A stretch of 63,186 bases of DNA, filler included, from Diploschistes diacapsis (taxonomy: Eukaryota): the NCBI GenBank assembly GCA_023645945.1. It is 21 parts of 21 records of this genome, joined end to end, with 100 filler letters (N's around TTAATTAATTAA, not from the genome) between each part and the next. Parts side by side here need not be neighbours in the genome. Positions count along the whole stretch, not along the records: positions 19,537 to 38,969 come from JALAIB010000371.1; 20 more parts are not named here. One strand, 5' to 3'. Position 1 is the first letter of the stretch, and every line of letters begins with the position of its first letter. Shown here one piece after another: positions 1 through 63,186 of the stretch. Position numbers and translations under genes: made by a program. Under the pieces are notes generated by a model, which was not told the origin of the DNA, ran no database searches, and saw only the letters and a program-made list of their open reading frames with translations.

Positions 1-1
1 G

Positions 2-121
2 GGCGTGTTGCCGTATAGGGTTTTTGGTATGGTAAGTGGGGTCGAGGCATGTGCGGGGGCGGTGGATATGGCGGTTACGACGGCGGATGTGGGGGCTGTG
101 GCGGCTTATGAGTATGTGTGA
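2..121 (+). CDS. 3' end of a probable fungal IgE-binding-protein-like secreted protein (5' part outside window)
   Basis: Manual translation of frame 2 gives GVLPYRVFGMVSGVEACAGAVDMAVTTADVGAVAAYEYV*. This resembles the PYxVFA...C...AAW(Q/E)Y C-terminus of that family. Confidence 0.45.
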   Translation, partial: GVLPYRVFGMVSGVEACAGAVDMAVTTADVGAVAAYEYV

Positions 122-1234
122 GAGGAGAAGTGTATTGGAGGAGCATGGGTGGGTGGGAGAGGAATAGATTAGGCTGGATGGAGGGGGGGAAAGAGAATGG
201 GTAGCGGGAGTGTATGAATAGTGCGCGCTCTTCCCCCTTTCGAGATGGCGAGGAAACCCGGCAATGCCTGGCAAAAGGGTCTCGGCATGTCTTGGTGTAT
301 GGTAAACCGTCCCTGGCCCGTAGTAGTAGCAAGCTACTGTATGCGCCTCATGAAGTCCTGGATTGGGAAGAAAGTGCTTGCAGCTGTTCTTCGCGGTGAG
401 GCGATTGTCACCTTGGTTCTAAGCGAGTGCAACGCATCGTATCTAGATGTCTCCAACCCTCGCCTCTTCTTAAACAGCATGATCGCTGTGAGCTAGCAAT
501 GACTCAAGATGCCGTCTCGTGAACAGCGTCGAGCTTTCCGGCTCGGTCGACTTGGCACTATCATGCCCAACCACATGGAAATCTACCTGTGAAAGGTAAA
601 GCTTGTTATGTTAGTAGCTTCTTTGGGCATCATTGAGTTAGCACTCAATACTCTATTCGGCACAATGGACTTTGTAGTCAACTCCTATGGGGAAGCAGTT
701 ATAATCGTGGCGTTCGTTATCTGAGCCGAATTGAAGCGGCGATTGGCTCCATAGGCCGTGGCCGAGAATTGATGATATTCTTCGAGCCAGCAGAGAGAAG
801 ACATAGACGGATGTTAACTGAATCTTCAAGTTCTAACAGCTGCAAGAATGAAAGCTGTCAAACAATCCTGCTGTCTTCCCCGCAGTCAACGTCAGCCAGC
901 CGTCAATGTCTCTCTCCTCGCCACTATCTGCAATATCAAAGCCAAGTTGCATTCTCTTATGTTTTGACAGGTGCCCAGAATACAACGTCGTAGTATCGTG
1001 AAGCAGTCCAGTAGCTCATGTGGAGGTATGGACATTAGTAGACGTTTGGGTCTACCCCCTCACCTTAGCGCTTTACTCTTGTGCTGTTGTTCTTCTCCCT
1101 ACTTGACAGGCATTAAGCTATGGACTACTATTCGCCACATAAACCTTGAATCGCAAAAGAGTTCTGAAAGCAGGTAAACGCTATGGGCTATAGCAAGGTC
1201 CCTTTTCTGATCTCAGCGAGTATCAAGTGTGACA

Positions 1235-2197
1235 ATGTTGGAAGGTTCTTTGCCTTTGCCTCTCCTTGGACTTACTCTGCTTGTAGCCCCTTTAGTCTGT
1301 CACGTTGGTCTCTTCCTCTTCAGTGATTAGAGAGACGTTAACTCAACGGACAACGTCGTCTGCGTTCTTTTCATCTCTCCACTACGGCACGTCCCAGGTC
1401 CGTTTCTGCCAATGACCACAGGTTACTGGCTCGTGTTTATTGAACTGGCTGGTCGTAAAACTGCAACACTACATGAGTTGCTTCGGCGGCATGGCAAGGC
1501 AGTGCGCGTTGGGCCGTCAGAGGTCTTATTTAGCAATGCTGAAACCGCCACAGAAATTTACGATTCGAAGAATTTCATAAGGCGCCTGTTTATGGACTGA
1601 TGACTATCCCACCCTTGAGAAAAGAGATGGGTAAGAGACGGATTTACCTGAGCCCCGTCTTTTCTCAGACCAATCTAATGGGCAACGGAACCACTGATAC
1701 TTGCGCATATCGGGAATCTGCATGAAGTCATCCGCAATGGTTTAGGTCTGCTGTATAACATACTTCGCCGGTTAAGGTTGTTGTCCTTTGATATCGTCGG
1801 TACGTAGCCTCAGCCCTTATAGGAAGCCCGAACTCTACAACTGGTTGCCCAGGAGAACTATTTCTTGGCTAGTCTTTTCGGCCCCTGAAAGGCCCAACGA
1901 TCCGCCCCAGTTCTTGACAGACATGGACTTGTGATTCCTCGAGACTGGTTATCCCGATTCCCCAGATCCAGCATCTGTTCAAGGCAAGGGAACGCATATC
2001 AAAGGTTGCGCGCTTGTCTGGGCAAGGTGCTCGCGATGATGGAGCTGAAGCTCACGACCGCAGCGCTGATCGCAGCGTTCGAGGTAAGGCTTGCGCCGAG
2101 CGCGACGGAGGATTGCATGGCGATGGAGGACTGCTTTTTGGATATTTCGAAGGGGGGGAAAGTGCGAGCCTGTATTTCGGACGGTTGCGTAGAGTAG
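1235..2197 (+). pseudogene. Cytochrome P450 relic with large internal deletion
   Basis: Has a hydrophobic anchor MLEGSLPLPLLGLTLLV, proline motif SPLRHVPGP, LHELLRRHGKAVRVGPSEVLF and heme-like RACLGKVLAMMELK. Stops and frameshifts lie between them, and it spans under 1 kb with no I-helix, ExxR or PERF. Confidence 0.8.
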
Positions 2198-4369
2198 AAG
2201 GAATGGGTAGGTGGGGTGGCAGATGCCGTGGAGCTTGAGGGAGTGAGGGGGTTGGGTGGCTGGTGATATCTCTGAAGGTGAGTTTGGGCGGTGCTTGATG
2301 CTTAAAGTTGAGTAGGTAAGGGAGGCAGGCAATGTTAATAGTTATTTGCACATCAAATATTTTTCATCTCTTCTTGGCCGATAAGAGTCGAGGGATGCTT
2401 CGGATCAATTATCGAATAACCGAAGCTACTTGAAGCTCTCTCAGACATTTTAGGCTCTCTGTTAATTGATCTGAAGCATTTTTTCGAGCTCTTGTGTAAG
2501 CAAAAAGTGATGGAAGGGGCATTGGGTGTGCAAAGTATTGATTATATTGCCTGGTGTGGATACTCAAGGGTTAGCTTTTCATGCTATTCTTAGGCTCTCA
2601 TGCTCTTTATCCTCGAATTAGACGTTCGTATAGAAGTAAGGTCCTTCCCTTTTCTGCGGGCTGGGACGCTTCTATTGTTGCTCTTTTGAAAACTATACGG
2701 CTGGTTAATGAAGTTTAAACCTTTTCATGAGCTTATAGATGCTAAACGGTTTTATGTTATCGGTTTCTCTCGCTTTCTTACCTCGAGTTCTGTAATAAAT
2801 TTAGTCTATTATTTAATTTGAATGTTGCATGGAACTGACCCCTTGACTTTGTATCCACTTTCTCTTCCCTACCTCTGCTTCCTCTTGCCCTGCCTCTGCT
2901 TTCTCGTTTGGATACAGTCTCCAAATTTATCAACGGCTATGCATCTTTCAGCCGCCGTTTTAAAAAGAAGGTTTCACCTCTGAACGCTGCATCATTATTT
3001 AGCCACATATTAACTTTTCTCTCGAACTTAAATCTCTGTCATGCCTTTCGTTTACTAATATAGACCTTCCCCTTATCTGGGTGGTATCTCCTCCAGATAA
3101 TATAACCTCCACTGTTTTTATCTTTCATAATGTTCTCAACCCTGCTCTTCCTACGAATTAAAGACGATTTGGACCAAGAGGCCCTATTAAAGCCTAGTCA
3201 AAGGCTGAGGAAAGCAAATCAGAAGGATGGGTTTACTCCGGTTCGAAAACCCGGCTTGTATTTCCCAAATATATACCAAGTTCGAGAAAACCTTTCAAGG
3301 GGGACTGTCTTGAATGTGATGTGAGATATGAAAGGAAATGGAGACCTGACAAAGATGGTTCTGTAAGACATGAGGGAAAGAAGTTCTTCGAGACAGTCAC
3401 TTGAAGTTTATGATATGAATGAATATAAAGAGCTTAAGAATTGTTTGCAAAAAAAAGATTGGAACCTTTATAATTAACTTCAGTTTCAGCTGTTTGCTGT
3501 CCATACTAAAACCCAACGTTCCATTACGAATCTTACTCAATGAACTTTATCTAGAGTCCTTTCGCTAATGGAATGTTCTTGGTGTTTGGCCTTTCAGATT
3601 TCGGTCTCGCAGATACCCCCTATATATTCCATAACTCGAGATAAATGAAGAAATGTCCCATAAAAACTTAAAAACTTACCTTTTGCTTTCGAGCCTCGCG
3701 TTCTCGCCGGGCGACTCGGATATCAAAGCCAAATAACAATATTGCACCTGCTTCGTCCAAGGATTTATAAGATATCATTTCCAAGTTACAGACTATGTCG
3801 TCGAAATAAACTTTTATTTCCATTCAATAACAATTACTAACAACAGCTCTTATTCATAAAGTTTCCCTTTTATTAGATTTCATATAGACTATAACATACC
3901 ATACCAATAATACTTCCTTTACTCAGAAACCTTGCTACTGCAGTGAGAGATCATAACATATGAGATGGATGCAATCATTACGAAATCCCAACATGAGGAT
4001 TAACGCCCTCGACTCACGTTGCTCTTCTTCCGGGTAGCCTCTAAGAGGCCGGGCTGGCGAAAGACCTTGAAAGGCAGTCTCCCAACAACCTTTGATGAGT
4101 TCTGGGCCAATAACCAGTGGAAACTTGAGCCTAGGGCAGAGTATCCCTCTACACTCACAGTGCATATTTTCTACTATTACTGCTTTTTTTTAGAGTAGTT
4201 TCACAGACGGAGGTGTTGCGGCTGATGAACCTGAGTGTGGTTTGTACGTTGAGAGCGTTGCCCAAGATTCCGTCACCATGACGGTTCACTATAGATCCTC
4301 GGATCATCTTAAGATTAAATTCGCATGCGCCGAATAATCTCTGGGGCTGACTGCCGTTAAGTAGTTGCT

Positions 4370-5926
4370 TCAGGTCTTGATAAAATAATTCATTAGGTTG
4401 TTCTTTTGCTCCACCTTAACACTCTTCTTCTTGCCCTCGGCCCCAGGTACAGGATCGGGTTTCTCACCAACTTTCATCAGTTGCATCAGTTCCTCGAACT
4501 CAGCGTGCGGTACGATACCACCAGAGGCCTCTTTGTGCCCGCGCGCAAAGTCATCGCCCACTCTTGTGGCAAGATCCGTAGCGGAGAGAGCGGCAACAGC
4601 TTTGAGAGATTCGATGATGTTCACCGGTGGGTCCCGGTTGCGCGCACATCTGGCGATGCGGCAGGAGAAATTGACCACGCCCGGTAAATGGCCGGAATTT
4701 GCGACCATAACGATCTCGAGGGCTTTGGAGTTGAGGAAGCCGGCCTGAACATGGTCAACAGTATTCATACATAGATGAGAGATAATGAAAAATCTTTGCC
4801 TTACCCAGCGTGTAGCAATTACGGGATGAATTTGGGCGGCGCTGCTTATTCGCAATACCGCAATCTTGCCGTCTTTGCTGAATTTTGGTGCTGCATGCGT
4901 GTGCCGTTCGACCTCCTCATTGATTTCGGCTCGTGCTTCAAGAAGTCGCCGGTTCAATAGGATTTCTTTGGGACTTTGGGTGTTGAGCAGCGCATCCCAG
5001 GCGGATTTGACATCGAATTTTGCTGTACGTCGAGCTATAGAATCCACTGTCAGATATAGCTTCGTTACATGGCGAGATAAAAGGCCTCACGAGCGTTAAC
5101 CAGCGAAACAGCGTCGTTGATGGCCTTTTTGGAGTGCGTCTTGAACATTTCTGCCATGTCAGGGAATGGCGGTTTCCATTTTAGAGTTGTCCCTAGGTCA
5201 CCGTGCGTTCCGATTGCGCAAAGATATCCACATTTTGAAGCAACGTCTGGGTGCAATGGCTCGCAGAGCTCGTATGTGAGCAAAGACGACGTGGCCACAG
5301 GTGGATAATGGCAAGCTGAGACAAACTGCCCTCATCAGCTGATACCTAATCAAAGCCAAGCATTACACACCTCTGCTCCATCTGGGAATTCCAGCTCTGT
5401 CGCGTTATGGTGGTCTATGACGAGACACTTTGTCTCATCGTTGTCCACTATCCTGGGCCCCGACCGACTCCCTTGATCCAAAACAATGACTCGCTTAGGC
5501 TTCTTCTCTAGCATAAGCTGGCGCTGCGACCCCTCGTGCACTGTGGTGCCCTTCGAGAGTAAGTGCACATCGATCAAACTCGGATCGAGCCCAAGAGCTT
5601 GAAGAGTCCGATATAGGATAACGCCCGAGCTCAAACCGTCGGCATCTTTGTCTGGGACGAGGAGGGTCCTGCGCTTATTCTTTGCACTGGGATCGTAACC
5701 GGTCAGTGGAAAGGTCCTTTGGCAGTTCGGAGTCCATAAAAGATTGTTGACAGTACCATTCACTTATGAATGACCTTGCGTTCTCCATAGCTTCCTCCGG
5801 CGCAGGCCATATATGACTTCCGTTTTTAGCCCTCACCATCGCAACATCACAGTAGTCAGGGACCTGCGCCGTTTGCCGCCGTTTCGCTATTGGACTTGAC
5901 TCATTGGAGTTCGATTTTCGCTTCAT
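4370..5926 (-). CDS. DHH-family phosphoesterase (RecJ/NrnA-like), 5 exons
   Basis: Motifs PDKDADGLSSG, VLDQG, IDHH, GTHGDLG and RGHKEASGG join in frame across four GT-AG introns. ATG at 5926 (MKRKS), TGA at 4370-4372. Confidence 0.9.
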
Positions 5927-7283
5927 AGCTGCCAAGTTTCGTTTCAATAACAGTGTGGAAATTATCAAGAGCTTCAAGGGCGGTAGAAAGCTTGATTGAC
6001 GATAAAGGAAGGACTGCGACCTCGAAGCAGTCGTGATGCGCCTAAGGGAAGCTGTCATCCGAATCGATCACGAGCAAGCAGTGAAAATCAAGTTTTAAAT
6101 CCGTGGGTGATATAAGGAATAGGCCAAAGGAATGATGCGAAAAGCCGCCTTCGTGTAAGAGCGATGAGGCTCTGAGCTTCAAGTTGAGCTTCGCTAGAGT
6201 TCATCTGGTGACGTCATGATGGGTAATTCTTGAGCCAATGTATGTCTGAGAACTACAGAGATATTTCTTTTTCTTTGATGACTTCCATGCGCAGCTACTA
6301 GTGTTTTGCAGCTCTTTGATTGCATCTGTTGATCGTAAGGGTGCAGTCTGCTGCTATCGTCCTCCCGTTACCTCCATCAAGTTCTTCATCCTGCTCTTCT
6401 GTACATCCAGCCGCCATTCTCTGACTCGCTATGTCGTATACACCGTATGCTGCGTGAGAGCTAAGGAGATTATTGTTATGGAGCTCTTGATCGTTAGCAT
6501 TTGTGGTCTAAGCAAGAGTCTATCCGCTTCCAGTGTGTCTCTTTTCGTTATTAGCCAAGAGGACATGTACATTTCTGTGAAGTCCTTTATCTCTGTGTAT
6601 AAATATCGAAATGTAGAGGCTTTATGAGTTGAAACATGCTTCTTATCACAGCCTCATCACCCTTTTGGAGCGAGTGTTGTACCTCTTTTGGGCAAAGTTC
6701 GGTGCTTGACCTGGCCTTTGCATCGATTCAGATATCCTCAGGCTTCAGGTAAGGATCTACAAGCATTTTTTGGTTAATGTGTCTTTATATCTGATACTCC
6801 TTGGTTCTTATTATGAACACTTTTATCTTTCATTCCGACAAGCCACGTTCTACTCGTAGTACAAGCTTTCTCCGACTAGAATGACATTGCTCACTGCCGT
6901 TTTTGGACATGATTTGAGGATTAATCTTATGAACAAAGGATGCCCTTAAAGTTCTTGCAGTACTCCCAAAATTCTCCAAATCGCACATGCAAGCTAGTAT
7001 TGCTCTTTTCGGCATCATAAGTGTGAAATGGATGTGTCCCCTCTGTGGTTTGGATTTTTTGCCAGCTCTTAGCACCTTGCTTCTAGGTGATATTCAGTCT
7101 CATATCTATTCACAAAATATGACAGAAGTGATTTTGTCTACTTTGAGAGGTAATGATTTTATTTCATCTCACATCGTCCCGCTCCTGATTTCCATTCCAG
7201 CAGATCAGCCAGTAACTCGTTGAGTATCTGATCTCGACATGACACGACGTTAATAGCTTGCTTGGTTTGCTTGATTACGCGAC

Positions 7284-10200
7284 ATGGAGGTTGAACACAA
7301 AGAAACTATAGGTGATGAAAGCCAGGCGCTTATCCCAGCCTGCCATTGTTTCCCGGATCGCTTTCAAGAAGTCTTGGAGTGGGGCAAACAATTAGCAGGA
7401 CACGCCGCTAGAGTACTTCCGGATTACGCAGTTATTAATTACTTGGTAGTGGGCAGACTTGTTGAGCGCGCCACTGCGCTCAGCAACTTCTGCATTAGGG
7501 ACTCAAGAATCATTGCTCTTCGGGGCGACACAGGGCAGGGTAATAGTTTATCACGCGGTTGAAGACCTTCTTGCTAATGAACGGAAGGTAAAAGCAGCCT
7601 GATCAACTCCTTGCTCGATTGTCCAGGCTTGGCAGAAACTGTAAGCTGTTTATCACGATCCGGTGAACAGCGGCTGAACATCTGAAGTCAGACTGGGGTA
7701 GGGGCTGTACTACGGTCGTTGCCGAGTACCGATATAAAGCCAATGCATCGATAGCACCTTTCAGGGTTGAGTTTCTATTTCTAGCGGGCGCCGAAATAGA
7801 TAAGATGATAGAAGAGCTAGTCTACAGCTATCGTCGCACGAAGATACCTGGTGTCGAGGATGATGATGATTTCGAGGAATTTCAAAGAGAATCGCAGGTT
7901 GCCTGGTGGAGTCTTGAGTCTGCATTCGGACATAGAGCTGGGCTCAAGACCTTATGTGACAACACAGGCGAAGGTGCATACCAAAAAATCGTCAATCAAC
8001 TCCTTGAATGGGTAGAGGAGATATCTTGGCCGGAAGGGTGTGATGCCGGTGTTTGGGGCGAAGACTTTCACACCGCACGCGAGGTTTCGGACAAGATCTC
8101 GGCTCTCACGGAAAACAGGCTTTGGCCCTTTACGAAGACAACGCGGTAAGACTCCCTGTTCTGACTGAGCCGATAAGTATCTCACCAAGTTCTTGGTAGG
8201 ATCTATCTAGACGCTCCTATCCTAAGGAACGGTGTGATCCTTGTAGACTTGCCTGGTATGTACGGAAGACTTCGTGAAATGAATACGTCAACTAAACCTT
8301 TTCCAGGGCAGCGAGACGTCAACCTAGCGAGATTGCAGATGACCAAGGAGTACCTCTTACGGGCTGATCATACATTTATAGTAGTCGACATAAAGCGTGC
8401 AGCATCTGATCAGTCATTGAAGACTGCCTTATTAGATGAGCTGAACAAAGAAGTAGATTTCAAGACGGGATCGAATGATATCCGTAGATTGGATGCGACC
8501 ATCGTCTGCACCCACGCTGAGGTAAGCAGGTTGAGTACTCCAAGCAACAGTCCTCATTGATGCAAACTAGGACCTTAATATCGTTGAAGCAAAGAGGAAG
8601 ATTCTCAAATTTCCCAGCAAGCATGCCCGAGTGGTTGCTGAACTGGAAGTTGCACTTGGTCAAGCAGGAAGATCCGGAGACTGGACTACAAAACCTACGT
8701 TGGAAAAAGAGTAAGTTAAGAAAGTCTTTGTAAGGTCCGAGGTAATAAGTTATTGTTTCCAGGCTAAAGCAGCGGTTGATGAAGGCTCGTAACGAATCTA
8801 TTCAGACCGACATACGAAAGGCCTACGAAGAAGAGCTTAGAGGAAGCTCGCTGGATATCTACTGCGTTTCCAATGTCGACTACGCCGAATTTGCAGAATC
8901 GGGAAATGAGGAGATAGCAAAAGCCTCGGGCATTCCCCAACTTCACCAACACTGTTATTCAGTCATTTCAGGAGCAATGTTCTTCGAAACCGAAAATTTC
9001 CTTTGCGCAGAACTTCCTGCTCTCTTGAAGTCGATCGAGTTGTTCGTGGATGCACTACCAACTGGAAATGATCGACCTACTAGACATTTTGGGAGTGGAC
9101 ACAGAATCTACCAGGGTCCCACAGTATCTGTACGAGATCCTCGTTGCTCGAGATCTTTAGCTGATTCGAAGTAGTTTGAGGACGCATTTGGGAGCGCCGA
9201 CCAGAATCTGAAGATATTCCATGACATATTCATTAGCGAGATGGGTACTGTCATTATAACTTTGTTGTAAACTATTGCTAATGCATGTGCATAGAGACGC
9301 ATGAGACCAGGTGGGACAAGTTTGCTTTGACCACAAGTGAGGTCTGGGAGAAGGTAAGAAGACGCCTTCATTTGCTCCTCAGAGGTAATACTAATAGACC
9401 ACAGTGGCATCATGGTAACTGTGAACGTATTTTTTAGGCCAGAACCTTTTCTGATTGAAAGTATAGCTTCCTACGCCACTTGGTGCAGGCATGACGGAAC
9501 CCACCAGACTCGCAAATGCGGTCCTGTCCAGTGGAACGCGGACCTTGGCAAGACATCAAAGCTATATATGCGTAGTCGATGGACCGCCCTGGAGAAAGGC
9601 GTGAGCAAGGAAGTCATGAAACTTGCAAGGGTTATTAAGAAACGGTTTACTGCTCTTGCAAACGGCTTCAGAAGTGTGTATCTTGCCCAAGAGGGGCTTG
9701 ATGGGGGTCATACTAAGCACATTGCGCAGAATCCTCGAATCTGTCAAGAGCGATACGTCTACAGCGTGGTTCTATATCACATCAGTTCAAAGCCGTCAAG
9801 CGCCACGCAACCAAGGAAATTCGGTAAGTACTGAAAAGCTTTGGTCAATATGCACCTACAGTCGCTAAGGCCATTTTACATAGAGTCCTTCGCAGGAAGG
9901 CACTGGAGGATAATCCAGAGTCTTTACTTCTGGATTACATGAGGCCTGCTTACCGCGATGCCGCTATGGAAATGGGTGAGTTCACAACTCTGTACCTCCG
10001 ACGATCGTTCCAACGTCCTTATCTTTGCCTCGCGCACCACCAGAGGAAGATCGTGCTAAGACCGCATAGGCATAGGCTACAATAAACGTCAAATCGACAT
10101 TGTCAAATATCAGATCAAGCGCGGCATCTTCAAAGCAATCCGTGAGAACCTCGATTGCAGTGTAGCGAAGTTGATCCAGTCAGGCTGTGCGCGCTTGCGT

Positions 10201-10386
10201 GAGATTGTGGCGGAGTCTGGAAACGTCATTAAAAGGGATCTTGGTATCACGTATGGTGCCGGCACCGCTGCTAGTAACTGCATTGCTGAGGAGAGGGGGG
10301 AATTAGAAGAGCTGGTCCGGGAATGGGGAGTTGAATATGCGAAGATCGAAAAGGCTTTTGAAAGAGTAAAGGAAGAGCAGACATGA
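7284..10386 (+). CDS. Dynamin-family P-loop GTPase (Dynamin_N / SLIP-GC-like), about 14 exons
   Basis: G1 GDTGQG|KSSLINSLL is split by an intron, followed by G2 GRGCTTVV, G3 LVDLPG|QRD and G4-like VCTHAE. The frame was traced manually through all introns to the TGA ending at 10386. Confidence 0.85.
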
Positions 10387-10975
10387 TGTCCGTGCTCGGC
10401 AATACCGTCATAGACTGCATAGGGTTTTGAGGAGAGCTAAAAAGCGGCACACGTGAAATATGATTCAAGCCTTGAACGCAGATTCGGTTCCGAAGCTGTG
10501 CAGGCGATATAGGTTTGAACAAGATGAACAAGAGGCGAAGTAGGTTAATTACAAAGGTATTTACCCGCCACATCCTCAAATATAGCAACATTTAAAATTT
10601 CGGGTAATTATTAGTGTATATGTTGTAAGAGACTTTTACCTGCTTAATGACAAAATTCATTAACAATAATTCTCGATAATTGCGTCGCGATAAAACTTAA
10701 CTTCAACGTTATTATCGCGTCCCTGTTGAAAGTAGGTGGAGGTATTGCGGTCCCTAGTAAAATGACAAGAGGCTAACATATATTCTGAGCTAAATCTTAA
10801 CTGGGAATTGCTTCCTAGTAATAAATATTCTAGAAGGCTCTTCTTTCTTTTAAAAGATTTCGTGAATTAATAAGTCGAATATAATAAAATATTCGATAAT
10901 GTTTTATTATATTTTAGAATATCCTAGAGCCTTCGAGATCGTATTAAAAGCTTATTAATCATTCGGACTAATCTA

Positions 10976-11184
10976 ACGTGTTTCACCACTTAACGGATCA
11001 CACCACAAAGCGGCTCACCACATTATAATGTAGATGCGCTAGATAGTTTTAAGCGAGCTTTTGAGCCCCACAACCACACATAAATTATTTGTCCGAAAGG
11101 TGAAAATGTTAAGAAATACATTTTACGAAGGTGCAGGGATTGTGAGCCGCTTTGTGGTGTGATCCGTTAAGTGGTGAAACACGT
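10976..11184. mobile_element. Fot1/Pogo-type MITE (209 bp) with TA target duplication
   Basis: Perfect TIR of about 43 bp, ACGTGTTTCACCACTTAACGGATCACACCACAAAGCGGCTCAC, at both ends. TA flanks at 10974-10975 and 11185-11186. Confidence 0.9.
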
Positions 11185-11186
11185 TA

Positions 11187-11346
11187 ACACCTTCGTAAAG
11201 TGTATTTCTTAAAGGCCCAAGAACGGGGTAGTGTGGTTGAGAGCAGATTTAGCTTCGTACAAATATGGAAGCGCTCGATCTAGCGCAATTACATTATAAT
11301 GTAGTGTTCCGCTTTGTGGTGTGTTCCGCTGTGTGGTGAAACACGT
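11187..11346. mobile_element. Diverged, truncated, inverted copy of the same MITE
   Basis: Matches the reverse complement of about 10976-11133 in blocks (CACCTTCGTAAA, ATCTAGCGCA, TACATTATAATGT) and ends GTGGTGAAACACGT-TA. Confidence 0.8.
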
Positions 11347-11966
11347 TATTCAGGTTGATACTATGACAGTCTCGAAACTGTAAATTCATTCCGCCATTTT
11401 AATATAAGCGAGTTTTTAATTTACTTAAATTTGTTCTCGTTTAATCGTAGTTTAAAAACTCGATGTTATTATATTTGGGATGTGGCGGGTTGGCCATTAA
11501 ATACCTCCGTATTTAGCCTCAAACATCTTTTTTCTTCAAGGACGATTCCTGTAAAGGAGACTGGTATTTAGTCGCCGTTGACCTCACCGGCGAGTTACCA
11601 AGCTTCATAAAAGAAACTGCTGATGCCGAGCTCGGTTCTGCGTGAACAAACAAGCCAATCTGCTGTGCAAAGTTTGTTCATGATCATGAGAAATAATACG
11701 AATCGCTACCAGAGGTAAGGGCGCCGTGGATTGATTACTCTCCCTCATGCATCAAGCCTTACTTGCTTGGAGGGGGGGTCGGTGAAGCAGGGTGAAGGCC
11801 AGATGCTCTTGCAGAGCCTTCATGGGCATCTATTAAAGACCATGACACCCCTTCAAGACAAGACGCATATTTTCAACAACTTTCAGTAAAAATAACATCC
11901 ACGAGCTCTTAGTACCTTTTGAGTCCAGTATATCTCCCTCCTTGACAAGGTCTCAGCACTCTTAAG

Positions 11967-12858
11967 ATGGCTCCCAAGATTGCCATTGTCTACGTGAGTC
12001 TCCCTTGTTGGTAAAAAATATTCGGTGATCATCTTGAAGATGTTAAAGCGCTCCAAGTAACCTCGACTCCCAGCACAACACAAAGCCGGCGCTCTTCTGG
12101 CAGACTCTGTAACTGACTTTTCGTGTCTAGTACTCCATGTATGGGCACATTGCCCTGCTTGCTCAAGCAGAAAAGGCAGGCATTGAGGCTGCTGGCGGCA
12201 CTGCCGACCTGTTCCAGTAGGCATAGAATTGCTACCCTTTTACTACCACATCATCTTATAATCTTTCCAGAGTCGAGGAAACCCTACCTATGGAGGTCCT
12301 CCAAAAGATGTACGCTCCGGGCCAGGATACGTCAAAAGCCCCCCTTATCACCCCCGAGAAGCTGGCAACCTACGATGCCTTCCTCATGGGTATCCCGACC
12401 AGATTCGGCAACTATCCCACGCAGTGGAAGAACTTCTGGGACAAGACCGGTGGGCTCTGGCAAAGCGGAGGCCTATGGGGGAAGTATGCGGGCCTCTTTA
12501 TCTCCACAGCATCAATGGGTGGTGGACAGGAGAGCACCGCAATTGCTGCCATGTCGACTTTAGCACACCACGGTATCGTTTACGTTCCTCTGGGTTTCGC
12601 CAAATCCGCTGACATGGCGAACCTGACTGAGGTTCACGGCGGTAGTCCTTGGGGTGCCGGCACATTCACGGTACGTACGCCAGTGTCTTGGATTTAAATC
12701 ACCGTTATTCAGGTTCCTAATCGATAAAAGTTCCATCTGCTAACGGACCTTTTAATCAGGGTGCTGACGGTTCTCCTATGCCGACGGAACAAGAACTCGG
12801 CCTTGCAAAGACACAAGGCAAAGCCTTTTATGAAGTTGTTGCAAGAGCCCACACGTGA
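11967..12858 (+). CDS. wrbA: Flavodoxin-like NAD(P)H:quinone oxidoreductase (WrbA/Pst2/Ycp4 family), 4 exons
   Basis: [52 protein letters not shown]; three GT-AG introns. Confidence 0.95.
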
Positions 12859-13804
12859 CTAGATGGTAGCAAGGGCCAGTATCAGGCTGCTGGTGCGTCT
12901 CCGACAGGATACCCGAAGCAGAGCGTTCATGGTGGGGAGAAGGAGCAAGCTGTTGGTTCGACCTCGCGTTCCAAACTCGATGTGCATGACGATGGGAAGG
13001 ATGGAGGTCCCTGTGGATTGCTTTCTAAATCTACAATCTTTTAGCTAGCAAGGAACAGAATGCGATGCACAAAGATTGGTCTTCCCTTAATCCTATGTTT
13101 GAGAGCTCCCTGGATCAGAAGCCTGGGAGCCTAGCGTAGCGATATTGATAATAATTAATGTTATAATTAATCTGAAGCGTCTTTCGAGTTCTTCTGTAGG
13201 GAGGAAATGATAAAAGAGGTGGTTAGTGTGCAAATTATAACAGCAGACCAGAATGTTCGAGAGAGAGTTTCAAAGTATCTAAGGTTAATTTGCAACTGGT
13301 CTGGAGCATCTTTCAAGCTTTTATGTAGGGAGAAAGTGGTAAAAGAGGTGTTTGGTGTTATTGATATCGCCTCGCCTAGGTGTACATGGGTTTTTAATGC
13401 TGCTCTAAGGTATCTTTCTAATTTAACCTGCGGATTCTATGCTAAGCACGGAATCTGTTAAAGCGGCGTGCCTTAAGCTGATGCATCGTCGTCGAGACAA
13501 CGTGCATCTACAGATTATAGCGTGATGGAAATTGTATATATCAAAGATAGTCTGATTGTTATGGAGAGGTGCATTGGTCCTCATCCTGCTGTGCTTTATA
13601 AAGAAGCAACATTATACAGTAGCTTTGTTTCCATGACGCGTGTTCGTCCCGCCCCCCTTCGGGCCTGTGGCAGGATAACAACACGATATTGCTATTACAT
13701 TATCGCGTAGTCAAAGTGGGTACAAGAAATACGGAACAGAGTAGACAACATTACTTCGCAGAGCAGTAATGCACACTCAGTGAATTGAGAACGGTATACA
13801 CGGG

Positions 13805-14664
13805 ATGAACTCAACGCACTCTCCAGCTGCGGAGCTTTCACTTACTCTGAAGGACGTCGCGAAGATGATAGACCACTCCCTACTACACCCAACGATGACT
13901 GACAGTGAAATCGCAGCTGGCATCGAGCTCGCAAAGAAGTACGACGTCGCCACAGTCTGCGTCAAACCCTACTCAATCCCTCAAGCAGTCAAGCAGCTTG
14001 CCAGTACAGACGTCAAGGTAGATCTCAACAATTGGCCAATTAGGTCGAGATGTGCCCTGACCAACTCCAGGTTTGTCCAGTAATCGGCTTTCCTCACGGC
14101 AACAGTACAACGGAGGTTAAGATCTTCGAAGCGACTGGTGCTGTCGAGGCTGGCGGCGTTGAGATCGACATGGTCATCAATATAGGCAAAGTGATGTCTG
14201 GCGAATGGGCCTATGTCTACGACGAAATCCGCATGGTCAACAACGCCGTGACCTCCAAAGGCGCTATTCTCAAGGTCATCTACGAAAATGACTATCTTTC
14301 TCCCAGCCAGATTGTCGAGCTATGCAAAATTTGTAGTGACGTTGGGGTCGCTTTCATCAAGACCAGCACTGGATACGGGTTTGTGAAGCAGGCGAACGGG
14401 ATGTATAACTATAAGGGAGCGACGCTGCCGCACTTGGCGTTGATGAGAAAACATGCCAAAGACAGTGTGCAAATCAAGGCAGCAGGGGGTGTGCGGACGT
14501 TAGATGACTTGTTAAGGGTCAGAGCGCTAGGGATCAGTCGTATTGGTGCGACGGCGACGGAGGCGATAGTGGAAGAAGCAAGAAAGAGGGGGATCGGTGA
14601 CAACCCGACCACGGTGACGGTGCCAGAGTTTCCGAAAGATGCGGTGACCAGCGGAGGCTATTGA
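13805..14664 (+). CDS. deoC: Deoxyribose-phosphate aldolase (DERA), 2 exons
   Basis: IDHSLLHP, VIGFPHG, EIDMVIN, FIKTSTGYG, KAAGGVRT, RIGAT; one intron at about 14018-14070. Confidence 0.95.
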
Positions 14665-14845
14665 GAGGCACCTGCACACCAATACTTATAACTGCTAGTC
14701 AATGCTTGCAAAAGGCAGGCCGGATACTGGGTGGATTTCAAAAAACCAAAGGTATATGTCCTGTTCTTACAAAGTCCTATTAATCTATTGCCATTTAGCC
14801 AATTCGGTTACCATCTAAGTTGCTACCTACTTTACCTAAGATCTG

Positions 14846-15038
14846 GTCATATATGCTCCGAGGTCGTGGGTTCGAGCACCATATATCTGCCATGTGTCAT
14901 TTATCCGATTTCTGTCATCTATACTGCTTCTTTACAATCGTTAAGAACATCATTACCCACAATCACCTTACATTACCTAAGAAAAATATAGTCATATATG
15001 CTCGGAGGTCGTAGGTTCGAGCACCATATACTTGCCAT
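14846..15038. repeat. Two 48-bp direct repeats (14846-14893, 14991-15038), each a potential hairpin containing GGTTCGA
   Basis: gtcatatatgctccgaggtcgtgggttcgagcaccatatatctgccat versus gtcatatatgctcggaggtcgtaggttcgagcaccatatacttgccat; offset 145 bp. Confidence 0.85.
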
Positions 15039-15869
15039 ATGATTGAATTTTTGCACATCGCAACTTCCTCAGCTTATGCATTCTTTGTATAGAAGTCCCT
15101 TTGCAATGTCTATTCTTTTGGATCTTGCTCTCTCAGCTGTTTCCATAGACTTTGGCCGACGTTAATGCTCTTCTATCGATGGAAGTCTGGCGGCGAGTGG
15201 TAGACGTCGATTGCAAAGTGCTGCATCGTTTCCTAAGCATGCACATACAACTCTCGCACAACAGCGTGGAAGAGTGATTCTTTATTACAGTCTGTACCAG
15301 CCAAGACGTTCTGATACTTTCTGGCACTAGAAGTGGTAGCCTAAGCGTTGAAGGAGAATTAAAGGGTTTGTTCGTAGTTTGCAGTTGCAGATGTCTACAT
15401 TGTTGATGCTCAAAGATGAGCATAGCACGACAACAACGTACCCTTTGGCTAAGTGCGCGTGCCGCATCTGCTTGCATACGATTAAGGCAGTAACAGCCCT
15501 CTACCGAGGCATGCAAATCCTTAATAGAAAGCTCCCGTCTGCTGTCACCATGCAAGCGATTACCAAAAAGGAGGCATGACATACAGACGTGATCGAGCTG
15601 GAAGATGCAGATGGGTCCTTCAAGTCGTTGGAATGGTATAAGCAGTACCTACCTAGTATCTATGAATGCTGGCAAGGTATTTCTTCAAAGCGAACATGGA
15701 GAGCTCTTATCCTATATTGAGCAGTGAAAAGTACTAAAGTGCGTGGCTATCTAGGATCTCGCGCTGTTGCACGGTTCTCTGGAAACTTCAAAGCTATAGC
15801 TTATAAGATCATCAGGTTCTGGGTGCCACCTAAAGCATGGCCGGATAATCAAAAGGAGGATCATTCCCT

Positions 15870-16485
15870 TTGCCATTTATGTGCAGCACGCCGACGTCCT
15901 CGAACCCAACTTCTTCCTACAAAGAATAGCCCAGAGGTCCCAATAAGAGGGTTATCGCTCATTCTTTCCGCCGCGCAAGCTCCATGCCCCGTTCCAATAA
16001 CCTGGTTGCAGTACCCTGCCTGGCGAAGAAAGGTCGAGTAACGAGCTGCACCAGGCTGTGGCTCGGCTAGGACTGGCATCACAACGGCTTGAATCTGCAA
16101 GAAAGAAGTGAACCTCCGCAGATATCAGTAAAGGGCCTCCATCCCTTCAAAAACCGGGTCGGGATTGATACTCATCTATGAACATTTACCAGGAGTATCT
16201 GCAGATGCATCAACACCTGGCATCCTCCAGAGGCTTGGTCCCATGATATCAGATCTGCTCGATCCTCCAATGCCATCCACCTGCGCCATCATGATCGCTT
16301 GCCCTTCAGAGTCGGCCAGCAGTCGGCGTAGGAAGTGGTCGTCAGGAAACTCCAAACGGTAAGGGAATCGATAGTTCCATCGCGGATTAAGTGGGAAACC
16401 TTCGAGGCAGATAGCAGTGAGAGCTTCTAGGTCTGCCTCCTTAGCTGGTCGACCTACAATCAATATAATGTCAAAACTGGCTCAT
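15870..16485 (-). pseudogene. GNAT acetyltransferase pseudogene
   Basis: N-terminus RPAKEADLEAL...FPLNPRWNYRFPYRLEFPDDH. Motif A/B region reads LVTRPFFARQGTATRLLERGMELARRKE*AITLLLGPLGYSL*EEVGF, with two stops. Confidence 0.8.
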
Positions 16486-16699
16486 GCGCTATCAAGCCGA
16501 TGCTTCCCCTAGTTTGAGGTCTATTATTCAAGCTACAAAATGTCGTGTCCAGGTTGTCACTCCAATCATATTCTCTTAGTCTTGCCGGTTGGTTGACCGA
16601 GTCTCTGCTCTACTCTAGCGTACATGAATGTGGACATGACAGCTGCAGACACCATTACTGACCATACGACAGCAACTCGGACTCGATAAACACACCGTT

Positions 16700-18099
16700 T
16701 GCCTTCACTCGATCGACGAGAGCCTGGCCTGGGATAGCGGGCGTAATGAACCCCCGCTAATAGACTTAACTAGGTCCACATTGCACAACAAAGTTGCCGC
16801 TCCTTGTGTAAGATAAAGTCCAGTAATACGACGGGACCCTCCCAAATACGTGAGCTTTCCATAAGCTCTCGCAGGTCTTTCTAAATTTTCGTCGGCGATA
16901 GCGACAGCCTTGAGTTCAAATGCGCGTCTTCTTCGATTCAACTGAAATGAGTCCCTGACCGGGTGCATACACCAATCGCTTTGCTAGATTTCTGATAGAT
17001 CCAACCGTGAGCATTTTGAAAAGAAGGGCATTAGACAGTTGACTGATAACTCCTGGGAGGGTCCCAGCGCTCTGGTACTCGTTGTATTGAAAGTTATGTC
17101 TGTACTGACCATCTCCGTCGAGCAAGCCCCAGCTTCTGTGCACAATAGCTCTGTTCTGTTCTACGCCAATTGAGCTGGCTGACAGAGACCCTATAATGGG
17201 AACATGACGAACCCGAACGCATTTGTCGAAGGCGAAGTGTTTCTACCTTCGACTGGCGAAAGGTACTAAGGCTGCTGTGCTTCCTTGCGAGTCTTCGTGT
17301 CTATTAACTCGAAGCTTTCAAACACTGAGAGCAATGATCCGCCACTTGGTTGAGCGCTAGCTAAAAATGAGCGTCTATCACAAGCTCGAAGGAAGTTGTA
17401 TACTTACTACGTCTCGCAGACCGCGAGTATAACTTCCTTGGTTTTCGATGAAGCTTTTTCCAATTCCAAAGTCAGAACCCTTGCTAGAAGATCCTGCGAA
17501 GCGCTGAAATAGCCTGCTGCTGATACAAGCTTAATCTTGTCAACATAGGTAAGTATTTGCGAATACTATAGAGTATTCACCAGAGTTTTGTTCTTCTTTG
17601 CACTGTCCCCGTATTTCTCGATCATTTCCTTTGAGCCACGGTATGTCGCCGGCCCTACGAACATTAGAGCCGCTAGAAGGGCATCCCTTCTCTAGAAATG
17701 AGTGACTTACGTGTCTATGTAGTGCGTTTGCTGCGCAATATAACCCTCGATTACAACTTTGCCATACTTTAGATATGGGCCGACAACTCTGATACAGACT
17801 TTGCATGACTTAATGAGGCTCTTTACTCCTTCACCGTCAAGCTACACGGCCTCAATCGCTATATTCTCTCACTTGTTGTCATGGGGAGTTGATGCGACCG
17901 TCACTTATCCGGCTGCAATCTTTCGGTATCGATACTTTCTAGTTTCTGAGCAACCTTTGTCTAGCTTCTCTTTCGATCTCCCAGCAATAGCCCACTACAA
18001 GTTCTTCGGCAGATGCTCAGCGATATGCTCCGCTGTCAAGGCGCCTGTGTAGCCAGTCGCACCAAGCAAGACTGGGTCATAGATACAGTTTTCACCCAT
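16700..18099 (-). pseudogene. Saccharopine dehydrogenase-like oxidoreductase (SCCPDH family) pseudogene
   Basis: MGENCIYDPVLLGATGYTGALTAEHIAEHLPKNL*WAIAGRS, VCIRVVGPYLKYG, THYID, GDIPWLK, NRAIVHRSWGLLDG, APGQG; several stops and frameshifts. Confidence 0.85.
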
Positions 18100-18793
18100 C
18101 TCGACCTGCGCAACTTCACCTACCCGGAACATCTTTGGCGGCATTTCCATTTACATACCCCTGAGGTTTTCATCAGCGTCTTTATTGCTACTTTACATCT
18201 TTCATTACGTTGTATAGGATTGCACGTCGCTATCAGAGGTAAGCTTATTTGCTTTCATTACAATATCTCGCGCATATCGGCATCGGGAGGACTCTGTCTC
18301 CTTAAAGAAGGAAACGTATGGGGCCCAAAGCAATTCTTGCCCGTTTAGGCAATAAACCGGGGCAACAGTCTTGCCAGTTGGTGGTGGGTTTGGGCTTGGG
18401 CTTGGGCCTGGGCTCGTATGCTCGAGTCCGCGAGAAATGGATGAAGAAGGAGAAAAAACGTAAACATTATCATAACCATTTGGAATAGGGCAGGTCATTT
18501 GGATCAGGAAGCTTGTGTCTTTCAAGCTCCAGGTGCTCCAGAAACTTAAGAAACCAAGCTGCATTCCAGCTCATTCACTGCAACTAAAGTGCGTCATCAC
18601 AGCCTGCCCCACTATGAACTACAGCTACAGCTACCTAAGTACCTGCCTGTTTACCCCACCATATCAAGAACAGCCCTGAATGCAAGATAGGTACAGTAGT
18701 TCTAATGACGCTGCCAATAAACCCTTCAGTTTAGGAAGGAACATATCTTCATCAAGCCTTTAGTCAATTCGATTCTCGCAGAAACATTCAGCG

Positions 18794-19436
18794 ATGTCCT
18801 ATAACGACGACTATCAATCTGGTGGTGGCAGTTACGGTGGCGGAGAACGCGGCCACGGAGGAGGAGGTGGAGGCGGCTATGGAGGCAACAGCAGTGGCGG
18901 AGGCGGAGGTTACGGACGCCCCAACGATCCTTCTGAGTTCGGTGGAGGCGGACGCGGTGAGGATAATTACTATAACCAGGGCGGTGGCGGAGGGGGAGGT
19001 TACAACCAAGGAGGTGAAGGAGGCGGTTATGGCGGTGGGGGTTTCAGCCAAACCGGTGGCAGCCAATACAATGAAGGCAGCGGCAACTACGGCGGACAAC
19101 AGAACGACTTCTCTTCCGCGATGCACCACGCACAGCAGCACCATGAGCAGCAATATGGCGGCGGCCAGCCACCGAGCGGCGACGACCAGTCGCACTATGA
19201 CCACGCACTGAACCATCTGAGTCAGAACCATCAGTCCTTTGCGCAGAACAACGGTGTCGACGAACAGGCTGCTGTGAAGGCGCACCAGAGCTTTTATGGT
19301 GGTGGGGGAGGGCCACCTCCAGGCGGAAACAGTCCGGATGCGATGGGAATGGGAGCGGCGATGCAGGCGCTTAAGATGTTCACTGGTGGTGGTGGCGGTG
19401 GTGGACAACAAGGAGGTGGAGGAGGAGGAGGTGGTG
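18794..19436 (+). CDS. Gly/Gln/Tyr-rich protein (beta-flanking-protein-like), 3'-truncated by contig end
   Basis: Open frame from ATG 18794 with a low-complexity G/Y/N/Q N-terminus, then DEQAAVKAHQSFYGG and MGAAMQALKMF. Confidence 0.75.
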
Positions 19437-19536
19437 NNNNNNNNNNNNNNNNNNNNNNNNNNNNNNNNNNNNNNNNNNNNTTAATTAATTAANNNNNNNN
19501 NNNNNNNNNNNNNNNNNNNNNNNNNNNNNNNNNNNN
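19437..19536. other. Artificial contig linker (first of 20)
   Basis: 44 N + TTAATTAATTAA (stops in all six frames) + 44 N. Identical linkers start at 38970, 40247, 41523, 42799, 44075, 45351, 46627, 47902, 49177, 50452, 51726, 53000, 54274, 55548, 56822, 58096, 59370, 60643 and 61915. Confidence 0.99.
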
Positions 19537-19556
19537 CCCCTAACACTCCCCCCCAG

Positions 19557-20457
19557 AACCCCAAAGAGGCCAACGCAAACGACCTTTCCATGCTCCTCGC
19601 CAATCTCTCCAAATCCGACTCGCTCTCGCGCCTCTTCGCCGTCCGCCGATCCTGCCCCAAGCCGCTGTGCACCTCCCCACACGCCCTCTCCCAGCTCCTG
19701 GACCTCTACGCCAAAGGCTCCACGGGATCCTACAACCCGCGCGCCGACTTCGCCTACCTTGCTTACGTCTTCGCCGACCTCGCCAAGCACGGCGAGGGCG
19801 CCATGTACTTCACCACCCGGCAGCCTTACGACTCTCTGCACCCCATCTCCAAGCTCTTGCCCTTCGCGTCGCATGCCTCGCCCGTCCGCAGACTGGGCGC
19901 CGTCTCGACCCTGAAGAACATCTCCTTCTCCACCTCTGCGCACTCGGTCCTGCTCTCCCCGCCCCTCTCCGCTCTGCCCTATGTCCTCCTCCCGCTCGCT
20001 TCGGGCGCGGATAATTACAGCGACGCCGAGGAGGCGCAGCTGCCGGACGAACTGCAATTGCTCGATGCGAGCGTCAAGCGCGAACAGGATGTGGGGATCT
20101 TGAGGGTGCTGTTGGAGACGCTGCTGCTTTGGACTACGGAGAGGCGGTGGCGCGAGGAGTTGAGGGAGAAGGGGGTGTACTATGTGGTCAGGGAGTGTCA
20201 TTTGGGGGTTGTGGATGAGGTCGTCAGGGAGGATTGTGAAAGGCTGGTCAATGTTTTAATGAGGGATGAAGAGGGAGAAGAACAGGACCGGGGGAGGCGG
20301 GCAGAGGTCGTGGGCCGGGCGGAGGGGATTGAGGGCGGTGGTGGGCCGGCGGGCGAGGGCAGGATGATCATCGGATCGAGTGGAGGTGAACGGAGGAAGG
20401 TGGAAGAAGAGGAAAAGCGATGAGGATGATGATGATAAGATCGTAGAGGTGCTCTAA
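19557..20457 (+). CDS. HGH1: HGH1 (eEF2 chaperone, DUF383/DUF384), 5'-truncated; last exon
   Basis: SMLLANLSK, YLAYVFADLAK, RRLGAVSTLKN, LPYVLLPLA, LPDELQLL, KRE, CERLVNVLMRDE. Branch site and acceptor lie at 19540-19556. The expected DDDDKIVEVL* tail needs one A removed from the run at 20413-20416. Confidence 0.9.
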
Positions 20458-20493
20458 GCCTCCAGTACTTTCCAATTCCGCTGAGCTAGAACA

Positions 20494-21723
20494 TCATAGA
20501 CCAGCCAACGCCCTCGCCTCCCACCAGTGCTTCATGGCCCTCACGTCGCACCCTTCCACGCCCCACGGCCAGGGCACGTACCATTCCTTCCCCTTGCAAT
20601 CTCGCGGATAGGCCTTCAAGCTCCCTCCATCCCACTCGTGCGTAGTCACGGACCTGAACAGCGCCACAGTTCCTACCTTGGGCAAGAACTCCTCCGCGTC
20701 TACAAACACCGTCAGCTGTACCTTCTTCGACGTGCTCGGATCCATGATGCGCAAATTGCGCGAGGGCGGCAGGTCGAGGTGCGTTAGATGAGCGCGTGTG
20801 ATAATATTTGGGGAAACCTCGGTGATCACGACGAGCACATTGACGACGCGGTTGCGCAGGAGCGTCTGCGGTGGGCCGGTGATCTTCGCGAGTTGGGTAA
20901 GCGAGAGCGGCCGCGCAATGGACTGAGAGCTTCCTGGGTTTGTTTGTGTGGTTCTAGATCCGCTACGCTTGGCTTCAGGCGAAGGCTGCGTCCTGGGTCT
21001 GGCGAGAAATGAGAAGCCAGAGGTTGATCGCGTACCCGTTGCCGCGCCGGTTTTTGGATGGGTAAAGGACGATGTGGTGTTGGTGATGGTGGTGGTGGTG
21101 TCATGTTTCTGTGGCAGAACCTTCCTATTCTTCGGCTTTGATGGTGTTGGCGAAGGGCTTAGCTCACTGAAAGACCGCTTGCGGCCCCGTTCTCCATTCG
21201 GGCTCCCACGTTGATCGCTCGGAGAAAGGTCATCGCTAGATTGGAGGCCTGGAAAAATCACGTTCTTTAATTTGGAACCAGGCGTATTCTTGGTCGGAGT
21301 TTCCGCAGGTGTTCTGCTTTCTTCAAGGATGAACGAAATACCATCTCGGCCGTCGTGGTCTACCGGCTCCATATCCTCTATGGCTAAGTATAGAACTTCG
21401 CCCTGCCCATTCCGTCTCTTCGCCTTCTCAAGGCTGTACTTTGTGAGCAATACCACGGACCCATCGCGAATAGTGCGCGATGTCACGAAAGGGTGTATCT
21501 CGGGCTTCAAGACCGCTTGAATGGTGTTTTGGCCATCACTTAGCCATAGCCGATAAGCCCCGTTCTCTTCGTCGTCATCGGATCTGTAAGGCACAACATG
21601 TATTCGATCGACCAGTAACCTGATCGGATTACCGAAGAACCCTGTCCGGACTATCTCTCTAATAACCGGTCTCAGGGTGATGCTGGGTTGTTCATGCGGG
21701 GCCCTGTCTGAGGGGTCGGTCAT
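20494..21723 (-). CDS. Uncharacterised protein with two putative OB folds separated by an S/T/P-rich linker
   Basis: 409-aa single-exon ORF. N-terminal AYRLWLSDGQNTIQAVL...GSVVLLTKY resembles an RPA70N-type OB fold. C-terminal VNVLVVITEV...LRIMDPS...VQLTVF...PKVGTVALFRSV...DGGSLKAY resembles an RPA/Pot1-type OB fold. Confidence 0.75.
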   Translation of the reverse strand: MTDPSDRAPHEQPSITLRPVIREIVRTGFFGNPIRLLVDRIHVVPYRSDDDEENGAYRLWLSDGQNTIQAVLKPEIHPFVTSRTIRDGSVVLLTKYSLEKAKRRNGQGEVLYLAIEDMEPVDHDGRDGISFILEESRTPAETPTKNTPGSKLKNVIFPGLQSSDDLSPSDQRGSPNGERGRKRSFSELSPSPTPSKPKNRKVLPQKHDTTTTITNTTSSFTHPKTGAATGTRSTSGFSFLARPRTQPSPEAKRSGSRTTQTNPGSSQSIARPLSLTQLAKITGPPQTLLRNRVVNVLVVITEVSPNIITRAHLTHLDLPPSRNLRIMDPSTSKKVQLTVFVDAEEFLPKVGTVALFRSVTTHEWDGGSLKAYPRDCKGKEWYVPWPWGVEGCDVRAMKHWWEARALAGL

Positions 21724-21994
21724 GGAAGTTTACGCGTTGAACAGCTTCTGGATCCTGAACGCATGGTTGGGGGAACTAAGATGAAGTAAAGTAATTTGAC
21801 CTGTTCGCGACGTGAAGGATAGCTCTTACACATCTACCTGATGTTATCGAAAGCTGCGAGATACAGCGTATGGGATCGCTGAAACCCGAATACAAAGGAC
21901 GCGTTGATGTCACCACTTCCTTTACTATTACTACAACATACGCGTTAACGAAACCCCGCACGATTTCGGTGGCGCTTACGGAGGTCGAGTCTCG

Positions 21995-22477
21995 ATGCCT
22001 GTAGGAGAGCCTGTCTTTGCTTCTTTAGACGTTTCCCCTTATACATACCACCAATGGGCAGCTGCCAGCGGAGATATAAGTGTAAGGCGCCCCTTTCTGG
22101 TATGGCGAGAGGAATGGGAAGAACAGGCTCAGAAACTAGCCGAGAAGTTACAAAAGTTAATCGAGATAATAGCAGATTTGCCGGAAAACGTCTGTCAAGC
22201 TTGCTATCGTTATTCTGCGTCGCTCGATTTCTACGTCCGGCATCTTGATCAAATCTTGACGCTCTCGATCCGCAGCGAGGATCCAATCATCTTTAATAAA
22301 TATGTTATAAGAGACTGTAACGTCTGCCCGGAGTCTCTTTATATAGCAAAAATGACACTGCTATGCTGCGATATCATCACAAGCCCTTATGCATGCTGTA
22401 GCAAGCAGCTTCATGAAAAATCGCCACAACTGAACAGTTCTGTTGCCATCTTTATCTGCCCATCTGCCAGACGCTAG
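21995..22477 (+). CDS. Hypothetical ORF or decayed gene, divergent from the OB-fold gene
   Basis: 160-aa ORF with a helical-looking segment (EEWEEQAQKLAEKLQKLIEII). No family recognised. Confidence 0.25.
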   Translation: MPVGEPVFASLDVSPYTYHQWAAASGDISVRRPFLVWREEWEEQAQKLAEKLQKLIEIIADLPENVCQACYRYSASLDFYVRHLDQILTLSIRSEDPIIFNKYVIRDCNVCPESLYIAKMTLLCCDIITSPYACCSKQLHEKSPQLNSSVAIFICPSARR

Positions 22478-22927
22478 CACAGCGCTGAAACGATAGGTAT
22501 GTAATTGTTGTGATGAAGTTCAGAGAACCTTAAGCAATAAAAATATTTTGATCTAAGCTTCTCTACCTTGTCCACACTGCCGCTCTCTTTAAAGAAGCTT
22601 ACAAATTCCGCACCGTCAGCAGCGTACGAGGGGTGGTCTGGCCCTAGCTTTTCTTCATTGCCTGCAAGAGCCCGCAGCTACAATCCCTGCGTCCTTGTCA
22701 TGAGATAGCCTGAATAGATCAGATACGATATCTGATTTTATTTATATACATCTTGTCTCCCACCGCCCGCTTCTGGATCCCGTGCCATATACCATCATCT
22801 CCAATTTGAATTAATAATGGAGTAGCTTAGTCATTTGAGAAACCCATAGAATATAGAAACCACGTAAATTAGATATATAAGGATAAATCGCCCCAAGGTG
22901 GTGGGTGGGGATGGAGGTTTGTCTTTG

Positions 22928-25900
22928 CTAGAATTTGCTTAATTCAAATCTCACGATCGTTACTGCGCCAGAAGCCGAGCCGATCACCAGCCCATTACCT
23001 AAGGAATCAAAACAGTTGTTTCGGCGGTTGTGTGGAAGCCATAATGCTTTTCTCCCGTTGACCGTTACCCAGTGATGATCGATCAAAATCGTTTTCGAAC
23101 GACTGCCTAAGGAAGTTGCAATCGGATCGACGAGGCCCGAATGGCCCTCCAGCGTCTGCTGCGGCGATCCCGTCGCCGCGTCCCAGATTCGTACTGTATT
23201 ATCTTCGGACCCGGACACGATCTTCTGGCCGTCGGGCGAGAAAGCCACGGAACTGACGGGCCCCGAATGGCCCTGCAGCGTCTGCTGCGGCGATCCCGTC
23301 GCCGCGTCCCAGATTCGTACTGTATAATCGTAGCACCCGGACACGATCTTCTGGCCGTCGGGCGAGAAAGCCACGGAAGTGACGGGCCCCGAATGGCCTT
23401 GCAGCGTCTGCTGCGGCGATCCCGTCGCCGCGTCCCAGATTCGTACTGTATTATCCCAGGACCCGGACACGATCTTCTGGCCGTCGGGCGAGAAAGCCAC
23501 GGAAGTGACGTACCCAGAATGGCCATTCAGCGTCTGCTGCGGCGATCCTGTCGCCGCGTTCCAGATTCGTACTGTCTTATCCCAGGACCCGGACACGATC
23601 TTCTGGCCGTCGGGCGAGAAAGCCACGGAACTGACGGACCCCGAATGACCCTGCAGCGTCTGCTGCGGCGATCCCGTCGCCGCGTCCCAGATTCGTACTG
23701 TATTATCCCAGGATCCGGACACGATCTTCTGGCCGTCGGGCGAGAAAGCCACGGAAGTGACGGACTCCGAATGGCCCTCCAGCGTCTGCAGGCAAGAACT
23801 CCACCCTTCTTCTACAATCGGTTTGAGAGTAATCCATTCCGGCTCTTCGTTCTTGAATAGTTGGCGTGTTACACTACCGACTGGACAGAATATAAGGGCT
23901 GATATATAAGTTTGCAAAGGAAAGGCTTCGACGATGTCTTTGTTTAAAAGAGCAAACCGGCGCATATCCTCCACCAGATCAAGAAGCGGAGAAGGCGTAG
24001 GCATTTTCTGGTCTTATTAGTATCAGGTCAGCAAATGGCTTTCAATGAGACGGGCGTACCTGGAGTTGGATCAACAATTTGCTGATTGCCCTTATTCCAT
24101 CTCCAATATTACCCATCAGAGACAAAGCTTCCAGCCAGTGCAGAAAATGTTTTTCGAAGAACTTCCGAACCTTTTCTTCGTCGCAACTTCCAACTTTCTC
24201 AAAACATTTGTCCACAGCAAGAAGATGGTCGATAAAATAGACGCACGAATACCGGAGTCGCTTGAGTAAATCCTCTTCGGGGATTTTGATTACAGTCATG
24301 GAGACTGCAGGGTCCTGTAAGTTAAATATATCTCTCTTAAGCGAAGACATCCCTTCTATGGACTTGGAATAGACGTTGTAGTGCACTTCCGCCGCTCCAG
24401 AAGGAAAAATCTCGTCTAACGCATTCTTCAGTACAAAGTCTTTGGCCGATTGATGGACAAAATAGACAGTGGTTTCGCGGATGGTAAGGAACGAGCCGCA
24501 CTGCTTTACAAGCTCCTCCAACCAGATTGGGTTGTCAGCAAAGCCATCTGGCATATGCATGAGCGACAATAGCTCACCAAGCGTGATAGGTCGGTACACA
24601 ACCGCAGTCAAGGCAAGGATTTGCTTGAGTATTTCACTTTCCTCGGAATTGCAAATCAGATTCATCATCCGCTGATATAGAGGCTTAAGGCCAGGCGGAT
24701 ATGTTTTCAGGGTCGCAAGAGTTTTCCATTTAGCTGTACTCGCCAGATTCTGACAAACCAAAGCTACCCAGAGGAATGTGCCATTGGCATTCGAGAGCAG
24801 ATATTCTTGGACAGAGGCCTTAGTACTGTCGTCGTATCTCTTCATTTGAGTAAGATCATTAACTTTGTGTTTGACATAGTTATTGACAGCTTCGGAAACG
24901 GACTTTACGTTGAGCTCTAGAGATAGGATTACCTTTTCGTCTTGTTCTTGCAACCTTTCCTCGATGTCCGGCCAATTGCGACTGGACACGATCCACTTGA
25001 GATGAGAAGAGAAGGACAGTGATCGAACAATAAGGTCAAGGAGTTTTGATAGCTCGATCGCACATTCATCCAAAGCATCGACAATCAGGTAAACATTTGC
25101 CAGTATGGGATCTTGTGTCATGTCCATAAAAATGTCGGACAAAGCGACCCAGGCATTGGCATCTTCAAATAAGCCTCTGCCGGCTTGATCATATCGCGCC
25201 CGAACGTGCGAGATGAGTGATGGGCATTGTTTAATAAGCAAGTAAATTAGACCGCGGAGCACAGCTGTGGCAGTGTTGATCCTGGAATCGGTTGCTTGGC
25301 AGAAAAAATATGAGAGAGGCTTTGTGGAGGAACCCTCTCCCTGTATTTCGTCAATGATACCACAAAGTAGCATTGTCTTGCCTTTCCCGGGGTCGGCCTT
25401 GATCCAAAGCAATCGGCTTTGGTTGTCTGTCCGCCACCGTCGAAAGTCCTTGGTGTCAAGGACCCAGCGATATGAATCACGCAGCAGTCCGCCTTTGGTT
25501 TGCTCGATGCGTTTCTTGTCATCGCGTGGATCACTCACATGTAAATGCCGAAGGCAGTCGTTATCCTCCGTGCTCATAGCAATTTTGGCAAGCACTTCAA
25601 TGTTTGCTGTGTTCTTTTGGGTATTGTACGCCGAAGAATCCAGTTTGAAGGCCTTCTCTGCATCTTGAATGTTCTTTAGGCTGCCGTCCCAGCTGTCAAG
25701 TTTGACTGTATCACGAAGAAAACTGAGAAATCTGTTCCGATAATACGAGCAGACACTCTTGATCAGGTATGAGAGAAGTTCTTGGTAAAGGTGCACAACC
25801 CGCTTTTCCAGTTGGCTATGCATTCCCGCAAATGATCTATCATCGCCCGTAGTGTGTTTGAGAAGCGGGCGAGAGAGTTCATCGTACCACTTCATCCTAT

Positions 25901-26549
25901 GGATGACGTGGTCTAGTCCGTCTCGATTCGTCTTGCTTTCGGTTGTAGGATTGGTGAAGATCTTTCAACGTTAAAATCCGGTCTAGAACGTTACAAGTCG
26001 CAGACCCACCTGCAAGGCAAAGCACACCCCGGTCCAAGCAAGCGCAGCTTGCGGCATCGCTTGTACTGCGGAGCTCACAACATCCTTCACTGAAAGCATC
26101 TTTTGCATAACCTCTCCAACACTTTGTTTGACCTTGGCTTCCTTCTCCGTTCTTGCCAGGCCAGTCTGAATCAACTTGTCCATCTGAGACCGCCTCTTAG
26201 AAATATCTGTCTGCTCGATCGAGTTCTGGTATTTCAGAGGCTGATGGCCCGAGCTGTTGCCACTGAGCGGTTGCGATAAGACGGTCTCGTACGCGTCGAC
26301 CAATTTCGGCTCTTTCTGCTTAAGCTGATCATAGGCCGTGTCCCACAACTGCTCTGATGGATTTGGTGAAGATGCTGAGGTATTAGAGGACATCTTGGTT
26401 TCTGTTGCACGGTTCGTCGATGCATCGAGCGAGTCGGCCGCGTCACATTCTTGTTCAGCATGCTGATGTCTTCTCGAAGCCTCTAACTTCTGGTGATCAT
26501 GATTGCGGTGCAGCCTCGACTTTGAGAATAGCGACAGCATCCTATCCAT
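22928..26549 (-). CDS. NLR of NWD type (NACHT_N + NACHT + WD40; HET-E/HNWD-like), 3 exons
   Basis: LWDTAYDQLK (NACHT_N), Walker A WIKADPGKGKT, Walker B YLIVDALDEC, VSSRN, GTFLWV, FVHQSAKDF, FLHWLEALSL. Introns at 25962-26009 and 24008-24059 keep the frame. Confidence 0.93.
23159..23788 (-). repeat. Five near-identical 126-nt WD40 repeats inside the NLR (plus a partial sixth)
   Basis: Unit QTLxGHSxxVxSVAFSPDGQKIVSGxxDxTVRIWDAATGSPQ with an exact 126-nt period. Confidence 0.97.
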
Positions 26550-27100
26550 AATAAACACCGGTGCGATGACTTCGGTAGCGAATGTCAGGTATGGAAACTC
26601 AGTAGGCCCAGTCCAAGGTGGGGCAATTGCTAGCAAACATGAACAGCCACCGGCTTGACGATGTATACATAATAAGTTATTGAATTTTACTATCGTCGTT
26701 ATATAATACGTACGGCACTTTTTCATGCCTGTTTTTCATGCCTGTCAGTCGAAGGTACCGACCGATGTAGCAACATTCTTTAAATTTACACACCATAGTA
26801 GCTATAACGCTGATGATAATAACATTCTGAAACTACTGAACGGTCTCGAGGCTTAGATAAAAGTAACTTGCAAAATTCAGTATTACAAGCCCAAGACTTA
26901 AGGCCCATAGCGTGAAAAATCGCGATTTGCCGTCGGCAGAGGGCCTGCGTAATACAGACGTCAGAGTAACAATAGGAACGTAATTTTTAATAAGAAGGTA
27001 CTTGTATTGTTTAAGACTAGTCTTAGTATAATATTTACGTATTTAGAATAAAAGCACTGACAAGTACGCGGAATATGAGTTACTTAAAGTTAAAATACCT

Positions 27101-27150
27101 ATATTCTGTCTCGATACGGCGGGCGTCTCGGTACGCAGGGACGGACGTTA
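27101..27150. mobile_element. Solo Fot1/Pogo-like terminal inverted repeat
   Basis: Ends ...GGGACGGACGT-TA with doubled internal motif GTCTCGATACG/GTCTCGGTACG. An AT-rich tract lies to its left, and no partner TIR was seen. Confidence 0.45.
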
Positions 27151-27179
27151 GAACAAAAACATCTGTCTCGTTATCTCGG

Positions 27180-27600
27180 AATTTCACCAGTTCCCCGTTA
27201 GTTTTCAAGTATCTTGAATCTTGATGAAAAGATAGGCTACGAATGATCGCATCAATCTGAATGGTCCGCTGAAGATCACCCGTTGCAGGGTCCCAGAGCT
27301 TGATCGTTTCATTTCTGGAGCCGGACGCCAGCTGCTTGCCGTCGGGCGAGAAGGCTATCGTATAGATCGAACCCGTAGTCCTATAAGCCTCCGTGATCTT
27401 GAACAGAAGCTCCGCCAGCTCAGCGCCATTATGTGCCTTCGGGATCCTTGAGAGACCAAGCAGGACGTCCTGACAAACGAGCCACAGAGGCGAAGCTCCC
27501 AGACACAGTCTCGATAACAGGAAGGAGGATCATATATACAGCAAAAGGTTGCCTCCCCAAGCTCGGACCATACATTACAGAAAATAAGAGTTTCTCGAAG
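27180..27600 (-). pseudogene. Chimeric relic: hAT-transposase-like fragment reading in frame into a terminal NWD WD40 repeat
   Basis: One frame reads WLVCQDVLLGLSRIPKAHNGAELAELLFKITEAYRTTGSIYTIAFSPDGKQLASGSRNETIKLWDPATGDLQRTIQIDAIIRSLSFHQDSRYLKTNG. Confidence 0.65.
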
Positions 27601-27971
27601 TAGAGAATATAGACATTTAAAGATACGAGGAGAGAAAGACCAGAAGGAAAATGTACGAAACCGATCGGCTGTAGGGTCTGCTTATATAAACCGGGCACTC
27701 TGCACGATGTCTGATTCAGGCCTCTTGTCGCCGTGCATGCGAGTCCCGGGAATATTTCACGTTCTCGAGAATTTGACACTCCTGTTCTTTGCTTGCCCTA
27801 CCCCGCCTGCGTTTCCCCTTCTTCGTCTAAATCATCTAAGTAATACATAAGGCTTTTCTCGTGACAAATCAGTACCATCCGTCGAATGAAATTGGAACCT
27901 ACAACAAGGGATTAGATTTCTTTATCGGGGTTTGCTTCGATAATTTAAGACTCTAATAAAGTCTTTCCACG

Positions 27972-29100
27972 ATGCCCAAGAAGCACGAGTCAATTGGTTG
28001 TATCCGAGACAAGCTTAACCATTCCATTTCCTCGAGGTTAGTATGTGTACAGCAATTCGGGATAAACCAAGAGCACCTCGCGAAATGATTTCAAGAGCTT
28101 GTCTGCCTCCGGAAGAGATCCTTTATTGGCCTTGAAATACAAAGCATTGGCAGAACAGAACCAAAAAAAAACGATCTTAAAGAAACGACATCTCGATCAC
28201 GGCGTGCTTTCGGACGGAGACTATGTAGCAGTTTCATGGAAATGGAAAATCCCGCGAAAAGCTAAATCTCATGACAACTACCTTATCGACTTCAAAAAAC
28301 AGGAACGAAGCTGAAGGCCAGTAAGGTTCGAGATAGTGTTCTAGACCGAGCTCTCAGTTATGCGGATTATTGCGGGTGTGACGTATTCTGGATAGACAAG
28401 GAGTGTGTCGGCCAAGGTGAGAAGGAAGAAAAAAAATCTAGCCATGCAGTCAATGAACTTGGTCTATCGTCGCAGCAAATTCCCAGCAGTTCTTCTAAAT
28501 ATCTATGTCGATTCTAGTCACGAGCTGCCAGCAATGGCGGCTTTGCTCGCAAACAGTGTTACCGATGATCGCGACATAGTAAGCAGCAATTCTACCTCCC
28601 AATGTCGCTAACAAGCCAGGACTATTTTCCTCGTTCTTAATAAGATCACCTCCGACTTATGGTTCAGTAGGGGTTGGACCTTCTAAAAGGATGACGTTGC
28701 ACTCCATATCTGATCTCACACGCTTCTTCGCTTGCGCAGCAAAAACGTAAAGCACATGCTTTTGATAACTTACGTAAAGAGCTTTGGATCAAATCTGTAG
28801 ATTTCAGAAGGAAGGTCAACAAGTTCTATCTTGAATATCAGCCACGAGGTAGGTTATTTCTTTATAATTCGATAGCGATATCAATTTTCGCTTCTTCGCC
28901 AGCGGCGGGATTCCTTGCGAGTAGCATATCGTTCCCTGTATGCTATATGAAGCGCTGGGGCCCATAAGCAAACTGGTATGAAGTCTGCGCCCTCCAGCCG
29001 TACTTCGACATTCGCACGGGCACCCTCGAGCTACTAGCTTCTGCGTTAGCCATGTTTCCGCAATATTGGGTTTGGTATGTACATACACGTCTACTATGAC
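27972..29100 (+). pseudogene. HET-domain (PF06985-like) pseudogene
   Basis: GDYVAVSWKW, VRDSVLDRALSYA, VFWIDKECV, AMQSMNLVYRRS and LWFSRGWTF* appear in order across stops and frameshifts. End coordinate approximate. Confidence 0.85.
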
Positions 29101-29428
29101 GAACCGCTAGGCACGAAGGAGGTATTGACGACCAAGAAGACGACCAGGAAGACAGTATACGCCGCAATAACCAAAAAGACGTCCTGTTTACGCGCCATGA
29201 TGAACGTAACAATGCACATGCCAAAGAACTGAGTAAAGCATAATATCACCACGAGCTACAAGATAGGCTGTGCGTTCGTAAGATAAAGGATGCCAATCGG
29301 TACGAGCAGCAGTAACGTCGCTATGAACGTCACGAGCGCGTTGAGCTATCAGCCGCTAACAAGATAAGATAAGATAAGATAGGATAACTCATTCTGATCA
29401 CGTGCCATCAATCTTCTCGAAAACTTCA

Positions 29429-30084
29429 CTACGGCTTTGGCACCCTCTCTCCTTCCGCTTGAGTTGCTTCCACTCGCCCCTTTTTGCCCCACCAGTCAAG
29501 CACCTCGTCGAAGACGTGCTGTCGTTCTAGTTCTTGTTCGTGCTTTTTAGTGTCCTCATCGGCATCCGTTAGCTTGTTATCAATCGCGGATATTAAGCGC
29601 ATGCTAGGTCTGGGCATGCATGATGTCGACGAAGAGGGTATGACCTTAGAAGTTGGGGTGGCGAGAAAAGTCTCGTCGGGAATGAGGGGAGAGTCCAGTA
29701 TCACCGCTTATTGACACCGGTGGTGCTTAATCCGGGTAGTCTTTGCCTAAGGGACCGGCAGCGACGATATGGTTGACGGCATGGACTCCAGGCCCAATAT
29801 TTGGCTGAGTGAGGGTTATGACAGCCCTTTACGAAGGGTCATCTCTGTAAAATTGTGATGACTTGGGAACCAGTTCCGACAAGGCCTTGGCTTGAAGGCG
29901 GATTGTGTTTGCGACCAGGATGTCAATATCACCGTAGTCAACTTTGCCAGGTGCCTTAATCGGAGACTCTACGTGCCTGAACAGCTTCCGCAGTAGACAT
30001 AAGTAGTTCTTGAAAGTAGAGCTCTGGGAGAAGGCAAGGGGGAAAAAGAGGCGGATTGCATTTCGAGAACGCTTTACCACCCAT
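29429..30084 (-). pseudogene. Relic of a fungal MGGxAF...KxDxGDID putative nucleotidyltransferase
   Basis: MGGKAF start at 30084, then frameshifted FRHVESPIKAPGKVDYGDIDILVA (GDxD pol-beta-like motif). Later segment ERQHVFDEVLDWWGK. Appears internally deleted. Confidence 0.6.
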
Positions 30085-30399
30085 ATTCATTCGTGGAAGT
30101 ATGGGTGCGGTTGAAAGACGAAATATGCTACGAAGCCGATAAAGAAGTGCAGTGTTTTCCACTCACGAGTTTTGGTTACGATCACCATGCCATAGCCGAA
30201 GAAGGAATGAGCGACTCAATAATGGACGAGATACAGCCGCAATATGTGTGAGATACCAGGAGACACTCTGTCAAACTACGGCTAGAGCCCATCCATGTGC
30301 TAGACGTCTCTGGATGTACAATCGTTGGAATCTCCACCGATGACCCTATTGAGTCTCAGATCAGCCCCCGAGATATACTGCCAATACTAGATTCGAACG

Positions 30400-31767
30400 G
30401 GAATCTACAGCTGAGTTCAACGATGACATCCTGCTTCACAGGTAGATGGGCGATCACACCTAACCTTACTGCAGCTGGTGGTCGACGTATAATGACTTTA
30501 GCAGCTGCTGAGCCCTAAAGTATCTCCGAATCGTGGCCGGCGTTACAGTCGCTGGGTCGCCAATATGGCTCATTGTACATTTCTGCGGTCTTCAGCGCGC
30601 TCCAGACACGATCGATGTTGTGGAAAGCACCCGCTCAACTTCTAGATGGACACCAAGCCTTTGCAAACAAGATTCGGCAACAGCTAGAGCAGGTAGTAGG
30701 CCCAAGTTTCAGCACCGTTCATGACATCAAGTTCGCAGCTCAGGGAGATTTATGGGAACAAAAATAACAAAAGCGTGTTGGTATCCCGCTGGAGTATTAC
30801 CGAGGACGTCCCGACGAACTACAAAAGAAACTGCCGAAACTGATCGACGAGACCCATCTTAATGGATCTGCGAGTCAATATGACACCGAAGTATAGGAGG
30901 CAGGACAGCCTTTACCACAGTCTTCTACGATTCCAGCAATTGCCATGAGTCGGTTCAGTAGTTGCTTGCGTGCAGTCAAGCGGCAAAATAGATGTCAGGC
31001 AACGGCCATATGGCTTCCTCGATCGGGACGTGGCAGTCTTGCTCAGAATACTCGTGTGCATAGGAAATTCAAGACTAGTATTTGTCAGCCCCAGAGCATT
31101 GTGGATGACGATCCTTGGGAGACAATACTTATAAAATGGCATTATCGTTAGACCCTGATTGCTATAGCTCGGTGCCCTATTTTTGATTTCAGAATTGACT
31201 ACCTCTTGGCAGATCAGTGGGATAAGACCTATGGGTCCTAGATATCAGTAAAGTCCAGGAGAACCGCAACAGTTTTAACAGAATCCGCGGACTCATCGTG
31301 GTTGCGAAGATTTTTCCAGAGCCAACCCGGTTTACGAACAAGGCCGGCCCTGGACAAAGCCATCAAGACATATGGCTGCTGCGCTGTGTGACAGCGGCAG
31401 GGACTTTAAGGCTATTGAGGTCTTGATTGAACACCCCAAGCGAAAGTCTCAGCGACGGTGGAGGCTTATGGGAAGGACATCATGTCCATTCGATCTGTGG
31501 CATTCTAGGACGGGCAATAGTCCAGTACGATTAGATTGTTTACCAGGAGATTATCTACTCCCGCTAGACTATAACGCACAAGATCCGCTGTTTCTGTTTC
31601 TCCTGTCCGATCTACTTCGCATACTCTCACCGTCCAGATCTAAAGGCGTCCTTTCAACAATGGGCTCGAGTCCTTCTCGTAAGCGCAAAGCGCATAGCAA
31701 AATAATGCATAACTGGTTAGCAGAGGTAAGACGAGATTCTGTTTGTTATTATTCTTGTGGTCTTTGA
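30400..31767 (+). pseudogene. Degraded fungal hypothetical-protein gene
   Basis: VHDIKFAAQGDLWEQK*QKRVGIPLEYY resembles a recurring fungal F(S/A)AQDDxW...R(T/S)GxPL motif as recalled from memory. Fragmented frames follow; boundaries approximate. Confidence 0.4.
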
Positions 31768-34700
31768 AACTTTTGCTATGCCAAAACTTCGAACACCCAA
31801 TAACACAAGGGCAGGTGGTAAATGACATTTATTTCCATACAAACTTATACAGAAGCTATCAGTTTAACAATGAGACTTCTGAGGAGGTTATAACTTAACA
31901 AAAGCTTCCGAGGAAGCTGTGTACTCAGCTTATGAGGCATCACTTACTTGCTTTCCCCTTATTGAATAGGCATTGCTATGTGCTCTTTGCTCAGTTTATC
32001 ACTGGCGACATGGTCCGCTTGACTTAGGTTGCATCTCACCTATCATGCGGTTATGATGCAGTTAGTGTCTGTTGTCGTTGCGTCTCCTTCACGACATCTG
32101 TCCATCTTTCCGAGATTTTTCTCTTTCTTCTATATTATCGCTCCGGTATACGCCTCGAGCAGCACTCACGTTTACATTTTGAATCAATTCCTAGTCAATT
32201 AAGAAAGGCTATGAATCTTCTTCGGGATCCGTTCCAACCCCTCTTCGACTATGTGTATTGCCAGTTTCTGATGACCTACCATCTAGACAAAGAAATCTCT
32301 ATACAAACTGCGTATGCTCCTGTTTATTTCGCAATTGCTTTGCTGGAAGCTCGTATCCAGCTTACCAACGTTCCCTCCTACCCTTGACCCCTTCAGCTGG
32401 GCCTTCAAAACTGCTGCCAGTAGGCCCGATGAGAAACCAAAGTCTCTTGCTTGAACAGAGCCATGAAGCATGCGGGCGCACCCTTCCAGTATACTTACAC
32501 CGCGCTATACGGGCTAGAGGACTCGAAGATCATGAATATTCTCCTTGGAACGTTTCATACGTAAGACTAGACCTCGAAAGCTCACCAAACTGCTTTCTCA
32601 AATACAGGCTTCATCGAAGCGACACATGCAGACCAAAACTTCTTATTAAACTAATTGTCTGTGTGATATCTCGGACAAGAGTCACGACGACAAGATTATT
32701 CTACTAATCATAACAGATATCGACTAAAAAAACGCTCAAAATAATATCAGATGCGAATTATTACTATGCACTTGCGAACTGATTCTCCATCATCGTCATC
32801 ATAGCTATAGAGCACATGTTTTTTTATGGCTAATCAAATTGAGTCAAACTCTCTTCACTGGCCATTCAATAATGTACAAACGATGAAAGATATCAAAAGA
32901 ATGATACACCGAGAAAGCTTACCAGCTCTTGCAATGCTCCTCGGAGCCACTCATGCCAGTATGGGACTGAAACGATCAGTGAGTAGCTAGTTCATAGGGA
33001 CTCCTCCAGCTATCGTCCTTCCAGATTGACTCCTGGAAACGACATAAAAGAGAGACGTCGGCGAGCCGAGTAAAGTCTAGAAGATATTCCTTCGTTGGAA
33101 ATGACAGAACCCTCGTCTTCTGACATGCCTGATGTTTAAGATGATGTGTCCCTTCAATAAAAATGATAGGGACCTTTCGGGATCAACATTACCGATGCTT
33201 ACGGTATCTGCCTATATTGAAGCTGTAAGCTCTGCCCTCCTGCGGGTATCTGAAGATGCATTCCGCGTCGAGAATTCGATGACGAGGTTGTTGGGGATTT
33301 CAAGAACGCCGCGTTGCCTCATGTATATCGGCGGCAATCTCGGCACTCCTAGTCGGTACCCGGCGGTATTCCTGTCTTTTTATGAGGCGGGAATTTATTG
33401 AGCAGGCCGAATCTTTTCCCGAATTACCTACCTGCCTTTCGTTGAGGGGAGGTGACTCCATATGACCGTCCCCCTTTCTTTTTTCTCGTTGTCCAAATCC
33501 TCGACCTCCGGCATCAGTATTACTGTTGAGATTGGTTCCTCCACCTCTTGGTAAGTCTTCGCGAGGATTTGTTCGATGAAGATGCGGTCTTTAATCTTCA
33601 ACGCGGCACGGGATCTTTTATCCACATTTTTGTTCTGGATAGCAAAACTACATTTCTTTCGCTTAACCAGCATTTCGGCGCTACTGGTCAATAGTCTCCG
33701 GACTCCGGCTAGTCTCTCTAATCGGTCTCTTGCCATGAAAGTTCCTCGTCGCTGCTCGAAAACGCAGAACGGACACCTCGAATCTTAGCCTCTTTCCGAG
33801 TACTTTTTTTCATGCTGCTTCGCTTCTGGATCTTCTTGCTAATGTAGGAAGCACTGTTTTTCTAGGAACTTGCCGCAACACATGAATGGGACGAGGATGT
33901 CCTACTTTAGATCCACGGTTTCCGGGCGGATCCTACACTCATGTATGTCGCGGAAACCGAAAGCATCTCTTTGCTCGTCTCGCGATGCAAGAAATCGACA
34001 ATTTGTAGAAGCAGTAAGTACGTAGAAGGGTTATTTGCCTGAAAGCGACGATTCCCAACCAGCCTCGGGTCCCGCTATGATTGAAGATGCTCGTTGCTGA
34101 GAAAGTGGTGGAAAGTGAAGGAAATTGTTCTCGAATTCTGTTCTGTCCATAGTAGATGATGCCCGTTTTGATACAGAACCCCCCGGGTCTCGTTCCGTTC
34201 ACATCACTGGGCGAAGAGTATCTTCAAAGGCTTACGCCACTCTCTGCGTCGAGCAATAGCCTCGAAGGCTGGCTTGAAGTATCAGTTAAACAAGGAGTGT
34301 AAGACACAAGTATCTTTCTTCGAAATTTGTTGCCTAAACTACTCATAGCGAATAGTACCCTCAAATGCCAACAACCTCATCCCAGGCAGCTCCTGTTACC
34401 CCTGGTTTCAGGAAGCTCATGGCCTTCCCGTGCCAGTCCCTACGCATAGCCTTGAGTGCTGAAGTGTCTTGGGCTCGCAACTTGGGGCTACTTTGGTCGA
34501 AGGAGAAGGTGCAAAGAATTATGCGTTGGTGACGCATATGCGCATATCGTCGATGCAAAGACTGCCGTTGTTACTCGGATCCCAGGCGCGAAACGGTGGG
34601 TTCAGAGGCTTGATAAAGAACAGAACAGGCTGGCTTTTGAAGCGGCTTCGCGAAGAAACATATTGGCCCAAAATCAGACGCCCAATTAGTAAAAATTAGT

Positions 34701-36130
34701 GTATTAACGAGGGGGCTTATCGTAACGATGCTGTCATTCTCCGCGAACCTTTCCCGGCGACGCTTCGGCTTAAGATTCCCACACCTGCTTCCATCATTCC
34801 TTCGCTTACGCCTCGTTGCATGAACGTTTGCTATGCAAGAACAAGATTAGCTGGAGGGTGTAGGCGCAAGTCAAAGAGACTCATCTAAGCTTCCTCTTTG
34901 ATGGCACCATTTCTGGAAGTCATATCTCGGGCCAGCTTGCGTGGAAGGATGTCTACTCATCTTACTCGGTCTTCGCAGAAATGCGCCCATTCCCCTAAAA
35001 ACTGCGGATGAATCCGGCGGCAGGTTACCGGCGTCCGGTCTGTAAGCCTCTGTGCTCCTGGTCCCTCTACCCAATCGTTTCAGAACCAAGTTGGGCTGAA
35101 GCAGCCGTTTGTTTCGTAAAGTAGGCTTGAAAGTCTGCGACTTCTTGAAGACCCTCCTGCAGTCTAATACATATGTTTGCTGGAGCTTCTCTGGGGTTAG
35201 ATACCACACACTGGAAATTGCCGGCTCTATCCCTTTCTTCGATTGTACAGAATTGATGTACTGAACAAACAGAAGTCGAGGACTGGATGAGAATGTGAGC
35301 TTGTGTCCGATCCCCTCTTGCTTATAGGCGCTACGATGAGAGCCGAAATATTGATTGGCTATTGCTGCTATATTAGAATTAAGATAAACTAGACAGTGGT
35401 CAAAGCCAAAGTAAGAAAAGGCCATGGAAATAAAGATGACAAGATGGCCGACAGGTGAGTAACATGCTCAGGGGTGCTATCGTAAGTTCACTTACTACCT
35501 ACCGATAATAATACCGACTGCCCGGCACAGTCATAAAAGTTGCAATATATCAGATCGTGCGCGCATCCTTGTACTACTCCATGGATCGGTTATATGTATT
35601 ACCGTCGATGTCAGGGATCATTTGCCAGAAAACGGGGATCTTGTATGATTCAGGGAAATGTGCGACGGTTCATCGACCTCAGAAAGAATAGGAGGCTGGT
35701 ATTTTGCCTTTCTCATCGAAAATGGAGGGTAAAAGTAGAGGCAAAAACGTAGAATACGGGGCGTTACGATAGTACAAGAAAGAGCAAAGAGCGATGACCT
35801 ACACTAACTGTGGCGAGTCCAGTAGTAAGAAGCGGCGATACAAAGGTACGCAAGCTGAGGCCAATCTAAGGCGACGTGAAGGAGTTTCAAGCCCTGATGA
35901 TACCCTGAAAAGGTGAGCGCGAGGTTGACAAGATCACGAAGATACTTGACAAAGAAGTCGTCGTCAAATCCGGTTCATGCCAAGACCGGCGGTTTGCTGA
36001 GAGCTCAAGCTTTTCTTGAACAACTCATTCTTTATTATTGTCTCCTCCGGCTCACTCATGCAACTTCATGCCCCAGCGAACTATTCACGATTCATCCTAC
36101 TAGTCATTGAGTACTTTCTGTTACAGCGAC

Positions 36131-37358
36131 ATGGCATCTGGATCCCGCAGTCCTTCACGAGGTCGAAGCCGTACGCGCACTCCTGATCAGGGCGCACGTC
36201 CTACCTCTCAAACTCCATCCAGATCCCGCACCCCTCGTCGCACAGTCTCTCCACGATCGGTCTCGTGCTCACGGTCGCCTTCTCGTACAGGTTCAGACCG
36301 TTACCACAGGAACGGACGCGGAACGCGCAGCAAAAGTCCAATAAGGGATCGAAGCAGCGAAGACCGGCGGTTCCGTGAAAGGAGTGCTGGGCGCAGTCGC
36401 ACACGCAGTCGTAGCATTGGGAGGGATAATGCTCCGTTGAAGAGCACTAAAGTAAGTGCTGTAAACATTTTAGAGGCTTCAAGCATGTACTAACAAGCTT
36501 AGGTCGTGGTAGAGAAGCTCACTAAGAATGTTAATGAGGGTCACCTTCAAGAGATCTTTGGGTCGTACGGCTCAATCAAAGATATAGACCTTCCAATGAA
36601 CCGGCAATGTCAGTCAAGCTCTCAATTCCCTTTGCCCTGTGTTTGCCCAGCCAATTCCACGCCCCAGCCTCTAACCCTTCCGTGATGCTAACTGATCCCT
36701 CACTGCAGTCAATACGAACCGCGGCACCGCATACATAGTCTACGCCGATACCGCTTCAGCAGAGTCCGCCATCGCTCATATGCATGAAGCGCAACTCGAT
36801 GGCGCCGTCATCAACGTATCCGTCGTTCTTCCTCGTCGCAAGTTCTCCGGGTCTCCACCACCCGCCACCCGCGGCATCCCACCGGTGTACGCTGACCGTG
36901 ATCGTGAGCGCCCTCCACCGCCACCATCATACCGAGATCGGGTGCCGCCGCCTGCACACTACGGTAACGGCCCACCACGGTATCGCTCACCTCCACCACC
37001 TCGGCGCAGAACACCCCCTCCGCCACGAAGCTACGGCGGCGGGCGCTCAAGAGACTACAATCGGGATGGTGGCTATCACCGTGGAAAGGGCCGGGCAAGG
37101 AGCAGGAGCTATAGCAAGAGCAGGAGTCGCAGTTATAGCAGCAGGAGCAGGAGCCGCACACGAAGCAGGAGCCCACCGAGACGGTACGCTAGGAGAGGGA
37201 GTCCGACACCACCACCACCACTACCGCCGAGTAGAGGCAGAGGAGGACCACCACCGCGCAGAAGACGCAGCCCGAGCTATAGTTCGTATAGTAGCTACAG
37301 TCGCAGCAGAAGTCGGACGAGGAGCAGGAGCAGGGATAGGTATGGACGAAGGAGATGA
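36131..37358 (+). CDS. RNPS1: RNPS1-like SR/RRM splicing and EJC-associated protein, 3 exons
   Basis: RS-rich termini; RRM VVVEKLTKNVNEGHLQEIFGSYG...NRGTAYIVY...AIAHMHEAQLDG; two GT-AG introns. Confidence 0.92.
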
Positions 37359-38061
37359 AGGTGTGATGGCTGCAGTGGAGAAGATGCGCGCGGGTAAGAG
37401 GAGAAACAACAAAAACAACGACAACAACAAAACCGGCCTCGCTGCACTAACCATGGCAATCAATACTTGAGGTTGATCTGGCATGGTTTGCTAGTTGAGG
37501 GGGCCTTTATCAAGAACAATGCACAAGCCGATTGCAAGGCTGAGGCCACACGCTGGTCATATACGTGCTGTCATTGCTGAAGTCTAGCTGCCTTCCCGGC
37601 TCGTAAAATGTAAGATAGATGTTATTTGAAAGCCTAGGAAGCAAGGAAAACGAAGACCAAGTATTGATTTCGGCTCAGTTTTTACTGCTCAGTTTTTACT
37701 GTTGTAGCGAACTTTCTATTTTCTAAGAGGTACAGGCTTTGCATATCAGGGTGTTAAGGTGACAAGAGAATTGAAGTAACTTTTATACAAGCTTCACAGG
37801 TCAGGTTGTTGGCTGCAAGGAAAGCAGAGCTATTTCCGGGGTCTTGTTATTCCCTTCAGCGCTCCATACAACTACTGTAGGCTGACATTTAAGTAATTCT
37901 CAAACCTGAAAAGCGACACACCAAACTCTGATGAGCTCTAAAGAGAAATGAAATTCAGATTATGTAGTATCCCTGACTCGTACATCCCAAGAGCCTCCAA
38001 TCTTGCGACTCAAGCCCTACATCACCGTCCACTTTAATTCCAAGACCACGGTGCCACAGCC

Positions 38062-38969
38062 ATGTCCCTCTCAGAATACCTAGCAAGGAACTACCTCACC
38101 GCCGACTCAAAGCCCGAGAAGAAGTCCAAGAAGCGCAAGCGGAAAGACTTCTCCGAGGGCGTCACCATCGCAGAGGACGATGTATCCGGCTGGAAAACAG
38201 CCGGGACTCGGCAAGAAGACGATGACGACGGACCCCTAACAGGTACTTTACCACCCCCTACCATCCTCCAAGGGCTCACGAGCCAAAAGGAGTGAAGCTG
38301 ACACCGGTACCCCTCGGGGGCGCGCCAGTATCCTCCTCCCGGTCCGCCGAGTTCCGCCGATCCAAATCGTCCAACTGGCAGACCCTTTCCGGCGCGCCAG
38401 CCTCCCAGCCGCCTCGCTCTGCCCGCCCTCCTGCCGCGACTCGTGGAAGCCGCGGCGCAGCTGCAGCCGCCGCCGCCGCCGATGCGATCCTCGCCTCCGC
38501 GGCCGCCGAGTCTGCCGCCGCAGCCGCCGCCACCGCCCAGGACGAAGCGCCCGCCCTGGACCCCTTGTCCGCCACTGCACACCCGCGCTACGGCCTGCAG
38601 ACTGCCTCCCAGCTCGCGGCCCAGCTCGCCTCCTCCTCCTCCTCCGCGCCAACCGCAAACCCCATCGACGACGCCCGCGCCGCCGCCGCCATGGGCAAGG
38701 GCCAAGAAACAATATACCGCGACGCTTCCGGGCGCGTGATTAACGTGGCGATGAAGCGGGCGGAAGCCCGGGCGAAGGCTGCGGAGAAGGAGAGGGAGGA
38801 GGAGGAGGAGAGGGAGGCGGCGAAGGGGGACGTGCAGAGAAGGGAGAAAGAGGAGAGGAAGAGAGTGCTGGAGGAGGCGCGGTTCATGCCGTTTGCGAGG
38901 GGGGTCGAGGACGAGGACATGAACAGGGAGTTGAAGGATAGGGCGAGATGGGGGGATCCGGGGGCGGCC
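38062..38969 (+). CDS. BUD13: Pre-mRNA splicing factor Bud13/Cwc26, 3'-truncated
   Basis: MSLSEYLARNYLTAD, YGLQT, GQETIYRDASGR, KGDVQ, MPFARGVEDEDMNRELKDRARWGDP; one intron at about 38243-38328. Confidence 0.92.
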
Positions 38970-39069
38970 NNNNNNNNNNNNNNNNNNNNNNNNNNNNNNN
39001 NNNNNNNNNNNNNTTAATTAATTAANNNNNNNNNNNNNNNNNNNNNNNNNNNNNNNNNNNNNNNNNNNN

Positions 39070-39506
39070 GTTAGGTCCCCCCCATATCTCACCAAAATCG
39101 ATCAACTTTGTACCCAAACATCTTCCCCAGCAATGTGCCAAATCGGAAATTTAAAGCTTTATAAAGAACTTTAAGAGCGTTTATGTACAAGAGATTTTTT
39201 ACGAAATTTCTATAACAATTTCTTGAGTGCCTAATATGGGGTTAAACATTTAAGAAAAATGATCCCCGCCAAAAATCGCGGTTACGGTGCAGTAACTGTA
39301 CCCTCGCTTTTTTCAGTCGCATCTTACGGCCCCCAGGAAAATGTAAAATTTTTTTAAAAAAAAGCGAATACATATTTGAAGCTTTTAAAAGACTCTTGTT
39401 TTTTTGGGGTTTTTTTTAAAAACGTTTTCGCAAAAATATAGGGGCTAAAAAAGGGACTTTTTTGGTGAGAAATGGGGGGGACCTAACTACTTTTGGCATA
39501 GTACTG
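39070..39506. mobile_element. Tc1/mariner-type MITE (left TIR cut by contig start)
   Basis: GTTAGGTCCCCCCATATCTCACCAAAA at the start is inverted at the end (...GGGGACCTAACTACTTTTGGCATAGTACTG-TA), giving a CAGT-type terminus. Confidence 0.75.
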
Positions 39507-39598
39507 TATCTCACGTGTTTGACGGTCAGCTCGGCCACCCCCAAAGCTCGGCCACTTTTGCCAAGAAATATTTTAAATCTTTAATAACTGTTCGAATT

Positions 39599-40246
39599 TG
39601 TTGAGCAACGTAATGGATATATTGAAGTCTAGAGGTCTTATCCTAGGAAGTATCCTACTTTGCAGACTTTGATCCTTCACGGTGGGTGCTAAGCCCTACT
39701 ACCCTTACTATTCCCGAACCGATCTAGTCAGAATCCCAGCAAATTTAGGAAGGAAGTTCACTTAAACTGAACTTCCCGGTTACCCGAACTGAACCTTCCG
39801 GAATTAAATCGAACCTATCATGCCTTCTATCTATCCGCCCAATATTTCCTTACAGACGAAATCATTTAATATATCTAATTTAACTAGATCTTTTGATTTA
39901 GGCCGAGTTTCTCGCTTCGAATAATAAAACGGTCTCGTACGCTAAAAATAAGCCGCTTATTAAATAACTTATTTTTTATTTTATTACCCTTTTTTTTGAT
40001 CGAATAGGTTCAGTCTTAATTTAATTAAACTTCGATAATTATCGAAAGATTCGATTAAGTCTAACGACGATAAACTAAATATCTGTTGAGCAGGCAGGCA
40101 GAATGCATGGCTGGGAAGTTCAGCTGAACCTCAGGTTCAGGTTCAGTTCAGCTGAACCTACTAAGATTCCTATTAATCCTAATCGGAAATAATACAAGTT
40201 TATAAAACTTAATAAATCCTATTAATATAAAAACTTATATATAAAC
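39599..40246 (+). mobile_element. TGTTG-starting (Copia-like) LTR fragments, RIP-mutated
   Basis: TGTTGAGCAACGTAATGGATATATTGAAGTCTAGAGG also occurs at 58819 and inverted ending at 62463. Related TGTTGAGCAGGCAGGCAGAATGC occurs at 40084 and 63076. The first copy interrupts a MITE end starting at 39513. Confidence 0.65.
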
Positions 40247-40741
40247 NNNNNNNNNNNNNNNNNNNNNNNNNNNNNNNNNNNNNNNNNNNNTTAATTAATT
40301 AANNNNNNNNNNNNNNNNNNNNNNNNNNNNNNNNNNNNNNNNNNNNTAATTAACCGACGATAATTAATATCCCGTTACTAATTTCGAAAATATTTTCGAT
40401 ATTTTACGGGAATTTTATTAATTACATCCCGAAAAGATTAAATTTTATCACTAACAACGCTTATGAATAGTCAGTTAACACCAATAAAAACTATAAACGA
40501 AAACGAACTTTTAAAATAAAAAATATCGATTATTACGAAGTTCACGTTCCTTTATAAAACCTAAAAATATATTTAATTAAAACCGACGTTGAAAAAGGGT
40601 TTAAAATACGGGGAATATTTATTACGAAAAAATAACGATTATCTTTTTAAATAAATCATATTAAAAAACTAAGATCGAAATTTAATTTATTTAAACAACG
40701 TAACGTTTATAAAAGACACAAGTATCTAAAAAAGAAGATAA

Positions 40742-41032
40742 TGAAATAACTCAATCTAGATACCTATCAAGATCATTTAAAAATCAAGAACAGGTCCTAC
40801 CGGGGATAACCGCTACCAACCGCTTTAACGATGTGTTAGGAGGTCGGCGTGTAAACGGATAGTGACCGAAACCCAATAGGACTGGCATTTATACTATTTT
40901 CTTATTTAGATAGTTTCTTCTTTAGCTTTTCGAATCAAGACCTTTTACTTCCAGATGTCCAGTTACACGTAATCCTTCCGGATCAGGCTCAGCCCCCGGT
41001 AGTTGAGCACCCATTCCTGCGCTGGCGTTTCA
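40742..41032 (+). mobile_element. LTR family B copy preceded by a purine-rich tract (probable 3' LTR)
   Basis: Reverse-complement match to 45617-45913; ends GGCGTTTCA. Confidence 0.7.
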
Positions 41033-41119
41033 GGGGGTTAATATTAACGAACGAATATCAATCTCGATTCTGCCGTTCAATATAAACTAAATAACGCTTC
41101 ATCACGAAAAGTTTTTGGC

Positions 41120-41300
41120 GGCGAAACACTGCGAAAATCCGCGAAGTTGGCGAAACTGGCGAAACCGGCGAGGTGGGCGACAGATAATGCGTTCAAGCGA
41201 CTCGCCAACTTTCGCCAAAAGGTTTGGCGAAACACGGCGAAACTGGCGAAACCAGCGAAACCGGCGAAATTAACGAAACTAATAAAAACCGGCGAAGATG
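41120..41300. repeat. GGCGAAACT-type 9-bp repeat cluster
   Basis: More than ten GCGAA motifs, largely at 9-bp spacing, with a few inverted TTCGCC copies. Confidence 0.7.
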
Positions 41301-41700
41301 ACGAGGTCAATCAGTTTTTTATTAATATATTATATAAATAAATAAAAATTAATAATTATAATATAATATTAATAATATTAATAATAATAATTAATTAATG
41401 ATTATATAATCATAATCATGTAATTATTTAATTATTATTATTACTATATTATATAAAGTATTTTCGCTAAGTTAATAAATTATTAATAATACTCGAGTTA
41501 ATTAATACTAGTAGTATCGGATNNNNNNNNNNNNNNNNNNNNNNNNNNNNNNNNNNNNNNNNNNNNTTAATTAATTAANNNNNNNNNNNNNNNNNNNNNN
41601 NNNNNNNNNNNNNNNNNNNNNNATATTCTATTCCCGATATTTCGAATTAGCACATCTAAATACATCGTTATAAGAAACCTTCTACTTCGAACCTGATAAC

Positions 41701-41845
41701 GAGAACGAATACGAAGTTAAGAAGATTTTAAATAATAATTTTAAAAGATTTTTTATTAAATAAAAAGGATACCCATCGGAATAGAACACGTGAAAATCCT
41801 TAAAAAACTTAAACAATTACGGGAACAAAATAAAAGAATATTATA
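41701..41845 (+). mobile_element. RIP-mutated chromodomain of a Gypsy chromovirus integrase
   Basis: ENEYEVKKIL...FFIK*KGYPSE*NT*KSLKNL, with Trp codons converted to TAA/TGA. Confidence 0.85.
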
Positions 41846-42157
41846 GACTTATTTAATTTAAAAGGATAAGGGCTTCATCCTTTAAAGACCAATTTAACTA
41901 AACCGGCGATATTGCGGCTAGTTTTAATAATTTTAAATCAAACTCCGAAGATACGTTTTTTTAAATATTTACGTATATTTCGAACGATTCTAAATCTAAT
42001 TCTTCCGTTAAATATCTCGCTTGCGCGTCCGCACGATTTTTTATTAATTTAAGAACCTTTCGGTTACGGCGAATGCGACGTTTACGTTAGAGACGACGAT
42101 CTTTAACCTCACGGAATTATTTTTTTAACTTTTTTTTTCGTTTATCATCCTCGTCGA

Positions 42158-42611
42158 TGTTATGATCTCTATCTATACAAGGTATACACGAGTAGGATCA
42201 AGGTGGGTTTGGTTTCTGTTAAAAGAGGAGTGTGGTAAGAAAAAAAAATAGATTAGTTATAGATTTTAAACTATTTTAGAAAGAAAGTTCTTTAATAATA
42301 GAAATAATAAATATAAATTAATCTCGAGTAATAATTAAGGATATTTATAAAAATAAACACGCCTTCTTTTACGAAAGTAAAGTCGTATTTATATATAATT
42401 AATTCGCTTGCCGTTTATCGTAAATTTAACGAGCGGTGCCCTCGAGGTTTGTCGTTTATAAAAATAAACGCGATTATCGAGCGGTGGCGAAAGCTTACTC
42501 GCCGTTTATAAGAGTGAACGCGAGCAGTAAGCGCATCACGTGACCCCTGGTCCCGTGACTGACCTATATATAAATCTGGGACGTGCCAAGTCTGGTACTT
42601 GGATCGTAACA
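42158..42611 (-). mobile_element. Complete LTR of family A (454 bp)
   Basis: TGTTA...TAACA termini; matches 48643-49097 in reverse. No clear target-site duplication. Confidence 0.85.
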
Positions 42612-42898
42612 ATTTATCGCGGCTAAAATATTTTTTTAATAATCTTGTTCTTGGATCGATAATCTCGAGCGAAGTAACTTATCTTACTATATTCAAAATA
42701 TTTGTTTCCTTTAATGGAAGGTTCCCCGTTAAATCCTTTCGTCTTTTTCTTTTTATTCTGGCGGGGTTTATCTATTAAAACATCGAGATCTATAACGTNN
42801 NNNNNNNNNNNNNNNNNNNNNNNNNNNNNNNNNNNNNNNNNNTTAATTAATTAANNNNNNNNNNNNNNNNNNNNNNNNNNNNNNNNNNNNNNNNNNNN

Positions 42899-43692
42899 GT
42901 CGTAATGTTTTCGCCGTTAAGAAGCGCGTTGATATAAAAAACTAATTATATTATTTAATTAAATAAATCGCATATAATACGCTCGGAATAAATCGAATTA
43001 TTTTTAATAATTCGAAATTAAGTTATTACGAATCGAAACGTTTAAATCAATTTTATAAATATTAAATTATAATTTTATAATTTTATAATCGTGTTTAATA
43101 AGCTTATTTCGACGTATCGGACTTTATTATTTTTATTTTATAATTCTTTATTAATCACGAACCGACTCGATTTAGATTTATTCTTGTTATATAGCATTTT
43201 ATCAAATACGACCAAATTGCGAAAAATCAATAAAAAGTTTAATTAAACGTTGCGCGCCGTTTTAAAACTAATCAACCCGATTCGACGTTATTCGAATTAA
43301 ATAACCCGTATGTTTAAATCGACGTATATTGAGTTCATAACGTTTCGTAAAGAAAACTGAGAGTAAAAAACGCTTTTTAATATTCGTAAAAAACGTAAAT
43401 TAAGTAAACGAATTGAATTAAAAGGTCGTTTTGTGTTTAGTATAGATAAAGTTCTTAAGATAATAGTTCGGGTTAAATCGAGTCGAATAGTTTCGAAACG
43501 ATTTATAACGCGTAAAAAACGTCGTCGCGTTTTTAAAATTAAGAAAGATAAAGAGGAAGAAGATAGATTCGATTTAGATCGATTAGATTCTGATTACGAT
43601 AAATAGGTTGTATTTAAAAACCGTAGAATGTTAGCGGTAGTGATTTGAGGTGGCCTAGATGGGGGGGTGGCCCAACTCCCCGTCAAACACGT
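42899..43692 (+). mobile_element. RIP-mutated Fot1/Pogo transposase 3' end with right TIR
   Basis: VMFSPLRSAL, IRSE*IELF, KRIELKGRFVFSIDKVL; ends CCGTCAAACACGT-TA. A second copy lies inverted at 45046-45350. Confidence 0.85.
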
Positions 43693-44801
43693 TATATTAA
43701 TTTTTTATACGAATTTCGATTTTTGAAGACTGTAATACGATTATTTTTAATACGTTAAATGATTCTTTAGTTCGTACGCGCGTTTTTTTAATTTTTTTTC
43801 GTTTATTAAATACTTTATTCGTCGTACGAAATATCTTGATCTAGGCTGGCCGTTGCGTGCCACGGTCACTGACACGGATACTACGGCGAAAATTTTCTCG
43901 GCACGGACACTTCCACGGATACTACACTGCAGTGAAAGCACGGACACGGACATTACGGCTAAAATTTTTAAAACACGGACACTTCGACGGATATTATATT
44001 ATAATAAATGCACGGACACGGACATTACGACTAAAAATTTTAAAACACGGATACTTCCACGGATATTATATTATNNNNNNNNNNNNNNNNNNNNNNNNNN
44101 NNNNNNNNNNNNNNNNNNTTAATTAATTAANNNNNNNNNNNNNNNNNNNNNNNNNNNNNNNNNNNNNNNNNNNNCGGACACGGACATTACGGCTAAAAAT
44201 TTCAAAACACGGACACTGCCACGGCCGTGTCAGTGTCCGTGACGGCCAGCCTATATTGAATAACTTGAATTAATAACGTTTACTTTTTTCAAATATCGAT
44301 AGTCGTTAAGTCTAATTCTTTTTTAACATTCCATCTATTCGCAGCCTAATTTTCTAAATATATTTTAATTAAATTCTGTTCTTTTATCTTTTTAATGTTG
44401 GTAAATCATTTAAGAACAATTAGATGCCTTTTTTATTTATTTTTTCATATTCTTATAAACAATGTCTTTTTATTATGCCTGGAGCTTTTAGATCGTAACC
44501 TTCTCCTTACCTTTCGTAAGATGTGGAAGGGTCCTTAGACAAGTCCTTAGGTTGGCCCTCATTATAAACATAAGGCGCGCTGTCTAAGGAGACTTCCCTT
44601 GCTGTAATAGGTAGATAGTCGTAGGTGATGTAGTAGGGGAATGTAATATATTTTCGTAATTAATAGTATACCTAGGTAGGACATTTGTGAGGTATAGGAT
44701 GCATTAATTGTCTAGAGCTACCTAGCAGGCCTCCTTAAATGGAGCTGCCCTGTAGGGACCACCCCCACCAAGTCTGCGGCCTACTTTTATGTTTACAATA
44801 C

Positions 44802-45045
44802 TAGGCTGGCCGTCACGGACACGGCCGTGGCAGTGTCCGTGTTTTGAAATTTTCAGCCGTAATGTCCGTGTCCGTGCTTTTATTATAATATAATGTCCGT
44901 GGAAATATTTATATTTTAAAAATTTTAGCCGTAATATCCGTGTCCGTGCTTTTACTGCAGTATAGTGTCCGTGGAAGTGTCCGTGCCGAGAAAATTTTCG
45001 CGGTAATGTCCGTGTCAGTGACCGTGGCACGCAACGGCCAGCCTA
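44802..45045. mobile_element. hAT-like MITE with 12-bp TIR and internal CACGGA repeats
   Basis: TAGGCTGGCCGT ... ACGGCCAGCCTA. Partial copies at 43842-44074, 44175-44253 and 57539-58095. Confidence 0.8.
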
Positions 45046-45616
45046 CCGCCAACATTCTACGGTTTTAGATACAACCTATTCGTCGCAATTAGAATCTAAT
45101 CGATTCAAAACGAATCTATTTTTTTCCTTTTTATTCTTTTCGATTTTGAAAACGCGACGACATTTTTTACGCGTTATAAGTCGTTTTGAAATTATCCGAC
45201 TGGATTTAATCCGAATTATTATTTTAAAAACTTCGTTTATATTAAACATAAAACGACTTTTTAATTTAATTCGTTTATTTAATTTACGTTTTTTATAATT
45301 ATTAAGAAGCGTTTTTTATTCTCGGTTTTTTTTATGAAACGTTATAAATTNNNNNNNNNNNNNNNNNNNNNNNNNNNNNNNNNNNNNNNNNNNNTTAATT
45401 AATTAANNNNNNNNNNNNNNNNNNNNNNNNNNNNNNNNNNNNNNNNNNNNGTAATAATATAGTTTTAAACGGATAATAAATTTTATTTAAAATTAAATAT
45501 TTATTAAAAATCGATAACGTATAAATAAAATAATCGAAAAATAAAAAATATTTTAAAAAAAAAGTTAAATAATACGTGAAATTATTAAAGAAAAAACGTT
45601 TATAATTAAACTCGTA

Positions 45617-45913
45617 TGAAACGCCAGCGCAGGAATGGAATACTAAACTACCGGGGGCTGGGCCTGATCCGGAAGGATTACGTGTAGCTGGGCATCTGTA
45701 GGTAAAAGGTCTCGATTCGAAAAACTAGAGAGGAAACTATCTAAATTCAAAGGTGGCAGGAATAAATAGTGTGTGGGTGCCAGCCCTACGGGGTTCGGGT
45801 TCTACCCGCCTACACAGCCACCCCCTAACATCCTTGGCACGGTTGGTACCCGTCATGTGACCCTGCCATCATGTAACCCCGGTGGCTTGGCACGCCTGGG
45901 CTGATCTGTCTCA
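45617..45913 (-). mobile_element. Solo LTR family B (297 bp) with 5-bp target-site duplication
   Basis: TG...CA termini flanked by TCGTA at 45612-45616 and 45914-45918. Another copy starts at 46390. Confidence 0.9.
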
Positions 45914-46726
45914 TCGTATGGGAAAATTTAATCGTTCTTCGGAACGATATATTTTTTTATAATCGAATTAATATCGATTTCGACGGTCGGACAAAAGTAC
46001 AGGAAAAGTAGTACCTTCGCGGAAATATTATAATCTCGAATGTAATACGATTCGCCGAGGTCGAGGACCGCGTTTTCATTAAAATGTTAACGTAATAATT
46101 ATTAGCGATTCGTTTTAAAACACGGACTAGAAAATCGATCGATGACGCGATTATTCGAGTATTAAATTCGAACGCGTAATAAAAATAAACGGATATAAAA
46201 ATTTCCGGACGTATTATCGATCGATTTTAATATCTACGAATGAATTTAAATATAAACGCCGCCGATCGAATTCGAAAAATAATAAATTATATATAAATAA
46301 AATAAAATTAAACGAAATTTTAATAAAAAATCGTAATAACGTTAACGTATAAATCGATCGTTAAATATACGTATAAGATCGAAAGATAATGAAACGCCAG
46401 CGCAGGAATGGGTTACTACACTACCGGGGGCTGGGCCTGATCCGGAAGGATTACGTGTAGCTGGGCATCTGCAGGTAAAAGGTCTCGATTCGAAAAGCTG
46501 AAGAAGAAACTATCTAGGTGGGAGGAGGGCACCGTTAAGTAGTGTGGGTGCCAGACCTACCAGGGTTCGGGGACTACCCGTCTACACAGCCACCCCCTGA
46601 CCCTGCCGTGTCTTGGCAAGCATCTGNNNNNNNNNNNNNNNNNNNNNNNNNNNNNNNNNNNNNNNNNNNNTTAATTAATTAANNNNNNNNNNNNNNNNNN
46701 NNNNNNNNNNNNNNNNNNNNNNNNNN

Positions 46727-46975
46727 ATGTGGTGGAGGATGGATCGGGGTCAGGGAGGCGATGTTTCACTTGGACTTGGAGCCGGGTTTTCACGCTGGAG
46801 CGTGGGTTAGCGGGAGATTTTACTAGGGGTTATGGGCGGGAAGCAAGCAAGAACTGAAAGGGAGCTGGTACATGTCGAGCGGATAGACAATGGCATTCGC
46901 CATGACGGCGCCTGTCGCGCCGGCTACGGCTGTGCCCCATGGCGGGAGTGGCGGCAGTTTCGCATTGGAAGCCAT
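46727..46975 (-). CDS. ANT1: Peroxisomal adenine nucleotide carrier, 5' fragment
   Basis: MASNAKLPPLPPWGTAVAGATGAVMANAIVYPLDI|VKTRLQVQVK, carrying the carrier signature PxDxxKxR across a GT-AG intron. Confidence 0.85.
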
Positions 46976-47407
46976 TGTGGCAGGAGGCTTAAAGGGAAGG
47001 AGGAACTAAAGGGAAGGAGGAACGAAAGGGTGGAAGAGGAGAGGGCTCGGGAGGAGATCAAAAGGTTCAGTTTATGACGGAGCTCTTCAGTCGTCACATT
47101 TGCCGAGGTTGATTCGACGCTCCCGATACTGGGCTAGCGGCAGACAACCTCCGAGCTGTAACGGAATGACCTTGTATCTGACATGCATTTGGTAACGCAT
47201 TATCTACTGTGAAAGAGCTCTGATGAAAAACGCGAAGACAATAAAAAGCAGTTCAATTGACATTGCTGGTTTATGGCATTTGATACGGCATGACCCAGAC
47301 CATGCCTGAGCCTCTACAGCGGATGTTGCAAAGCACATTTCTCACAGACAGAATAAATGCAACGATGTGACGTATCGCTTCCTCTGGCGAAACGGCTTAC
47401 ATCGCCC

Positions 47408-47901
47408 TCAATCCTCCCTCCGCCCCGGACCCAGCAGCCCCCTCCTCTCCACATCCGCCACCGCCACCTCCTTGCTCCCATACAGCACGTAATGCTGCAG
47501 CATAAAAACCACGTCGAACGCGATCGATATATTGCCCAAGAAGAACTTGACCGGGTTGCCCGTCACGCCGCTCCAGTCGCTCTGCAGGCTCGAATCTAAC
47601 AGCAGCTGCGCGACGGACAGCACGCCGCCGATCAGGTCGCACAGGACCTGCCCGATGCTCCATCCGACCGTCGACTTACGCCTGTAGTTGGCCCACACCT
47701 GTGGCGTGTATTTGACGACGGAGATGAGGAGCTTGGCGTAGCCGGAGGCGTAGATCTGTCAATCCTTTCGATAAGCCTCCGTTCCTTGGAGATTCGATGT
47801 CCCATCTCATGTAGCTGAACAGTCCAATCCGCAAAAAGCACTCACCACATCAATCCAACCCCACCCTCCTCTCTTATTCGCCGCCACCAACCCCGCAACC
47901 C
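47408..47901 (-). CDS. Cystinosin/ERS1-like PQ-loop transporter, 3' fragment
   Basis: [40 protein letters not shown]...NPVKFFLG...FMLQHYVLY. Confidence 0.9.
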
Positions 47902-48642
47902 NNNNNNNNNNNNNNNNNNNNNNNNNNNNNNNNNNNNNNNNNNNNTTAATTAATTAANNNNNNNNNNNNNNNNNNNNNNNNNNNNNNNNNNNNNNNNNNN
48001 NTAGGCACTACCCCCGCTGTTACAAATTAATTTAAAGCCCTGTAAATCGAATAATAGCTCTATCTAACTTTATAAATTTATTTAATTATATCTAATCGTT
48101 AACGTCGACGACGTTAACGATAAAAAATCTTTTTAAAATGATTAATTTTTCTTTCGGGACTATCTTCTTATTTTGATATATTTTAACAGCTTAAAGCATT
48201 ATTAGCCTCTTTTTTCTAATTTACTTCTATTTCTCCTACCTATTAACCTCGTAGAGTGCTTATTTTTTCGCCTAACGCGCGTTAGTAGTTTTTATAAGGA
48301 TTAAAAACTTATCTTCTATAATAACGATAATACGTTTATGTTTTTAGCTGTATATCGTGGTTTCTTTAAGCCTTTTATTTTTTATCGTTAAAAGCGTAAC
48401 TTTCGTAAAAATCTTTCCAATCGTTTTAATTATTTTAAGGAAACTTCGGGGCATTTTAAGCTCTTATCGAAAATCTAAAGTCGAGTTTTTTAAAAGATTT
48501 ATTTCTCGGAAGGTTCGAGACGTCGTAAATAAGATATAACGAGCTTTAAAAGCGTTAAAAAAGTCGTCGACGGCGTCGGAAATCTTAAAAACCGATTGAA
48601 AAAAATCGAAAAACTAGATACCGACGTTCTTTTACGCGGCGC

Positions 48643-49097
48643 TGTTACGATCCAAGTATCAGACTTGGTACGTCCCAGCTTTGTATATAGTTCAGTTACG
48701 GGACCGGGGGTCACATGATACGCTCATTACTCGCGTTCATTCTTATAAACGGCGAGTAAACTTTCGCTATCGTTCGATAATCGCGTTCATTCTCATGAAT
48801 AACGAGTTTCGAAAGTATCGTTCGTTAAATTTATAATAAGCGGCGAGCGAATTAATTATATATAAACACGACTTTCCTTTCGTAAAAAAAAACGTGTTCA
48901 TTTTTATAAATATCTTAAGTTATTATTCGGGATTAATCTATATTCGTTATTTTTATTATTTTAAAACCTTCTTTTCAGAAATAATTTAAGATCTATAATT
49001 ATTCTATCTTCTTCTTTTATCATATTTCTTTTTTAATAAAGATTAAACCCACCTTAATTTTACTTATATATATCTTATATAGATAGAGATCATAACA
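48643..49097 (+). mobile_element. LTR family A (455 bp), probably a 5' LTR
   Basis: TGTTACGATCCAAGT...GATCATAACA followed by TTGAG. Partial inverted copies end at 58422, 59554 and 59827, and a related start lies at 58616. Confidence 0.85.
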
Positions 49098-49639
49098 TTG
49101 AGTTTAGGTTTATTTAATTGACACCCGAAAACCCTCCTCCTCGACAATTATCGAAATTTAATAGAATTCTATTACTNNNNNNNNNNNNNNNNNNNNNNNN
49201 NNNNNNNNNNNNNNNNNNNNTTAATTAATTAANNNNNNNNNNNNNNNNNNNNNNNNNNNNNNNNNNNNNNNNNNNNGAAGATCGATAATAGATTTGTTTT
49301 AATCTTTAAAAAGATTGCTCTCTGATAATAAAAATAAACGAATATAAATTAATTTTAAGTAATCGCTAAAAATGTTTATAAAGATGAATATATCTCGACT
49401 TATAAAAATCATGGCGCGTTTTTATATAATTGATTATTTTTTAGCGGAGTAAATCAGTAGATAAATAAAATTACAGTTCTTTCGTTCTATTTACAAAAGG
49501 TAAAATAGCCTCCAAGGCTTTCTATTCATTATATGACCAGTGTCACCATAATTGAACTATATATAAAGAATGGTTGGGTTAGGCCCGATCAGCTGTGAAG
49601 TGCCAAGTGGATTACCACCTAGTTACTTGGATCGTAACA

Positions 49640-50451
49640 GCCTTCTGCCTGTCTGCTCAACAGATCCGATATATTTATATAATAACTTTTTATTGGGTCT
49701 CTTTTGTTATAAATTTCTGATTAAAAGCCATACCAGATCTCTTATATTGTAGGTCTTTAACTATCGATTTTGATCGTAATATTTTTTCTGCCATTCCTGG
49801 ACAACTATTAAATTATTTGTTAATAGTTTTCTTGCTTTTTTAATTTCTCTCAGCCGTTCTGTTACGGCTGGTACTTCTCTTTCCCTATATTCGTCCTCGA
49901 ATATCTGTTGTATCGTCGGCTCGTAGTCATCCAATGCTTTAAAAAGGGTTATTTTTGTACTATAATTTATAGAAAAATTGTACGTAAATTCGGCTAAATA
50001 TAATAGTTCTGGTTAATCCTCTTGATCCGCATCGCAGTATATTCGCAAATAATGTTCGATTATTTGGTTCTAGCGTTCTGTTTATTTATCGGTTTAAGGA
50101 TGGAAAGCTGTGTTAAACTTATTTTTTATTTTCGTCTAATAGCAGAAATCCGATCAAAAGAAATTTATAAATACTATACCTCGATCTAAAACAATTCTCT
50201 TTAAACCCCCGTACCTAATATAGACTTCTCGTATAAAAGTTTTTATTAATTCGTTTGAGCTTATTATTTTGAAACATGTTAGATACCGCATTATTTTAGT
50301 ATATCTGTTTATTATTATTAATATTGAGTCTATAACGGCTCCGTTGCTTTTACTCGGTGAGACTTTTATAATAAAATCTATTATGATTTCTTATTAGGGT
50401 CCCTAGGGTACTAATAATGACGTTAGATTATTATATGGTTTATATTTATGT
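49640..50451 (-). mobile_element. RIP-mutated Gypsy integrase core
   Basis: EIIIDFI, DSILIIINRYTK, IVLDRG, TAFHP*TDK*TER*NQIIEHYLRIY, LAEFTYN. Confidence 0.9.
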
Positions 50452-50551
50452 NNNNNNNNNNNNNNNNNNNNNNNNNNNNNNNNNNNNNNNNNNNNTTAAT
50501 TAATTAANNNNNNNNNNNNNNNNNNNNNNNNNNNNNNNNNNNNNNNNNNNN

Positions 50552-51725
50552 CCTCCCCCTCCACCTCCAACAACCAGCCCGCCATGCTCTACTACCGCCC
50601 GCACGAAACCTGGACCGCCCGCAGCGACTGGCGCATCCGGCTGCCACCAGGCGAAGACGTCGCCTCCATCGCCCTAACCTCCTCCTTCGTCATCTGCACC
50701 ACAACGGCCAACTATCTGCGCGTCTACACCCTCCACGGCCTCCCCTACCGCCTCTCCCGCCTCAAGCATAGCCCGGCCGTCACGTGCGCCGCCTGGCGCG
50801 ACTACGTGCTGACCGTCGGCAACGGGCCCGTCGCGCCCACGGGCCACACGACGCTGCTGTACAGCATCGAGAACGTGCGCAAGAACAGCACGTGCCAGGA
50901 CGGCGACACGGTCGCGCTGCCGGGCCCAACCGGCAACGGCAACGGCAGCGGAAGCGGGGAACTGAAGTCCGTCTTCTTCTCCGACCGCGGCGACCCCTGC
51001 ATCTACGACTCGGACGGCGTGCTGCTCGTGCTCGAGCACTGGCGCGTCCCGGGGCAGGCGCGCTGGGTGCCGCTTCTCGACACGAGGCGGCTCGAGCGGC
51101 TGGCGAGCGGGCGCAAGGAGGAGAGCTACTGGCCCGTCGCCGTCGCGGGGGAGAAGCTCCACTGCATCATCCTGAAGGGGGGGGAGCGGCATCCGTATTT
51201 CCCGCGCCCGCTGCTGAGCGAGTTCGACCTGTGCGTGCCGGTGGCCGCGGCGCCGCCGGGGGCGAGGCCCGGGGCCGGTGGCGACGGGGACGGGGACGGG
51301 GACGGCGATGGAGACGAAGGGGGAGAGGCAGGGCGAGCGGCGGCACGCGAGGCCGGCAGGCTGGAAGAGGCGTTCGTGCGGAAGAGCCTGCTGCATTCGC
51401 TGGCCGCGGATGCCGTGGCCTCGGCGCCGAGCCGCGTCCGCGTCCGTGCCCAGCGCGCCGCCCTCCGCCAGCAGGAGCTCGAGATCGACAAGACCCTGCT
51501 GCAGCTCCTCAACGTCGAGTGCAGGGAGGGCGAGGAGAGGGGGATGAAGGCGCTGGAGATCGTGCGGCTGATGCGGGACAGGAGCGGGAGGATGATGGAG
51601 GCCGCGAGGAGGATCGCGGAGAGGTACGGCTGCGCGGCGCTGGGCGGCAGGATCGAACAGGTGGCGGAGAGGAGGATCAGGGGGTTGGAGGAGGGGGACG
51701 ATGGCGACGGGGAGTACGGAGAGGG
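50552..51725 (+). CDS. CTF4: Ctf4/Mcl1/SepB replisome factor, C-terminal fragment
   Basis: YRPHETWTARSDW, YLRVYTLHG, FFSDRGDPCIYDSDG, ARWVPLLDT, ESYWPVAV, YFPRPLLSEF, IDKTLLQLL. Confidence 0.92.
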
Positions 51726-53099
51726 NNNNNNNNNNNNNNNNNNNNNNNNNNNNNNNNNNNNNNNNNNNNTTAATTAATTAANNNNNNNNNNNNNNNNNNN
51801 NNNNNNNNNNNNNNNNNNNNNNNNNTGTTTTTAGAATAAAGTAAAGTATTCTCGACATTAACGTGGTTTCGGTTACGGTTTTGGTTTCGGCACGTTAGTT
51901 GTATCGTACGATTGTCGGCTCATTTAAACGTTTGAAAAAATAGAAAAAAGTTAGAGCTTTAACGAAACATAAGATGTTATTATAATACTTTATAATATAT
52001 AATGTCGAGATAGAACGAGGGCGATATTAATTCTTTATATACGCTATTATTTCCTGGCCTTTGAATATGCGACCCGAGAGATATTAAGTTTAATTACAAT
52101 TATTATAAACGGGAATTAAGGAAGTATTAGATATTTAAATACTTTAGACGGGAGATCGGGTAGCGTTCGGTTCGAGTTCATTTAACGTTTTAGAATATCG
52201 CTATAACTTGCATGCGGGATCTTTAGTATTGAATATTAAATTACGCGGAAGCCGTTTTTCTTAATTGATTTTACGAGACGCTAGCTGAGGGAATTGAGAA
52301 ATGTTATATGTATAGATTAAAATATTAAGGGTTAATGGATGTGATTTAAAGATTCATATCTATCCGTGATTTAGATTTATAATGAGCCTTTTTTTATTAT
52401 AAGCTCGTTCGTATAATTTTGTTGGGACATAGTTAATTACCGACGTAGGCTATATTGTATCTAAAATCAGCTTTAATGATAAGATATATGCATTAAGATA
52501 ATCTAATCGACGATAGTTAAGACTGAACGTGTTATCTAGCGGATAACGTTCCATTCCATTAAACGTTCTTGTCAGCTCTTGATAGAGATAGATAGCTTAC
52601 TGTTTATAGCTTTTATTTCTGGATGAATCTTGGCTTATTGTTCTGAGTAAAGATTCGGTTGGTTTCTAACATTTTTAATAAGTCTTTTCTATTGCCGCCG
52701 GACTGTAAAGATATCGTTCACAAGTTTTCTCCGACTTGACGTTGGCGATAATAGAAGGGTCTTCTATTTCTATTAGAAATAAAGGACTGGTCGGTCCGGG
52801 AACTGATTTACGAAATCGTGATTATCTAGGATTATAACGAAGTAATATTCCTGATATTAGAGTTATTATTATTACGAGGGCTAGTACCGGGAATATAAAT
52901 ATTAAAATTCGGATTTATTATCTATTTAAATTCTTATGCTGGCCAGAAATTATTAACTAGCTATTATAAAGTTGTGAATGACATACCTTGCTCTTTCGCN
53001 NNNNNNNNNNNNNNNNNNNNNNNNNNNNNNNNNNNNNNNNNNNTTAATTAATTAANNNNNNNNNNNNNNNNNNNNNNNNNNNNNNNNNNNNNNNNNNNN

Positions 53100-53560
53100 T
53101 TATACAAGTTAATTGATATGTAGGTTAAAGGTATTTTTAAATTAACGTACAAAATAATAATTCTTAAAATCGAAATCAAGATATTTCGTATAATAAATAA
53201 GGTATTTAATAAACGAAGAAGGATTAAAAAACGTCCCTACGAGCTAAAGGATTATTTAACGTATTAAAAGTAATCGTATTACAATTTTTAAAGATCGAAA
53301 TTCGTAATAAAAAATTAATATATCTAAAAATATAAGTCGTACGAAAGAAATCGCATTACGCGTACGACGTTATAATAAATATAATTAATCCGGGTATAAT
53401 ACGCGAACTTACGAAATAGAATCTATAACTTCTAAAAAAGATACTAATAATTAATATAATAAATTATCGTATGAATTAATTACGCAAATATAGTTGTAAG
53501 TCATATGAATCGAGAAGGATGTCCGCTCGCTATGAGTGTCCGCTCGCTATGCATATACGT
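53100..53560 (+). mobile_element. RIP-mutated Fot1/Pot transposase 3' end with decayed CCHC knuckle and right TIR
   Basis: RRYNKYN*SGYNTRTY de-RIPs to RRCxKCxQxGHNxRTC. TIR TGTCCGCTCGCTATGAGTGTCCGCTCGCTATGCATATACGT-TA is complementary to the TIR at 61336. Confidence 0.8.
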
Positions 53561-53893
53561 TACGTAATCTACGTACGTATTATTTACTCGATTTCCTTAT
53601 CGTACGTAATCTTAAGCGATCTAAAACATCCGATATCAAGAAATTAAAGAATATGCGATAAATAAACAGACATATAGAACAGAATGAGGTTGTTATTTTT
53701 ATAATAATTGATAAAAATCGATCGTACGATGGCTATTATGACTATCAAGAATTAATAAACGATATCTATTTATCGTAAGAGATTTTGAATAGTTCTAAAA
53801 GTGTTTTAATTAATTTAAATTAATTTTATTGGTAGTCTATCCGTTTTTATTGGGTCGTACGCGTTATGTGTCGGGTAAATCGCCGTTTTAATA

Positions 53894-54273
53894 ACGTGTT
53901 TCACGGGGATTCCGGCCACCCCCAGATTCCGGCCACTTTTGCCAAGAAATAGTTTAAATCTTCAATAATTCTTCGAAATTAATCTTTATTTTTATTTAAT
54001 TTAAAATATTACTTTTCACTCAATTGTCTACAATATGTAAAAAGTGCACATTGATTACGTCTTCAGTTAACTTTTTTAAGCGAATTAAGAATGAAGACTC
54101 GAAAAAACCTATTTTTGAATTTTTTAAAATCTACTTTAACTAAGCAAAAAATATTTTATTTAAATATATCATTACGAGTGGTTTTATGCGTAAAGCTTAA
54201 TAAAAATATAAAACAAATGTTTTTTCGACGTTATACGGTCGTTGTGTAACCTTTTTCATTCCTTTTTAGTCAT
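53894..54273. mobile_element. Fot1-type MITE left arm
   Basis: TA-ACGTGTTTCACGG with doubled CCGGCCAC motif; homologous to arms at 39513 and 60809. Confidence 0.75.
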
Positions 54274-54373
54274 NNNNNNNNNNNNNNNNNNNNNNNNNNN
54301 NNNNNNNNNNNNNNNNNTTAATTAATTAANNNNNNNNNNNNNNNNNNNNNNNNNNNNNNNNNNNNNNNNNNNN

Positions 54374-55547
54374 TTAGAATAGTAAATCTCTTAACTGACC
54401 TATTATAAAATAATAAGGACGGGAAGAAATCCGGACTTTTATCGTAGGGCGACCGGTAGCAGGCCGCGTTCAAAAAGTTGAAAATTAATTTTACTCGAGT
54501 ACCTATGCTTATACATTATGACCCAAAAACTTATATCCGGGTAAAAACCGATACGTCCAACTTTACTATTATAACGATTATATCCTAATTAATAACTATA
54601 AACGGAATATAACATCCCGTCGCTTTTTAATCGAGAAAAATGATTCCCGCCGAAAGAAATTATAAAACCCACGATCAAGAATTATTAACTATTATAAAAG
54701 CTTTTAAACATTAGAAATATTATTTAGAAGGCGTTCGGCATGCTATCGAGGTCCTTACGGACCATAATAACATAAAGGATTTTATAAATCAAAGTTTTTT
54801 AACCGGTAGATAAATAAGGTGGGCAGTACGTCTAACTTCTTTTAATTTTATTATCACGTACCGCCCCGGGAAGATAAATCCTGCCGATGTACCGTCACGA
54901 AAATTAGATTATTACGAAACGGATTATCAAATTAATAGATTATTGTTTATCCTAAAGCAAAAGCTTATTAAATTAAATAGGTTATCCGTTATATCATACC
55001 GAAGTATATCCGGTATTATACCGCAGGCCCTCCGTAAGAGCGCCGCGATGTTACGAAAATTTAAAGAATTCCGCCCTGGGCCAAAAAATCCGGAAGGCGA
55101 GGACGACGATAAAATACCGTAGATCCATCGTAGGTCAGCTGAAGCGCTGCCTACTTAAGAAGAATTAATAGTGAAATACCCACTTATCCCGCGAGCATTC
55201 GTGAAAGATATCACGAGGCGAGAGCTTATCGATACCTCACCTACGGAGAAGCTACTCGACTTAATACGTACCCTATATATAACGGACGGTTTTATTAAAA
55301 AGAAAATACTTTCTTTATCGTAATCTTTCCGTATTAATATCGCTGCTAAAACTGTATAATATTATAATAGCATAGGGTTACTATATTATAAAAACCGCAT
55401 ATACGTACCAAAACACGACGGTGTTAAATCGGAACTCTTACGATTAATTTACGATTATAAATTATCGGGTTATTATAGCGGGGAACGTATTTACGAGTTT
55501 ATAATTCGAAATTTCTATTAAAGAAACATACGGGGATATATCTGTCT
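54374..55547 (+). mobile_element. RIP-mutated Gypsy pol (RNase H to integrase zinc-binding region)
   Basis: PMLIHYDP, KTDTSNF, HPVAF*SRKMIPAERNYKTHDQELL, VLTDHNN, LLYYKNRIYVP. Confidence 0.92.
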
Positions 55548-55694
55548 NNNNNNNNNNNNNNNNNNNNNNNNNNNNNNNNNNNNNNNNNNNNTTAATTAAT
55601 TAANNNNNNNNNNNNNNNNNNNNNNNNNNNNNNNNNNNNNNNNNNNNGTCAGAAAGGGGGGGGGTCCGGAGGGGATGGGTAAGAAACAACATAC

Positions 55695-56105
55695 CCGTTC
55701 TCCCGCCAGCGAACTGCACATGCGTCGGCCTCTCCGACGTGCGGAAGGCGTCAAACATGGCCTTGCGGTTCGCGCGCAGGCGGTAGGCGAGGAAGACGCC
55801 CAGGGCCAGACCCGTCAGCGAGCCGATGGAGGCGTAGGTCGTGACTTGGCCGGCGGCTTTTTGGAGGAGCGTGCGGTCTTCGTCGCGGAGGCTTTTGGGG
55901 TGTTAGTGGGCTGGGCAAAGGACGTTGTCCATGGGGGAGAGGGTGGTGTTGGAGAATAGGGAGATTGAGGGATGTTGGAAGGGAAAGGGTAGGAGGGGGA
56001 AGGAGAGAATTGGGTGTCTGACTCGTGGCGGTAGTGGTCCTCTGCTAGAGCGCCTAGGTCGTCTCCAAAGGACTTGCGGAAGGCGGCGAGGGAGTCGGAG
56101 GACAT
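55695..56105 (-). CDS. Conserved fungal hypothetical membrane protein, 5' fragment
   Basis: MSSDSLAAFRKSFGDDLGALAEDHYRH|DLRDEDRTLLQKAAGQVTTYASIGSLTGLALGVFLAYRLRANRKAMFDAFRTSERPTHVQFAGGR, with canonical introns. Confidence 0.75.
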
Positions 56106-56457
56106 GGTAGGTGCGGGTACGCAGAGATGCGATTACGTCGGGATACAGGATCTTTTGCAGACCGCAATTCAGGCAATTCGAATATACTTCTTTAGCTTGG
56201 TGAGAAAGTGACTCACGATCTTTTCTTTTTCGATTGGAACTTTTCACTGACAGACAATACCTGGGGGTAGGTCGCAAAAATACTTTCTACTTCTCCAAGG
56301 GGCGCAACACTGACGTCGCTGCCATGCCACGCCGACGTCACGGGCCCGACCACTCCAATTCGACTACAACTTTGCCATTTTCGTCACTCAGAAGATTCTC
56401 ACCGTAATTCCAAGTTCCCCTCGAAGGGCAAGGACTGTGAAGCTGAGACTTCGAGCC

Positions 56458-56592
56458 ATGGTAACAAGCCCGTCACAATCGCTGTTAACTGCTATGGTTG
56501 TGGATATAGCCCGATTTCTCCTCTTGGCGGATCACCGGACCTTCGGACTGGAGCATTCTTAAGCTCCTGTACCTCAGGATCGTCCTGTTGAT
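56458..56592 (+). CDS. Possible first two exons of a divergent gene
   Basis: ATG|GTAACA...TAG|PDFSSWRITGPSDWSILKLLYLRIVLL|GTACG. Supported by splice pattern only. Confidence 0.3.
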
Positions 56593-57089
56593 GTACGATG
56601 TACGCGCGCGCGTCGGGAGCAGCCAGAAGGTGACTCAAAAGGCAACATGAGCCGTCGTCAAAGGCTGTGTTATATATAAAGAGGTTATAAAAGCCCTCCT
56701 GCAATTTCCCCACCCCAAAGCCCCAGCAGAATCCATCCGCACAAGCACTCCCATTCCTTCCATCTCCTATCCTGCACCCCCGATACATCCGTCCCCACAC
56801 CACAAAAGTACTCGATTTCGCNNNNNNNNNNNNNNNNNNNNNNNNNNNNNNNNNNNNNNNNNNNNTTAATTAATTAANNNNNNNNNNNNNNNNNNNNNNN
56901 NNNNNNNNNNNNNNNNNNNNNTCTTACATACTTTATATACCTTCTTCGACCTTTTAACTCTAACAAAATCTATTATAACCTCATCCTTATCTTTTTCACC
57001 GAAAAGTTTACTAAACACGTCCGATATAATCTAATTAAATAAATCTAATAAACTCTAATCAGCACTATTTTAACCTAAATAATTAAAAC

Positions 57090-57530
57090 ACTTACGCCAA
57101 TTACACGCCCTATTATACCCCTCAAACTACAATTAAAACACGCGTTCTTAAATACATATTAATCCGACTATAATTTCAACGAAACGCATCTCTTAAACTA
57201 TCCGAATCCCAATCGACACGATTTACATCTATCAAAATTAATCTAACCCGAAACGTAAATCGTTAATACGTTCAAATACCTAATATCCGGTTTAATTTCG
57301 ACCTTTTCCCCGACCTTAATACGATCAAGAAACCTCTTCCACGAACATAGAAACGTTTCTCGAAAATACTCCTTTAAATCCAAAATAACCACGACATCGT
57401 CAATTATCCAATCTAATCGATTCTATCAGACACAAAGCTAAACGTTCCAAAAACCTTATTTACTAAAATAGCAAGCTATCACCGCTAATACCTTCGCGTC
57501 ACAACTCATCTTAATCAAAACCGCCTCGTC
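57090..57530 (-). pseudogene. RIP-mutated DUF3716-like Cys-rich gene
   Basis: RYLNVLTIYVSG*INFDRCKSCRLGFG*FKRCVSL...FKNACFNC..., then ACNWR in a shifted frame. Matches the CxxC-GxGxF-C-GACxNC-C pattern. Confidence 0.6.
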
Positions 57531-60500
57531 CTCTATATTAGGCTGGCCGTTTAGTGCCACGGTCACTAACACGGACACTGTAGCAAAAATTTTCAAAACA
57601 CGGACACTAACACGGACACCGCAGAAAAAATTTTCTCGACACGAACACTAACACGAACACTATATTATAATAAAAGCACGAACACGGATACCGTAATAAA
57701 AAATTTCTCGACACGAATACTAACACGAACATTATATTATAATAAAAACACGGATACGAATATTATAATTAAAATTTTTAAAATACGGATATTAACACGG
57801 ATATTATAATATAATAAAAGCATTAATACGGATATTATAATTAAAAATTTTTTAATACGGATATTAATACGAATATTATAATACCGTAAAAGCACGGATA
57901 CGAATATTATAATTAAGATTTTTAAAACATAGATATTAATACGGATATTATAATATAATAAAAATACTAATACGGATATTATAATACAATAAAAGCATTG
58001 ACACGGATACCGTAATATAATAAAAACACGGACACGAGATATTGTATTAAAAAATTCATGTATTTATTAATATCATTCTAATATGTATATATTATNNNNN
58101 NNNNNNNNNNNNNNNNNNNNNNNNNNNNNNNNNNNNNNNTTAATTAATTAANNNNNNNNNNNNNNNNNNNNNNNNNNNNNNNNNNNNNNNNNNNNGTGTT
58201 TATATATAATTAACTCGCTCGCCGCTTATTATAAGTTTAACGAACGATACTCTCGAGGCTCGTCGTTTACGAGAATAAGCGCGAGCGTCGAGCGGTGGCG
58301 AAAACTTGCTCGCCGTTTATAAAAATAAGCGCGAGCAGTGAGCGCATCACGTGACCCCTGGTCCCGTGACTGATCTATATACAAAGCTAAGACGTGCCAA
58401 GTCTGGTACTTGGATCGTAACAGATTGATGAAGATAATAATTAAGAATGATAAGTGTTAAAAGTGGAAGTGAGGTGACTAAATAGGCAAGTAATGACTAG
58501 GGGAATATCTGCTAAATAGCTATACAATAATAAAAGTATATTATTGACGAAGGTAATGAATGAAGATAATATTAATGGAGATGAAGATTAAAGCTGTAGA
58601 TAGTGGGAGATGAAATGTTATGATCCAAGTACCAGACTTGACACGTCCTAGCCATTCGTTGTATCTAGAGCATTGCAGGTGACGTAGGTCACGTGATATT
58701 TGAACGAACTGAACTTCCGTTTAGATGGTTTAGGTGAACGAACTGAATCTTCGTTTATTTGGTTTAGGCGGTATTAGGTATATAACGCCGCCCGTTATGG
58801 TTTCGATAAGTTTGATATTGTTTGGTAACGTAATGGATATATTGAAGTCTAGAGGTCTTATGCTAAGAAATAATTTTATTATGCAGACTTTATATCTTAC
58901 GGGAATCGCTAAGCCTTACTACCGACATTACATTTGATCGATTTAGTTAGGATTCCACCAGATTTTATAAGATTTAGCCAAACTGAATTAAACTGAACCT
59001 CGATAAGTTTATTTAAACTAAACTTCCCGGGTTTTTTTTAGTAAATTTCTTGGAACAAGCCGAGCTTATAGTTATGTCTTCCGTCTATCTGTTTAATATC
59101 TCTTTGTAGACGGAATTATCTAATATGTTAGTTTATTTAAATATCTTTTCGATTAGGATCGATTGTTTTTGGTAAAAACGTTTTATTTTGTAGTATAATA
59201 ACGTTATCTTAAGCGTTGTAATTCCGCCAGCGATTATTTCGTAAATCTTGTTTTATATAATTCATTGTTCCGACAGTCTAGGAAACAATAATATATCTTA
59301 AATATATAAGATTAGAACTTGATTTTTTTAGCGTGATTTAAATAAAGAATTCTTTTCCTGATTTTGATTNNNNNNNNNNNNNNNNNNNNNNNNNNNNNNN
59401 NNNNNNNNNNNNNTTAATTAATTAANNNNNNNNNNNNNNNNNNNNNNNNNNNNNNNNNNNNNNNNNNNNAAGCGCATCACGTGACCCCCGTCCCGTGACT
59501 GACCTATATACAACAAAGCTGGGACGTGCCAAGTCTGGTACTTGGATCGTAACATAAATCTTCTTATCGGATATAATAATTAAGGATAAGTTATAATATT
59601 TTTATATATAATTAACTCGCTCGTCGTTTATTGCAAGTTTAGCGAGCGGTATCTTTAAAACTCGCCGCTTATAAGAATGAGCGCGATCATCGAGCGGTGG
59701 CGAAAGCCCGCTCGTCGTTCACGAGAGTGAACGCGAGCAGTAAGCGCATCACGTGACCCCTGGTCCCGTGACTGACCTATATACAACAAAGCTGGGACGT
59801 GCCAAGTCTGGTACTTGGATCGTAACATATAGATCTAGACCGCCCTTACCTACCAATTAAAACATACATACGCGTTATTATCCAAAAGTTAAGCTTAAAA
59901 TCGTCTTCTTTTCAGCGCATCCTCTTACTAGAAATAATAAGTTTTAACTATCTTTCTTGCGTGATTAATAAACTTCGATCGAAAATCCCTTATCTTTCTA
60001 ATTATTTATAAATAATAATTATAAGTTTTCGCGTATGGAATCTTAATTTATTATCTTTCAATCGGCTGGCTCGGGTTCTAAAAAAAACTTATATTTTAAA
60101 GATTTAGTAAGACAACGTTCCCGAGATTTTATTTAACATACCAAAACTAGAGCAATAGTAGATATCGAAGTAATATCTAGCTAGAATAATACCGATCTAT
60201 GTTTATATATTAAAATAGATATAATATATCGATTAATAACATCGTCTTTAATTATTTTTATATTATCGTTTTTAAATCTGCGATTCACGTATTTTCTTTT
60301 TAGTTTTTGTTAAGTTCGTGATTTTTTATGTTGTTCCGGCTCGGATCTTTTATATTTATCGATCGAATTGAAGTTATTTTAAGGATTATTATTAGTTATC
60401 GTGGTGGGTTTAGCTCGTTCGTGAGGCGATGAGTTTTATATGTCTATCGATTGCGGTATTGTAATTACCGAACGTGATCTTCGTGTTAAAGATAAAGACG

Positions 60501-60808
60501 TAGATTAACGAAGTTGTAAAGATGATTTATTGGATTTACGTTTTTTGGTCGATAGCATCGTCTCGGCCGCTTTGTGACCGCGTTTATTCGAACGATAATC
60601 GTTATTCTTCCATTATTATTGGATATTAGCTGAATTTAGAAANNNNNNNNNNNNNNNNNNNNNNNNNNNNNNNNNNNNNNNNNNNNTTAATTAATTAANN
60701 NNNNNNNNNNNNNNNNNNNNNNNNNNNNNNNNNNNNNNNNNNATAACGATATTTTCAATAAATAAACATATTAGAATTTAAAGTAACCATAATAGTGTTC
60801 TTTATATA

Positions 60809-61335
60809 ACGTGTTTGACGGTCATCTGGGCCACTCCCTTATCTGGGCCACTTTTGCAAAGAAATATTCTAAATCTTTAATAACTCTTCGGATTTAATCG
60901 TTATTTTTGATTTTTTTTCGAAACATTATTACTAGCTCAATCATCTATTCTACCTGAAATGTGTACATTGATTGTGACAGCAGTTATTCTTTTGAAGCGA
61001 ATTAAAAATAACGACTCGAAAACACGTATTATTTTATCTTTCTAAGTCGGTCATAACATAGGAAAAACTATGTTTTTTAAATATATTATTATAAGCGGTT
61101 TTATGCGTAGATTTTGATAAAAATATATGAAAACAGGTTTTCGACATTACATAGTGGTTGTATAACGTTTTTCATCATGTTTTAGTTATTTTAGATTTAA
61201 CGAAAACTAGCCGTCGTTAATTAAAATTCTTTAAATCCACTGATTTTAAAGAATAAGATCATATTACGACTGTATAACGTTAAAACTCCGTTTTTTTCAT
61301 AATTTTATTAAAATCTACGCATAAAACCGCTTATA
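60809..61335. mobile_element. Fold-back Fot1-type MITE interrupted by a transposon
   Basis: Left TIR TA-ACGTGTTTGACGG. Internal TATAAGCGGTTTTATGCGTAGATTTT (about 61090) is inverted at about 61310-61335. Confidence 0.7.
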
Positions 61336-61914
61336 ACGTATATACATAACGAGCGGACACTCATAGCGAACGGATAACCCCCATCCGATTTTACGAACTT
61401 TCAATTTTTATATCAATTTTCTACACGTACGCTTATAGAACCATTTTTAATTAAAAATAGAATCATAATAACATTTTAGGCTATCAAACAAGACCTAAAT
61501 CGTAGCATAATACGCGCATTTTAAAGATAGAAGATTCCTCGTACGACGCTTATTACTCGACGCGATAATCGTACTTTAAGATACGATATCTCAGCCTATT
61601 TAATAGATTTAATTTTATTAAAAGAAAAAACGATTCATAAACGTACGATTAATTTAATAGAATATAATTTTCCGTCGCGATAGAACGACATACGCGATAT
61701 AATCAATTTAATACGCGTAGCTCGAAATACGCGGCCGGTCGGATCACGATAAACACAAAATTTCGTACGAAGGCAAAAAATGTTTAAAATGCGATTTCAC
61801 TATAAAATCGATTATGAAAAAGTATTAATATTGGTTAAAACGCTTTTAGAATTATTTAAAACCTCGTACGATAAATAGATATCGTTTATTAATACTTAAT
61901 GATCATCATAATTA
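61336..61914 (+). mobile_element. RIP-mutated Fot1/Pot transposon 5' end (TIR + HTH-psq/CENP-B)
   Basis: TA-ACGTATATACATAACGAGCGGACAC TIR; IPRTTL, FPSR*NDIRDIINL, PVGSR*TQNFVRRQ. Confidence 0.85.
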
Positions 61915-63186
61915 NNNNNNNNNNNNNNNNNNNNNNNNNNNNNNNNNNNNNNNNNNNNTTAATTAATTAANNNNNNNNNNNNNNNNNNNNNNNNNNNNNN
62001 NNNNNNNNNNNNNNGAATAAAAGGTTATGTAAAATAAAATTACGAAAAGGTCGTTAACGGGATTACGACGTTTACGATGCTGTTATATTATTTAAAAATA
62101 TAATGTCTTTTAAAAACAATCGGTCTTAATCGAAAAGATATCTAAATGAATTAATAGATTAAATGATTCCGTTTGTGGGAAAATGATAAGTAAATAAACG
62201 GAAGGCATGGCTGTAAGCTCGAATTATTTTAAGAGATTTATTAAAAGAACCTGGGAAATTCAGTTCAAATAAACTTACCGAGATTAAATTTAGTTCAGTT
62301 TAACTGAACCTTATAAAATCCGGTAGAATCCTAACTAGATCGATTAGGTGTAGTATGGGTAGTAGAACTTAGCGAGTCCCGTGGGGTATAAAAGTCTGCA
62401 CAGTAGGATTACTTCCTAGGACAAGACCTCTAGACTTCAATATATCCATAACGTTGCCAAACAAAATCTATTCGATTAAATATATAAAAACGAATAATAT
62501 CAACGATAATATAGCTGTTATAATTATCTATAATTAATAAACGACGCGTTTCGGGTCGATTCAGTCTAATTAAAGACTTAAAGATACGTATAAATTATTA
62601 ATAATCGTATCTATCTATTGGGCAACGAATGTATTGAAGTCTTAAGATCTGTCTAAGAGGAATAACCTACATGCAAGCCTTTATACCTATGGGATCCGTT
62701 AAGCCCTACAGGCTTGCGTTACTCCCAATCCGGATTAGTAGGAACCCAAGTGGGTTCAGCTGAACCTTCCAGCCATACATTCTGTTTACCTGCTTAACAC
62801 TCCCCTACGGGCGGAATCATCGATATATTCATTTAATTCAGCTAGATGTCTTCTATAATAATCCAAGTCCTTTAATAAACATATCATACTTAATATAATT
62901 TAGTAACTTTATTAATCCGTTAATAATTATTTTATTAATAAATATATAAATAACATTAATATGGTCTCGCTTAATTAGATCCCGTATATAATAATAAATA
63001 ATATCCATATGTTTTAGTCTATCGTTAATCCTCGCGTGTTTTATTAGATTAAAAAAATTAATATTATCTCCTAATTGTTGAGAAGGCAGGCAGAATGCAT
63101 GACTGGGAAGTTCAGCTGAACCTCAGGTTTAGGTTTAGTTCAGCTGAATTTATTAGGGTTCCTATTAATCCTAACCGGGAGTAATG

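Follow-up and report, generated by a model that had tools for sequence, protein, structure and literature searches.

Probable mosaic turnover around an intact NWD-type NLR gene in the lichen-associated fungus Diploschistes diacapsis

Introduction

The best described counterparts of the gene considered here are the NWD and HNWD genes of Podospora (het-d, het-e, het-r and nwd), in which a NACHT domain is combined with near-identical WD40 repeats of 126 bp and 42 aa, a design shared by the locus reported below. WD40 repeats are regarded as having high internal conservation (HIC) if they are >85% identical over at least 100 aa (accessible part of PMC4986451), and NLRs of the HIC type are described, in the available portion of PMC13449251, as undergoing high turnover, translocation and RIP, being associated with TEs and accompanied by many pseudogenised NWD remains. 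Reactive HNWD alleles usually contain 11 HIC repeats plus three cryptic ones, the approximately 11 HIC repeats making up two propellers (PMC12222747). The NACHT_N domain is classed as Goodbye-like, i.e., as a bundle of MLKL/HeLo type, the killing activity of Goodbye-like domains having the status of a prediction (both according to the accessible sections of PMC9815663).

An interval of the Diploschistes diacapsis genome had been read in a preliminary description as what is left of one sensor-effector-signalling locus, possibly intact in relatives. Here, we report its composition and argue that it is probably a patch of mosaic turnover, surrounding an NWD-type NLR gene that evolves fast and can move, and not the ruin of a single system.

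Results

Setting of the island and its intact NLR gene

The window, that is the whole stretch of DNA analysed (63,186 nucleotides, filler included), consists of contigs strung together with N spacers; of the 4361 contigs that make up this fragmented assembly, a single one holds the whole relic island, JALAIB010000371.1 (C3013, window positions 19537-38969), for which an Rfam scan gave no match. Its left flank is made up of a gene with DUF383 (E 7e-53) and DUF384 (E 1e-18) Pfam domains (19542..20423, plus strand), presumably HGH1 and cut by the contig start, and of an OB-fold gene in one open frame (20494..21723, minus strand; Rep-A_N E 5e-6), while the right flank comprises an RS-rich RRM gene (36131..37358, plus strand; RRM_1 E 1e-3, under cut-off), which we take to be RNPS1-like, and BUD13 (38226..38969, plus strand; E 5e-22), cut by the contig end. 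The series of genes and relics running from the OB-fold to the RNPS1-like gene on one contig, as previously outlined, is real in its anatomy; its end at RNPS1, formerly given as 35450, has to be corrected, since the RNPS1-like frame begins at about 36131.

The intact NLR recognised from the start stands as such: it is an NWD-type gene (22928..26549, minus strand) of three exons (26549-26010, 25961-24060 and 24007-22928) with a frame of 1173 aa free of internal stops and with the order NACHT_N (Goodbye-like), NACHT, WHD and WD40, for which Pfam returned NACHT_N, NPHP3_N (E 4e-35), NACHT (E 1e-15) and WD40, all above cut-off. NACHT_N spans two exons, the 3′ end of intron 1 is AAG and not YAG, and both Walker A and Walker B motifs are found in the NACHT domain. 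Homologues are numerous (1825 matches at E<=1e-20, 7995 candidates), the top ones for exon 2 being 56% identical and of Geoglossomycetes origin. The N-terminus is NACHT_N, with no HET fusion of the kind seen in HNWD genes, and by analogy this Goodbye-like domain is the NLR's own candidate effector domain.

The WD40 part contains five HIC repeats of 126 bp each, visible as a 126-nt period, at 23159..23788 (minus strand). Pairwise identity of these 5 x 42 aa amounts to 91-95% at the nucleotide and 86-93% at the amino acid level (pN 0.065 vs pS 0.068), which places them within the HIC definition (>85%, at least 100 aa); the number five applies to this assembly, repeat counts from short reads being unreliable, and in a further run closely resembling this genome the contig stops inside the WD40 array. 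A single-sequence fold of exon 3 is confident over the repeats and has pLDDT under 50 in the tail. Positions within the repeat were numbered with an offset of +3, which we assume from the HET-E repeat frame. On this numbering, five of the eight variable residues fall on positions 11, 12, 14, 30 and 32, all among the seven listed in PMC12222747.

Relics on both sides of the NLR

Between the OB-fold gene and the NLR, an open frame of 160 codons (21995..22477, plus strand) belongs to no matched family, neither Pfam, PHROGs, NCBIfam nor PADLOC giving a usable match and tblastx against the compared loci being blank. On the other side of the NLR, the orphan WD40 remnant already noticed is confirmed (27080..27376, minus strand; WD40 E 6.5e-9) and represents the last WD40 repeat with the divergent tail of another NWD gene: its top matches, at 42-52%, are to NWD homologues, in which they cover the tail and the final HIC repeat, and since it is only 35-48% identical in protein sequence to the NLR repeats, it derives from a different gene. 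Fifty codons fused in frame with this tail (27380..27529, minus strand) may resemble a hAT transposase motif; searches that included nine hAT loci gave this reading no support.

Next comes a 3′-truncated HET-domain pseudogene with frameshifts and stops (27974..28841, plus strand), detected by Pfam, tblastx and tblastn. Two frames match Pfam HET below its threshold (E 0.002 and 0.025), and this, together with the match to a 706-aa open HET frame of the same genome on C2946 (tblastx E 1.8e-21; tblastn over 28002-28841), upholds the HET pseudogene proposed before. The relic covers only about residues 62-347 of that relative, abuts the following DUF6594 piece and, lying on the strand opposite to the NLR, is a separate gene; a partial twin (83%), mutated by RIP, is present on C511.

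Two of the further fragmented frames mentioned in the preliminary description can now be named, as a DUF6594 3′ fragment and a clan CD protease pseudogene. The former (28847..29343, minus strand; DUF6594 E 7e-10) retains the last TM helices and the 3′ flank and duplicates, with a 79% DNA match, a gene whose fuller copy resides on C4143 beside genes that we take to be WSC-like. Differences between the two (8/10/10 by codon position, one stop) look neutral in the sequence, with a mild excess of C:G>T:A changes (17 vs 5, p=0.017); a literature search on DUF6594 gave no papers.

The latter (30294..31452, plus strand) is a 5′-truncated pseudogene of a fungal legumain-like His-Cys protease (clan CD, C13-fold), recognised by phmmer (120 matches, best E 1e-42) and hhalign (99.9%). 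Stops at 30516, 30765, 30894 and 31149 and frameshifts near 31230 and 31327 interrupt it, and the first ~125-145 residues are lacking. The Cys motif survives, and damage affects the strand that precedes the His. Across the family alignment His145 is found in 82 of 90 homologues (7 gaps) and Cys189 in 87 of 90 (3 gaps). The caspase-haemoglobinase fold is seen on the predicted model of an intact homologue, P0003 (pLDDT 89.5), and not on the relic itself: Foldseek ranks legumains on top (E 4e-9), and VIA gives Z 21.6 for legumain (rmsd 3.2, 241 aligned), 20.4 for PIGK/GPI8 and 13.7 for CHAT, so that the model is legumain/GPI8-like and not CHAT. It has a His-Gly...Ser-Cys dyad, and its helical C-terminal part aligns with plant prolegumain (337 residues, rmsd 5.6). 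The family has no Pfam model and did not turn up in a search of the main texts of openly available papers; one of 30 members scanned reached the Pfam C13 cut-off, three more gave weak C13 and one weak C14 matches, and the alignment compared with PDB sequences returned nothing under E 0.1. No signal peptide is obvious by eye, and the relic seems to belong to a family of legumain-like zymogen proteases that is widespread in ascomycetes and probably cytosolic.

Between these two, with the protease relic beginning 210 nt from its start, lies a fragmented relic resembling NTases of the Pol-beta superfamily (29432..30083, minus strand), of which the earlier assignment survives only in weak form: the sequence shows a GK..YGDIDIL motif, and among Atlas features the best match (0.93) is to 'DNA polymerase beta palm', a cluster in which 17% of members carry PF14792, but Pfam, PHROGs, NCBIfam, PDB, the protein database and viral contigs gave no match. 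With PADLOC, the motif-bearing piece had no match and the C-terminal piece one weak SIR2 match (E 0.045); one search for relatives returned a single match at E 7, and no paralogue was found in the same genome. CD-NTase/SMODS and cyclase models did not match, the queries being decayed pieces of 36-91 aa. These blanks weigh little, because the word-index search gave 0 matches with the protease frame, thus missing a family that phmmer detected. The motif is weakly suggestive of a Pol-beta/PolX-like enzyme, and the fungal 'MGG.AF' NTase family is, we presume, a possible lead.

Up to 35450, the remainder (31500..35450) consists of fragmented frames common to two other runs at about 96-98%, with indels, and without family match in profile and sequence searches (phmmer with one frame). 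A zinc-finger-like motif had suggested a Starship captain at 33100-34900; captain searches lent this no support. Taken along the contig, the relic pieces abut at truncation points and are partial, unrelated genes with different histories.

Base composition and comparison with relatives

The GC content of the island (0.43-0.57 vs mostly 0.25-0.35 in short repeat contigs) and a composite RIP index at or below about 0.1 throughout indicate that it is free of heavy RIP; decay of the relics by other means, as first supposed, agrees with both measures, except that C:G>T:A changes are mildly in excess in the DUF6594 piece.

Relative X2, from a separate study, is 96.6-98.1% identical on four single-copy pieces and was compared over a stretch without the WD40 array and the left flank. 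One contig of X2 joins across 31222-31501 and across 29667-30170. Its protease relic is broken further by an additional deletion, and that of X3 has gaps; the X4 comparison yielded only short chance pieces, and X1, which may itself be the source of the window, does not count as an independent comparison. Summed depth over the NLR block of X2 reaches 628-1121 vs 77-79 in the flank, a summed contig depth not being equal to copy number and some of the records possibly being paralogues. The block is represented by many divergent records, with up to 12 contigs carrying the same change, and across the stretch C>T/G>A differences (570 places) vs T>C/A>G (138) form a RIP-like spectrum. In this relative, with an identity of about 97-98%, the NLR block that is single and intact here seems to exist in several copies with a RIP-like pattern. 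The HET relic (27870-28879) is covered 0-2 in X2 and 0-0.3 in X3 with no contig spanning it, which is not proof of absence; the DUF6594 letters of X2 and X3 resemble the C4143 paralogue and may come from it or from this site.

Neighbourhoods of NLR, HET and protease genes

In this genome, HET genes are not clustered with NACHT genes: 14 contigs carry HET and 40 NPHP3_N, one is common to both, and on it the HET and NACHT genes are about 30 kb apart (a NACHT match on 1/14 HET contigs). The probability that chance alone puts a HET gene no more than 10 kb from a particular NACHT locus is about 1%, and that it does so for at least one of 40 loci about 30%. Neighbours are undercounted, since the assembly is fragmented and the family search missed the HET relic described here.

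For the protease family, 18 longer, non-duplicate loci were kept out of 40 homologue loci, and 129 ORFs of 140 aa or more were obtained from 16 of them. Counting such ORFs only, smaller exons being left out, an NLR neighbour occurs at 1/16 loci (0.28 expected, P=0.25) and a HET neighbour at 0/16; the single case, L058, is a NACHT-ANK gene about 5 kb from the protease homologue. When all 40 loci were searched by tblastn with island queries, NACHT and WD40 were each found once, the latter being TFIID_NTD2-WD40 by Pfam, and HET, DUF6594 and NTase not at all. Around the partial protease paralogue of the same genome, on C3949, 10 kb contain no NLR or HET frame. The enrichment of NLR and HET neighbours anticipated earlier is therefore not observed, co-occurrence staying within chance for the protease family (a small sample) and HET and NACHT being unlinked in the genome itself.

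Discussion

Non-self-recognition gene types with fast turnover, as the preliminary description had it, are indeed represented, by the NLR, the second NWD tail and the HET relic within about 5 kb. We favour the view that duplicated fragments and whole accessory genes would have inserted into a space between conserved genes where insertions are tolerated, lost function through point mutation and deletion, and been trimmed against one another; being in effect single-copy, they may mostly have been spared by RIP. The NLR, the DNA upstream of it and the orphan WD tail would together behave as a copyable block. By analogy with the Podospora NWD/HNWD proteins, the WD40 repeats, kept alike by unequal exchange and variable at few surface positions, may bind a non-self ligand, whereupon NACHT would oligomerise and the N-terminal Goodbye-like helical bundle would signal or kill, with no need for the adjoining dead HET gene. 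Against such a patch speak the closeness of the three allorecognition-type pieces, a protease whose fold class includes executors of cell death in other systems, and about 4 kb of relics (31500-35450) without family match.

That the interval is instead the remnant of one co-functional cluster (NLR sensor or sensors, HET effector, caspase-fold protease and NTase), maybe intact in another lineage, we hold to be decidedly unlikely. Three recognised allorecognition gene types in 5 kb, a protease family of clan CD fold with conserved His145 and Cys189, and the NACHT-ANK gene near one protease homologue would suit it, as would the clustering of fungal gasdermin genes with caspase-related CHAT proteases (accessible part of bioRxiv 2021.06.03.446900). 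However, NLR and HET neighbour counts are at background, the protease is closer to legumain and GPI8 than to CHAT with no gasdermin detected, no CD-NTase model matches, and the pieces differ in history, several being partial duplicates of genes elsewhere in the genome, as in the case of DUF6594 on C4143 and the HET twin on C511. A candidate effector domain is part of the NLR itself, the NTase motif appears Pol-beta/PolX-like with no cyclase model match, and in the closest relative compared the protease relic is broken further, with gaps in X3, so that a single locus intact in relatives is mostly unsupported. Very improbable, in our estimate, is the bolder version in which the protease family is an unrecognised caspase-fold executor of cell death and the site the fossilised remains of a mobile module of NLR, HET and protease; if it were true, the NLR block, which seems to have multiplied and been silenced by RIP in a sister lineage, would illustrate module spread in progress.

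Derelict cargo of a Starship or other large transposon, inserted between the OB-fold and RNPS1-like genes, with its recombinase lost, the cargo decayed and the NLR block re-mobilised in the relative, appears rather unlikely. The genome does possess DUF3435 captains (16 matches on 10 contigs), and the block recurs in many RIP-like records of X2; Starships carry NLRs as conserved passengers, and 'Derelict' regions lacking a captain are known (available part of bioRxiv 2021.12.13.472469), and NLR-bearing Starships occur in lichen fungi (accessible text of PMC13486527). Yet C3013 carries no DUF3435 captain, though a far-decayed one could escape detection; six-frame scans of the non-NLR parts revealed no DUF3435, DUF3723, ferric reductase or patatin match, 12 captain loci and nine hAT loci gave none by tblastx/tblastn, and no convincing terminal direct or inverted repeats are present. 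Of the auxiliary gene types (DUF3723, FRE, PLP and NLR) only NLR is found (1/4; one gene and one tail), at least three hits being asked for in the consulted part of bioRxiv 2021.12.13.472469.

As a turnover patch, the locus is ordinary in kind, and the protease family is its best side lead: a large fungal His-Cys family with legumain fold that appears unannotated in Pfam and is directly assayable would, if it acts in cell death, form a new caspase-fold branch of fungal immunity. The copying of NLR genes could be studied by comparing the NLR block here with that of the relative, since the two form a natural pair.

Among known systems, C13 enzymes (legumain/AEP and GPI8) share fold and His-Cys dyad with the protease family, which is only 10-14% identical to them; the local copy is a pseudogene and the activity of the family, judged from models, putative. 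Fungal gasdermin-protease clusters likewise have a caspase-fold protease gene near cell-death genes, whereas here gasdermin was not detected, the protease is neither CHAT nor S8 and neighbours are not enriched. In the Neurospora clusters of HET and lineage-specific genes (accessible part of PMC10684091), a HET gene also sits among orphan, fast-evolving sequences; those clusters are, by the same source, subtelomeric and largely expressed, whereas the present patch lies interstitially, with core genes on both sides, and is mostly dead. Degraded Starships ('Derelict'; Tangerine of Xanthoria) resemble it in that conserved genes flank an NLR accompanied by accessory and decayed genes, and in that the genome has captains; in the island, which measures only about 14 kb, no captain, DUF3723, FRE, PLP or terminal repeats were found. 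To Podospora it is related by design and also by pseudogenised NWD remains, translocation and RIP (available portion of PMC13449251). Podospora HNWD proteins begin with HET and the present NLR, a putative recognition gene, with a NACHT_N/Goodbye-like domain; in this assembly, for which short-read counts are unreliable, its tail is shortened and its HIC repeats number only five. The locus thus adds, from a poorly sampled lichen-associated lineage, one more case of the Podospora pattern, in which HIC NLRs reside among pseudogenes, move and are mutated by RIP.

Results

Genomic setting of the island

The window consists of contigs separated by N spacers. The interval between the OB-fold gene and the RNPS1-like gene (hereafter, the island) is part of a single 19.4-kb contig (C3013) of a fungal assembly comprising 29.1 Mb in 4361 contigs, and is bordered by conserved genes, DUF383/384 and OB-fold on the left and RS-rich RRM and BUD13 on the right. 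In GC content and dinucleotide RIP indices it resembles genic DNA and differs from the window's short repeat contigs, which bears out the preliminary description of an island without heavy RIP. About 20 contigs of ~1.2 kb (39070–63186) are mostly AT-rich with RIP-like indices, one GC-rich piece among them coding for the Mcl1/Ctf4 C-terminus. The neighboring first contig of the window, carrying a P450 fragment (1889–2194) and fragmented plus-strand frames (7667–10082, with DUF7605 matches at 9358–10082), may also harbor broken accessory genes, introns being an alternative cause of the pieces.

The intact NLR

The NLR follows a three-exon model on the minus strand (26549–26010, 25961–24060, and 24007–22928) encoding 1173 aa with zero internal stops, to which Pfam assigns NACHT_N, NPHP3_N/NACHT, winged helix, and WD40. 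The first intron (25962–26009, minus strand, 48 nt) ends in AAG rather than YAG, and NACHT_N spans this junction. The family is very large in ascomycetes (1825 matches at E ≤ 1e-20 among 7995 candidates), the closest homologues (56%) belonging to Geoglossomycetes. Five 126-bp repeats with DNA identity of 91–95% constitute the WD40 array; their pN and pS are about equal (0.065 vs 0.068), and changes are confined to eight residue positions. With the +3 offset of the HET-E repeat, five of these eight fall among seven hypervariable positions. The seven are those listed in PMC12222747, which also states that short-read assemblies fail to recover such arrays; since, in addition, a contig of the lichen-metagenome run X1, possibly the source of the window, ends within the array, the repeat number of five is uncertain. 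NACHT_N is described in PMC9815663 as a Goodbye-like domain, an MLKL/HeLo-type bundle with killing activity unproven, and the NLR therefore carries its own candidate effector domain.

Relics of other genes

Outside the NLR, scanning all six frames with stops replaced by X gave WD40, HET below cut-off, and DUF6594. The orphan WD40 piece derives from a different NWD gene (NACHT plus WD40), of which it retains the final repeat and the tail; it shares 35–48% with the resident NLR and 42–52% with homologues in the best alignments. Fused to this tail in frame are 50 codons (27380–27529, minus strand) resembling a hAT transposase motif; this identity gained no support, and the hAT relics of the genome have no match to the island.

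The HET relic corresponds to about residues 62–347 of a HET frame on contig C2946 that is open over 706 aa, and has a partial twin on an AT-rich contig (C511, 5471–5966). Of 53 transitions between the two, 52 are C:G to T:A on the twin side (52 vs 1); RIP therefore struck the twin and not the island copy. The twin starts 16 bases 5′ of the ATG and has ~70 additional bases after 28306.

The DUF6594 piece comprises the 3′ end and flank of a gene on contig C4143 (79% DNA identity), which appears whole and has unrelated genes around it. The three codon positions contribute evenly to the differences between the copies, and C:G>T:A changes are mildly in excess on the island side (17 vs 5, p = 0.017). 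The NTase piece is based on a motif and one Atlas match (Pol beta palm, 0.93), the remaining database searches being blank or trivial and nothing indicating a cGAS-type enzyme. No identity emerged from database searches for the ORF starting at 21995 or for 31500–35450, and a C2H2-finger-like Cys/His pattern in one frame of the latter (33431–33781, minus strand) found no support in them either.

A legumain-like protease family

The pseudogene at 30294–31452, left unnamed in the preliminary description, matches 120 relatives in phmmer (best E 1e-42) and encodes a protease damaged by four in-frame stops and two frameshifts, its first 125–145 residues being unrecognizable. In the family alignment, His is kept in 82 of 90 rows and Cys in 87 of 90. 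An intact member has a confident predicted fold, whose closest structures are legumain and GPI8, then metacaspases. These His-Cys proteases are widespread in fungi and, as modeled, combine the fold of legumain and GPI8 with a C-terminal portion made of helices. The family is barely detected by Pfam and deserves separate study.

The island in close relatives

Two independent runs from close relatives, X2 and X3, supplied contigs for comparison with 23830–38960 at 80% likeness. Contigs of X2 cover the flank and the island's right half at roughly single depth (96.6–98.1% identity on listed pieces). The expectation that the relics may be intact in relatives is not upheld by these nearest ones: one X2 contig joins over both 31222–31501, so that part of the protease C-terminal region is gone, and 29667–30170 (NTase core), and 10 positions of the X3 piece over 31162–31567 are gaps.

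The NLR, its upstream DNA, and the WD tail (23830 to ~27560), single-copy here, attract many divergent, RIP-like records in X2, with summed depth, which is not equal to copy number, of 628–1121 vs 77–79 for the flank. The spectrum of the X2 run over the compared stretch includes 570 C>T/G>A places vs 138 reverse, and one loose end runs on into an AT-rich, RIP-like NLR version. That non-coding DNA was amplified along with the gene points to repeated copying and RIP mutation of the block in the lineage of X2, a relative ~97–98% identical. Another loose end, at 27375, continues into a further WD repeat, and a fuller parent of the orphan WD tail is therefore present in X2.

Discussion

The preliminary observation of an NLR surrounded by relics is confirmed and extended, and its interpretation is partly supported, although the reading as the remnant of one immune locus mostly is not. 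In the genome itself, HET was matched 16 times on 14 contigs and NPHP3_N 47 times on 40 (lower bounds, the assembly being fragmented); the two sets share one contig, with ~30 kb between them; the chance of HET lying within 10 kb of one given NACHT is ~1%, and ~30% across 40 loci. Out of 40 metagenome loci recovered for the protease family, 18 longer non-duplicate ones were kept and 16 yielded scannable ORFs. One of the 16 carries a NACHT-ankyrin gene, which would favor a decayed co-functional cluster, but 0.28 NLR are expected (P = 0.25), Pfam found neither HET nor DUF6594 in the ORFs of any of them, and other matches are mostly housekeeping or metabolic genes. The partial protease paralogue on contig C3949 has no NLR or HET frame within the 10 kb examined. 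Such a cluster thus seems quite improbable.

Derelict transposon cargo is also unlikely, even though the genome contains Starship captains (DUF3435) on 10 contigs, including C3847, C4275, and C791, and hAT relics as well: neither captains nor hAT relics match the island, six-frame scans of the non-NLR parts gave no other Starship auxiliary genes, and no terminal repeats stand out. By the criteria for degraded Starships in bioRxiv 2021.12.13.472469, the island is not one, the compared stretch (23830–38960) beginning inside the NLR. C3847 bears three captain matches with zero internal stops. The best explanation is probably a mosaic patch of turnover around a movable NLR of the HIC type, with near-identical WD40 repeats; the non-self-recognition gene types, the fast turnover of the site, and the lack of heavy RIP were the parts of the earlier interpretation that fitted. 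The main value of the locus lies in the unannotated legumain-like family and in the NLR block amplified in X2.

Among known systems, the island is not a gasdermin-protease cluster as outlined in bioRxiv 2021.06.03.446900, and its NLR differs from HNWD genes in having no fused HET. It matches the picture drawn in PMC13449251 for Podospora HIC NLRs, which show rapid turnover and occasional translocation, occur close to transposons, accumulate mutations of the RIP type, and have left behind pseudogenised NWD remnants.
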